A stretch of DNA of 63,277 bases, counting the filler, from Folioceros fuciformis (lineage: Eukaryota), in NCBI GenBank assembly GCA_049999805.1. It is 10 parts of 10 records of this genome, joined end to end, with 100 filler letters (N's around TTAATTAATTAA, not from the genome) between each part and the next. Parts side by side here need not be neighbours in the genome. Positions count along the whole stretch, not along the records: positions 22,084 to 26,664 come from JBNGIO010000968.1; 9 more parts are not named here. One strand, given 5' to 3'. A program made the translations under genes and the position numbers. Shown here in pieces: positions 1 to 63,277 of the stretch; position 1 is the stretch's first letter, and each line of letters opens with the position of its first letter. Under the pieces are notes generated by a model. It was given only the letters and a program-made list of their open reading frames with translations. It was not told where the DNA came from and searched no databases.

Positions 1-955
1 CTACTATGCCGAGCAAAAGGGCCAACCAAACCCACACTAGTTTTTTGGCCATGTGACGCAAGCCAGGTGCCGGATGCAGAATATTTTCGCATTCTTTTTG
101 AAATCCGGATGTTGACAGAGCTCCTTGTTAACAACAATCGAAAACCTGAATCCCACGAGGTATCACTTCCTCTTCCCACAGTTTCTATGGCAGGTGAGAG
201 GGATCATGTGAAGCTCCTATGTCGTCCCTTGTGAATAGAATCCGAGCACTTGTCGTAAGCAGGTATGTAAGTATGTACGGTACGTTTCCGTCCAAAGCTA
301 AGATACTCCTTATGGCAGTGTTGATTCAGATCCTCTGCAGGCACACTCATCTTAACTTGGATACTGAGCATATCAAGACGAGTCTACAAATGGCACGGTA
401 TCACTTCAGCATCTTGGAACATCGTGTTTCAGCCTTGCTTAGACTCTGAGGACGCTTCTGATGCGCCACCAGAGAATTCACCATTCGGGCTGCTGCACGC
501 CCTGACTCAGTGCAGATGTAGAAGGCATAATTTGATCTCCAACACGTTCACTGACATGTTTTTTACTCCAAATGGTGAGGAAGATTGTAAGCTCCACATT
601 GCTGAAACGCAGGCGCTTACACGCGAGTACCGTCGCCGCTGGTGGGATTCTCGATCTGAATCATGATTGTATCTTCCGTCTAAATTTTCTCGCACACAGT
701 TCAACCAGCCTGCAGAAGCTTCAACTCTGCAGTGTAAACAACCAGCTGCTCCGATGCTCGACATCAACCACCTTGAGACCGCCGTCCGATTATCCTTTCC
801 AGGCTTATCCTGGCTTCTACAACTTGGGAAGTGGAGAGCCGTCATTAGGGCTCATGCAATAAGATCATTTGTAGCTAGATGTGAAAGTTGGAGAGGTCCT
901 GCACAGGAGAGTGGGGAGTTCGAGAGTGGAGCGTGGTGATCTCGAAGCTCCTTGG

Positions 956-2143
956 ATGAAGCGACGAGGAACCAGTGGCGAGGACGACAGTGGAGGGGAC
1001 TCTGCTCCTTGTCCGAAGAAGTTGGCTCCCATCTTTGGTACTGTCAATTACGTGTGCAGCTTGACAAAAAACGTAGTTTGCGTCATTCTTGTCGGCTTGA
1101 ATGTGGATTGCTATAATCAATTTTGCTTCTCTCCAGTTGTCGAGGATGTACATATCTAAGTTCGTGCCTGCGCACTCGAAAGTGATGTGTGTGCCGGGCA
1201 TTTACGGACAGTCGCTGTCATGCATGCAGTGAAAGGTTCTGCTCGAGGGGTTAGCAACAGTAAAGAAGCAAGCGGAACTCCACAACGATCGGGCAGGAAT
1301 ATGTCAGATAAGGGGATGCCGTGGGCGCACGCCTTGCGAGAGATAGCTCTACGACCAGAAAAGCTTGAACAGAAAGTACTCGAGCTGACAGATGATGCAG
1401 TGCTTATTTCAGATGTTTATCCAAAGGTATGGGTGTCTACAATTTTTTTTGTAGTGCTACAGTCATAACCAATGATCTTTCTCAAGCTGAACTTCGTACC
1501 GAGGTGCTTGTGTTGCTGCAGGCGAGAAAGCACTACCTTGTCATAGCAAGGAAGGATGGTCTGGATGCTATATCTGATGTACGGAAAGAGGAGTTGCCAA
1601 TTCTGCAGCATATGCATGAGCTAGGGAAAGCGTGGGCAGAGTCTTGTTTGAAGGAGGATCCGTCTTTGGTCTTCCGTCTCGGATACCACTCGGTACTCAC
1701 AAACTGCGGAGCATCTTGCTTGTTAGTTGAAAGTGCTTTTAGGCTGCTTTTGGATCATTCTGGTTCTGATCATTCTTTTTGCTCTGTCTCGAATGTTCAC
1801 GCAGGTGCCTTCCATGCGTCAGCTTCATTTGCATGTGATAAGCCAAGATTTTGACTCCCCCAGTTTGAAGAACAAGAAGCACTGGAACTCCTTCACAACA
1901 AGTTTTTTTCGTGACTCAAAGGATGTGCTTGCTGAGATAGAGCAAAACGGCAGGGTTCAGCCGTGCAGTACGGAGGTTGCAGATGCAGTTAACAACGCCG
2001 AGCTGCGGTGCCACCGGTGCAAAAGCGTCCAGCGGAACATGCCTCAGCTGAAGAGCCACATAAAGAGCTGCAACAAGCCATTCCCAACCACTTTTGTACA
2101 AGACTTTTTCATCAGAGCAGCTTCCATGGATAGTCCGTCTTGA
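956..2143 (+). CDS. APTX: Aprataxin-like HIT hydrolase with C-terminal zinc finger; 4 exons (956-1037, 1230-1426, 1522-1692, 1805-2143)
   Basis: Spliced translation gives DVYPK|ARKHYLVIAR...FRLGYHS|VPSMRQLHLHVISQDFDSPSLKNKKHWNSFTTSFF...LRCHRCKS...LKSH, matching the aprataxin HIT and zinc-finger motifs. GT-AG borders are in phase. The start codon is tentative. Confidence 0.88.
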
Positions 2144-3082
2144 GATTGATTCTAAAGACGGAGATTTTTGGGATCTTTTCCAAGCTTTTCGGCTGAAACC
2201 GTCATCGGCAAGCTCTATATGACTTATCAAATATGCCTCAACTTTTATGAAAAGTCATGCGGCGCGATACAACAAGCCTTTAAAGCTTTATGTTCAACGT
2301 CTCGAATGGTACTGGGGGTCGAGATCTTGCAGACCTGTCGTCATGGGTTATTCTGAGTCATCTAAACTGGTGTCGCAACTTGCACAGTTCGCGATAATTC
2401 AGGGTGTCCTTGCACCTGGGGACCCCTTTACGTGTATATTATGGCCTGGGACATAACCTATTGTTTGGAAGAGAACATGCCGATGGTCAAAGATACTTCG
2501 CTGTTGCCCCCAACGAAAAGCAGGAAAGATACACAGTGGGTGCCCCACAAATGGAAAGGGCAGGGAGCCTCATGGAGGCCATGTTCTGAGGCAGATGGAC
2601 ACTCAGTCAGGTGCTGGGATTGTCACGTCCCAGGCGCCTGCTTTTTGTTATATGGCTCCGGGATCAGATAACTGATTCCGATAAGAGTAATAACCTTGGG
2701 CCAAGAAACTGACGAAAACTACAACTTGTAACAGATAGTTCAAAGAGCTGTGGCCTAATGAGGTCAGTTTTCTCCAATCCCTGATGTCTTTCCTATCGTG
2801 CTATCTTACCGTGCTGCAAAACTGTAGTACCTACGATACAATGTACAAGTGATACAGATGTGGACCTAGTTCAAGACATTGGCTGCAATGGTTCCCATCG
2901 CACGATCCGATCAAGAATTCCCGCTTCTACGACTTTTGAGGTGAGCACCGCTAGTAGGTTGGGAGTCCACGCATGAGAGATTCACTATCATATACCCGCT
3001 CTGAATGATGCTGGCCAGCCTTATTGCGAAAAAATATGTCGCTGATTTATTCCACAGCATCTGTGATGTGGTAATCACCAAA

Positions 3083-4877
3083 TCAGTCTGACTGGATGAG
3101 CTTTGTAGTCTCTTGGGGCTCGCTCTGCACCAGCCCCTGCTCTTCGTCATTGCAACCTTTTCGGACAACATCTAGCTCCTCGCTTGTGCCTCTCCCTGCC
3201 AGCACCTTTGCTCTCATGGCCTCCACTTCCCAGTCTGTGTGCAGGACAACATAGACTACGGAGGATGCGCATGCAAGCTGGGCTGCCAGCAGGCCGTACC
3301 ATAGGCCACTGAAGCCGATCTTAAACCAGAAGGCCAGGGCCACAGCCACAGGAGTGCCCAGGAAGTAGAAGGAGCCCAGATTGATGCGAGCACCCACGGC
3401 AGGCCGGGCGCTGCCCCTTAAGACGCCACAACCCGTCGTCTGGGGACAGTTTCCCAGCTCACACAAGCCCATGATTGGAAGCACTGCCGCCGTGAGTGCC
3501 AGCACGCTTTCATCTTTGGTGAAGACATGAGCCCATTTGTGCCGCAGAAGCGTGGTCCAAGTCACGCTCAACATGGCAATCACCAGGGCACACCCAAGAG
3601 CGACGAAGGCAGCTATCCTGGCCTTGGCTGGTCTGTTTGCTCCGAGCTCATTGCCCACCCTTGTGGACACAGAGGCGCTCAAGGTGAAGGGGAGCTGGTA
3701 CATGAGGGATGTGGTCTGAATTATGATGGCTGTGGTAGCCACGGCCACCTGCGGCTTGGGCAGATAGCCCGCCAGAATGGTCATGATCTCATACCACCAC
3801 CACTCCAAGCATATGGCACAGCAGGTCGGGAAAGCTAAGCTTAGGAGCGGCCACCATTCCCTCAGCGACTGCAAGGACCATCCATCCCACGTTTTCTTGT
3901 AGACGCCGGAGACCCACAGATATCCCAACGCAAAGAACACCATGTTGAAGTTGGTCCACACAGACGCAATTGCCACCCCGGGCACCCCGAGTTTGAGGAA
4001 GAAGACCAGGAAAGCACTCAGCGGAACATGGATGAGCACAGCCAGGGCAGAACACCACGTTAGCGGTGTGGTGATGCCCTGGGACCGCAGATATACTCTG
4101 AGAGGAAGCAGGATACTGTTGGCAAGGAGATCTGGCAACGAATAAAGACAGTAGGTGCTAGCCACTTCCGTGATGCTGGGATCCTGTCCAAGCGCGAGGA
4201 AGATCCGTTTAATGTTAACCCACAGGAAGGCGATGGGAAGGCAGGCGGAGAGCAGCATAAAAATAGTCCGCTGAAGAGTGAGTCCCAGGAGACGCCAGTT
4301 CTGAGAGCCGTACGCCTGGGAGCACACAGGGTCCATCCCTGAGGCCAGGCCGAAAAGCACCGAGTAGCCAGTAATATTGGTGAAGCCTAGTGATAGAGCT
4401 CCCCCTGCCAGCTGCAGAGCCCCAAGCCTCCCCAAGCACAAGACTGATATCATGGTCCTCAAATACACCACGCAGTTCATGGCTGCGACCGGCACCCCGA
4501 TGCCCGCCAGTTCCTTGAGCTCATCCAGAATCTGCAACAAGGACGGGGATTCAACACTTCATCCTCCAAAGCAGCGGCAAGCAGGCAGGCAAATTCAACG
4601 ACAGTGGCAGGATTACGGTACATTGTCAATCCTGAGTTTCAGGCCTGACAATGTTAAGGATTCGGCGGAAATCTCCGAGACATGAGCAGATTTCGCTTAC
4701 TCGCCACGGGCACGGGATTGAGGAGTGCAAAGCGCAGAAAGAGGCAGCAGGACAGCAAGCCTTGGCAAGGTTACGCACCTGAATGGGTGTGGGAAGCGAG
4801 CGCAAAGCGTCATACTCCTCCTCCTTCTTGTCGCGAGGCTTGCTGCTGACAGCTTGCAGATGTTGAGGGTTCCCCAT
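3083..4877 (-). CDS. MATE (DTX) efflux transporter; exon 1 4877-4779, exon 2 4531-3083
   Basis: The 485-aa ORF has MATE motifs ([65 protein letters not shown]). An upstream ATG exon joins in phase 0 via CAG|GTGCGT...TTGCAG|ATT. Confidence 0.95.
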
Positions 4878-5894
4878 TCATACGGAACCAGAGCGACGCC
4901 AATGACGAGTGAGTGAATCTTCCAGAAGGAGGTTGGGGACCTGGAGGGTAAGCGCGAGGCACAAACTCCAGACAGGTTCATGAATGGCCTGCAAGGGACC
5001 CAGATCCGCGACGCTCGGCCACCCCGGCGCCTGCTTCCTACAAGAATGCGGCGAGTCAAGAAGCGCAGGAGATTCAGAAGAGGGAGAAGCAAGAGGGTCC
5101 CGGCCCCGAAAGCGAGGTGCGGAGGTGCAGGCTGGGGCTGGTGCGAGGGGCAGTGCTCATTCTTGAAGAAGGCGCCACGAGTGCTTCAATGCTGTCCTTC
5201 GTGCAGCGGGTGCGGAGCAATAAGAGATTGGGAAGCGGAGGTGACTGAAGGGGGAGAGGAGTGGAGAGGAGAAGAGTGGACGCACATCTGCTGCTCAGCC
5301 TTTTACACTCACAACAGAGATAAACCACAGCAAGAGACAGGACAGGTGATCAGAGAGAGTCCGGGCAGTACAAAGGCGGAGTCCAGAGTCCACTCCGCTC
5401 CACTCCGGCCAGGCCAGCCAGCCAGGGACAGCGTAGCGGATGGAAATGAGGCGGATGGGACAAAGCGGGTAAAGAGGCGGAGACGGACAAAAGGAAAGCG
5501 GAAGGAGGGAGGGAGAAAAGAAAGACGGAAAGCAGCGGAGCAATTCACTTGGCCAATTTATTGCTGGTCCTCAGCTCATGAGCTCCGCTTTCCGGAAGTT
5601 GCAGTACAGATACCAGGCAGGCGAAACAACGGCTATCGATAAAGCCTTGAGCTGCAGCGGCAAGGCGAGGCGGGGCTGGGACTGGGAGGAGACCTTACAA
5701 TTCATCATTGTACAGGGCCCGGCCATGAAGTCGTCATTACAGTCCTTTCGCATCACACACACGCGCACACAGACACTCGCATAAATTTAAGGTCAGCCAG
5801 CCAGCCTGCAGCAGGACACTGGAAAAACCTCTAGTCAGGACTGCTGCCACACCACCAGCCCAGACGCAGGTCCAACGGCAGCGTGCTCCGCGCT

Positions 5895-5994
5895 NNNNNN
5901 NNNNNNNNNNNNNNNNNNNNNNNNNNNNNNNNNNNNNNTTAATTAATTAANNNNNNNNNNNNNNNNNNNNNNNNNNNNNNNNNNNNNNNNNNNN
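5895..5994. other. Artificial contig linker (N run, TTAATTAATTAA, N run). Same linker at 11453-11552, 21984-22083, 26665-26764, 32033-32132, 39220-39319, 53434-53533, 55652-55751, 61588-61687
   Basis: Identical 100-nt blocks whose core gives stop codons in all six frames. Confidence 0.98.
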
Positions 5995-7127
5995 TGACTA
6001 TGTAGTCCTTGTCCGCTTCGGTATTCCATAGAGGTTACCGCGCTGTAGAGGTAGACTCCTTTTTTTGCATAAGCTTACAGATACTAGTAGGTTGAAAAAA
6101 AGGCACCATGCTGATTTGTCTTTGCTCAAGTCATGAGCCACGCCCTGGTCCCCATACTCTTCTCTCGCAATGCCGCACTCCATTGTCTGCTCTGCGGAAA
6201 GTGTGTTTGTTGTTCCGGTCCTCTCTCGGGAACTCCGGTATTTTCACTTGGTCCGTGATGACAGCTTGCAGGTACGATATGGGTCGTTCATGGCTGCAAC
6301 CAACCGTTGCAAAGCCACAACTTCGAATGGACAAACTCCAATACGATCAAGACATTCCTCCTTCATTTCTCATTGCTACGGTTTGCTCGCTGGGCACAAT
6401 TTCTGGCCTAGGTACGTACTCTTGATTGGATTGGTTCGGAAATCATGTCGTCCGCGTGCGTCGGCGCAATGCTTTTGAAATCGAATCAAAGCTAGGTCTG
6501 TCTCTGTTCGAACCGTGCCCGAGCTGTGGCTCCTCCCGGAACAAAGTCCGATTTGGGTTTACCTCCGCGAATCGGAGCTCATACTCAATCGCTGGCTACA
6601 GACTTTTCCAAGGTCAGGTGAGCCCCCGTTCACACGCCGTGTCCAACATCGTGTTGAGCATTGTTCTCCGCAGCTTAAATCCGTTCTCACAATGCTTCGG
6701 AAGAAGTTAAGAGTACATGTAAACCTCCTCGGCCTCACCCTCTTCTAATACCAGACTCGCCCCTAAGCCACTTCTAATGTCAGAAACGCTACCAACGCAC
6801 ACTCTGCGATGAAACTTAAGCATGCTACTCAAAGGCTGGCTTATATAGGAATCAGCGGTGGAGGAGCAGTGGTGGCCCACTTTACTGCTATTATACTCCA
6901 GTCCTACTACCTAATGCATTAAAAAGGGCCGGGAAAGCAAGATGCCATTCAGGCTCGCCCAAGCCAGGTTTGTTCGCCCTCTTTTGCAGAGTTGTCAAAT
7001 AGTGTCGCTTGCAACTTGCCCAGCTTGTACCCAGTTGACAGAGACACAGGGCATGTACCACCTCACCCTCAACAATACCATAGCTAACTCTCTTTGACAT
7101 TGAAACACAACAGTGAGTCTCGTGACT

Positions 7128-10100
7128 TCATACAATGCTAGGAGCATCACCAGACCAGTAACACGTTGCTCGTTGCCATCTGGTGCGGATACAATCCACA
7201 AGGGGAGCATGCTGGGCAGGCGGCTCGTTTTGCTGAACCCCGCTCAGCTCTGGGCCCTCTTGTGCAGGAAGGGAATATACACTGCCTTTAGTGTCTTTCT
7301 GCATCTCCACCAAAACAAGAGGTTTCTGCTCCTCCATGTGTGAATCTGGAGTCCATTTGGGAGGGACAACCACTCTCAACTTTATCAACCTTGGTCTCGG
7401 CTGCACATCGTCACCTGCACCATTGGTGAACGTTTTCGCCATTCCGTTGAAGTGATAGAGCTCGAACTGCCTCCTTTGCAAAGCCGCAGGCGCCGCTTTT
7501 AGGCCCCCCTTGCTGTTGTCAATTTGGCATAAGGCTTGCCAGACATCGTTCCACACAACGATGTCACTGCTGCAAAGGTTGGCCAGCATGTCTTGAGGCA
7601 TCTCAATCTTCAGATCCGTGATTACCTGCTGAAGGTCTTCAGGACTGATGTATCCTCCGCCACCACTCTTATCATGTGCATAGAACGCTTGTCGGACCAC
7701 TGATTCCCTATCCTCCAGGTCGGATTCATCTTGAACGGTGGTAGAGAAGGCAAACAGAACCGTGTAGTGGGATTCACTACCTACTACCCAGATGGGCCAT
7801 TTTGGGCATTTCAGGTGCTGGCCAACTTTGCACAGATTTAACGACTCCATTAAAGTGAGGAACCCGACCTCCACATTTGCGGGTATTCCTTTCAGATTCA
7901 TGTCGCCTTCCAAATTCATGCTTCCATCAAAAACATTTGGCACAGCTTGCCCACAGAGAAGAAGGTTCACAATTTCCTGCAGCCACGGCACACAATCAGT
8001 CATCCGACTTAAAACATGAAAAGCTCAAAAAAGACTGGATCGCAGCAGTGACTACCATCAAGAATCTAAAGGCTGCCCAAATTTGCTGTGATGAGAGCGC
8101 AGACACGAAACCACATCCTCAACTCCAATAAAGAACTCTTAAAACAACATTCCACACAACAGACAGCTAATTGCTTCGGTTTCAAGTGACAGCACATAGA
8201 TTCTAAAGATCAACTAATGACACTCTGATACATGGTCACTACCACCACCGTTCTAGGACTTATACACTGCAAACTTTGCAGCAAAACCACTCATGGTCCT
8301 GAGCCGCACGCAGCCCCAGGACCCAGCAGCTTCTGGGTTCTATTCTAAGCCGTCACAAATACAACAGCAAGGACAATGGGAGGCACAAAGCCTACACCTG
8401 TAGCACAAACAAGCGCAGTCATCGCATGATGCACTGAAATATAATCTCTTCGTCAAGGATAACACTTGAAGTCGCGATTAGAGAAAGCACTCCAGATTTT
8501 TAAACCTGGTGCAGCAACAGTAGGACATTAGACTCGCACCTATGAAGGTTCTACAGGAATAGGCCGTTCGTTCTTACAAGTACCCTCCTCTTCTAGGGGA
8601 AGTAACTCCCGCAGCAGCAGGCAGCAACGACCTCAAGCCATAGGGTAGACACCAGGGATAGTAGCTTAACACATTTAGCACACCTGAGCTGCATGGCCAA
8701 AAGGTGGTGCAACCAAAGGCTGCTGATCCAGTGCCGGCTCATCACGATCTGCCTGAATGGCATCCTGCCAGTTTTGAAGACAAAGTGTTACAACAGAATG
8801 CAGTACAGAGCACAACGCTGTCAGCCCTGACAAGTTCAATGTCCTTCAACAAGCTGGATCATAATTGGCCTGTCTTCAAGAAACTCTTCAAAATAAAAAA
8901 AGTGCAAGTTTACATACCAAGCTTCTGGAGAGAAGGGCAGAAAACAGGAGGAGAAGAGCACCCATCCGACTTCGAAAAGCAGGTAGCAGTTTCTGAAGCT
9001 GTTGATGTAGAGAAGACAATGACATAACTGTGCAAACCCGTACAAACTTCTGCACCTTCAAAGGAGAGTCCAAAACTATGCCATCCAAAGCATTTGCAAA
9101 AGCCTGATGCAGAAGAGAAACCTTTCAGTACACCAAGTACCTCTAAAACACACAGCTATCGTATGCCCTTCCTTGCAGTCTAACATGCCTCCAACTGTAA
9201 ATGATCGGACACGAAGCAAAGCAGTGAAGATAAAACTGGCATATGTCAGGGGTCTTCAGTATAAAGGACCAGCCCATGCTCAAGTCACACCTCATCTTGT
9301 TCATCTTCCCTGGTCGAGTACTCAATATCAAAGCCAGGAATGTCCAAGACAGCTATAACAGCCTTTTTCTTGCTTCCAGCTCGCCACAACGTCTCTCCCA
9401 TCGCACAGACTAGCGCCCTGTAAAGAAGATGAGACATCCGGATGAAGAAACAGAGCCATGCCACCTATCCCAGTCTTAAGTGCTCTTGCGACCATTTTTT
9501 ACAGGTAACAGAGAGCAAGGTCCAGAAAATACCTTGTCTGCTTCTCATCAGAAAACACAAGCCTAGGATCAACTGGTTCCTTGTAGTTTTCATCGATGGC
9601 CACTGTCCCAATTTTTTTTCCATGGTCGATTTGCACCTTTGTGTCTGTCTCATCGTCAGTGGCGAACAAGAGATACTTCAAAATAAGTGCCTGCCAGCAC
9701 CACAGATCGACCATCAAACTGTGATGAGATCACCAGCACGGTGTACGAGCAGCTGCAACTTGATTGGCACAGCATATAACCTGTACAGGAGCAAGCACCC
9801 CACATGGTCCACCTTCTCGCTGTACCACTCCTAGTGATGTTTCTGGATCACGACTAAACCTGTCCCAATCAGCGTAAGGTGAGAAATTTCATACAAAGGG
9901 CTTGAAGAGTCCAAACATCCGCGTAAGCACTCGAGTCGCTAGCATCCCCTGCCATGCTCAGGCAAGCGGACATCCAGGGCATGATACCAGTACCTGAATC
10001 CTTGATTGCACCACTGAGCGAGCACCTGCGTGGGCGCCCTCGTGCCAAACACCATGGTATGAAGCTGTTCTGCCACACGGATCGGCAGCTGCTGCCGCTC

Positions 10101-10517
10101 ATCCTCAACCCTTCTCTTTCCCCTGACAGCCTTCTCCGGCGAGCCCTGCACAGCGCCTCCCATTACGGTATCTTGCAATTCTGCTGGAGATCTCGCTACG
10201 ACCCGTTCTTCCAACGCTGCGGCGACCTGCACGCCGATGTCTGCACCCCCTTTCTCCAGCAATCCAGAGGAGGAGGCGGACCGGGTCCCTAGCGCCACGA
10301 TCCTTCGCCGCTCGGCAGCCGCGGCGCGGAGCTCCCGCTGAAGATGCCGCTCTCTCATTTCATTCGACTCTATTGACTGCGGCATGGAAATCGGTACGCC
10401 ACTGGAAGGTGACTGAAAGCCAACAAAATCCCGAGGCCGGCTTCGCTTTGCATCTGGCGCGGGCTGCAGGCTCATGCGGAACGCCCTCTGCAGCTCCTCA
10501 TCATCGTGCTCCCCCAT
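7128..10517 (-). CDS. MINDY3: MINDY-3/4-type deubiquitinase (DUF4205/FAM188) with N-terminal UIM-like motif and EF-hand-like insert; multi-exon
   Basis: N-terminus MGEHDDEELQRAFRMSL. The exon at about 9859-9781 reads FSRDPETSLGVVQREGGPCGVLAPVQ (catalytic Cys). The last exon has VNLLLCGQAVPNVFDG, PIWVVGSESHYTVLF (catalytic His) and DCIRTRW. Confidence 0.88.
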
Positions 10518-11006
10518 ATGAACTGGCTCCCTTCCTCTTGCGACGAGCAGCTTGCAGTCCTTGCTGAACAACGGCGTCTCACATGCCAACGACGTCACAC
10601 GCTGCCTATCTGCATCCAGGTTGCAACCGAACACAATTCAAACAAGCTTGGTTTGCCCACCTGTCCGCATTCAGAGAATGCCAAATTCATCATACGCGTA
10701 TATACATATGTACTCACCACCTCGGCACGATGCTGATATAGAGGGCAGCACTCTACCAAGTACGAATCCAACATCCACATGCTGTGCGCCGATCTTCCGC
10801 AACCGTAGGCGGGCGCCGCCAGCCAATTCGCGTGCTCACGATCTGGTCTGCCCGGTGCAGGGTTTGTCAGAACGATGCCCCAAAAAAGGGACACCGAAGA
10901 CCAGGACGCCCTAAATCATCCACACATACAGAGAGGGAAAAAACAGCGTCACGAGACCGTGGTACTTGGAGGAGCTCGGCACCGGAATGTAATCGACGGC
11001 GGCAAG

Positions 11007-11452
11007 ATGGCCGCCTCCAAAGACCTTCTGCATCTGGAGCAGCCAGCTACTGCTCTAGGTTTGTTCCCGTTTCCTTGCCTTGCCGAAATGCTCTAATTGC
11101 TGCGTGTGCAACGCTGAATTGCTGGCTTACTTGTGGTCTGTGACGTCCCTGGCAGAGTCTCGATTGCGAGTGTGCGGCCCCAAGAACCGTTCCAGTGCTG
11201 TGGCTCTGGGCCCCTCTTCAGTTCTGAGTAGGGTGAGGGAATTTCTCCCCGTCCTGGCAGCAGCGAACACGAAGCTAGAATCAGACATTAGGGTGAGCAA
11301 GGAGGCTTTGGTTCGCTTTTCGTGTCCGTCTGTTCCTTACATTATTCCACAGAAGAAGTTGTTGCAGCCCTTGTGGACTTCAAATAAAATTCTTCTTCTT
11401 CTTCCTGATGTAGGAAAATGGCGCAGATAAGTATGATATCGAGGTGCTGACT
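11007..11452 (+). CDS. NOPCHAP1/C12orf45-like (DUF4598) protein, 5' part, cut by gap
   Basis: Exons read MAASKDLLHLEQPATAL / ESRLRVC...SSVLSRVREFLPVLAAANTKLESDIR / ENGADKYDIEVL, resembling the recalled DUF4598 pattern 'VL.R...FLP.L..AN..L......DIE'. Confidence 0.65.
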
Positions 11453-11552
11453 NNNNNNNNNNNNNNNNNNNNNNNNNNNNNNNNNNNNNNNNNNNNTTAA
11501 TTAATTAANNNNNNNNNNNNNNNNNNNNNNNNNNNNNNNNNNNNNNNNNNNN

Positions 11553-14500
11553 CCACTGCCTCCTGTATCCCGTGATACTGCACTGAACACTTTGCCGGGC
11601 CTTGTTTTGGTAATGCTTTGGTTGAATGTGAGAAGTTTCGCCGTGAATTGTGCTTTAACTATACCTTGAGATGAAGAATTTTAGCAAAGCATCTTAAGTT
11701 CTTCTAAGGGTGAACTGTTTGGTGATCGTGCAGCCCCCTCCCGTGGCCTCAGAAACTCCAGAAGCGCTTTTGAAAAGTATCGAGGACAAGTACCTGCTCC
11801 CGTCCCTTGATGACACGGATTTTAATGTGGAGAAGGATGGAAGGTACTGGGATTTTGATTGGTACACACAGAGCAGTCATCAGCTGCAACCATGTCTGCC
11901 TCGGTTTACTCTGGTACCGTTGTGGGAGCCACCATGGCGAAGGAGGAAAGAAAATAGGGAGGCTGAGTCGAATGAGCATCTTAGGAAGGATGAAGAAGAG
12001 GAAGTGGATTGGATTCCGCAGTTTGAGCAGGTACGTATGCCTAATTTTCAGCTACTTGCGCTGGTGTACGCGGTACAAGGACTTATAGGGTGATTGTGAA
12101 CGTGGTGTTTTTTGGCTGTTGTTTGCTCTGGTGAAACATTTCAGATTGAGATCACTAATGCTGGAGCTAAGCCGCATAACTCCTCATCCATTCTCCGTAC
12201 GCCTGGCCCACCAGGTGAGTTCGTGAAAGGAAGGACAAGTAACCACCCCTTCAGGCCAGGGGGGATTGAGATCAGTTCAGCTCCACACGATGAGACTGTT
12301 GAGGGAGCGTGGAATGGAGAATGGCTGCGTGAGGTCTTAGAAGGAGGCTCATGTCAGACTGTTCCCCCCGGTTTCAAGCAAGGAATGGACTTTGGTATTG
12401 CCAAGGTGAAAATTTTGTTGGAATCAGACAGTTCAGGACCCTTCTATGTAATCTGGAGACGTTTGACCGTGATTATCACTTTCGACCTATGTAATCTTGA
12501 GTACTATTTGATTATACAATCTGAGCTTCACAATTCTTGTTTGCTGTGCTTTGCCAGCCGCTTACCAGGCGCAGGCATATGTACACAAGTCCTGCTGATC
12601 AGCCGCAAGTTGATTTGCCTGATGCCAAGGTATAGAGGAAACACTTCCTACTGTGAGGGGAACGTTCGGTCCTATACAAGTAGATGTCTTCCGCTAATTT
12701 TTTTGCACATTCTTGTGTGACACTGACAATGTTGAACCCTGCAGGAGGAGAAATCAGTCCCTATGGATGTGTCATTGGATGAGACGATGGACGATACGAA
12801 GAAGATGGAAAATGTAGAGGGTAAGTGGAGGATATAGATATCTTACTGAGGTACAATGGAGCACAATGCTTCTCTATGTTAGAAGCATTTCATCTCTACA
12901 TGGTTGATATGTTAACTGATGTCAAGTTTTGTCTTAGGTGGAGGTGCAAAGGAACAAGGGGTAGATTATCTTGATGCTGGTGCTCATGAGTATTTGGATA
13001 CTGTGGAAGTAGAGCTTTTGCATGACATGGTGGCTGCTACCAAGTCTGTGTTGGAGACGATGAAAAATGTCAAGATGACCAATCAACAGTCCAAATCAGA
13101 GGTACGCCTGCTGATGGTTATTTTCTGTGCCCCCCTGGATTCGAGGGAACGATACAGCAATGATTGCAATATGTCTTTACACTCTGTTTGCTGATGCTAG
13201 TAACGAGCACCGGCATCTGATGAAATAATGTCTGTACTAGGTTTGGGCTGTTATGGACAGAGTGGAGGGCATTGATGAACGTTTCTCAGATCTAGTGCCT
13301 GACATGGCAATGCGTTTTCCATTCAAATTGGATGTTTTCCAGAAAGAGGTAGGCACTTTTCTGAGTGTTGTGTGCAGTTCGCCATCTTGTGATCAGTGTT
13401 TGAGGTCTTTGCTCTCAATCCTCCTGTCACAACGAAGCTGCTGGTACTCTGATACGGTCAAGATACCAATGCTTTTGGGGACTCATGGATCGTTGGGTGT
13501 GCAGGCAATCTACCATTTAGAACGGAATGAGTCAGTTTTTGTCGCAGCACATACCTCAGCTGGGAAAACAGTGGTTGCTGAGTACGCCTTTGCACTAGCT
13601 GCTAAGGTGAGTGTGGCTGCCCCCTTCTTCTGGAGAGCGTGTGAAGCCCTTGCATTATGATTTGTCCTCTTCATCTGATAAATTTGTGTTTCATGAAATC
13701 CATTAGCACTGCACAAGGGCTGTGTACACCTCGCCAATTAAGACAATCAGTAACCAGAAGTATCGAGATTTTAGCGAGAAGTTTGATGTGGGCCTCCTGA
13801 CTGGTGATGTCAGTATACGACCAGATGCATCCTGCTTAATAATGACAACAGAGATACTGCGGTCTATGCTATATAAAGGAGCGGATATAGTGAGGGACAT
13901 TGAGTGGGTATGGACTTCTGCAGCACTCAAGCCCAGCTTTCTGCTTTCCTTTGTCGGTTGAAACTGATTCTTGTTTCTTCATCAGGTGATCTTTGACGAA
14001 GTTCACTATGTGAATGACGTCGAGAGGGGTGTGGTGTGGGAAGAAGTGATAATTATGCTGCCAGAGCATGTCAATATGGTATTATTGTCAGCCACGGTTA
14101 GTTTTCAACTGAATCCTTAGCCCTTACTTTCTTTTCTTTCGAAAAGTGTTTGTATATCCAGCTTTTACCTGAAAGCGGCTGAGTCTCGTGATTTTGCCAG
14201 GTGCCAAACACACAAGACTTTGCTGGCTGGATTGGGCGGACTAAAAAGAAGAAGATTTATGTCACAGGGTACAGTCAACTCTTTTTTGAGTCTCCCTTTA
14301 AGATGAGGCTTGAAGTAGGCAGATGGCAGGCCTGAGGTAGATAGCTGCATGCTTGTGCCATTGTTTGACTTTGTTGGAGGTTCTGCTCTGCAGAACAACT
14401 AGGAGACCCGTGCCGCTTGAGCACTGTCTGTACTATTCAGGGGAGCTCTACAAGATATGTGAACAAGAAAGGTTTCTTGAGGAGGGCATCAAACAAGCGA

Positions 14501-17500
14501 AGGAGGCACATCATGCAAAAACGGCTCCTAAACCTGCTGCTGGAGGATCACGAGGGGTTCCCGCTCCTGGCAGAGGGGCTGGGATGCCTGGCCGTGGTGT
14601 GAATAGAGGAGCACAAGGAAATCAAGGACGGGGTAGAGGCCCTCCCAAAACTGGGGCTGGTGGACACTCACAAAAAATTGTGCAGGCTGCAATTGGCAGT
14701 ACTAACGGTGGATGGCGATCAGAGACTTCTCAATGGTATTCTCTCGTCAACAAGCTTTCGAAGATGAATCTATTGCCGGTATGTGTGATGGCTGGTGTTG
14801 GGTAAGAAGCCCAGGGGACGCTGCAAGAGGTTGATTCCATCGGTGCAACGGCAACTCATGCAGCTAGAAGGACTCATCCTTCTTTGTTTTTGGGCTTGTG
14901 GGAATTCATGCAGATTGTAGTATTTTGCTTCTCCAAAACTCGATGTGATCAGTCAGCTGACAGCTTAACTGCCTCTGATTTGACAACGGGCTCTGAAAAG
15001 AGTATCATCAGAGTATTCTGTGACAAGGCGTTTTCACGTCTTAAGGGAACTGATCGCAAGCTTCCTCAGGTAATGGCTATGCTTATCGTGTGCTGACCCG
15101 GTTTTAGTGAGTAGGGAGATCCATCTTCTTACATTTGTGTTTTTGTCAGGTTGTTAGAGTGGAGGAACTGCTGCGTCGTGGTATTGGCGTGCACCATGCT
15201 GGGTTACTTCCTATAGTGAAGGAAGTAGTAGAGATGCTTTTCTGCCGTGGTGTGATCAAGGTGTGTAACAATTCAAATCCGGCAGCACTGTCCACAGTAT
15301 TTTCAGGCTTGCTCACAGTGTTTTTCTTCCGTCCGTTGGTTTCCCTTTAGTCTCTCCTCTTACCGGCGTTCGCAATGTGCTAGGTTCTGTTCTCCACTGA
15401 AACGTTTGCGATGGGTGTGAACGCACCAGCTCGAACGGTTAGTTATGTCCCCGTTTTGTGACTCTACTTCTATACATCGTTGCTTTCCAGCACAAAATGC
15501 AAAACAGGTTGAAACGCGCTAGTTTGTGAGGAATGAGAGCATGGTTAAGGCAATGTCCCGGGTGCAGGTGGCCTTCCACAGTCTGAGCAAGCACGACGGG
15601 AGGAGTTTTAGGCAGCTGCTTCCTGGAGAGTACACACAGATGGCTGGTCGAGCAGGGCGTCGTGGCCTGGACAAGGTTTCACTTGTAACTCTGAAGCTGT
15701 GGTTGAGATTTTCATCTTACTTAGCGTGCTGCAACATGATGCCACAGTAGTGAGTTATTTGGTACTTCAAGCACTGAAGAGGTGACATGTCGAGGCGATT
15801 GTTTCAGGTGGGCACAGTCCTTACTATGTGCTGGGAGGAGATTCCTGAGGAGGGCGTATTAAAACGGCTGCTGACAGGCAAACCAACAAAGTTGGAGTCA
15901 CAGTTTCGCCTAACTTACAGCATGATATTGAACCTCCTTCGAGTAGAAGATTTGAAGGTACCTTGTCTTTGTTTGAGTCTGCACGCTGCTGTTGTATTCT
16001 GTTGGATAGCAATTGACATGAAACAATTATCCTGACCTGCAGGTTGAAGACATGCTGAAGCGTAGCTTCGCTGAGTTCCATGCACAGCGTGCTTTACCTG
16101 AGCAGGAATCGCTACTGCGTGAAAAGGAGGGGTCGCTTTCGAAGTTGAATGAAACAATTGAGTAAGTATTACACGCCGTGGTCCGTTTCTCTCACTTGAG
16201 GAACCATGCATCTTGAGAGTGAAGTTAACTGTGGGTTCGGCGCAACAGGTGCATACTAGGAGATGCCAGCATTGAAGATTATTTTGATGCCTTTTTTGAG
16301 GTGGAAAAGCTGGGAGCACAAATCCAGGACACCATAACGCAATCAAGGGCATTCCAGCAGTGCATTACTCCAGGAAGGATTGTCCTGATTCAAGGGCCTC
16401 CTGTAAGTGACCTTGGTTTAGAGTCTTGAATGTACTGTTGGAGCTAGCGGGAACTTGAGATCTGATGAAAGTCCACAATGCAGGTACTAGTCCCTCGTCT
16501 CGCAGTTGTCATAAAGCAGCCAAGTCCAAGTAACAAGTTTCCAATTGTGCTAGCTGTGCACGATGGGCCCATTCCTGTGACACCTTCCTCCATTGCAGCG
16601 AGCCAGGCCGCCAACCTTAACAAATCATTAGCAGAGGAAGGCTTTGTCATTAGCAGGAAAGGGAACCTAGACGACGACGAGTACGTAGTGAGGGGCCGAA
16701 ATTCTAAGAAGGCTTCCGTGGCGAAACAGGTTGCTCTTCCCCACTATGAGACGTCCAACGGCATCTCTTATGTAGTTGTGGAGGTAGAGAACAAGAACTT
16801 TGTTGGTTTATGTATGAACAAGATCAGGGTCGATGGTGCTCGTCTCCTAGAAGAGGGAAGCACAGCGGCACGCGAAGCCGTCGTGCAGGAGCTTGATCAA
16901 TTGGGGCGTGATCATTCAGCTGGAAATTTGTCAGCGCTTGATCCTCTCAAAGGTGAGTCTCCCAAGATTGGCTTGTCTGTTTACAGATCCTTTCACGGAA
17001 TTCAAAGGTGACGAGAGTTCTAAGCTTGTGTTTCTGACGTGGATGCAGACTTGAAGCTGAATGACCTGGACGTTGTGGAAAAGTACCGCAAGCGACAACT
17101 CTTGCTGGTTAGATTGGCTCAAAACAAGTGTCACGGTTGTCCCAAATTTCGGGACCACTTCTTGCTGGTGAAAGACCACCACACGTTGAAGGAACGAGTG
17201 AAGGAACTAAAATACAACCTGTCAGACGCGGCGCTACAGCAAATGCCTGACTTCCAGCAGAGAGTAAGCCTATCTACAACTCCAGCCGGTTTGTTCTCTA
17301 GTTTTGCCCTGTGGGCGGTTGTTTGCTGGCTGCATCTCTGGTTTACGACCCCAATCTGACATCCGCGTACTGCAAATGTCAGATCGAGGTGCTGCAGGAA
17401 GTTGGTTGCATCGATGCCGATTTGATCGTGCAGCTCAAGGGTCGGGTTGCCTGTGAGATTAACAGCGGAGATGAGCTCATTGCCACAGAGTGTTTATTCG

Positions 17501-18160
17501 ACAACCAACTGGATGATTTGAGCCCAGCCGAAACGGTAGCCCTTCTCTCTGCTCTGGTGTTCCAGCAGAAGGACGCCAGTGAGCCAGTTCTAACACAGAG
17601 ACTAGAATACGCGAAGGAAAGGTGCGTGTGTGTCCCTCACTGGCTTTCATTCTTCACCTAAGCGCAAGCAACTGAACCATGGCGTGGATGCTACATAGCA
17701 TATTTGTGACCGTTGATTTCTGCTGGATAGGCTTTACCACACCGCCCTCAGGTTAGGAGCCATTCAAGCAAAACATGGGCTGCCGATCAACGCTGAAGAC
17801 TACGCTCAAGACGCGCTCAAGTTCGGCCTTATGGAAGTGGTCTACGAGTGGGCCAAGGTAAAAACTAGTTCGTGCCTGAACTCCCGTCTTACCCGTGACG
17901 CAAGTTTCATTCATTCCCTCGTCATTGTCGTGTGCTGGTCCGTGCAGGGCACACCCTTCTCAGATATCTGCGAGCTCACCAATGTACCCGAGGGTTCAGT
18001 GGTACGATCCATTGTTCGACTCGACGAGGTATGCCGAGAATTCAAGGATGCAGCTCGTCTAATCGGAGACTCTGCCCTTTACGAAAAGATGGATGCATCG
18101 TCCACGGCAATCAAGCGAGACATCGTCTTTGCTCCTAGCTTGTATGTTACAGCGTGTTAG
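11553..18160 (+). CDS. SKI2: SKI2-like DExH-box RNA helicase (cytoplasmic exosome cofactor); many exons, 5' end cut by gap
   Basis: Motifs [99 protein letters not shown], and C-terminal [12 protein letters not shown]. Confidence 0.96.
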
Positions 18161-19964
18161 CAAGGTAGACAGTAATTTAGTTGTTCTCGTTAAAGCCGGC
18201 GATGTGTAAATGAACAAATTCTTTTTAAGTAGAATCCGGACGTGCTGTCTGCGACGCATGGACGAGTCGCTGGACCAGTATTCACGGGAGTGAAAGGACA
18301 TGCATTGGCACCGCAAAGCTGGATGTTACCCTGGCAGTGCCTGGCACACGTGAAAACAGCAGGTGGACACGTTGTACACGAACCTAACCATGGTCCACAA
18401 TATACAAATCCTGACCCTAGCTCACCCCCTTGCCCAGTCAGGGGAGGACAGGATAAAGTGTTGCGAGCTGAACGGTTCATTCCGTGCGAATCACCAGTTT
18501 GGTGAGGATCAGGATCAAGATGAGGATATGCATCCTTACGCTCAGCGTGTAATCGTTCTATGCCCTGCAAAAGACGCCACTGGAGTTCGAACCGCGCACC
18601 GACAGCAGCGCATTTTTAACCTCCAAGTGGCCGCTCCAAGAGTTCCCACGCCGGCGTGGCTCCTGCCTGTTTCGGGTCGTCCTCCTCCTGCATGACGTCC
18701 AACTGGTAAGTGAAGAAGTGCACTTGCATTCAACGTCAGCTGTCGTTGCTATTCAATTCACAAGTACAACGGATGTTTCGGAGCCGGAGGTCGTGCTTGC
18801 AGCACCGCTATTGGACGAAGAGCCGAGCTTAGCAATCCGGTCAGTGCTTGCCTGTGCCATGTTGGATGTGACGCGGGCAAAACGCGCAGATGCATGTATG
18901 CGATATTATGCGTTTCTGCAGCGGACTGTGCTGTGCATATGCTGTAAGTGCATAGTGTCGGTCTGTCCTGGGAAGGAAGCCAGCATGTCTGTCGTCTCAG
19001 AGCACATTCCATCTCTGACTGAATACAGTATGCAGTGGACTGCATGAAAACAACTGCGGGACGGATGTCCACACGAGCGCGATAGCATCCTTGCAAATAT
19101 TCGAGCCCCAGCGGTTGCAAGCAAATGCTTTACTCCGCAAATGAAATCCAACCAATGAGCTGCGTGAAAAATGCTTCCTGTGAGCAAAGGTTGGATCGGC
19201 AAGAGCGCATCACAGATCACACCGCCTCGGGCCCCGTACGCTCCTGTGTCAGAGGCGAGACAAATTCCCTTGTCTCATTCTGTGAATACCACTACGCATC
19301 TGCAATCCCCGGTGCCCTGCACCGAGGAGTGGTGCTCATCTACACACATCAGCATTCGCTGTGCCTCGCCCGCCATTGTCATCCCTGATCTCTCTAGCTT
19401 TGTCGTCTCTTGATGCACTTTGCGACCAAAGACTTTCAGGGCAGCAGTAGCAGCAGTAGCAGCGGTAGCCGCAGCGTAGGCAAATTGACGATGGCTATGG
19501 CGCTGTGGCAGGCAAACCAACCGTGATTCATCCCATGGAGATGACGGGCACGGATGGCCGCGTCACACCGGATTCCAGGCGCATCTCCGGCGGCAGCTAC
19601 ACTCCAACGAAACGGTCCAGAATGGATTCTAGGGCTTCACCCCAGATCCCGCCGCAGGCGTGCATACATAAAAAGCGTTTCTATTTCCACATGGAAATGG
19701 TACAGAGCAGAGCACAGCGAGTCCGCGGAGACGGTAGCTCCCCGGACCTGGAGGCTGGCGCAGTGGGGCCCCGTTCTCGTTTGTCCCCGTCAGGCGGGAC
19801 CGGGCCGCTCGGGGCGAGGGGCTTCTTCCCAAAAGGAGGGGCCAGGCGAATGGCACGTGGTCCCACGGTGCCTGCTGAGCTCTGACCGGATGGCTTCTGC
19901 GCTGAGCTCCGCAAGACATCGCCTCGCAAGTACTGTGCATTGCAGCTAGCAGCAGGGTGTTGAG

Positions 19965-20010
19965 TACATGTACATACATACATACATACATACATACATA
20001 CATGCATACC
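19965..20010. repeat. (TACA)n microsatellite
   Basis: Run of tacatacatacatacata read directly from the sequence. Confidence 0.9.
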
Positions 20011-20460
20011 AAGTCCGGTCGCGGAAGAAACAGTCCTTAGTCGACTTGAATAGAAATGTCGCTCTCCCGATTTATGTGAGCCCAGTCTGGGCCTGCGGAA
20101 ATTGGAGCAATATCGCAAACCGCCCTTGAAGCTTTTTATCTGTGACCAGATTGTGAGCAGGACAGGCTCCCGGGATTTTGGTCGTGCCACTTGGAAGCGG
20201 CTTGCAAACGCTGTCTCGCCCTCCAGCGTTTGCGGTCTTTGGAAGTGGCAGAGATGCTGTGAGCGCGGTGCCTGCTGTTAGCTGCAACAGCACAGCAACT
20301 TTCCCGCAAAGCTTGGAGGAGGCAATTTTGTGGGGGATATAGTTCCTTCCGCACCTTCCTTCGCAAGTTCCGTGCCCCGTGTCTCTCCATCTTCTGCCTC
20401 AGCTTGCCTTAGTCCTCCCGAGGATTCTTGAACCAAGCTGGAGCATTCGGAGCAGCACCC

Positions 20461-21983
20461 ATGACGCTCGGCGGGCCTGTGGCGGATTGTCCCGTGCAAG
20501 ATGGCAGCTGCTCGGCCTGGATTTACGTCTACCTCAAGGACTGCGTCTGCGACAGCAAGGACATGGTGTCGTTCGTGCTGGGCCTGCTCAGCGTCTTCAG
20601 CTGGGGGGTGGCCGAGATTCCGCAGATCATCACCAATTTCCAGAAGAAGACCACGGAAGGAGTGTCGCTCACCTTCCTCATGACCTGGGTTGTTGGGTAC
20701 GGGGGGGATTTCTGGGCGGGATCTGGAGCTAGCACCGCGGGCTGAAAATGCCATGCCCTGCTCACATTTCAGCATGTCTGTGCAGGGACGTGTTCAACCT
20801 GGCCGGCTGCTACATCGAGCCCGCCACGGTCAGTTGTAGGATGTTGGTGGACGGTCAATGCAGTTGCTTCGGTTTGACATGGGCACCGTAGATTCTCGTT
20901 TGTGTTGCGCGCTGACGCTGTCCTCCCCGCTTGCCGCTTTGCCTCCGCATGCAACAGCTGCCGACCCAATTCTACATGGCCCTGGTAGGTTGCGAGTATT
21001 GGATTCGGGTTTCGGGGTAGGCGGTGTGGGATGCATGTGACATTTGCGTCAGGGTCTGATTGTGCCTGCCATGCATGGCTGCCTTGGATGCAGCTCTACA
21101 CGCTCACCACGCTCGTGCTGGTGGCGCAACTCATCTACTACGACCACATCTGCGCGAAAAAGAATGTGTATTTGGAACCTGCGTCACCGACAGCGGTGAA
21201 AGAGGTGAGGGGAATCGGCATTTCTGTCCCGGATTCTGCAAGCTCGAGGCTGTGCGTGACTTCTGGCGGCCCGGGTTGCATGTCTTCCAGGAAGTGAGGG
21301 CCGCGCTGCACAAGCCGCTGACCATACCGGAAGGAACAGACGAGACGAAGGAAGCGTCCCCTGTTTCCAGCCAGCCCACGACGATCATCCATGTGCCGCG
21401 TCCTGGCAGAGGCATTCGAGACATGCATTTTACGTGAGTTGGGTCCGACATCTTGGACGTATCCGTAGCTGTCAGCGACGCACCGCAGAGCGGCAACTGC
21501 TTGGTTGATGGCGCGTCAGAGTGGTGCATGTCAGCAGCTGCTTTCTTCAGTGCTTGGAATGTGTGTCGCTAGCTAATGGTGGCTTTTGTTTAAACAGTTC
21601 AGCAAGGTCGCTTGCCAGCAGCCAAACCCCAACGGGCTCGTACATGTTTGGGTGGGGTTCAGGTTCCGGAGGCCAGACCGGGTATCTGCGTAACACGCCG
21701 TCCTATGGGTCATTGGGAAGCCTTCCAGGAGTGGCTTCGGCGCCCAGTGTGCGCCGTTCAAGCTCGGATGCAGCAATTCGCGCGGTACTTACAACTGTTA
21801 CTTGCTTTTCACTGCGTGGAAGAACTTTGATCTTCATCTCCGTCTGACAGAAGTAAGTATGATGGGATGGATCAGCTGGGGTCAGGTGTGCTTATGCTGG
21901 GGGGATTTGGATTACGATCGGGTATTTTGGGAAGACAGAGACAAAATTTCCGCACAGTGGCACACAGCGGCCGGAAGCTGCTT
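20461..21983 (+). CDS. PQ-loop repeat vacuolar/lysosomal amino-acid transporter (YPQ/PQLC2-like), 3' end cut by gap
   Basis: Spliced translation SFVLGLLSVFSWGVAEIPQIITNFQKKTTEGVSLTFLMTWVVG|DVFNLAGCYIEPAT|LPTQFYMAL|LYTLTTLVLVAQLIYYDH. Confidence 0.9.
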
Positions 21984-22083
21984 NNNNNNNNNNNNNNNNN
22001 NNNNNNNNNNNNNNNNNNNNNNNNNNNTTAATTAATTAANNNNNNNNNNNNNNNNNNNNNNNNNNNNNNNNNNNNNNNNNNNN

Positions 22084-25000
22084 GCTCCATCTTCTATAGC
22101 CTTGTTAATCCATGAGTCTATCCTTTTTGCTTCCGATTTAGAAAATGATGAACCAATAATTACACTTTTTTCAGTAGAGTTACCCTAGAAACAATAAATG
22201 AGAAACTGTCATTCTTAAACCTATTTCAAAATGCTTGAATATTTGACTCATCAAGGTTAAAGTACTACCACATGAAGCTTGGCAGCCAATTTGATTAATG
22301 TATTTTTCAATGCAAGAAAGTGATCCTAGTTATGAACATGTCTATATTTAGAAGTTAGATAAATTAACAAATATGTTCCAACCTCATAGTTAGTTAATAG
22401 CTAATTAATAGCCTTCAAGCTTTTTTGTCTTAGACTCTTAAATATAAGGCATGGTGTATTGGTGCCCTGAAAGGTAAAAAGGTAAAAGCAGTGGCATACC
22501 ACATGGATATAGGCATGCTTCACATTTTTGCAATGTTCTCCAGATTGGTCAAATGCACCTTGTACAATTTTTTTGGCCACGATTTCTATACTAGGAATCA
22601 AATCCTACAAAATAATATAGATCTTAGATTTTAATAAAATATAGAGAATGGTTATCCAAGGTTTTATTGCTTACCTCCACAACACATATTGCATGTACAC
22701 TAAGGTCAAGAACCACCTTCTTCTTCCCAGCTTTTGATTTCAGCTCCCACCCTATCTACAAGATCATTTACACCATATAAGTGATTCTCACACTATCAAA
22801 CTTGTAGCTCTTGAGATATGTATAGTGTTGACCCATGTGGCATGGGTACATTATAAGTTTTATTCTAAGTTCTCTGTGTATTCTCAAGCTTGTTGTGAAT
22901 GGGACGTTTAATAGTGGCATTAGAATAGGAGCTTGCCACTTATAATGGAACCATCATTCCCAGCCCTCGGATTAGTAGTAAATTGAGTGTACTTTTTGGC
23001 TGATGCTTTGGTAGCTAACTCTACCTAAACACATATAAGAGGGAAGGGTGAATTCAAACCTTAGAACATCCACTGAAATATAGGAGTTGAATTCTCTTGT
23101 CTGCTATGAGGATATCTTCTTCAACTTGTGCACATGGTAGAATGGAGAATGCTCCATCTGGCAAGTTACAATGTGAAAGAATCTCACCTAATAGCAAAGC
23201 TCCAACTGGTGTTCGACTAGAATAGCAAAAGGAAAGATTTGTGAGGAACACCATGGTGTTGAACCACATACACACCATGGATTTGAAGAGGCATCATACA
23301 TGAGACATAATTTAATCCAAGCTACCTTGCTGGTTTAAGTATAAATGGACATCCAACAGCCAAAGCTGCTCCGATTTTACGTGAAGTCTATTGAATGAGT
23401 GATAGTTTTGTTACAAAGGAGCAAAATGACCATCTACTAATGAAGATATACAAACTTTTGGTGGAGAACTGTTCTACTTGAAATAGTTCCTCACTAACCT
23501 CATATAGAGAGGTGTTGAATGAATTGATGATGCAAATGAGACCAATAGGAAACCTCCGAACCTGCTCTGTGAAGTATGCATGCTGAGGTTGCAAGATTGC
23601 AAACAATTTTGCATTTATGAAAACCCTCCATGTTAGAGTATTGCTTTCATACCACAAACTGAGATGCTTTTGATTGCTTTGAAAGATCCACCGGTGGAGA
23701 GTTCCCATATCTGCAGTGGTCAATGAGACACCATAAAGGTCTCTAATGGTGGTTTAGAAAGAAGCCTAATGACACATGGTCTAGAGACTGTTCTATTCAA
23801 AGTTGTCCAAAACCTACAGGGATGTGCAGTCATATGCTGCGGTAGTGAGCGCGTCAATCACTTGCTTTACTTCATTCTGGGAGTCTCTGGAAGTTCAACA
23901 AAGAGCACCCCAACATTACAGGCCTTAAAAAAGTATCCATGTCATTGAACATTGTATTTTATGACTTGCTCTTAGCTCTCATGCTGCATTCAAAGAGCAT
24001 TGAAATCTTAACCAGTTGAACTCAAACCCACCTAATTGGTTTGCCAGTTTCCATGGAAATCACACTTGCAAACTTCTCTGAACATTGTTTCACCTCCCTC
24101 ACCACTTTCTCCAAACTTGCTTTTCTTTCATAGCTAGGCATGGTTGCCATAATAGGTAGAGCTCTTTCTGCTGTAGAGATTGCAGTGTCAATGTCATAAG
24201 CTTTTGCAAGTGGACATCGAGCTTCCACTTTATCATTGCCCTTATTCGTCACATGTAGATTCAAATTCGGAAGTGTAGGCTTGTTTGCAATGTATAGAGG
24301 ATAGCTAGGCACGTCACTTCCCACAATCTTTTTCTCCTCAACATGCTCACATGAGGAGGCCACTTTACACTCTTTTGTTGTGCCTGCCGTTTGTTGCCCA
24401 TCATGTCTTGAAAGGCTTGGGGTGAATATTTTTTCTGTAGTAACTGCAACAGCAACTGCAATGTGTGCCTCATCTACATGTTTAGGATCAGCAACTGTAG
24501 CTGGCACACCTGCTGCTTGGGATAGAGCCCACGATATTCGCTGTGACAAAAGGCACAATGCACGTCATACAACAAATCGCCTATTCCTCCAATTTCTAGT
24601 TCACCCAATCTGTGAACTCTACACGTTCAACTCACTGGTTTTTTGGTCTTTCCCTTTTGTTTCATAATCCCAGGAAGCTCATGGTCCAATACTTGATTAG
24701 CTGAGGTGTAATCAATTGGTACCTAATCACATTGGTTAAAAAGGACATTTGCTTCATGCAATATGATTTTTGATACATATGTGCATCTTCCTTAAGACCA
24801 AGGTTAGATATCTTACTTCGATCAACTTGATTCCTGGAGGAGAACTAAAGACACACTGCGTAAGAAGACCTTTGAATTCGTGAGCACTTTGGACACAAAA
24901 ACCTTTGCCCCCGTAACTGCAGAATGAGAAAAGCTGGTCCAATAATGAACAAACTAAAAGTCAATTTTTTATTTTAATAAAATGACATTAAAAACACAAG

Positions 25001-26640
25001 CTCCATTGTGTGTTTACACAAAACATCATAGTAGGCACGACATGTACTAGTATGCATGACAATGTTTACCTTTTGGCATATTCAACAAAATTTGGATTGC
25101 CCAAATCTAATCCAAATCTGAAAAACAATTACGAACATGAATAAGAAACTATGCAGTAACAAATAGGGAGACTAAGTATTTCAACAATTGAACATGAATA
25201 AAATCCTACGTTTTGAATTGTGCAGCATTTTGCTTCCATTTGATCATTCCATATGCATAATCATTCAATATGACAACAGTTATGTTAAGTCCCAATCGAA
25301 CTGCGGTTTCCATTTCCTTCATATCCATAGCACGAGTAATTAAAAATCTAAACCGGATGTAAAAACAACAAGTTGCAATAGTTGAATACGACAGAATTGT
25401 ACAATTTTCTCACTCACCTGTGAATTTATTAGAAACCCACCATCGCCACAAACAGCCACGACAATTTTACTTGGATGCAATAGAGCTGCTGCAATCGCCG
25501 ACGGTAATCCTGCTCCCATAGCTGCGAGAGCATTATCCAATAGTAGTGTATTGGGTTCAAATGTCTAAAAGGCACAACGTAATTTCCCATTAATATGACT
25601 TACATTTCTTAATTCCAATGACTCTAAAAATGGTAGTTAGAAGAAAATACTCTATAGTTTAAACTAGTTTACCTTGTAACAACGAGCAAACCATATCTTG
25701 TATAGTCCTACCATAAGAAGGCTTAAATCATGTAAGATATATTTCCTTCTATTTCATAAAGCATGATAATGCCATAAATGAACAGCGAAGTTATGCCTTT
25801 CATATTAAAGTTGACGATAACATCATTTTATGGAAGCTTACCATTATCGAGGCAAACAATAGCATCATTTGGCAATGCTTCCCTGTGATCCAATAAAAAA
25901 AAGAAAAAAATTGATATTTTCTTTTAGTAAAAAAAAAAGTCATGACCTAAGTCCACACAGAGCATTAAGAAGCACTCATACTTTTGCAGTTAAAGAGTTA
26001 AGCTAAACCTTATGTCATAAACAATACGTTGAGGACTCATCGGAAAGCTAGGATCATTAACGCTTTTGGCAAGATGCATCTCACATTCATGCTTAATCTG
26101 ATAGAAATTAAGTGTTTAGTTTTACAAACTTCAAATCGAGATAATGCATTTCTACAAATGCCTAGAATACAACAAACCTGTAACATGAATGCATAGTTCC
26201 AGTGGGTTTGTTTATGCATTTGTTCTTTAAGTCGCCAAACAGCATTTGCAATATCTCCTATGACCTCTAACTGCAATCATAATATTTGTCAATGTTCTTT
26301 TAGTAATCAAGATGAAATAAAGTAGTGGGAAAATATAAAGCAGTAATGTGCAACTCCATCATTGCATGATCTTAATGTTTCACTAAACTAACACAAATAA
26401 GGTTGTTATTCTTCCCATTTTTCACCTGAGGAAAATATATGTTGTCCACCTTTGCACTGTAAAAGTTGAAGTGAATCACAAATGGTGTTTTTCCATGCCT
26501 GCAAGAATCACCTAGGTCTACATAACTTGTATGTGTTTATGGGTCCAAGATTTAAGAAACACAACAATAGACAAGATCTTACTGCATGAAAAAGGGTGGT
26601 TTTTCTACAACATCATGTCCCATGTTGATGATAACGTCTG
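22084..26640 (-). CDS. Fusion gene: ThDP-dependent acetolactate-synthase-like / putative 2-oxoglutarate decarboxylase domain, then a linker, then an ALDH21-like aldehyde dehydrogenase domain; about 20 exons, both ends cut by gaps
   Basis: ThDP part: ADVIINMGHDVVEKPPFFM, YFPQLEVIGDIANAVW, FPMSPQRIV, LDNGLYKIWFARCY, EPNTLLLDNALAAMGAGLPSAIAA, GDGGFLINSQEMETAVRL...LNDYAYGMIKWKQ, GNPNFVEYAKSYG, VPIDY. A phase-0 intron at 24635-24541 joins it to YPLYIANKP...YERKASLEKVV...METGKPIR|DSQNEV...RRFPIG...GCPFILKPAS|RTPVGAL...IGWELKSKAGKKKVV...QSGEHC. Confidence 0.85.
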
Positions 26641-27369
26641 CTTTTTCAATACAAATATGAACATNNNNNNNNNNNNNNNNNNNNNNNNNNNNNNNNNNNN
26701 NNNNNNNNTTAATTAATTAANNNNNNNNNNNNNNNNNNNNNNNNNNNNNNNNNNNNNNNNNNNNCACTTCTGGTTTTTGTGTGCAAGAGCTTCCGCTCTT
26801 TTTCTTAACAGCAACATGCCAGAGGAATGCAATAGTTGCCTACAATGGAGGAGAATGAAAATGTTGAAGAGGGAGCGGAAGAAACAGGCAATAGCCAACG
26901 TCAGCGGCGCACGTTTGCTACAATGCCTACTGGTTTTCAGCAAAAAGAGTGGCAACTAGCAGCGTTGTCAAATGAAGGAGTTAGCATGGAGCAGCGATAC
27001 CAGAATTCAATAGCTGTTTTTGCTAGACGACAAATGAATGCACCTTAAATCAACATGTCTAATCTAGGGATGACCGTAGAGCAAGCACAATAGTGGTTGA
27101 CAGGGTGGCAAGGACGCAGTGCACATATTGTGGTGAAAGAAGATGAGTCTGGAGGGTTAGAAGGAAAGCCAACTAGGAGTCTAGCAACTAGAAGAATAGC
27201 AAATGTAAATGTGGCATTGGTGGATAATCGTGCAAGGCATGTTGAGATAGAAGGGTCTGCACTAGCAAAAGTACTTGTGAATACAAGTGCACAACTTGGT
27301 AATGGTGCCACACTTTGCCACTTCACACCAATTGCCCACCTCGTACACACCAAAACTCTACCACTGAAT

Positions 27370-27940
27370 GCAGAAGACGGGTGGCAAGGGCATTGCCAGC
27401 AATGTAGCACATCCTTACACCCAAGCTGTCCACATGCTTGCATATGTATCTGCCACACACAAAACCAGGGAAGTTGGCAACTCTCAAACCTCAACAGATC
27501 TACCCCTCTATGAGAATCAGGTGTAGAAGTTGGCCAGTCTCAATCCTAAACACATCTAAATCTAAATGAGAATTAGGTGCAGAAGTTGGCAAGCCAACCC
27601 CCTAAACACATCTACACCTCTATGAGCCCTAATAGTAAGACCCAAAATGCCTCTACAGTTGTCATCCTCCTGCAACTTACGCTAACCATACCAAAAACTC
27701 AGCCCTGCCCCGCAAGCAACAGGCAACAGTCGGAGCTTGTCACCAGTTATTTTGACACTGCCAGCAACTTCACTACTCCACGCCAAATGGCCACCATAAG
27801 TTATACACACTAACATCCTACCATTGCACGCAGAAGATGGGTGGCAAGGGCACTACTAGCCACGTAGCACATCTCTACACTCGAGTTGTCCACATGCTCT
27901 TACATGTATTTGCTACATACAAAACTAGGGAAGTTGGCAA
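27370..27940. repeat. Diverged ~110-bp direct repeat (27370-27480 and 27830-27940) in a probably TE-derived region
   Basis: gcagaagacgggtggcaagggca...cagggaagttggcaa versus gcagaagatgggtggcaagggca...tagggaagttggcaa. Confidence 0.7.
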
Positions 27941-29336
27941 GCCTTCAACGTAGTGACATCCGTTCGAGCCTCAAACACAGTGACACACATAATCGAATGA
28001 AGGCAGTTGCAATGGCAAGCGTGATTAGCAGCATCACTCAGCTACTCCACTCGCGACAAGATCCAGGTTCCATTAGACAAACGTGCGACCGGGTTTCACT
28101 CCTCAACTACGATCAGCCCACGGCTGATTTGGCACACCCTACTTCCATTTCCCAACACGCTTTGGATCCATCCATGCTTGCCACAGCCTTGTCCTAGCAC
28201 ACTCTACATCCAAGCATGCTTGCCACACCTACATGTCCTACCCAACAGCTAGAGTGTCAACAAAGATTGTCATCTGTTCAAGTTTCCTCCCACGCAGCAC
28301 ATATGCCTTTCCATGCGCCCAATAGACACTCATAGAAAGAAATCATCTGTCGTTTCATCAGTTACTTAACAAAAAGGCCATGCTTTGATGGACATATCAC
28401 TTGAACGTTACTTTATTTACTTTACTGTATTGTACCCATTTTTTGATTAATTTAATTTAAGGGGATTATTACCTACCTATCGGCTATAAAATATTTTGTC
28501 TTGTTTAAGTCATAAAAAAATATTTAAATTTTCTTAAAACTAGAAAGGACAAAATAAATGTGTTTCATCTATTTCCCACTAAAGTGAGCACCAAAGCATG
28601 CTTATACCCATAAGCAGCACATCATGGCTGACGAAGATTTGCAGGAAGGGTTTATTATGTGCACCATGCCATGTACGAATAAAGAGGTTGACTACCAAGT
28701 GAAGAATCACAAGATGCTTGACATGACCCAAAACCTATGGAATAGGGCATACTCACTAATGGAGGAGTGACATGTTGTACCTTCTAAAGGTTTGTAGCAA
28801 GGGTTATTTATATCTTCATGCACGAAGTGAAGGAAGCTCACTCGTGTGAGATTCCTTCACTAAACCTTATGTATGCTTTAGTTTTGGAACTAGAGTTAAC
28901 TACTAGGTTAAGCATGTGCCAAGAATCTTCTATCTATGCCTACTTGATTATATTTATTTTGTGCAAAATACTTTTAACCAAATATTAAGCTTCAAAGACT
29001 CTATATACTTCTAGCCACATATAAACCTTAACACCAAGCAAGGAAATGCTGTTATGGTTTTCAAGTGGCTAAAGTTTTACTATATCTAACTATGAATAGA
29101 TGACTAGTATAGAAATATTGTCTTGACCTTAGTTTACTTGATGATACTTTCCTGGGTATTTTGATGCACAGTGGATTATTATGTTCGGATTCTTTTGGCA
29201 TTTATATTTCTTTGTATTATAGGATAAATGGATTCAAAATAAAATATAATGATGACCTCTATTGAAGTGTAGTGCTTATGAAAGGCCAAAGTTTTTTTTG
29301 TGACATCACTTTTGGTGTCGATCAAGTTATCATAAC

Positions 29337-31950
29337 ATGGCAACTAGGCTTAGGTGATTTTCATAATGTTCAGCTATAATATTTGAACTTAGTAAGATAG
29401 ATTGGCTTGTTTTTAAATCTTAAGTTGCCAAATCTTAAGTGCAGAGACATGATCCAATCCATTCGTGCCTGCAAAACCGCTTCTGAAGAGAGAGCTTGTG
29501 TGGCTAAGGAATGTGCATTGCTCAGAACTGCTTTCAAATCAAGCGATGATGAATACAAACATACAAATTTAGCCAAGCTAATGTTCATACATATGCTAGG
29601 TTATCCTACTCATTTTGGGCAGATGGAATGTGTGAAGTTGATTGCAACTACTAGCTTTCCACAAAAACGAATAGGATATCTTGGTTTGATGGTGCTTCTC
29701 GATGAGAGACAAGAAGTATTAATGCTTGTCACAAATTCTGTCAAGAAGTATCCTTCCCTAACATTGAGATCTTCTCAAGATACATCAACCTCCATATGAA
29801 ATAATCCCTTAACTAAACAACCAGCGACTTGCAACACTCAAATCAGTACATTGTTGGACTAGCATTGTGTGCACTTGGTAATATATGTACGGCAGAGATG
29901 GCTCGTGATTTAGCTCCAGAAGTAGAAAAGCTATTCCGCCATTCCTACTCATATGTTAAAAAAAAAGTAAGATCATGTGCCCTCTACTTTCTCCATTTGT
30001 TCAGCATTTTCTACCAGAGAAGTTTATTGTTGTAACTAGGTCTCCACTTATGGCACAACTTTCTTGCTATAATTTGGGCATTACTTGGGTTGCAGGCTGC
30101 CATATGTTCAATTCGAATTATTCGAAAAGTACCCGACCTTCATGAATATTTTATAACTCCAGTTGTATCTTTGTTGGCAGACAAACACCATGGAGTCCTT
30201 ATTTCTGGTGTTCGGCTAATGATCGAACTATGCCAATCAAACTCTCAAGCCTTGGATCACTTCAGGAAGGTATTTACAAGACTACTTTTAGAATTGCAAC
30301 TGATGTGATTACTCGACACTAGTTCATTACACTTCTTTTACCACTAATGTGTGACATTTTTCACTCCTTATTTTGTACTTTATTGTGTCTTTCCACTATT
30401 CATGAAGGGCGCAAAGTAGGTCCAACATCTTATATTTGGAAGAAATTTAGATGGAAGTGAGAATGCTATTGCAAGCACATATATTGAGGTATTGTTATGC
30501 CTTCCAGCAAACTTCTACTGTCGTTCGCATCCTCAAGAATTTGGTGATAAGTGGATATGCTCCAGAGTACGATGTAGGTGGTATTACGGATCCATTCTTA
30601 CAAGTTAGGATTTTGAGATTGCTTCGTCTTTTAGGAAAAGGAGATCCCGATTCAAGTGATGACATGAGTGACATTTTAGCTCAGGTACATACACCAGTGG
30701 AAAAAACTTTCTATCTAGATAGTATATGCAAAGCCATGTTATCGTAGTAACATCTCCTTTCCATTCTCACAAACAGGTCGCCACCAATACAGACTCTAGT
30801 AAAAATGCCGGCAATGCAATACTTTATGAATGTGTGCAAACAATCATGGGCATAGAAGCTATTGCTGGTTTAAGAGTACTTGCTATTAATATAATGGGAA
30901 AATTTCTATCAAGTCAGGATAACAATATAAGGTAAGCTACACCACCACATTGCCATAAACTCTCTTTTTTGTCACAATATTTATATGCAGTTACTTTCTT
31001 ACAACAGATTTGTAGCACTAAAGACTCTTATAGCAGTAGTAGCTGTGGATACCCAAGCAGTCCAACGACATCGAGCTATAATCATTGAATGTGTTAAGGT
31101 AGTCCGATCTTTGTTACAATTCGACTTTATGAAATTTTGCTTTGCAAATCTTAGCATAAGCAACCCATTACCGGTGCTCATGCAGGACTCTGATATTTCT
31201 ATTAGAAAAAGAGCATTAGAATTGGTGTACTCTCTAGTTAACAAGAGCAATATCATGATACTCACAGAAGAGCTTTTAAACTATCTTGAAGTTAGTGATG
31301 CAGAGTTCAAAGTTGATTTAACTAGCAAGATTTCTTCACTCATTCAAAAGTACTTCATCTACTTTAAACTAGAAATTTCATATTTTTAATGAAGAATTTC
31401 TCTACATTTTATTATGTATGAACTATAGGAACATTGAAGATAATAATCTCTTTGTTTATGTTGCAGATTTGCTCCATCGAAACTATGGCATGTAGATCAC
31501 ATGATAAAATTATTAATTCAGGTAGGGAGGTAGTGAACTCATTATCGGATAGTTAGGTTTTCTATTTAGATATCTTATGAATGAATGTCTTTCCAGGCTG
31601 GTAAGTACTTAGGCGACGAAGTTGTTAGATCATTACTTGTCTTAATAAGTAATGCACCTGATCTTCAAGGATATACAGTTCGAACCTTCTATTGCGCATT
31701 ACAACATTGGGATGGGCAGGTGCTCCATATCCACCACATTCATTTTATTTTACAATTTTATAAAATTAAATTAAATTAAGCATTGGTCTTTCTTGTAAAG
31801 AATAAGGATCTTGTTGTGTATATTTTATTTACTTACATTATTTATCTTGATTAGGAAACTCTTGCAAATGTAGCATTGTGGTGCATTGGAGAAAATGGTG
31901 AAATGCTTATTGATCAATCCAACAAGTTACCAGAGGAAGACCCAATTACA
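29337..31950 (+). CDS. AP1G: AP-1 complex gamma adaptin, N-terminal trunk, 3' end cut by gap
   Basis: [111 protein letters not shown]. Confidence 0.94.
29748..29824 (+). other. U12-type (minor spliceosome) GT-AG intron in AP1G
   Basis: 5' splice site GTATCCTT, branch-site-like TCCCTTAAC at 29805-29813 just before the CAG acceptor, and no polypyrimidine tract. Splicing restores [15 protein letters not shown]. Confidence 0.8.
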
Positions 31951-32132
31951 GTTACTCAATTCTATTATTAAATTTTAAAAAAAAAAAGTAATTTCTTGCT
32001 AAGTAGAGTGTCTAGAGTAGTAAAGATTGATGNNNNNNNNNNNNNNNNNNNNNNNNNNNNNNNNNNNNNNNNNNNNTTAATTAATTAANNNNNNNNNNNN
32101 NNNNNNNNNNNNNNNNNNNNNNNNNNNNNNNN

Positions 32133-33766
32133 TTCTGGGCAAGTCCCTCAAACACGACCTGGGCATCCTCTATACTGCCACATTTAGCATACATGCTCAC
32201 AAGGCTGTTCGCTACAAAAGTATCATTTTGAAGGTCTTGTTGTCCGATGTGCGCATGAAGCTCCTTCCCCATATCAAGAGCAGAGGTGCCCAGACTTGAA
32301 CATGCCTGCAGGAGGCACACGTATGTTACAGAGTTGGGTCTAACCATGCCTTCTTCGTGCATGGCCTTGTACAGATGAAATGCTTCCTGCCCCATGCCTC
32401 GCTGGGAATAACCAGCTATTATTGCATTCCACGTCACCACATTTCTTTTATCAAGTCCCGCAAATACTCCCCTGGCATCCTCCAGGCTGCCACACTTTGC
32501 ATACATGTTCACCAAACTGCTGGCCACAAATACATCAGCTTGAAGTCGTCGTTCTCTAATTTCTGCATGAAGCTGCCTCCCCTGCTCCAAAGCAGGGATG
32601 CCTACACTTGCGCATGCCTGCAGAACAGACACAAACGTCGCAGAATCAAGTGCCACGATGCCCTGCTCCTGCATGGCCCTGAGCAGACCAAGTGCTTCTT
32701 TCCCCATACCCTGCTGAGAATATCCTGCTATCATGGCACTCCACGTCACCAAATCCTTCTGGGGGAGCCCGTCAAATACTCTCAGAGCATCCCCCAAGCT
32801 CCCACACTTCGAATACATGTCCACCAGGCCACTAGAAACAAATAAATCAGGCTCGACTCCGCTGGCCAGCACATCAGCATGCACCTTCTGCCCTGATTTC
32901 AAGTCTACTCCCTTCGCGCAAGCCTGAAGGGCTGCCACAAACACGTGGCCGTTGGGCTTCACGAGTGAACTCCGCAATCGATGATACAGATGTATGGCCT
33001 GCTGATACTGTCCATGCGTAACATAAGTTGAGATCATAGCAGACCATGTGAAAGCGTCTGGTTCCTTGACCATATCGAAAACATTCACAGCTTCTTGCAA
33101 CCTGCCATGAGAAGCGTACATCCGAAGAATGTGATTGCACAGGAACGTATCCCACTCAAGCCCCCTCTTCTCGCTGAGAGCATGCACACGGCGCCCCAGA
33201 TGCAGATCCTTCCTGGCCACACACTCCCTAAGAACCACATAAAGGAGAGACTGAGTAATACAACACTCTGCCTGCACCAGTCCTCCGAGACCCTCAACAG
33301 CCTCCGCAATCTGCCCCTGCGAACATAACCTCCTAACAGTTTCAGCCATCAAAGGCCTGCCAAGTTTACAATAATCCGGCACACTCCAGCTGGACCACGG
33401 CCCCCCATGCAAATCCAGAGCAGCCAGCTGCGCATCCACCCAAGCTGGCTTTGAGACCTTGTCCACCCACAGGACCTCCTGAGACTCTTTGTGCCGGAAG
33501 TCAGGCGACCGGGAGCTCCTCTTATCATGCCTGTTATCCCACCAAAGCGAGGGATCCAGGAAAAATCGCTGCCACAAGAGCTCCTGGCGACTATCCTGGC
33601 TGGTCCAATCGTCTCCAGCCATATCTCCTCTTGGGAGGGCTCCCACTAGTGTGCAGGTGCTGCATCTCGCAGCTTCCTTGCGTTCTAACAGCCGATTATT
33701 GAAACCCAGGTGGGCGGGAGCTCTCCGTAGAATCCCAGTTGACCTCCAGCCACCCATGTCTGGCAA
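32133..33766 (-). CDS. PLS-class PPR protein with N-terminal OSB-type PDF motif; C-terminus cut by gap
   Basis: PLS repeats (VTWSAMIAGY, LVDMYSKCGSL) are preceded by LWQRFFLDPSLWWDNRHDKRSSRSPDFRHKESQEVLWVDKVSKPAWV. Confidence 0.9.
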
Positions 33767-34310
33767 GAGCAGGCCTGGAAACTACGCATCGAAAAGGAGG
33801 CTCTGACCGGCACCTCGTCATCAGGATCTGTGGGTGGCGACCGACCACAGCTTCAGAAGCAGACTTGCCTGCTGGTGTGGAGCACTTCATAACAATTCGT
33901 CACCTCCCAGAGAAAACCAGTTTCTTGCAGGTACATACACGTCTCTTGTATCCGTACATAGACTCAGTCCTGGTAGACTGGCATCCTCAAGTGGGGTCTT
34001 TTTTGCACCCGACAATGGAGATGCATGGTGCTTCCAAGTTTTGTGGAGAGCAGAGAGCGAAATCCTTCGTTCATACTGTATGTTGTTGGCAATTCTTCAA
34101 AATTTTACACAGTGTCTCCATCGTCCGATATTGTAACGAGATGGATGCATCATTGTAAGTCGTTGCGTTCACCAATGCTGCGATTGATTGCGGTCGAAAT
34201 TATGGTTTCCGTGCTGAACACAATTCAGCCCTTGTGTGGACAGATGCAACCTGAAGACGCTGCAAATGTTCTGCGTGACGAAAAGAGGCTGGAATTGGGT
34301 TGTGTAAGAT

Positions 34311-36758
34311 ATGCACTGCTTACTGGGACCGAGCTTGTGGCTAGACAGGTTATCCAAGCCTGTTTCCGTGGACGCGGAGCTGGCTGCTGGAGATGTACAG
34401 ATGAAGCGCTGTGGCGCTACATCGAGATGGGATGAATGTGAGCCTACAAGATACGAAAGGAGAGTGTCGGGTGAAATGGTGAGGAAGCTGTGTGAGCTGG
34501 GGCAGGTTGCTGAGGCCGTGGAGGGGCTGGGAGTTCTGGTGCACGGTGACGCTCTTATTCCCCAATCTCTTTTCTACACTGTGCTGAAGGAATGTGTGGC
34601 TAGAAAGGATTTGTCTCTTAGTCGTCGTGTTCATGCTCTCATGGTGAAGGAGGGGTCTGAAGAAGACACGTTCCTGTGCAACCACATCTTGCGAATGTAT
34701 GCTGCTCATGGCAGGTTGCAAGAAGCGATGGATGTGTTTAGGAGAGTCTCCAGGCCAGATGCCTTCACGTGGTCTGCCATAATCTCTGCAAATGTTAAGC
34801 AGGGAGAGGATAAAGAGGCCATTGAGCTGTATCACCGTATGCGGGGGTCGAGTGTAAAGCCTGATGGGCATGTTTTTGTAGCAGCCCTTCAGGCTTGTGC
34901 CATGGCAGCAGACTTCAAGTCTGGGCAGGAGGTACATGCCGATGTGTTGGCCAGAGGCGTTGAGTGCGATTCGTTTGTTTGCAGTGGCCTGGTTGACATG
35001 TATGCCAAGTGCGGCAGCTTGGAAGATGCCCAAAGAGTATTTGATGGGCTTCCTCAGAAAGATGTTGTGACATGGAATGCTATGATAGCAGGATACTCCC
35101 GGCAGGCACGGGGTCAGGAAGCCTTATCTCTTTACAGTGCAATGCAAGAAGAAGGCATGGCTGCACCCAATTCTGTGACATACGTGTGCGCTTTGCACGC
35201 ATGCGCCAGTGTGGGTAGCCTGGCTCTGGAGAAGGGGAAGCATCTTCATGCACAGATTCGAGAGCGAGGTCTTCAGGCTGATGTTGTTGTGGGTGGGAGC
35301 CTTGTGAACATGTATGCAAAGTGCGGCAGCTTGAAGGATGCTAGGGACGTGTTTGATGGCCTTGCTCACAAGAGTGTGGTGACGTGGAATGCTATCATAG
35401 CAGGCTACTCCCAGCAGATCATGGGTCTGGAAGCTCTGGGGCTTTACAGGGTTATGCAAGAGGACGATGTTGCCGAACCTGATGCTGTGACATTTGCATC
35501 CCTCCTGCAGGCATGTGCAAACGTCGGCACCCCAGCATTGGACATGGGGAAGCAGCTTCATGCACAGATTCGGAAACAAGGCCTGCTGGCTGATGTGATT
35601 GTAGCGAATAGCATGGTGAACATGTATGCAAAATGCGGTAGCCTGGAGGATGCTCAAGCTCTATTCGACGAACTTAGTGAAAAGACGGTGGTGACATGGA
35701 GTGCTATGATAGCAGGATATTCCCTGCAGGGCATGGGGCACGACGCCCTTCGTCTGTACAAGGATATGCAAAACGAGGGCCTCGTTGCACCAAATTCCGT
35801 CACATTTCTGTGCCTCCTTCAGGCATGTGCAAGTGTCGCAGCTTTGCACCTGGGTAGGCAGCTTCACGGACAGATAAAAGAACAAGGGCTTCAAGCCGAT
35901 CTGCTTGTGGCTGCGAGCTTGATAAATATGTATGGCAAGTGCAGTAGCTTGCTGGACGCACAGCAGGTGTTTGATTCACTGGCTGAAAGAGACGTAGCTA
36001 CCTGGAATGCACTGATTGCAGGGTACACCCGCCAAGGAGCCAGCGCAAAGGTTTTCAACTTGGTTCGCAGGATGCGCAAGGATGACATACGGCCAGACAG
36101 CATCACTTTCGTCAACGTGCTAACAGTATGCAGTCATACAGGTCTAGTGAGGAAGGGGCGGGAGTACTTCGACGCCATGAGCAGAGACTATGGCATCACT
36201 CCCACGGCAGACCACTACACATGCATGGTGGGCCTCCTGGGCCGTGCAGGACACCTGCAGGAGGCGCTGGCGTTCCTGAATACGATGCCTGTGTCACCTG
36301 ATGCAGGGGTTTGGCACACTCTGTTGGGGGCTTGTCAAAAGTGGAACGACGTGGAGGTAGGACGAAATGCATTCGACAATGCACTGAGGCTGAATCCGAA
36401 AGATGCTGCAGCCTATGTGCTGATGTCTAACATCTACACCAGTGCCCAGATGTGGGAGCAGGCAGAGGAGATGCAGGTGCGGAGAAAAGAGAACAGGGCA
36501 TGGAAGGAGCCGGGCCAGAGCTGGTGGACAGACATGGATGGACTGGTGCACAGCTTTCTGGTTGGGTATGTGAAGGATCACGAGTGTGAAGCAAGGCTGG
36601 AACGAGAGCTTTCACCCAGAGATGGTGACGCTGACGATGGCGATGGTGGCGAAAACCCTTGGTTTGGGCGCAACGCCAAGCCGGCCATCGCATGTGATGA
36701 AAACCGATTACCTTTTAGAAAATTCGACTCTCGGTGGCGCTGGGCTCACTTAACCTAA
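34311..36758 (+). CDS. PLS-class PPR protein with E domains and a WW-type PG-box, with degenerate DYW remnant
   Basis: The 815-aa ORF has PLS repeats, HYTCMVGLLGRAG, AAAYVLMSNIY and WKEPGQSWWTDMDGLVHSFLVG. It has no HxE or CxxC deaminase motif. Confidence 0.9.
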   Translation: MHCLLGPSLWLDRLSKPVSVDAELAAGDVQMKRCGATSRWDECEPTRYERRVSGEMVRKLCELGQVAEAVEGLGVLVHGDALIPQSLFYTVLKECVARKDLSLSRRVHALMVKEGSEEDTFLCNHILRMYAAHGRLQEAMDVFRRVSRPDAFTWSAIISANVKQGEDKEAIELYHRMRGSSVKPDGHVFVAALQACAMAADFKSGQEVHADVLARGVECDSFVCSGLVDMYAKCGSLEDAQRVFDGLPQKDVVTWNAMIAGYSRQARGQEALSLYSAMQEEGMAAPNSVTYVCALHACASVGSLALEKGKHLHAQIRERGLQADVVVGGSLVNMYAKCGSLKDARDVFDGLAHKSVVTWNAIIAGYSQQIMGLEALGLYRVMQEDDVAEPDAVTFASLLQACANVGTPALDMGKQLHAQIRKQGLLADVIVANSMVNMYAKCGSLEDAQALFDELSEKTVVTWSAMIAGYSLQGMGHDALRLYKDMQNEGLVAPNSVTFLCLLQACASVAALHLGRQLHGQIKEQGLQADLLVAASLINMYGKCSSLLDAQQVFDSLAERDVATWNALIAGYTRQGASAKVFNLVRRMRKDDIRPDSITFVNVLTVCSHTGLVRKGREYFDAMSRDYGITPTADHYTCMVGLLGRAGHLQEALAFLNTMPVSPDAGVWHTLLGACQKWNDVEVGRNAFDNALRLNPKDAAAYVLMSNIYTSAQMWEQAEEMQVRRKENRAWKEPGQSWWTDMDGLVHSFLVGYVKDHECEARLERELSPRDGDADDGDGGENPWFGRNAKPAIACDENRLPFRKFDSRWRWAHLT

Positions 36759-37191
36759 CCCCCTAACAACTGGACTCGAGAATGAAAGTGTGAGTCTGTT
36801 AAGTAAACTTACAGCTTCAAGCTCAATAACCTAACCTCAACCTTTGCTGTTCCTTCGTGGAACGTGGGAATTCCCATCAATATGGAAGAAAAACACATCT
36901 TTTTATTGGACTTAAAAAAACAGATTTTTATTTAAGATTAGGGTGCCACAACACTTTCGGTGAGGGGAAGAAGATGGGTACACCATGGTTACAATTTTGG
37001 AAGTATCTTAGAAAAGTCAAAGGAGAGAAGGAAGATGGGTACACTATGGTTACAAGTTTCGAAGTGTCATATCTCATTAGAAAAGTTAAAGGAGAGAACA
37101 ACATCACATGTTGGAGATACATCTTCGTTTACACCAATAGTAGGATGGTGTACAAGAGAACATTGGGTGCAAGAAAGAGAACATCCAAGTA

Positions 37192-37600
37192 CAAGAGGTA
37201 CGACTTCTTCAACATCGAAAGCACAAGAACTTGAGGAGTGCATGAGATATATAATAGGACGCCATCAAAGTGCAAGAGGTACAACTTCTTCAACATGGAA
37301 AGCAAAAGAACAAAGAAGTGCATGAGATATGTAGAAGGACGCCATCAAAGTGCAAGAGGTATGACTTCTTCAACATCAAAAGCAAAAGAACAGAGAAGTG
37401 CAAGAGATATATTGAAGGACGCCATCAAAGTGTAAGAGGTACGACTTCTTCAACATCAAAAGCAAAAGAACAAAGGAGTGCAGGAGATATATAGAAGGAC
37501 ACCATCAAAGTCCAAGAGGTACGACTTCTTCAACATTGAAAGCAGAAGAACAGGGGAGTGTAGGAGATATATAGTAGGACGCTAAGGCTGTACCAGAGAA
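37192..37600. repeat. Tandem repeat, ~80-bp unit, 5 copies (starts 37192, 37273, 37353, 37433, 37513), decaying further to about 37810
   Basis: Unit caagaggtacgacttcttcaacatc-aaagcaaaagaac...gagtgca-gagatat...aggacgccatcaaagtg. Confidence 0.9.
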
Positions 37601-40059
37601 CATGAAAGTGCAGGAGATATAGTAGGCGGCTGAGGCTGTACAAGAGATCATGAAAGTGCAGGAGATACGGCCTCTTCAACATGCAGGATAATAGGATAGT
37701 GTACAAGAGAACATAAGACTGCATGAAGTACGAATTCTTCAACAACGATTGAAGAATAGCGTACATGAGAACATCCACTGCAGCATATATGGCTTCTTCA
37801 AGACGAATGTAAGGGTAGTACACTGGGCGGGCCTTTCACATCATAGACCACAATTTAAAGTTATACGGGCATTCCATGGGCGGGACGATTGGTAGTTTTA
37901 CAGTGCTCATTGTAGTGGTAGATAGATTCGTGGGTCGTTTTCTCGTCTTTTCAAGGTAGATAGATGTCCCATGCTCAGTCTTCCAAAAGTCTCCTTGTTA
38001 CATATCTCCAATGTTTCATTGGTACTATGCCATTAAGCATCCCTACAAGGAGGAGGTGCTCTACATTCAGTGTTGCGTTAAGGACTACTACGGCGCTATC
38101 TCTATTACGCATCCTCGAATCAATCCTTTCTAGGATTGGGTGCTATGGATTTCGTAGCAGGACTAGGACTAGGTGCTCTACTCTGCATCTTTGTCGTAAA
38201 AGGGTGGTACAAAGGTCTATCCTTGCTATAAGAATTACAGCGGCATGTCAGAGGTTGTCCTTGCCATAAAAATTGCTACAGGGCCGTCCCTCCCCGTCCC
38301 TGCCATGAAGAATGCTATGGAGCTGCCTGTTGCACATTGTCTTGAAAGACTACCTGGAATAGAGAGAAACACAACATCTCAATGAAGAACATTATGTGGA
38401 ATACAAGACAGCTTGTTAGCACACATCTCAAAACTCCCAAGGACTTGAAGAAGTTTGTGGTGGAAGGATGCGGAAAGGCATACAACCCACATCTGCTTAA
38501 GGATCCGAATCTCTTTTAAAATACTAAACTTTTAATTAAACAGGAAGAAAGTACATATAGAGGAAGCGAATCGGGACCTGAAGCCCCTTCAATTACGTAC
38601 TTACTGATTCCAGACTACGTGGGTAAGGAACGGGCAGAGAGAGATATGTAAGTATGTAATGTATTTGATACCGGATAAGTTGGACAGTGATTCGTAATAA
38701 AGTAAGGCGGCGGGAAAGTTAACGAGGTGACCGTACGGAGCTCTAGATCGTCGCAGCCGCGGCAAAACCCTAAAAGGAAAGGCAAAAACCCCGTTTACGG
38801 GAGCTTCATTCGCATGTCGTGCCTGCCTCTGGGCTCTAAAGCTTTACTGCCTTTGTCTCTCACCTTTGCCTGGTCTGGGCATGGCTTGACGTGAGGCACA
38901 TACTCACCTGACCTGTCCGCTTGTCCCGTGTCGCCACCGGCGGCTTCTGCCTTTCCCGCGCGTGTGCCTCTCTGCTGCTGGTGCTGCAGCTACGCCTGCT
39001 CACCCCACGGTAATTGCCTTCTTGCGGCCTCGGCATCCGAGCCCCGGAGATCGGCCAGGTTGACGGCGTCGGATCCCCGGAGCCTCTCCCCCTGCTCCTG
39101 CCCCTGCTCCCTGCCTGCGGGAGCTGGAGCGGCCGTCCTTGTCTTGGAGGCGGATGCTCGCAGGCTGGCGGCCAGGGTTTGTGCGGGATGGCTGGCCCCA
39201 GATCCGGCCTCTGTGGATGNNNNNNNNNNNNNNNNNNNNNNNNNNNNNNNNNNNNNNNNNNNNTTAATTAATTAANNNNNNNNNNNNNNNNNNNNNNNNN
39301 NNNNNNNNNNNNNNNNNNNTCATAAATGAGGAGGAACAACCTAAGAAGGGCAAAGGCCAAAATGGTCTAGCCCCCTCCAGTTTCATTCTGAAAACTATCT
39401 ATTGCTTTTGTGATGCAAAATGACCCTAGACCAACTTACAATTGCTGCCCACGAAGCAATCTAACCTATACATGCCATTGTTCTAAACATAGTATTTGCC
39501 AACACCTTTTGAAAAGAGATGGATACGCATTGCTCTTACTAACGCAACTGCTTCCTACTCCCGCCATCAAAATCCCATAGACCCCATTCTTCCTTGTGAA
39601 AGGCCGGCAACCTAAAAATAACCTCTCAGCCATGCGTCAATTGTATTATGTAATAATAACTTATGAAGAAAAAAATAACTCCATAGCAACAACTAAGATT
39701 AGGAATTTACAAATCCAAAGCAAAGTAACCTCAGTTTGAAATTCAAAATAAAATATTATGTAGGGAAGAGGTGATACCTCACTATATGCAAACCGTAAGT
39801 TTTGTTTATAGTTATGTGAAGCATGTTTCAAAGTGTTTTTTATAGTTATGTGAAGCATGTTTCAAAGTGTTCGACAACTTGACTGCTCTTTCATAGTCAC
39901 AACATTTGACTTTATCATTCTATCAAAGCACAACAGATCTGTAACAAATGTGTAAACATTCCATTTTCTAGCACAAGAAATGTAAATTGATTGATTTAAA
40001 AAGTTGATTAAAAAAGACATCCACACACATTGCCAGAGCTGAAGTAGTGTGTAGCTTGA

Positions 40060-40600
40060 AGTCATATCTTTGCTAGGATGACCTCTACCACTTCATATGA
40101 GAGCTGGAGCAATGTGTAACTTGAAGTCGTATCTTTGTTGTGATGGCTTCTACTACATCATTTGTTGTGAAGCGAGTGTCCACAAGTTGCATCTTTGATG
40201 TGATGGCTTCAACCATTTCATTTGTGGTGGAATGATGTCCATTTCATGGAATGGCTTCTACCACTTTCATTCGCAGTGGAGTGATGTCCATTCGATGGGA
40301 TGGCTTCGACCACTTTATTTGTGGTGGAACGATGTCCATGGAATGGCTTCTACCACTTTCATTTATAGTGGAGCAATGTCCATTTCATGGAATGGCTTCT
40401 GCCACTTTCATTTATAGTGGAGCGATGTCCATTCCATGGGATGGCTTTGTCCTTAGGATGGCTTCTACCACTTTATTTGTGTAGAATCGAGTGTCCTTAG
40501 GATGGCTTCTACCACTTCATTTGTGTTGAATCGAGTGTCCTTGGTATAGCTTCTACCACTTCTACTACTTCATTTGTGTTGAATCTAGTGTCCTTGCCCC
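40060..40600. repeat. Degenerate tandem repeat, ~40-50-bp unit
   Basis: Recurring atggcttctaccactttcattt-t-gtgga--gatgtcc units. Confidence 0.85.
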
Positions 40601-41474
40601 AGCTCTAGATGAACTAATTGGAAAGTGACCTTTCTAACCTTTACAAGGCCCTTCATGTGTCCAAGGACTTCAACAATCCACAGACAAGCTTGAAAATTTC
40701 TTTTCTATGCGTGCGCAATTCATGCAATTGGACTCCATATTCAAGCTCCAATAATTGGAGGGTGTAATTTTCGTATCGATGTGCTGAGCATTTCAAAGTA
40801 GTTCAGAAAGTATTGCTACCGGAATCTTGTGCTCATCGAACATATAAGATACAAGCGGTTCTAATACTAGCTATCATGCCGGTGGCCTGAAAAGCCGAGA
40901 CTGGACTGCGCATAGTTTACAGTACTCTTAAAATGGATACAACAATGGGCTGATAGACGCCTATGAATGGATGTCAGACCACCTAAGTGGGAGGAACATA
41001 TTGATCAGACGTACACTATACAGGTGAGACTTCATAAACTTTGTTGAGTCGACACAAAACAGCAGACATGAACGGAATCTCGCACCTCTGAGAAGGCTGA
41101 ATAAGTTACCCCTCACTGCTGCAGGCTGCAGAAGAACGGTTTGCGGTCAGTGAAAGCACCTCAAAAACAATTACCATGGGAGACCAAACCACCAAATCCT
41201 TGCCGCTTACCCAACGTCAAGGTTAACTCAGTAGCCGTTCAACTCCCTCACCTCCTGTACATCCGCATACGGTTACACACAGTATCTGATACTGGATAAC
41301 GATGTGGTTAGTTTGTACAATCTAGCTGGAAGTCGAAAATATAAGCTGCATCCGACACAGCCACTGGGAGATATATAAGTTCACCCATAAATGCTTCGGC
41401 TCGCCATATTCATACATAAATACACTCGACAAACATAATCCCTCATTGCTGTCTCCGGTTCCTGAAGATATGTA

Positions 41475-42875
41475 CTACCCAGCCTCTGCAGGACGTCCCA
41501 TAACGACAGTCAGCTCGGCAAAGTAAGGGCTTTCTCCTTGCTCTCGTTTCCCGTCTGTTACATCCTTGTACTCTGCCATGAGCTTGTCCCATTTCTCGCG
41601 GCACTGCTTCCCGTCTCGCTTGATTCCCTGGGATGCAAGAGATTCTGCCAGCTCATCCCAAAGAGCTGCTCTTCTGGTAGATTTTGCAAATCGGCTCTCC
41701 ATCTCCCCTCTAAGCTTTATAAGCTGCAGGACCTCTGTACGTTTCCAATTCTTTGATCGCTTTTTGGGTCCTTGAGGTCCTTCTGGGCTGCTCACAGCAG
41801 GGACACCAAGAGCAGTCCCAGCAGCAGGTCCAAGCGTTTCACCAACGAGCTTCTGTGTCAACAGGAGCATGGCGTTGTTGAAAATGCCTCTTTGCGTTCT
41901 CTCTTCTGCTCTCCACTTGTCTTCTTTCTCCTGACGCAAAAGGTCCTTCCTCTCTATAGTATCCAGTAGATCTTTAAAGAACCTCTGCTGGTGGGACATG
42001 ACCGACTCAAGTAATTGCTGCACAGCACCAACATCCGTTACAGCGATATATTTCATACCCTTCTTCTTTTTCTTTGCAGGGGCCCTGTCCTCGGTGTCAT
42101 CATCATCGTCATCCTTGGTGTCGTCCTTACTGGTGCCATTGTATTCTCCTTCCCTCTCCGTTTCCCTTGCCAAATCGTCTCGGACAGTCTCCTTCCCGAG
42201 GTCTTTCCCGACCCCATCCTTGTCTCTGGCATACGACTCCTTATCCTTGTCTCTTTCCCGCTTGATGGACTTCCCGGACAGAAGCGGGTGAAGTTCATCA
42301 TAGAAAGGATTGTCCTCCCGCTCTTTCATGCCATCTCGGACCTCCTTGTAGCCTGCGGTCAGCTTTTCCCACTTATCCCTGCACTGCTGGGCGTCTCTGG
42401 TGATCCTTTCCTTTTGCAACCCCTCTGCAATCTCATCCCAAAGCTCCGTCTTCCTCCCACTCTTGGCAAAGCGGGGCTCCAAGTCCGTCCGAAGTCGAAT
42501 CAGCTTCAGAGTTTCAGGGCGCGTCCAGTTCTTGGACCTCTTCTTGTGCTCCCTCTCCCGCTTCTCAACATCACCATCTGCTTCGGCCAGAGCCCCCGTG
42601 GTCCCGTTCTCTAAAAGCTTGACGTCTGGCGAAGGAGGACTCTGCCCGGGAACGATAAGAGACGTCGACATCAAAAAAGAGGCCTCTCCTGGACCACAGC
42701 CCAGAAGATTCACTTTAGACACGTCCTGAAAAGCTCTGTCAGGCGCCCTCACTGCTGCGTCAGGCTCCGTTCCTGGGGCGGCAGATGGGGTAGAGTGATA
42801 CTCTCCAGAATGCAACGGTTGACGAGGAGACACGGCAGCAGGCAAAGCGTCAATCCTGAGAAGAGAGCTGATCAT
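41475..42875 (-). CDS. Trihelix transcription factor with two GT/Myb-like DNA-binding domains (GT-2 type), intronless
   Basis: NWTRPETLKLIRLR...LWDEIAE...QCRDKWEKL, a central coiled-coil-like segment, then NWKRTEVLQLIKLR...LWDELAE...QCREKWDKL. Confidence 0.92.
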   Translation of the reverse strand: MISSLLRIDALPAAVSPRQPLHSGEYHSTPSAAPGTEPDAAVRAPDRAFQDVSKVNLLGCGPGEASFLMSTSLIVPGQSPPSPDVKLLENGTTGALAEADGDVEKREREHKKRSKNWTRPETLKLIRLRTDLEPRFAKSGRKTELWDEIAEGLQKERITRDAQQCRDKWEKLTAGYKEVRDGMKEREDNPFYDELHPLLSGKSIKRERDKDKESYARDKDGVGKDLGKETVRDDLARETEREGEYNGTSKDDTKDDDDDDTEDRAPAKKKKKGMKYIAVTDVGAVQQLLESVMSHQQRFFKDLLDTIERKDLLRQEKEDKWRAEERTQRGIFNNAMLLLTQKLVGETLGPAAGTALGVPAVSSPEGPQGPKKRSKNWKRTEVLQLIKLRGEMESRFAKSTRRAALWDELAESLASQGIKRDGKQCREKWDKLMAEYKDVTDGKREQGESPYFAELTVVMGRPAEAG

Positions 42876-43799
42876 ATTTCCTCCTCCAGCTCACAAAACC
42901 TGTGTAAACTGCCCTACCCTCCCCACCACCCCTCCCTGTCTTGATGTGCTTCAGAGACCTCCTCGGATCATAATCCCACATAGCCCTGAACAAGCCAAGC
43001 AACTGGAATAAAACCCCAGATCCAACCGTCGAGCCACATCTTGCAGACGCGAACCGAATCACACACAACCAACCTTGTTCCTCTGGTGAGAGCAATCTTC
43101 CAACAACATCTCCATCCCTCCTAAACCTACTCCCTCCCAACGCATCTGGCCTGCGTGCCCTAGGTCTCTACCACACTCCATTGCCACCAAGCCCGGTGCA
43201 GCATCTGGCCCCGCAGCATGCTCCTCATTCCCCCTCCCCCTGCACACACAAAAAAACGTTCCCACACGCCTCCATCAGCACACGGCTACCACCTAACCGA
43301 TCTCCACTCCACCCCGCACTCCGCACAGAACCACAGATCAGCACAGCACACTCCAATTCTCTCCACTCCCGCATCACAACACCTCCAAGAATTACGTCAT
43401 GAAGGCACAGCAACAAAAGCTTCAGCTCATTACCCTGTCCAGCATCCCGGGGCGCAGCTGCAGCCACTCCCACGCTCCAAACACAACCCGCTGTCGCAAT
43501 AGGGCAGGCAGGCTCGCACGCGTCACCAAACCTCCACCCTGGGCCCCGAGGCGGAATTGCCGCAACGCTGTAGTGCGCACAGTAGGGGGGAAGGGCAATT
43601 GCGGTCAGAGCAGCAGGCTCCCGCAATGCGCCGTGATCCGGAAGAGCAGGATGAGCAATCCCGTGCGCAATCCGCCGCCGCAGCGGGTGCAGGGTGCGGA
43701 CCTCGGGCCCGGCGCAATCGCAATCGGAAGCTTCCGGGCTCTCCCTCTCCTTCTCCCTGCGCTTCCCTTCTCTTCCCCTACTCCTCCTCCCGACAGCAG

Positions 43800-43860
43800 C
43801 AGGGCAGGCAAGGCAAGGTAAGGCAAGGCAAGGCAGGGCAGGGCAGGGCAGGGAAAGGCA
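43800..43860. repeat. (GGCAA/GGCAG)n pentanucleotide microsatellite upstream of the trihelix gene
   Basis: cagggcaggcaaggcaaggtaaggcaaggcaaggcagggcagggcagggcagg. Confidence 0.85.
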
Positions 43861-44657
43861 GAGCTGCCGCTTGGAGGCCCGCTCCAGCCGCTGTCCCGAC
43901 AGCAGCAGCACAGCTCGGGACTCTCGGACACGAATCTGGCCTGATCAACAGAGCGCGAGAGCAGGGGCAGCAGCAATCACCAGGAGCATCGCGCGTGGCA
44001 GCCTCTACCAATTTGGCAGAAATTTGAAAGGCTGTTGCAGGGATAGAGATGGCCCGAGGCAGAAGGAAGGAGGAGGCCACGGAAAGATATCTTTCCGCTC
44101 GGTTTCAAAGGTAGTCAACGCGAAACGGAACGGCCAACTCCATCACCATTCACGCCACACTAAACCACTACTCCTCACCTTTTCCCAATTCCAAAATACG
44201 CGTATCGCCCCCGTGGCGGGGCAAGTGGGCTCGGGAAGGGAAAGACGCCGTGAAAGAAGGCGACGCCAATCACGCCGCAGTACGGACTCGGGCAGAGACA
44301 GAAAGAGAAGGCAGGCAACCCCCCCTGTGTGAACGATAACAGATTTTTTTTACACCAAACCCCGGTTAGGCCCTGGGCGGGGCGGGGCGGGGCGGGTTCC
44401 GATCCGGCCGGCCCGGCCCGGCCATTAGTTAGGTGAGCACCTCGCCACATCTTTCCCTCAACTTTTGTCATTTCTGCAATTTCTCGCAGGGTTTTGCTTT
44501 AATTTCAAGTGACAGCAGCAGAATATTCAAAGGGCCTGCAGGGCCGAGCGACCGCCGCAGGTCAGGGGTGCGCGACAAGCAAGGAATAATGGCACGCACA
44601 GGGCGCGTCTCGGCCCGTTTCGGGCCGGGGGGCGCTGAGCCCCAGCCAGCACGAGCT

Positions 44658-47600
44658 TCAATGGCGGTCGCCGCAGGAGCAGAATCCGTCAACGAAATGG
44701 TGCACCCGGTGGGCATCCCGGACGATGATTTCTCGCTTCTCGATACGCGACATGGCTTTTGTCCCGCGGTGACAGTCGTCACACATGCGCAGATTCTTGG
44801 TGACCAGGAGAGTAGCGCCATCCGGGGTGTGGAGAAGGCCGTAGGCCAGGGCCAGCTTCTCCGCGTGTCCGCATAGAGCATCTTCCCGTGGGGGTGCAGA
44901 CCCGGATTCCACGTCTCCTTCCTGCATCTGGGCATTCACGCTCCGGAGCTTGGACGAGATGTGGTCCTTGTCGTCGCCCACCACGAACGTGTGGGTGCTG
45001 GAGTCGATCTCGATCCAGGCCTTGGCCGGCTTCTTGCAAGCGCCTGCGGCCACTCTGAGAGCTTCCACCTGCTCGGCTTCCTCCCTCATGCCCGCAGAAG
45101 AGTACATGCCCGCCAGGAGCACATACGCGACTGCGTTCTGCGGCTCCTGCTGGATCAGATGGTCGAAGCAGCGACTGGCTCGGGCGATGTCGTTGTGGGC
45201 TCTGCACGAACTGAGCAGAGACCGCCAGCCCACCACGTCGTTCTGATATGGCGACGCCCGGAGCAGCATGCTCTCCGCCTCCTCCAGGTGGCCGGCCCGC
45301 CCCAGCAGATCCACCATGCACGACAAGTGATGGGCGCCGGGCTCGATGCCGTGCTGCTCTGACATGGCGGTGAAATACTCCCGGCCTTGCTCTACCAGGC
45401 CGTCGTGGCAGCAGGCTGAGAGCAGGCAGATGAATGTGTTGCCGTCGGGCTTCACTCTCTGCTGCTGCATTTCGCGGAAGCACTGCACGGCCATGTGGCT
45501 GTCGTTGTGCTGGGCGTAGCCGTTGAGGAGGGCTGTCCATGACACCACGTCTCTCGTGGGGAGGAGGTCAAACAGCTTGTGGGCGTCGTCTAGCCTCCCG
45601 CACTTTGCATACATGTCCACCAGGCTGTTGCCCACAGCCACATCCGATTCCAGCCCCCGTTCCTGGATCTGCTTGTGGAGCTGCCTGCCCTGGTGCAACG
45701 CCCCGACAGCGGCACATGCTTTGAGAAGGCAGACGAACGTGACGTGGTTGGCTGGAGTGACGTCTTCCTGTTGCATGCTGGCGTACAGGCCCAGGGCTTC
45801 CTGCCCGAACCCGTGTTCGACGTAGCCCTGAACCATCGCGGTCCATGTTACCACGTCCTTTCTGGCGAGGCCGTCGAAGACCCTGCGTGCATCCTCCAGA
45901 CTGCCGCATTTTGCATACATGTCCACCAGACAGTTGCCCACAACCACATCGCTGTGCAGTCTCCTTTCCCGAATGTGGGAGTGCAGCTGCTTGCCCTCCC
46001 GTAAAGCCTTCGCACTAGCACACGCTTTCAGCAGGCACAGGAACGTGACTCGGTCTGCCAGTGTGGTGCCTTCCTCCTGCATTGCCCAGTACAGAGTGAG
46101 GGCTTCCTGGCTGAGGCCCTGCTGAGCATAGGCTCCGATCATTATGGTCCAGGACACCACGTTCTTCGTCTGCATACTGTCAAATACTTTGCGAGCATCC
46201 TCCAGGCTCCCACACCTTGCATACATGTCGATCAAGCTGCTACCAATGACCACATCGGTATCCAGTCCCCTTTCTTGAATCTCACGGTGGACAGCCTGGC
46301 CCTGGAGAAGAGCAGCCACACTGGCGCACGCTTTCACGAGGCACACGAATGTGACATGGTTAGCTGGCGTGATGCCCTCCTGTCGCATGCCTGCATAGAG
46401 AGTAAGAGCTTCTTGACCAAGCCCATGCTGGACATACGCTGAGAGCATAGTGGTCCAGGTCACCACATTCTTCGTCCCCAGACTGTCAAAGACTTTGCGT
46501 GCATCACTTAAGCTGCCGCACTTTGCATACATGTCCACCACACAGTTCCCGATGAATATGTCAGGCACACATGCGCTCTCCATAACATCCGCATGGACTC
46601 GCTTGCCGGATTCCAAGTCTGCTGCACAAGCACATGCTTTGAGAGCTGCCACAAAAATATAGCTGTTCGGCTTCACACCCGAGTCTTGCATGTGTTGATA
46701 AAGTTCCAGAGCCTTGGCAGGCTGTCCGCATTCGACATGTGCTGAGATGATGGAGAGCCAAATGAAGGCATCTGGAGAAGCCTGCTTGTGGAAGACCTGC
46801 AACGCTTCCTGCAAATTTCCCTCAGAAGCATACATGCGAATGATGTGATTGGCCAGGAATTTGCTCAACTCGCAGCCACATTTCCGAATGAGAACATGCA
46901 CACGCCTGCCGACAACCCCATCTTTCTGGGCCGTGCACTTCTTGAGGATTGGATAGAAGAGAGATACGGGGACATAATATCCCCTCTGCACCATGAGGTC
47001 CAAGGCTGTAAAAGTCTCACCAAGATGTCCCTCTTCACATAATCGGTACTGCCCTTCCAGCACCACACGCCCTTCATCATGTGCCCTGCAAAATCGGAAT
47101 ATCAGAACAAGATAGCAGAGTGCAGCACCCGAATGGTGCAAACCAAGATGGTCGACAGAAGCACGCACCTTCCAATCTCCTCTTGGACAGTATCACGGTG
47201 GAAACCGTGTTGGTAAGGTCCCCGAAATCCATCCACGCTCTCAACTGCTCGTGGCTTTCCATTACATTGTAAGTCAGACCACAAGGATTCTGTCCTTGAG
47301 CTGTGCCTGGATCCGGGGGATGCCTGCCGTGTTTTGAGATCAGTTTCGTCGCCAAAAACACACCATGGGGCATTCAAAGCAAACGTACAACCAGGGACCA
47401 GTCACCCACGCAAAGGATGACTACCTTGTTCTCCTTGTCGTTCCACAATTGCAATCGACCCGTCAAAAACTTGTCCAACAACGCCTCCCGCAGAGTTACC
47501 CCCACTGGAAGCCAACTATCACCATAAGAACCTCAAGCTTCATACCACTTACCCCCAATAGGAACGAACTGTTGAAGCCATGAAGGCGGTGCGGGAACTC

Positions 47601-47744
47601 ACCAGGTCTAGGTTCAGAATTTTGCAGACATGCAGGACCCAGCCAATGCTCACACTCGGAATGACGAGGAGCACTGAATTGCTCTCCCACCCTCGCAAAC
47701 TGCGAGCCCTTAACCCACAACCCTTCCCTTGTTCTTATGCTATC
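44658..47744 (-). CDS. PLS-class PPR protein with DYW:KP ('DRH'-ending) deaminase-like domain, candidate U-to-C organellar editing factor; main exon 47086-44658, upstream exons 47323-47169, 47504-47425, 47744-47603; start further upstream, not resolved
   Basis: C-terminus KKPAKAWIEID...LCGHAEKLALAYGLLHTPDGATLLVTKNLRMCDDCH...HHFVDGFCSCGDRH*. The upstream exons join with phase-consistent GT-AG introns. Confidence 0.92.
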
Positions 47745-48585
47745 CTGGTACACGTCCATTACTTAAAATCAGTGCACCACTCACCAACTTGCCATAACCA
47801 ACATGTGGCCAAGCATGAGCCACAACCAAGCGATCACCTGCAATGTTGAAGCACCAGCCAGAAACAATTCCTGACGCGCCCTTGAATCCACTGCAGGCCA
47901 GCTAAACATGAGAAATCTTAAGAGCGTGTCAGCTGCCAACCTTTCACGGTAATCCAAACAGCAGCAGCAGGCCTGCTTCTAAAAGCTCACCAAATCTCTG
48001 CCCCTCTCTCACAGGCCGCAGCGACGAAAGATGCTTGCTCCACGAACTCCGTTGGATGGAAATCGCCAGGTGCACTCCGACACTGCTCCTTCTCCTCATT
48101 TGCGCTGCTCCAGGGTCTTGCACCTGAGCGACCGCTGACCTAACAACGGCGCCGAAAATCTGCCGTCGTGGGCACAATCAAAGACACCTGCGGCTGCTGC
48201 AAAGCAACCCATCTGAGAACAGCCCAGATGCAAAATTCCGCTGGGGCTCCCGCTGCCAACCTGGAGATGGGCCGGACGAGGAACATGAACAAACCAGCGT
48301 CACAGGCATCTAACGGTGTCAAAGTAGGCCTGCTAAACCTCCGTGACAGAGCGGTAACCAGAATTACGGTCCGTTTTAGCTGGCAGCCACTCGTTCTCTT
48401 GTCACGACGAGTGGACCCTGGCAGGCAGGCGTTCCCGGTTCAAAGCAAGACCGGCGCGTCGGATCCGACCTTATCTGTGGCAACGATCTCCAAGGGCCTG
48501 GTTCCTGCAGCTGGTCGTGGCAGTGGGAAATTGTGGGAGGCTGGTTACGTGAGCCGAATTTCCCGTTGAGGTGGTGAGGACGGCT

Positions 48586-49436
48586 ATGGCATCGGCAGGG
48601 AGAAGGTTGGCAGTCTGTGGGACAAGGCTTTTGGAGCTGACAGCGGGGAGGGCAGCTGTGAGGCCTGTTCTCGAGCCAGTGGCGACCACGTCGGGGATTC
48701 GTGGCATGCAGGAGTGTAGGCTTGGCAGCTTGTCAAGGCCTTCGATTTCGCGGCTGACAGTGCTGCCTCTAGTGCAGCACATGTCTTGTTGTGCGGGAGT
48801 GGATGCACCTCGAGCTCCCGAGGTCAGTACGCAGCTTCGTGATGACGCTGAGGTTGAGGAGGATTGCCTCGGGTTGGTGGTTTCGTTTCTGTGAAAGTGA
48901 ATATTGTTTGCAGATCATTATAGAGTACGACGAGGCTGCTCGAGACAACAATGATTTCTTCATCCGGCTGGCGGATGATATAGGTTGACCATGCTCCTCC
49001 ATAGTCCGGTTGGTGCAAGAGTCGACCCAAATTGGGCTCTCACACACTGTCGTTTGTCGACTGCAGAAAATCGGTTTCCAGAACTGAGCGTGTTGGGCAA
49101 TCCAGATGAGTTGGAAGCAAGGTATGTGCGGGTGTGTTTGAGAAGGGTAGCGATGACCAAATCCAGTGCATGAGTGACGGGTGCAATTTTCATGTCAGGT
49201 CGGGAACCTTCGAGGTGTCAAGGGACGGGCAGTTGCTCTTCTCTATGCTCCAGGTTCGATGAGCTTCATGTGGTTCCGTTTCTCGTGGAACGGGCTTGTG
49301 GTGATGGTGCTGGTTGCTTGATGTTGTTTTTGGCCAGTCAAAACGGCTTCCCTCTGTGGAAGAGCTCATCGAGGCCATTGAGACCTCCCAACCTAGGTGT
49401 GAGATCACTCCGGTGTCTGCTGCCGCTTCAGGGTGA
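48586..49436 (+). CDS. SelW/SelT/SelH-like (Rdx, thioredoxin-like) small protein lacking CxxC, with transit-peptide-like N-terminus; 5 exons (48586-48822, 48914-48983, 49067-49121, 49199-49253, 49338-49436)
   Basis: Spliced translation ...APE|IIIEYDEAARDNNDFFIRLADDIE|NRFPELSVLGNPDELEAR|SGTFEVSRDGQLLFSMLQ|SKRLPSVEELIEAIE. The G.FEV...G.LLFS pattern is typical of Rdx proteins. All introns are GT-AG and in phase. The 3' end is tentative. Confidence 0.7.
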
Positions 49437-51329
49437 GCAGCATGAGAACCAGCCTTGTTCCGGCTCAAGGCTTGCAGGAGATACTTGGATGGCATGCTAC
49501 AACACAATCCCTGAACGGAGGCCTTCTTTTCCAGCTTCGGCTGTGTACATATGTACTCGACATCTCTGTTTTCCCTCTCCTGTGTTTGAACTAGGAACCA
49601 TTGTATCCACACAATCACTCCATCATGACATCTTCTTCGTACACCTTTCCTCTCCGTCCCTCCCACGGAGAACCTGACACGGGATTATCTGGACTTCAGA
49701 AAACCACTTCAATCCCTCCCCAACCCAAAAGAGTCCAGCTTCTGAACCACAACTTTATGAAGCACAGGATTTCACCGCAGTCCTCCAGCGCGTCACTGCA
49801 CTGCTCGACTGCAACAGCGTCAGCATTGTGGACGGAAGCAAAGACAAGTGGGAAAAGGCATGTCTACAGTCTTCTTTCCACCAACTGGCAAGAGAAGCTT
49901 TGTCCTGCTCGATCTGCGACAGGTCGTAGAAAGCTGGCCAATCCTGTTAATGTTTGGACGCAAGCTCGCAAGTCTTGGATTCCAGTACCAATCCTTCACA
50001 CGCGGACGATTCATTGTATAACACCAAGTTCTGTTGTTGTCTACGGGCCTAAGTATCGTGCACCTTCAAAAGTGCGATATGTCTCTATTTGGGTTGTTTG
50101 AAAGCACTGGAATGATTTCGGATGAGATTTCGGGTATCTTTAACATGACCTTACACAATACAGATATCAATATTTATCTATCTAGAATTTAGTATCAATA
50201 TAGAAAAGAGATCACATAAAAAACGTAGATACTAATCCTATTGTATCCTAAACTACTAACTATAACTAATGAGGAAGGGTCATCTAATCTAAACCCTAAA
50301 ACTTACCCATAACACTAAGATACAATATTATGATCTGATTTATATTTATTGGTTCTTAACAAAACTAATAAATAGAAATAAATAGAAAACTATTTATAAA
50401 ATCCCTAAATAGCCTTTGCTTCGCCCTTGCCCAATATGGGGTACAAGGAGACCAACTTCTACTGTGTATACTTAGGAAGGACTTAGAGAATGCAAGCTTA
50501 GGAAATTTAGAGAATGCCTAGTCTACTAAACTTAAGCAACTTAGAGAACACTTGCAAGTACTGGCCTTAAGGTCTAATGTAGACTTACTCCGCTACCCAA
50601 CCTGGAGGATTGAAGGTAGACTTTGGTTCGGCCAGTCCGACGTAGAGTTCATTAGAAAAGGCGTCCCCAGTGTATGAAGACAGATCCGTAGAGGGCACAA
50701 TCGCCTTGGAGGAATCTCCGTCTTTGGAGTTGCCCTTTCCTATGAGATTGGAGTCGGAAAGATCCATAGAGGGGACTCTCCCCGGCGTAGAGAACTCTCC
50801 CGATTTCAAAAGCCTGATACTCTTCTCTGCTTCACCCTCATCCCCATCCACTGGTACACCCCTTGTGCTCACCCACCATCCTCATCAATTGGTACAGCCG
50901 ATATGGAATTGGAACATTCTCACGAGCATTGACAAAAGTCTCATACTTACGTGGACGAAGAATCCGGCTGTGAAGGAAGAGCATGGATATTCAAGCGACG
51001 TACCACGGGATCCAAGAGCCTGAGGCTCGTGTGTGAAGGCATCTCTGGTTCCCGATTGGAGCCATCGGCATTGCATCTTGAGGAGGAGGACATTACTGAC
51101 GTGGACAGTTAACTCCCATGCTGATACATAATGGACCAGCCTCAAGTTCTTGTAGAGGAATCGTCGTCTCCTTCTCAAGTCGAAGAGCGCAATCCTGCTG
51201 CGTCCAATGCTGATGGGGACGAGCCTGCTCCCAATGTCGAGGTTGCCCATGGTCGTGTGGCAGATTGCCGTATTGATCGGGAATAGCCTAATTAGTAGAG
51301 GTATGCATCTCGAAGCGTGTCATGCTCCT

Positions 51330-52200
51330 GTGGAGGAATGTGTGGAGGCGTCCGTGGAGCTTGATACTGATTTGGAGGAGTCTGAAACTTGATACTCATA
51401 CTCATACTCATATTGATCTGGCGGACCCTGTGAATACTGATGAAGATTTGCAGCCGCCTGCGGATCGAGATTCTGATTTGGAGGATTCGGTGAATCCTGA
51501 TGCTGATCTGAAGGAGTCTGTGAATCCTCATACTGATTTGCAAGCCTCTGCGGAGCCTGACACTGATTTGGAGGATTCTGTGAATACTCATACTGATCTG
51601 AAGGAGTTTGTGAATACTCATACTCATCCTGATACTGATTTGGATGAGTCTGTGAATCATGATACTGATTTGCAGCCATGTGCGGAGCTTGATACTGATT
51701 TGGATGATTTTGTGAAGACTCGTTTTCATACTGATGTGGAAGAGTCTGTGAATACTCATACTCATCCTGATCTGGAGGAGTCTGTGAATACTCAGACTCG
51801 TACTGATCTGGAGGAGTCTGTGAAAACTGATTCTGGTACTGACGCGTCTGTAGAGCCTGATACTGATTTGGAGGTGGCTGTGAAACTTGACGCTCGTACT
51901 GATCTGGGGGAGTCTGTGAAAACTGATACTGATTTGGAGGAATCTTCTCTGGAACTTGATACTGATACTGATCCGGAGGAGTCTGCGAAAACTGATCCTC
52001 ATTTGGATACGTCTGTATAGCCTCATACTGATTTGGAGGAGTCTCTGACACTTGATACTCACACTGATACCGATGTTGAGGAGCCTGCAGAGAAAACTGA
52101 GAGAGATATGCAGCCGTTTGCCGAGCCGGATACTGATTTGTTGTGGCCTGATTTTGATACAGAGACTCCTGTGGAGCCTGATACGGATGTAGTGGCGCCC
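51330..52200. repeat. Imperfect minisatellite (~33-45-bp units, tactgat(t/c)tggaggagtctgtgaa core) with long low-complexity ORFs on both strands
   Basis: The repeated core is visible directly. ORFs 51320-52321(-) are Q/P/Y-rich, 51292-52212(-) I/S/R/H-rich, and 51322-52020(+) D/T/E-rich. Confidence 0.85.
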
Positions 52201-52804
52201 ATGGAGCTCCATTTGGGACCCTGGTATTGATGGGCAGGCGGCTCTTGTAGATTGAAGGAGTCCTATTATGCAATTCGTGGATGTAAGGATAGTGCACTGC
52301 AGAGATGAATGACGAGGGCAATTAATTCTACAGGTTAGAAGTCAATCTGCTAGCGGCGATCGGAATGTGATGCAAGTAGCAACTTGTACACGCAACAGGC
52401 CTGACTGTCAACATCCGCGAAATTGGGATTGGGGAGAGGGGTGCTCCTGCTGAGAGCTAGAAAGAAAGAACTGACAGATTCTTTTGACTAGGAGGGCCAC
52501 AGCCCACAATACGCGATCGCTTTACATGACCAAGCAGGCATCATCCGGCGTTCATGGGATCACTCACAAACAGATTGCCTGGCTTTTGGACGCTCACTAC
52601 TCTATTCCAAGCTGCAGTGCGAGAGCAAACTCCACTTCGAGACACGCATGGCCCTTGCCCCAGAGCCCATAAGAATGCAGCAAGGAAACACACAGACTAA
52701 CTGCTAATAGGATTTCGACAAATTCATTCACGCACACAACATGCCTCCAAATCCGTACAAGAACAAACGACTGGCCAACCTCGCGCGGGGACGACATCCA
52801 CTTC

Positions 52805-53433
52805 CTAGCTCGGGGGCATACCTCCAGACCCCGCTCCTGGAGAGTCAGGTGGCTGATGTTGATGCTGAAGCTGAGGCTGATGCTGCTGCGGATGCTGTGG
52901 CTGCGGATGCTGTGGCTGTGGATGCTGTGGCTGCGGATGCTGTTGTTGCGGAGGCCACAGCTGATGGGGCATGTAGGCAACGGCAGGGCGCTGGGCAGAG
53001 TAGCCCATGGGATCCATAGGCAAGGCAGGACGCCCCATCATCATGGGTACCCCTACCGGAGAGCCCAGGCCATGATAGTATGGCCCTCCATCCGGGCCCG
53101 GCAAGGGCATCCCGATGCGAGGCATCCCAGGCGCCATTCCAACACCTACGCCAACGCCCACTCCTATTCCCATACCCACTCCTCCCTCCTCTTTCAGCTC
53201 GTCCCGGGGCACGATGTCCACCAGAAAATCGAAGATCTCCGTCCGCCCGATGGCAGCCGCAATGTCGTTCTTCTGCAACGTCCGGCGCTTGTTCTCCTCG
53301 GTATGGATCCAGGAGCGCAATGTCAGCTCCAGTATGAACATCTCACACGCCTTGGCGAAGAGCACGGGCGCCTCGGCTGAGATCATGCGCACGTCCTCAT
53401 CCGCCTTCATGATCTTCTTGATCCGCGCCAGCG
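52805..53433 (-). CDS. NF-YC: Nuclear factor Y subunit C (histone fold), N-terminus cut by gap
   Basis: [61 protein letters not shown]...[14 protein letters not shown], followed by a Q/P/H-rich tail. Confidence 0.96.
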
Positions 53434-53533
53434 NNNNNNNNNNNNNNNNNNNNNNNNNNNNNNNNNNNNNNNNNNNNTTAATTAATTAANNNNNNNNNNN
53501 NNNNNNNNNNNNNNNNNNNNNNNNNNNNNNNNN

Positions 53534-53900
53534 GGGTAGCCTCCTTGGCTCATGGCCCTGCAACCTTACCTCAGCCAGCATGCAAGATGGTCAGCCATTG
53601 CGGATCCGGCCACACGAATCTTGGCAGTCTTGGGATCCTCCACGTTCCCCTAGTGGCAAGGGAAATCAGGACCTTGGTTTAGTCTTAACCAGCTCAGCGC
53701 CCTAAGCCAGAAGTTCTGCACCCAAGGTCCAGGGAAATCGCACCATAGACAGCCCCGTCCTCAATGGCAGGTCTAGCCTCTTATACTACCTTGGCCCAAA
53801 CCTCCATCTCTATCTATTAGGGTTAGCCTCAGTCAACCACCCAGCAATCTCTCTGACCTAAGCCGCCCCTAATTCTGACCTAAACCTAACTTTGACCTAA
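53534..53900. repeat. Dispersed repeat (probable LTR fragment), copy 1
   Basis: About 370 bp near-identical to 62071-62439 (gggtagcctccttggctca...ctgacctaaacctaac). Confidence 0.85.
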
Positions 53901-54199
53901 CCCTAACTTTGACCCAAACCTAGTTCTGACCTAATAGGGGTTGTGTCCCATGGACACCACTGGGTGCCCTTACCAAAATTGACCAACCTCTCAAGACTAC
54001 CAAAATGGTCAGTGCCTCTCAACACTCTCTCTCCTCTCTCAAATCATTCCATCCCTTCTCTCAGATCATTCTAGCAACCCTTCAAAGACGCGTCTCGCCT
54101 CACCATTAATCTAGCTACTAATCTAACCTAATCTTTTAACCATTTCACCACAGGGTTCACTTAGAGATTCCTAAAAAGAGAAATCCTACCATTTTCCAA

Positions 54200-55000
54200 G
54201 GACCTATTCAGCATGTGGAGTCCACACACCAGTACCCCTAAAGAAATAGCAGACATGGAAAAGGTTCCGTACATACAGGCAGTTGGGTGTTTGATATTCA
54301 TCTCCAACTAGACCCGCCTTGACATTGCACACTCTGTTAGTTGTGTCTCACAATTCCTAGAAAAACCTGGACATGTTCATTGGGCAGCTGTGAAGAGGAT
54401 TTATCGTTACCTTAAGGGTACGATGCATTTTGGCATGCTCTACCAGTCAGGCCCTTCTCTTGGATTAATTCTTTCGGCATATACAGATGCGGATTGGGCA
54501 TCTGACTCAGATTCCCGGAAGAGCTTATCCACCTATTGTTTCCTACTGGCAGGAGGAGTTGTAAATTGGTCCTGCAAGAAGCAAACATCTATAGCTTTAT
54601 CTTCTACTGAAGCAGAATACATCTCCCTCACTGATTCTGCAAAGGAAGCAGAGTGGGAAAGGTCCCACCTAAAGGATCTTCACCTGGAGCAGACAGATCC
54701 GACCACTATCTTTTGCGACAACAACTCTGCTATTGCCCTTGTTGCCAATCCTCGTTTCCATGCAAGGACAAAACATTTCGAGATTAAGCATCATTATATA
54801 AGAGATACTGTATCAAGAGGAGTAATTAAGGTGGTATATATTCCGACTACTGAGAACACTGCAAACATCTTGACAAAAACGTTACCTAAGCTGAAGCACT
54901 CTATTCACAGAGAGTCCCAAGGGCTCAGAGACTTTAGCTACCTACTTTGAAAGGTATGAGTTTTTCTTACTGACCTGAAGAGTGTGGGGGGGGGGTGGGG
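54200..55000 (+). mobile_element. Ty1/copia RT-RNase H fragment (in-frame stop) followed by a G-rich polypurine tract
   Basis: VPYIQAVGCL...TRLDIAHSV, HWAAVKRIYRYLKGT, YTDADWASD, SSTEAEY, CDNNSAIAL, HARTKHFEIKHHYIR, then gtgggggggggg at about 54983. Confidence 0.9.
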
Positions 55001-55195
55001 ACCTAAGTCCCCAGATCTTTAAGATCTATATAAGTTATGTCCTGCAGATCACAGCCTCCGCTGGTTTCCTCTCTCCACTAGATTTCCTTTCCAGTGTGTC
55101 CTGTGACACAGTGCACGTATAACGATTAGGTCAGCTAGGCAGTCCACTCATGGGTGACGAGTTGAAGCATGGATGAAGCTCACAGTTCTTTGTTT

Positions 55196-55600
55196 CTAGT
55201 CTTGCTTCTTCTGTCTTTCGTCGTTCTGTGCCCACAACCTTTTTGTGTCTACCTTTGTCTTCTCCCCTCCATCAGTTGGTAGCAGCGTGCTCACGGTTCC
55301 TGTCCATCTCACTCTCATGCCCCTGAGAGGATTGATAGAGGGTTCCCCCGGAAAGTCGATGGTGGGCTCTCTCTTCACTGCTGGGTCGACCTTGTATTTG
55401 TTTCGCTCCGTGATTCCTGCCGCGACATCCATTTCCCATCCGCAGCTGGACATGAGCTCCTGGAAGCTAAAAGGCTTCCATTCCACCTGTTTCCCCAACT
55501 GGTTTTGGTCAGCTTGCACCCTGGCTGTACATTTTCTTTTGGGCCCTGTCGCCTCCAGTCCTCCCTCTGGTCTGTAGCGTCGTCCACTTCTGGTAGCCAT
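55196..55600 (-). mobile_element. Probable retroelement gag-like 5' fragment
   Basis: The ORF begins MATRSGRRY, a start style common in LTR-element gag ORFs, and lies among TE fragments. No diagnostic domain is visible. Confidence 0.3.
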
Positions 55601-56439
55601 ATTTCCTCGTAAGTAGACGAACGCAGAGCAGGCAGCTAGCAGGACAACGACNNNNNNNNNNNNNNNNNNNNNNNNNNNNNNNNNNNNNNNNNNNNTTAAT
55701 TAATTAANNNNNNNNNNNNNNNNNNNNNNNNNNNNNNNNNNNNNNNNNNNNGGCATACTTTCATCCCCCTTGCTCTTGAGACTCATGGAGCTATGGGCGA
55801 GGACTTTTCAAGGTTTACCAAGGAGTGCGCCAAGGTTTATCAGAGCAATAGGAATGGTGTTCTCCCTCTTTCCTCTGTGGTGGCCTTCTTTTGACAATGT
55901 GTATCCATTGCTTTGCAACGAGCATTGGCCAATGCAGTTTTTAGAATAGCAACAAGCGCAAGTCAAGCGGCTTCTTCGGCATCGGTGGTAGGTAGGCCTT
56001 TTGTTATTCCACATCATGACATTTTGGGAGCAGTAGCTAGTTTTTGAAATGATATTCGCAGGGGAGAGTTTATCTTTTTGCCTTTGGCCCTAATGGGGTT
56101 CCTCCAATCTTTGGAGTAGATGGGACTTTCCATCTCTTTTTTGATCATAGAAAATACCTTGTTGTACCTCATAAAGAATTTTGATTAAGAGGACTCTTCG
56201 AAGGGCAATAGTATGGCATACCAAACGGAAGAGAGAGGATATGTTAGAATTATTTCTTCACAAAATATAGATGGTCGATTCGGGTTTGGGTATGAACGCT
56301 TAGTTGTTGAAAACAAAAGTCCACTGTCATTCTCCACTTCGCAAGAAAACATGGTTTAGGATTCAAAACTTTGCCGCTATACTCTAATCCAATTTAAGGA
56401 GGCCATGCTGATTGTGTTTAGGATTTGGGGCTAGATAAT

Positions 56440-56577
56440 GTAGGCATCGGTTAAATATCACTTCCTCGGAGAAGCTTCGAGTCTTAGGCGTTGCTGTGGG
56501 AACTCCTGATTTTGTTCATAGGTTTGTAGATGCAGCGTTGGATGAAGATTTGGCTCATATCATAGACCTCTCACAAT
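56440..56577 (+). mobile_element. Remnant of a non-LTR (CRE/SLACS-like) retrotransposon ORF, interrupted by the copia LTR
   Basis: Translates to ITSSEKLRVLGVAVGTPDFVHRFVDAALDEDLAHIIDL, resembling the recalled post-RT 'ILG.P.G...FV' segment. Confidence 0.4.
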
Positions 56578-59500
56578 TGTGATTTTTAACACAAAGAGCG
56601 TTGAGTACACAAAGAGAATTCATAGAGAGTGTTCAAGGCATCATAAGTGCCTTAACACAAAGAGACGTGACTGGACACAAAGAGAGACGTGCCTGTTCAA
56701 TTTGGTGCCTGTTTAGAGCGTAGAGCTTCATAAATGCCCACTTTCACACACCCCCCTTGAAGCGAAACAATCAGAATCTATGGTAAAGCTAAATCTATCA
56801 GTTCTAACAAGGAGTAGAAACCATCATGTTTAATTTTCCCGAGAGGCTTGGTCAGGATGTCTGCAAGCTAATCTTCAGTTGGAAAGTAGGTTAGTAGTAA
56901 TTCACCTAATTCCACCTTCAGCCGTAGAAAGTGATAACGCAATTCGATATGCTTGGGTTATTTGTGGAATCGAAGATCTCGTGAGAGAGCAATGGTAGCT
57001 TTGTTGTCACACATGAGCTCAAGAGGTCCCTTGTGTGGATATCCAAGATCTTGAAGTAGTTGGATGATCCATAATCCTTCTTTTGCTGCAGAGGTAGCAG
57101 CGATGTATTCAGATTCAGCTGATCTAAGAGCAATCGAGGATTGCTTTTTCGATTTCCAACTAATTGCGCCACTTGCAAGCATGAAAACATAGCCACTGGT
57201 GGATTTCCGAGTGTCCGGATCTCCATCCCAGTCACCATCAATCCAACCAATTAGCTTAGTTTGAGCGTTAGGACCTCCTTTACATTGAATCCCATGGGTT
57301 TTCATCCGCTGAAGATATCTAAGAATTCTTTTGGCTGCCACCCAATGTAACTTTCCAGGACTTGATAGAAACTGAGAGACATGGCCATTGGAACATGCTA
57401 CATCTACCCTGGTATATTGAGCTAAATGTTGAACGCTGCCAACTACACCAGCATATGGGACTAACTTCATCTCAGCAGTTTCATCATCTGTTTGGGGTGA
57501 CATGGTTTTGCTTAGTTTAGCACCTGTCTGCATAGATGTGTCAATAGGTTTACAGCTAGACATATGATACTTGGTAAGTAGATTAGCAACATACATTCCC
57601 TGATGTAGAGTGACAATGTGATGAGAGGGATCTTGTATAACCTGAATGCCTAAAAAGTACGTCATGTTGCCATTATTAGTCATTTTGAACTCTTGCCTGA
57701 GAGCCAACTTGCTTTTAAGTAAGTACATCTCATCATTGGAAACCATAATCAAGTCATCAACATAGAGACCCATCATGAGGAGCAGCTGACCTCTGTTTCT
57801 TATGAACACACTAGCATCTACAGAACTTTTCACATAGCCCAAGTTTGAGCAAATATGTTTGGAAGCGTTCGTACCAGCCTCTTGGAGACTGTTTGAGACC
57901 TTAAAGGGTTCTCTTAAGTTTGCACACCTTGGACTCCTGTCCAGAAACTTCATACCTAGGAGGCTGTTGTAGATATGCTCCTTTAAAATCCAATGTAGAA
58001 AGGCCGTCTCCACATCTACTTGATGTGTAAGGAGACTATGCAAAGTAGCTAAGGCAAGCATCATACGTAGAGAGGTGAGTTTAACTACTCAGCTGAAAAT
58101 ACTTGTCTTAGAGTAATCCACTATGCTCTTTTGTGTGAAGCCCCTAGCTACGAGTCTGGCCTTGAATCTGGCTAAGGAGCCATCTGCATTGTGCTTCTTT
58201 CGTAACACCCATCTGCTTTCGACAATGTGTTGTCCGTTTGGCGGATCAACCAAAGTCCATGTGTCATTAGAAATCAAGGATTGATATTCACGGTTCATTG
58301 CCTGCTTCTAGGAGTTTGATTTTGGTCCTTCAAGAGCTTGTTTAACAAGGATAATATCAACACTGAACAGAGCGTAAGAGGAAGTGTCATGTGACTTGTT
58401 AATAAAGGATCGCCAGAGGAGCTGCATGGTGAAGGAGGAGAGGAGGACGCAAGGAGGAGAGGAGAAAGAGAGGTCACACTCTCAGTGTCTCACATTGCAA
58501 GGGAGCTCAAGGGTGTATTTATACCCTTTAGAAAAGCTCCCTAGAAAGCTTCACAAGAAACGCATAGGAAGCTGCGCAAGAAGCTTCACAAGAAACGCAT
58601 AGGAAGCTGCGCAAGAAGCTTCATACAGATTAGCTTAAGCTAATCTAAACTAATGATACTTAACTAGACACTAATCTTAGACTAAACACATTAGTATAAG
58701 TACATTGGGCTTTAATAACCCTACAGTTAAAAGTGAGGTCATGATATTTTACTCCAAGAATCTCTCTATTGGATCTTGTAAATCGTCTTATGGGCTTTGG
58801 AGAGTCTGATTGATCCTGCACAGCAATATTAGGATGTTGTATGATGCCCCCTTGTGGCTGAGTAGGATTAGGCCCGACCCCTGGCACAAGGCCATGAGAC
58901 TTAGTGTCCGAGTCATAGTCGTAGGGATCGGAAGGGTCTTCTCCAATATCAGGGGTTAGTGGGACAACCGAAGGAACTATATGGTTTGGAGGTGGTGCTG
59001 GAGGGAATTCTTCCTCAAAGGTGGAAACAGCTTGAGTTGTTGATTGAGGCATTTCACACTTTGCAGGAAGTGTATCTTGAGGGGAATTACCGAGGATAGA
59101 AGTTTCATCGAAGATTACATTTCTTGCTAATGTGAAGCGGGGGGTTTGTCGATCGTAAAGATGATAACCCTTCACGTCGGCATCTTCCCCGTATCCTACA
59201 AAGGTAAGTTTGATGGAGCGCGGATCCAGCTTCTTTCGAATCTCTGGTGGAACATATTTATGTGCCATGCATCCAAAGATGCGAAGATGGCTAACATTTG
59301 GTTTCTTCCCCGTCCACAGTTCATAAGGTGTTTTATTTGCGATAGTTGAAGTCTGGCAATGGTTTTGTACGTAGCAAACAGAGGCAGCGGCCTCTGCCCA
59401 CAAATAATTCGGGAGGCTTGTGGTATTGAGACTGCTGCGAACTCCATCCATTATTGAGCGATGGTGTCTTTTGGCCTTGCCAAATTGCTGATGTGAGTAC

Positions 59501-61587
59501 AACACAATTTTCTAGTGTTGAATTCCATGGGTTTGTAGATGTGTCTCAAAGATAGGTGAGGTAAGTTCTCCCGCATTATCAGTTTGGAAGATCTTCAACT
59601 TCTAGCCAGTTTGGTTTTCAATGTAAGCATGAAAGGCTTTGAAGCACGTGAAGACTTCGGGCTTGTATTTAAGAAAATACAAATGTGTATAGTGGGTGAA
59701 ATCGTGAAGCAAGGTGAACATGTACAGCTTTCCTGTAGGGGTGGCTGTCTGCATAGGGCCACAAAGATCAGCATGCACTAATTCTAGCACGCATGATGTC
59801 TTGCTGTGAGATTTTGGGTCAGGTTGACTTGTATGTTTACCAACCACACAGTCGGGACACAAAGGTAAGTTGCCCAACTTGGAAGGTAGTTCTAAAACCA
59901 TATTCTTGCTAGACATTCTTTGCATGCCTTGTAGGTGTAGATGTGCTAATTGCAAGTGCCAAAGGGTTGCGGTAGCACCTAAATCAGTGGCTACTAAACT
60001 GAGATGTGTGGGCTGCACTTTTTCTAGAGTGGGCAATATGCCCTTAGCCACGTAAAATGACTTACCATTCTAGGGGTAGAAAAGCTTGACTAGCTGTCTT
60101 GTGGCACGTCTGAACGTAAGCAGAGAACCTTTATGAGTAAAGTTAATTGTGCTCTGTGGCTCCGCTATCTAGGAGCCATGAATCTTGGGTAGACTGATAA
60201 TTCAGTGTTCGAGACTGAGTTGAGAATACATAAGAAGGGCCTTGACCTATAGCTTGGGCAGTGTTTACTGAGGTAGGAGTAGGAGTAGGGTTTTTAATCC
60301 CTGTTGCTCTGTCTCATTTCTTCTTCTTGCAACCAGGTGCGATGTGCCTTGGTTTCTGATAGTAGTGACATATTTGATTCCTATGTGCGTGATTGTTGGG
60401 AGGAGGGATCCGTTGGGATCCTCCAGCAGAAGAAGATGGTTTGCCGGACAGGAATTCCAGTGCTTCTTACTACCAACGAACAGAGCAAATGTACTCGTTG
60501 GAGTACCTAGGTGGGATTGCTGTAGTCTAGTTTCATGCACAATTCTAGGGATTAATGTCTCAAGGGTTAAAGGATTGTTGGCAGTTGCACTGTTTGATTG
60601 TGCAGTGATAAAAGGGCCCTATGACTAAGGTAATGCTCTCAAGAGATGCATAACCTATGTCTCGTCATCCAAGGTTGACTGCATTTAGAGAAGCTTGCCA
60701 ATTTTCTAAGAAATCTAGGACAAAATTGCCTTCTATGAGCTTGTTTGATTGCAATTGTGCCCTCGTGATATGTGGATTTGAGCTTGTTCCACATAGCCTT
60801 TGCTGTAGTTAATCTTTTGATGATAGGTATTAATCTATCTGATACATGTAACAATATGTCAGATCGTGCTTGAGCATCCTTGACCAACCATGCAAGTAAG
60901 TCAGCGTGGTTGGCTGCAAGCTGTACTTCTGTGCCATTAACTACAATCCATGTAGAACTTCTTAATAGAAGCATCTCAATACGGGGTGCCCAAGTGTGAT
61001 AATTAACGCTAGTCAATTTATCAATCTGATAGGCCTTGTTAGTAGAGGGGTTTGCCATTGTGCTCATATTGTGCTTGCTAGGATGTAGTATTAATGATTT
61101 TTGCTAATCATGTCTAGTTGTGATTGAATCTTGTTTAGGATTGCATAGATGTTATCCTATCTCCTGTAAATGTCATCTAGATAGATGGTCAGATTAGAAA
61201 ATTGAGAGATGTAAGCACGATCTCTGTTTTGAGCAAAACTCATTGATTGTATGACTAATTTGTGTGTGGTCTTTTGATGTAGGAGACTGATCTCACTATT
61301 TGTATGGGTAGGTGGTGAGACATTTCTACACGTATGGGAATCGTTTCTTGTTTTCTGAAAGTGAGAAGGAGTTTTCCTTCTATTGTTAGAATTCTCTTTA
61401 GAATGATGAGTGCAGCAAGGGCAAAATCTATCCATATCGAATAGTCACAATCAGAGTTTGCCCTGCATCATGATTCTAAGTATGTTTGATTTTCGTCATG
61501 AGCTCTGATACCATGTGATTTTTAACAGGGAGACCGTTGAGTACACAGAGAGATTAATTTATGAGAGTGTCCAAGGCATCATAAGCG
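56578..61587 (-). mobile_element. Degenerate near-full-length Ty1/copia LTR retrotransposon: 5' LTR 61514-61587 (cut by gap), tRNA-iMet PBS, gag, integrase, RT, RNase H, PPT, 3' LTR 56578-56750
   Basis: PBS TGGTATCAGAGCT (61513-61501). Gag IDKLTSVNYHTW; LWHLQLAH; LELVHADLCGPM; TPYELWTGKKP; ARFKARLVARGFTQ; LYVDDL; WIDGDWDGD. PPT AAGGGGGG precedes the 3' LTR. Both LTRs begin tgtgatttttaaca on the plus strand. Multiple frameshifts and stops. Confidence 0.93.
58346..58725. mobile_element. ~380-bp insertion (solo-LTR-like) nested in copia pol
   Basis: It interrupts the DLTF|KQALEGP motif and is flanked by near-identical tttaa/gttaa. It contains an internal duplication agcttcacaagaaacgcataggaagctgcgcaaga. 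Confidence 0.6.
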
Positions 61588-62070
61588 NNNNNNNNNNNNN
61601 NNNNNNNNNNNNNNNNNNNNNNNNNNNNNNNTTAATTAATTAANNNNNNNNNNNNNNNNNNNNNNNNNNNNNNNNNNNNNNNNNNNNAATCAGCCAGCCT
61701 GCTACTCACCAGCGTCTTCAGCACCGTCTGGCCCGTAAGTCCCTGCAAGAATCATGCAATCCTCGCTTGTGACCGGGTGGTACGTCTTGGTGACTGCCAT
61801 ACTCTCTCCCGTGAGAGAGCTCCGCAGCTGAACGAGAACCTCAACTTCAGCTAGCTCCTCACCCCAGCTCCAACACTTCATTCCACCACTTCAGCACTTC
61901 AGTCCTTCACTTCAGCACTTCACTTCACCCTCCAGCCCCTCACTTCAGCTCAACTCCTCACTTCAACACTTCCACTTCCAAAATCTGCAACTCAACCCTT
62001 CTCTCGTGCAATTTGGAACACAACAGCCTTCCCTCTTGCAGCCTTCAAGGCAAAGGCAAGGCCTAGGGCT

Positions 62071-62439
62071 GGGTAGCCTCCTTGGCTCACGGCCCTGCAA
62101 CCTCACCTCAGCCAGCATGCAAGGTGGTCAGCCATTGCGGATCCGGCCACACGAATCTTGGCAGTCTTGGGATCCTCCACGTTCCCCTAGTGGCAAGGAA
62201 AAACAAGACCTTGGTTTAGTCTCAACCAGCTCAGCGCCCTAAGCCAGGAGTTCTGCACCCAAGGTCCAGGGAAATCGCACCGTAGATAGCCCCCTCCTCA
62301 ATGGCAAGTCTAGCCTCTTATACTACCTTGGCCCAAACCTCCATCTCTATCTATTAGGGATAGCCTCAGTCAACCACCCAGCAATCTCTATCTGACCTAA
62401 GCCGCCCCTAATTCTGACCTAAACCTAACTCTGACCTAA
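62071..62439. repeat. Dispersed repeat (probable LTR fragment), copy 2
   Basis: Near-identical to 53534-53900. Confidence 0.85.
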
Positions 62440-63277
62440 TGTGAACCTCCAAAGTTTGGGGTAGTAGTTTGTTTTGGTTGGAAAAGGGTTGATAGTGGTA
62501 TGGTTTGGTTTTCTTTTTCAACTTATTTTTCTTAATTTTCCTTGATTTTCTGGTCATTTTTCCTATTTTTCTTTGTGCTAATTAGGTTAATTGACCAGGA
62601 AATAGTTGGTTTGGTTATAAGAATGGGTATAGGTTTGGTCCCAGACCTGGGAAGGTTTAGGTTCGGTACCAGGCCATAGGGTTGGGAAAGTTTGAGTCTA
62701 GGTCTGGTGATTAGTTTAATATTAATTAAAGATATAATATAATATATTAAATAATAATATAATATATTAAATAATAATATAAGGGTTTGAACATAGGAAC
62801 GAGTATCTGGGCATGTCAGTGTCAGGGTCTGACGATAGGCTGGCTGATTGCTTGGCTGGCATGAACGGCCATGGAGGCCATGCCCTAGCTAGAGCTAGAG
62901 GCAGGGGTTGCGGCCGCCCCCATCCCCCTCCCCCTCTCTCCCTTTCTTCCTTCCTCCTCCATTCCCTTCTTGCCCCCTCTTCTTCTTCCCCTTCCCTCTC
63001 ATCTCCCTTCCCATCTTTTGTGCCTCTTCTTCTTTGGAACCAGATTGCAGGCAGGAGGAGGGATCGACGGGTGATGGGATCGAATGTGTGCAGGAGAGGA
63101 GGCTGAGGCGAGCTGTAGGATTTGGCTGATGTAGGGCCAGGCCTGCCCCCGTCTTCTTCCCGATTTCTTTTCCCATCTCCCTCCTACCCTGCGGGGCTGT
63201 AGATTTGCCTTGCTCTCCTGCCCATTTTCCCCAACCCCGCTGCCATCTCCCCTCGCCATGGGCTGATCTAGCCCCTT

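Follow-up and report, generated by a model that had tools for sequence, protein, structure and literature searches.

A partial ThDP-ALDH fusion gene of Folioceros fuciformis with an open frame and a strongly altered ALDH half

Enzymes related to the ThDP-ALDH fusion

The cyanobacterial bypass formed by OgdA/KGD and SsaD (Synechococcus PCC 7002 A2770/A2771, Synechocystis Sll1981, Microcystis MaKGD) follows the same principle, an acetolactate-synthase-like ThDP decarboxylase followed by an ALDH, and requires no CoA. It differs from the gene described here in that the two enzymes are separate proteins, and in that the ALDH belongs to another subfamily. The structures 3VZ0 and 4IT9, which we take to be the solved cyanobacterial SSADH entries, were not among the best 60 structure matches of a fusion-family protein. 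The best solved relatives of the family's ALDH half are ALDH21 and Burkholderia ALDHs, and it is not of the cyanobacterial SsaD type.

The closest solved relative of the ALDH half is ALDH21A1 of Physcomitrium patens (PDB 5MZ5/5MZ8), a cytosolic NADP-dependent SSADH, which is matched by the ALDH half of the Calypogeia fissa fusion with E 1.7e-200 (5mz5). The fusion family shares Arg121, Tyr296, Arg457, Glu267, and Cys302 with ALDH21A1. In contrast, ALDH21A1 stands alone, and the ALDH half of Folioceros lacks Arg121, Tyr296, and Glu267. In the sections of two sources that deal with it, ALDH21 is presented as a stand-alone, stress-induced cytosolic SSADH of 'lower plants', fed solely by the GABA shunt (PMC7823795; bioRxiv 10.64898/2026.01.13.699213).

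The catabolic acetolactate synthase AlsS (1OZF, 4RJJ, 5D6R) and plant AHAS (1YBH) share the ThDP fold and the GDGG...ND motif with the family. They are, however, far less similar, with E values of 1e-84 to 1e-88 and below where 13bb reaches 5.6e-145, lack two family-specific Lys, and have no ALDH partner. To our knowledge, neither a PRK08322-family enzyme nor the fusion has been assayed.

Structure of the Folioceros gene

The window analysed here, a stretch of 63,277 nt, is composed of 10 artificially joined contigs. Spacers of 100 nt (N...TTAATTAATTAA...N) separate these unrelated contigs, and the supposed flanking gaps of the gene proved to be such spacers. One contig harbours, on the minus strand, a gene modelled in 21 exons with 720 codons and no stop, which bears out the proposal of about 20 exons without stops made in an earlier sequence-only reading. 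All introns (20/20) are of the GT..AG type, with 70-304 nt. The GC content of this contig is 36.8%, below most neighbours in the window, and that of contig 26765-32032 is similar (38.4%).

22084..26664, minus strand: whole contig, a partial ThDP-ALDH gene (21 exons, 720 codons)
24636..26662, minus strand: ThDP half, covering the last part of the middle domain and the PP/TPP_enzyme_C domain, exons 1-11, by Pfam and tblastn
26662-26583, 26498-26426, 26270-26178, 26097-26009, 25882-25842, 25707-25673, minus strand: ThDP exons 1-6
25564-25418, 25316-25210, 25117-25070, 24916-24817, 24722-24636, minus strand: ThDP exons 7-11
25699-25697, minus strand: family-specific Lys of LYK
25436..25447, minus strand: GDGG of the ThDP-binding motif
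25265-25260, minus strand: ND of the ThDP-binding motif
25250-25230, minus strand: GMIKWKQ

The gene is truncated on both sides by the contig ends. Relative to the 1139-aa protein of Calypogeia fissa, approximately 266 N-terminal and 135 C-terminal residues are missing, and none of the remaining pieces was found elsewhere within the window. Residues 268-1004 of the Calypogeia fissa fusion align collinearly to the contig in tblastn, and this ordered match, which includes the junction, excludes chance. The claim of a single gene fusing a ThDP enzyme to an ALDH21-type dehydrogenase is upheld by the open frame and by this collinearity. In Pfam, two ThDP exons matched TPP_enzyme_C (E 5e-12 and 1.1e-8), exon 12 matched Aldedh (E 1e-10), two more ALDH exons gave weak scores (E 6e-4 and 0.077), and the junction exon had no match.

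The sequences GHDVVEKPPFFM, LYKIWFARCYK, LLDNALAAMGAGLP, GDGG, and ND were all found in the ThDP half, and the intact GDGG...ND motif reported earlier could be located. The PRK08322/NF006187 motifs GHDVxEKPPF, YKIWFAR, LLDNALAxMGAGLP, and GMIKWKQ are all present, and the mean identity of this half to 11 streptophyte homologues is 68%. The N-terminal Pyr domain, with the cofactor-activating catalytic Glu, belongs to the approximately 266 residues that lie off the contig. Scored on the Calypogeia fissa orthologue, and not on the spliced Folioceros protein, the ThDP half reaches 825.6 bits with NF006187 (cut-off 509) and 341 bits with TIGR00118, below the cut-off of 538. The structure 13bb_A matches the family ThDP half with E 5.6e-145, against E ~1e-67 to 1e-68 for AHAS chains. 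An identity as plant AHAS or biosynthetic acetolactate synthase was rejected on these values, in agreement with the earlier assignment to the bacterial 'acetolactate synthase large subunit' type. In the Synechococcus elongatus control genome NF006187 gave no match at E<=1e-120; this species may itself, we presume, be without the cyanobacterial KGD enzyme.

Distribution and origin of the fusion

In the proteome search, at least 82 of the 120 matches listed have both TPP_enzyme_C and Aldedh. Predicted fusions occur in liverworts, ferns, zygnematophyte-type algae, chlorophytes, a red alga, and a labyrinthulid, and the genera among the fusion matches listed include Calypogeia, Riccia (two species), Marchantia, Ceratopteris, Adiantum, Coccomyxa, Ostreobium, Bryopsis, Rhodosorus, and Hondaea. 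The fusions of Psilotum and Pteridium are transcriptome ORFs. Database names of the predicted proteins are mostly 'hypothetical' or, in UniRef, 'NADP-dependent glyceraldehyde-3-phosphate dehydrogenase'. The fusion is a novelty neither of Folioceros nor of land plants, being also found in green and red algae and in a stramenopile, and was already predicted in public proteomes. Judged by these predicted proteins, the ThDP-ALDH fusion is an old eukaryotic family, not particular to Folioceros.

The predicted liverwort, fern, and algal fusions (Calypogeia fissa, Riccia, Ceratopteris KP509_04G012500, Coccomyxa, Ostreobium, Hondaea) agree with Folioceros in domain order, junction, and linker start. 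They retain every catalytic and substrate-binding residue examined in the ALDH half, whereas the Folioceros copy lacks several and evolves several-fold faster. Within the same clade, Sphagnum and Physcomitrium have ThDP-only proteins, of 722-725 aa and 626 aa, respectively.

The Folioceros gene falls inside the streptophyte fusion clade (support 99*; 96-100 in the ALDH trees). Its ALDH half is placed within the fusion clade (100/100 and 96*) and therein in a liverwort and fern subclade (97/94 and 98*), and its ThDP half groups with the Sphagnum ThDP-only protein (96/93, from 292 columns). ALDH21A1, together with a Klebsormidium-containing cluster, does not belong to the streptophyte fusion clade in the tree, but the topology test did not reject a clade uniting them (AU p 0.41).

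In bacteria, the ThDP gene is followed by an ALDH gene in 76 of 80 loci, each gene being approximately 57-64% identical to the corresponding plant domain, so that the postulated adjacent bacterial gene pair was recovered. Such pairs of NF006187/PRK08322 and ALDH genes, for example in Burkholderia, Corallococcus, and Sphingomonadales (ALDHs 5J6B, 5KF0, 5JRY), have the same order as the plant fusion, the ThDP stop and the ALDH match being a median of ~50 nt apart. Unlike the plant gene, they lack introns and linker and are separate ORFs in 76/76 pairs, with a fused ORF in 0/80 loci. The partner is of the ALDH21 type in 27 loci; overall, at least two ALDH subfamilies and 7 other ALDHs occur as partners of this ThDP gene. 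No further conserved neighbour was found around these loci, and in one Pirellulaceae locus, which has a glutamate dehydrogenase upstream, the ThDP and ALDH genes are separated by a carbonic anhydrase. Fusions of Candidatus Obscuribacter / Melainabacteria (1016-1048 aa) are also single polypeptides, with a ThDP part of the same family (59.9% identity), but their ALDH part, 36.9% identical to that of the plants, belongs to another subfamily and they have hardly any linker, which looks like an independent event. The eukaryotic family, an N-terminal PRK08322-type ThDP 2-oxoacid decarboxylase with a C-terminal ALDH21-type NADP-dependent dehydrogenase, probably descends from a self-contained bacterial module in which an ALDH gene comes immediately after a ThDP gene.

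Predicted function of the family

Arg121, Tyr296, and Arg457 of PpALDH21 bind the carboxylate of succinic semialdehyde, according to the passage of a preprint that cites Kopecna 2017 (bioRxiv 10.64898/2026.01.13.699213). Equivalents of these residues are kept in 50/50, 50/50, and 49/50 relatives, and the catalytic ALDH residues in 49-50/50. The earlier expectation about the ALDH partner is supported in that its succinic semialdehyde-binding residues are conserved throughout the family. In the ThDP half, two Lys are invariant in the family. The Microcystis KGD possesses two alpha-ketoglutarate-binding Lys (PMC10418658 section 2.5). Going by the residue numbers published there, shifted by a constant offset of 3, these Lys and the GDGG, Asp, Tyr, Met, and Ala of MaKGD would coincide with invariant positions of the family, the exceptions being Val382, His385, and Leu467. 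The N-extension of the streptophyte fusions (0-16 aa) is not transit-peptide-like, which suggests that they would act in the cytosol.

The conserved succinic semialdehyde-binding and catalytic residues support a role of the family in converting 2-oxoglutarate to succinate, the decarboxylase substrate being the predicted part. The gene content of the Pirellulaceae locus would be in keeping with this role. Most likely, family members would decarboxylate 2-oxoglutarate to succinic semialdehyde and then oxidise it to succinate in the cytosol. It is rather unlikely, though a serious alternative, that the ThDP half acts on another 2-oxoacid or, like acetolactate synthase, as a carboligase, and that the ALDH oxidises another aldehyde in vivo. 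This would agree with the NCBIfam equivalog name 'acetolactate synthase large subunit', with the diversity of bacterial ALDH partners, and with the high Km of PpALDH21 for succinic semialdehyde, 181 uM in the portion of the preprint concerned (bioRxiv 10.64898/2026.01.13.699213). Nevertheless, the Arg/Tyr/Arg triad is kept in both main ALDH partner types, a carboligase needs no obligately adjacent or fused ALDH such as that seen in the 76 loci, and the two family-specific Lys are missing from catabolic acetolactate synthases.

The ALDH half of Folioceros

The ALDH half of the Folioceros gene has a mean identity of 49.5% to its streptophyte homologues, which are 74-79% identical among themselves. 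The positions at which it departs from the family are listed below.

22084..23886, minus strand: ALDH half continued, exons 13-21 (gene model)
23886-23818, 23710-23653, 23561-23499, 23387-23326, 23216-23060, minus strand: ALDH exons 13-17
22755-22675, 22604-22500, 22325-22269, 22184-22084, minus strand: ALDH exons 18-21
23862..23864, minus strand: Gln where PpALDH21 has Arg121 (Arg in 50/50 relatives)
23516-23514, minus strand: oxyanion Asn retained, FNFP changed to FNTS
22696..22707, minus strand: DLSV in place of ELGG, general base Glu267 changed to Asp and Gly-Gly to Ser-Val
22530..22550, minus strand: FDQSGEHC in place of FYQSGQSC, Tyr296 changed to Asp and Gln of GQxC to Glu, nucleophile Cys302 retained

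The relatives have Tyr at position 296 in 50/50, and the E, G, and G of ELGG are each kept in 50/50. Every one of the six altered sites (Arg121Gln, Tyr296Asp, Glu267Asp, GG to SV, GQxC Gln to Glu, FNFP to FNTS) occurs only in the Folioceros copy among 51 sequences. The Lys of KPA is retained. Arg457 and the C-terminal ALDH motifs fall off the contig, leaving two of the three substrate-binding residues visible. At highly conserved columns, Folioceros has changed 17 of 59 in the ALDH half and 5 of 74 in the ThDP half, against 0-2 and 0-1 in its 11 streptophyte kin. In the ALDH trees its terminal branch measures 0.99-1.34, against a median of 0.15-0.24; in the ThDP tree it measures 0.29. The excess of changes in the ThDP half would fit a relaxation of the whole gene.

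We judge it unlikely that the gene is a silent pseudogene of rather recent origin, a paralogue in decay in which neither a stop nor a broken splice site has arisen so far. The surplus changes in both halves, the long terminal branch, and the complete loss of the ALDH half in mosses speak for this reading. On the other hand, the frame is open and all splice sites are in place, and in the ALDH half 29% of conserved columns have changed against 51% of the others, which indicates that some constraint remains. In neutral simulations of the ALDH part at 20-35% amino-acid divergence, 3-17 of 1000 runs were free of stops, a crude estimate (no indels, uniform rates, the present-day sequence as start) with which a recent pseudogene is still compatible.

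A fully active bifunctional enzyme in Folioceros, leading from 2-oxoglutarate via succinic semialdehyde to succinate, as originally proposed, is distinctly unlikely. The 21 open exons, the conserved junction, the retained Cys302, oxyanion Asn, and KPA Lys, and the family-wide residues that fit succinic semialdehyde are in its favour, but the copy has lost its general base Glu, both glycines of ELGG, and the two substrate residues that are visible, the six altered sites are unique to it, and 17 of 59 conserved ALDH columns have changed. Some residual or altered ALDH activity is conceivable, since Cys302 and the oxyanion Asn are kept and Asp is sometimes able to act as base.

With a conserved ThDP half, an ALDH half evolving several-fold faster and deprived of these residues, and an intact frame with intact splice sites, we favour, with moderate confidence, a predicted product in which a fusion-family decarboxylase is joined to an ALDH-like domain that is dead as an enzyme or has been repurposed.

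The junction and the origin of the contig

The junction between both halves has the coordinates, donor, acceptor, and in-intron stop given previously. Exon 24722-24636 encodes VPIDYTSANQVLDHELPGIMKQKGKTKKP and ends at the donor CCA|gtgagt; behind the acceptor ttgtcacag, the 509-nt exon 24540-24032 resumes in phase 0. The predicted frame thereby runs from TPP_enzyme_C through the linker to Aldedh, with 24636 joined to 24540. The linker had been estimated at ~65 aa, and measures ~79 aa within exon 12 and ~90 aa overall.

24541..24635, minus strand: junction intron, 95 nt, phase 0, gtgagt...cacag (from the sequence)
24032..24540, minus strand: exon 12, a poorly conserved linker (RISWALSQAAGVPATV...) followed, from YPLYIANK (24303-24280) on, by the ALDH N-terminus, by Pfam and tblastn

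If this intron were retained, translation would stop after two codons (GTG AGT TGA) and yield a ThDP-only product, the ALDH exons being expressed separately or unused. Such separate expression would recall the ThDP-only proteins of Sphagnum and Physcomitrium. Yet it is very unlikely, given the consensus donor and acceptor in phase 0, a linker start (RISWALSQAA..PATV) shared across the junction with the Calypogeia fissa fusion, and fern and protist fusions that are each one transcriptome ORF.

That the contig derives from a non-plant contaminant (alga, protist, or bacterium) is scarcely credible, because, although it is short, isolated, and low in GC and the fusion also exists in algae and protists, it carries twenty spliceosomal introns, has a neighbour of similar GC, and nests in the streptophyte fusion clade, with its ALDH half among liverworts and ferns and its ThDP half beside Sphagnum. 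PPR-E-DYW genes are present on other contigs of the window, and the plant origin assumed earlier is well founded. By its predicted structure and placement, the Folioceros gene is a genuine, incomplete nuclear gene of a land plant, probably of a bryophyte-grade lineage close to mosses.

Implications

The predicted decarboxylase with a dead or repurposed ALDH domain may represent a stage toward the annotated ThDP-only genes of Sphagnum and Physcomitrium, in which stand-alone ALDH21 would perform the second step. Tentatively, we suggest that in non-seed plants and many algae one polypeptide, a ThDP decarboxylase joined to ALDH21, forms a cytosolic shunt from 2-oxoglutarate to succinate that needs no CoA and yields NADPH, that moss ALDH21 is the free-standing counterpart of its second half, and that the moss lineage has been dismantling the fusion, with Folioceros as an intermediate whose decarboxylase is conserved and whose ALDH part is open but dead. 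If ALDH21 is joined to a 2-oxoglutarate decarboxylase in most non-seed plants and algae, 2-oxoglutarate could be a direct source of succinic semialdehyde. Such a route would bypass 2-oxoglutarate dehydrogenase and succinyl-CoA synthetase as in cyanobacteria, would operate in the eukaryotic cytosol and yield NADPH, and would call for revised models of stress metabolism and carbon/nitrogen balance for bryophytes, ferns, and algae. The Folioceros copy would offer a case of domain decay within an otherwise maintained fusion, useful for understanding how fused enzymes separate.

Gene model and fusion junction

The gene under study fills the whole contig at 22084-26664 (4,581 bp, GC 36.8%), on the minus strand. 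Its model comprises 21 exons, and all 20 introns (70-304 nt) have GT..AG borders when the splice sites are tested by script. The frame is unbroken over 720 codons and runs off the contig at both ends. It joins a thiamine diphosphate decarboxylase-like part (ThDP half) to an ALDH21-type dehydrogenase part (ALDH half) through the following features:

24722-24636, minus strand, last ThDP exon, ending ...KKP, with exon end CCA followed by the donor gtgagt
between 24636 and 24540, minus strand, junction intron of 95 nt, ending cacag
24540-24032, minus strand, exon 12, entered in phase 0 and beginning RISWALSQAAGVPATV...

Read on the minus strand, the junction coordinates, donor, 95-nt intron and phase 0 are exactly those proposed by the sequence-only reading. 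Reading through the donor into GTGAGTTGA meets a stop after two codons. The ALDH N-terminus starts at YPLYIANK, about 79 residues into exon 12. In Pfam, two upstream exons match TPP_enzyme_C and exon 12 matches Aldedh. Matches are weak for two later ALDH exons and absent for the 29-aa exon at the junction. Residues 268-1004 of a 1139-aa protein of the liverwort Calypogeia fissa are collinear with the contig, and the junction is conserved between the two (...LDHELPGIMK.. // ..ALSQAA..PATV). With 21 exons in an open frame and this conserved junction, the existence of a ThDP-ALDH fusion gene is confirmed. A tblastn search with five relatives found no other fragment of it within the window.

In a sequencing-run search no RNA run contained the contig. 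The matching runs were two DNA runs of one sample, which carry 0.94-0.95 of the contig's words at a depth of 6-10 and are possibly what the assembly was built from. Contigs assembled from run reads represent DNA only and contain no exon joints.

Contig composition and host

The window of 63,277 bases consists of ten contigs separated by nine 100-nt spacers, all identical and each made of a run of N, TTAATTAATTAA and a second run of N, located at:

5895-5994
11453-11552
21984-22083
26665-26764
32033-32132
39220-39319
53434-53533
55652-55751
61588-61687

The window is thus an artificial joining of ten unrelated contigs, and features are not readable across the joins. GC content ranges from 0.37 to 0.52 across the contigs. 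Intron-less genes for PPR proteins with E and DYW domains lie on the remaining contigs, together with genes for a MatE transporter and a trihelix/Myb protein and with Ty1-copia fragments, a content which identifies the assembly as land plant. An Rfam search of the window found no RNA family. The long intron-less PPR genes and the retroelement domains are:

44658-47192, minus strand, PPR gene
34308-36758, plus strand, PPR gene
32133-33781, minus strand, PPR gene
56958-58088 and 58660-59511, both minus strand and on one contig, Ty1-copia reverse transcriptase (RVT_2) and retroviral-polymerase SH3-like domain

Among the three PPR genes, one has an E motif and a DYW deaminase and one an E motif. 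They belong to the organellar RNA-editing factor types and mark the assembly as that of a land plant with editing. The region with RVT_2 and the SH3-like domain is a retrotransposon fragment.

Distribution of the fusion in eukaryotes

Exon 12 gave a single match in a word-index search of longer proteins, the predicted 1139-aa Calypogeia protein, which contains TPP_enzyme_N, TPP_enzyme_M, TPP_enzyme_C and Aldedh domains. When its junction region was used as query, 82 of the 120 proteins listed possessed both TPP_enzyme_C and Aldedh (manual count). The same architecture, sought in bryophytes, ferns and algae, was found among these 120 proteins and in two fern transcriptome ORFs. Members include:

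liverworts: Calypogeia, Riccia (two species), Marchantia (partial)
ferns: Ceratopteris, Adiantum
chlorophytes: Coccomyxa (two species), Elliptochloris, Ostreobium, Bryopsis
others: the red alga Rhodosorus and the labyrinthulid Hondaea

Two further EukProt records presumably belong to Spirogloea and Mesotaenium, going by their prefixes. The fusions of Psilotum nudum and Pteridium aquilinum are transcriptome ORFs and further members are MMETSP transcripts; judged by these record names, the fused frame exists at the RNA level in relatives. The fusion is an old one, and in a 52-sequence tree the window gene falls within the streptophyte clade with 99* support.

An exhaustive search of 1.84 billion protein representatives returned 125 matches and no close orthologue; the best were exon-sized fragments with 43-56% identity, several of which end at GKPI(K/R), the boundary at which exon 12 also ends. 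Four of these exon-sized predicted peptides from eukaryotic contigs (P0294-P0297) share this end point with exon 12 (24032-24540), which points to an intron position conserved between species.

Identity of the two halves

The best match of the Calypogeia ALDH half is ALDH21 of the moss Physcomitrium (5mz5, E 1.7e-200), and three Burkholderia ALDHs come next. For the ThDP half, 13bb_A, named 'acetolactate synthase', scores E 5.6e-145, whereas catabolic acetolactate synthases reach about 1e-84 to 1e-93 and plant AHAS is a far weaker match than either, in agreement with the earlier assignment of this half to a type other than plant AHAS. NCBIfam placed it in NF006187/PRK08322 (825.6 bits, cut-off 509), and not in AlsS or biosynthetic acetolactate synthase. 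A protein atlas search with this half gave no clusters other than generic 'acetolactate synthase large subunit' ones. Among the control genomes, only Bacillus subtilis and Methanosarcina acetivorans exceeded the NF006187 cut-off, and Synechococcus elongatus had no match at 1e-120. S. elongatus may lack the bypass, and we take its missing match as uninformative.

Bacterial gene pairs

One genome per prokaryotic species was scanned, yielding at least 600 stretches, of which 599 were confirmed; the best 80 were taken as loci L001-L080. The sequence-only reading had proposed an adjacent bacterial gene pair as the origin of the fusion, and such a pair, the ThDP gene followed by the ALDH gene, occurs in 76 of these best 80 loci; four have no ALDH within the locus, and none has a fused ORF. 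The partner is ALDH21-type (at least 55% identity to the plant ALDH half) in 27 of the best 80 loci, a second ALDH subfamily (type B) in 42 and another ALDH in 7. When 676 ORFs from 62 of the best 80 loci were clustered, nothing conserved emerged around the pair besides the pair itself, which therefore forms a self-contained two-gene module.

A Pfam analysis of ten neighbours of the planctomycete and verrucomicrobial loci revealed one suggestive locus, unrelated genes in the rest, and no sdh genes. In this locus (L065, 4532-10006, a Pirellulaceae MAG), a glutamate dehydrogenase gene lies just upstream of the ThDP gene, and the ThDP and ALDH genes are separated by one for a beta-carbonic anhydrase, a layout that fits the conversion of glutamate to 2-oxoglutarate, then to succinic semialdehyde and CO2, and then to succinate.

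The two genes share a reading frame in 49 of the 76 pairs, where one third would be expected, and in many pairs the stop-to-stop frames are parted by one stop codon. The shared frame may reflect common ancestry, and it would make fusion easy, through the loss of one stop.

Candidatus Obscuribacter/Melainabacteria, non-photosynthetic Cyanobacteriota, possess a ThDP-ALDH fusion of their own (1016-1048 aa, among P0039-P0090) with almost no linker. Compared with the plant fusion, its ThDP half is 59.9% identical, but its ALDH half is only 36.9% identical and belongs to type B. It apparently arose independently of the eukaryotic fusion, from the same decarboxylase and a different ALDH. The recurrent pairing, together with two or more separate fusions, speaks strongly for an aldehyde product of the ThDP enzyme that the ALDH then consumes.

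Predicted function of the family

According to bioRxiv 10.64898/2026.01.13.699213, Physcomitrium ALDH21 acts in the cytosol as an NADP-dependent succinic semialdehyde dehydrogenase with a Km of 181 uM, in which the substrate carboxylate is bound by Arg121, Arg457 and Tyr296. With the tagged PDB-chain sequence (offset 18) as a guide, these residues were placed on a 51-sequence alignment that comprised the window gene, 24 eukaryotic fusions, 3 type-B fusions, 2 moss ALDH21 and 21 further stand-alone ALDH21-like proteins. Among the 50 relatives, Arg121 and Tyr296 are present in all and Arg457 in 49, and none lacks Glu267, either ELGG glycine, the Gln of GQxC, Cys302 or the oxyanion Asn (50/50 for each). 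Judging by these kept residues, the second step of the family is very probably succinic semialdehyde oxidation; 2-oxoglutarate would then be the obvious substrate for the step before.

Two lysines, K383 and K468 (Obscuribacter numbering), are invariant in the ThDP family, whereas catabolic acetolactate synthases have other residues at these positions. In section 2.5 of PMC10418658, docked alpha-ketoglutarate in the 2-oxoglutarate decarboxylase (KGD) of Microcystis is held by Lys386 and Lys471, and ThDP contacts include Gly434-Asp435-Gly436-Gly437, Asp462, Tyr465, Met410, Ala408 and Tyr531. By numbering rather than by alignment, the lysines and ThDP-contact residues named in that section share a single offset of 3 relative to the family invariants, whereas its Val382, His385 and Leu467 do not fit at this offset. 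The two invariant lysines, the KGD numbering match and the L065 locus give indirect support to 2-oxoglutarate as the substrate. Streptophyte fusions have only 0-16 residues ahead of the bacterial start. With no apparent transit peptide, they would carry out the route in the cytosol.

Divergence of the Folioceros copy

The ThDP half of the window gene has a mean identity of 68% to 11 streptophyte homologues, which share 72-80% with each other; for the ALDH half the mean is 49.5%, and the homologues share 74-79%. In 51 fusion proteins, 74 columns of the ThDP half and 59 of the ALDH half are conserved to at least 95%. The window gene departs from them at 5 of the former (0-1 in the 11 streptophyte kin) and at 17 of the latter (0-2 in the kin). 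Its terminal branch measures 0.29 in the ThDP tree, and 1.34 and 0.99 in two ALDH trees (medians 0.24 and 0.15).

The changes reach the ALDH core, all of them within exons. Arg121 is replaced by Gln and Tyr296 by Asp, and ELGG reads DLSV, which makes the general base an Asp. Further replacements are GQSC to GEHC, FNFPLN to FNTSLY and FTGS to FSGC; Cys302, the oxyanion Asn and the KPA Lys are kept. Random substitution of the ALDH coding part to 20, 30 and 35% changed residues, a crude simulation of substitutions alone, left 17, 4 and 3 of 1000 sequences stop-free. Changes affect 29% of the conserved ALDH columns and 51% of the others, so some constraint persists, though not on catalysis as it is known.

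The proposal of a one-polypeptide route from 2-oxoglutarate to succinate thus stands in part: the residues of the family fit succinic semialdehyde oxidation, but in this copy Arg121, Tyr296 and ELGG are changed. From its residues, the window gene is a divergent member of the family, and its second enzyme has probably ceased to be a succinic semialdehyde dehydrogenase.

Relation to moss ALDH21 and evolution of the family

In the ThDP tree (292 columns) the window gene groups with a Sphagnum protein with 96/93 support. The annotations of this protein in four Sphagnum species, 631-725 aa long, are ThDP-only; an ALDH domain is absent, although the start of the linker (..SRISPAL..) is kept. Physcomitrium also possesses a ThDP-only form, of 626 aa. 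Mosses additionally carry a stand-alone ALDH21, which clusters with a Klebsormidium-ALDH group outside the streptophyte fusion clade, whereas the ALDH half of the window gene lies within that clade and outside the moss ALDH21 lineage. Where a free ALDH21 is present, the fused ALDH half would become dispensable and would then decay, and the window gene may be an intermediate in this loss.

A recent origin of moss ALDH21 by fission of the streptophyte fusion is made unlikely by its place outside that clade, beside the Klebsormidium-containing cluster. An older common origin is compatible with the trees, since a topology uniting moss ALDH21 with the streptophyte fusion clade was not rejected (AU p 0.41).

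Stand-alone ALDH21-like proteins of Balamuthia and Nuclearia are 64-67% identical to the liverwort ALDH half, and moss ALDH21 falls together with a cluster that includes a Klebsormidium nitens protein (P0174, P0178, P0180/P0436 for the whole set). Among eukaryotes this ALDH has a patchy history, in which transfers or repeated fission may have played a part.

A literature search found no paper describing a natural ThDP-ALDH fusion; Kopecna et al. 2017 (Plant J) lay outside its scope. The ThDP-ALDH architecture is real and widespread, undescribed as far as this search showed, and a variant of a known two-step pathway.
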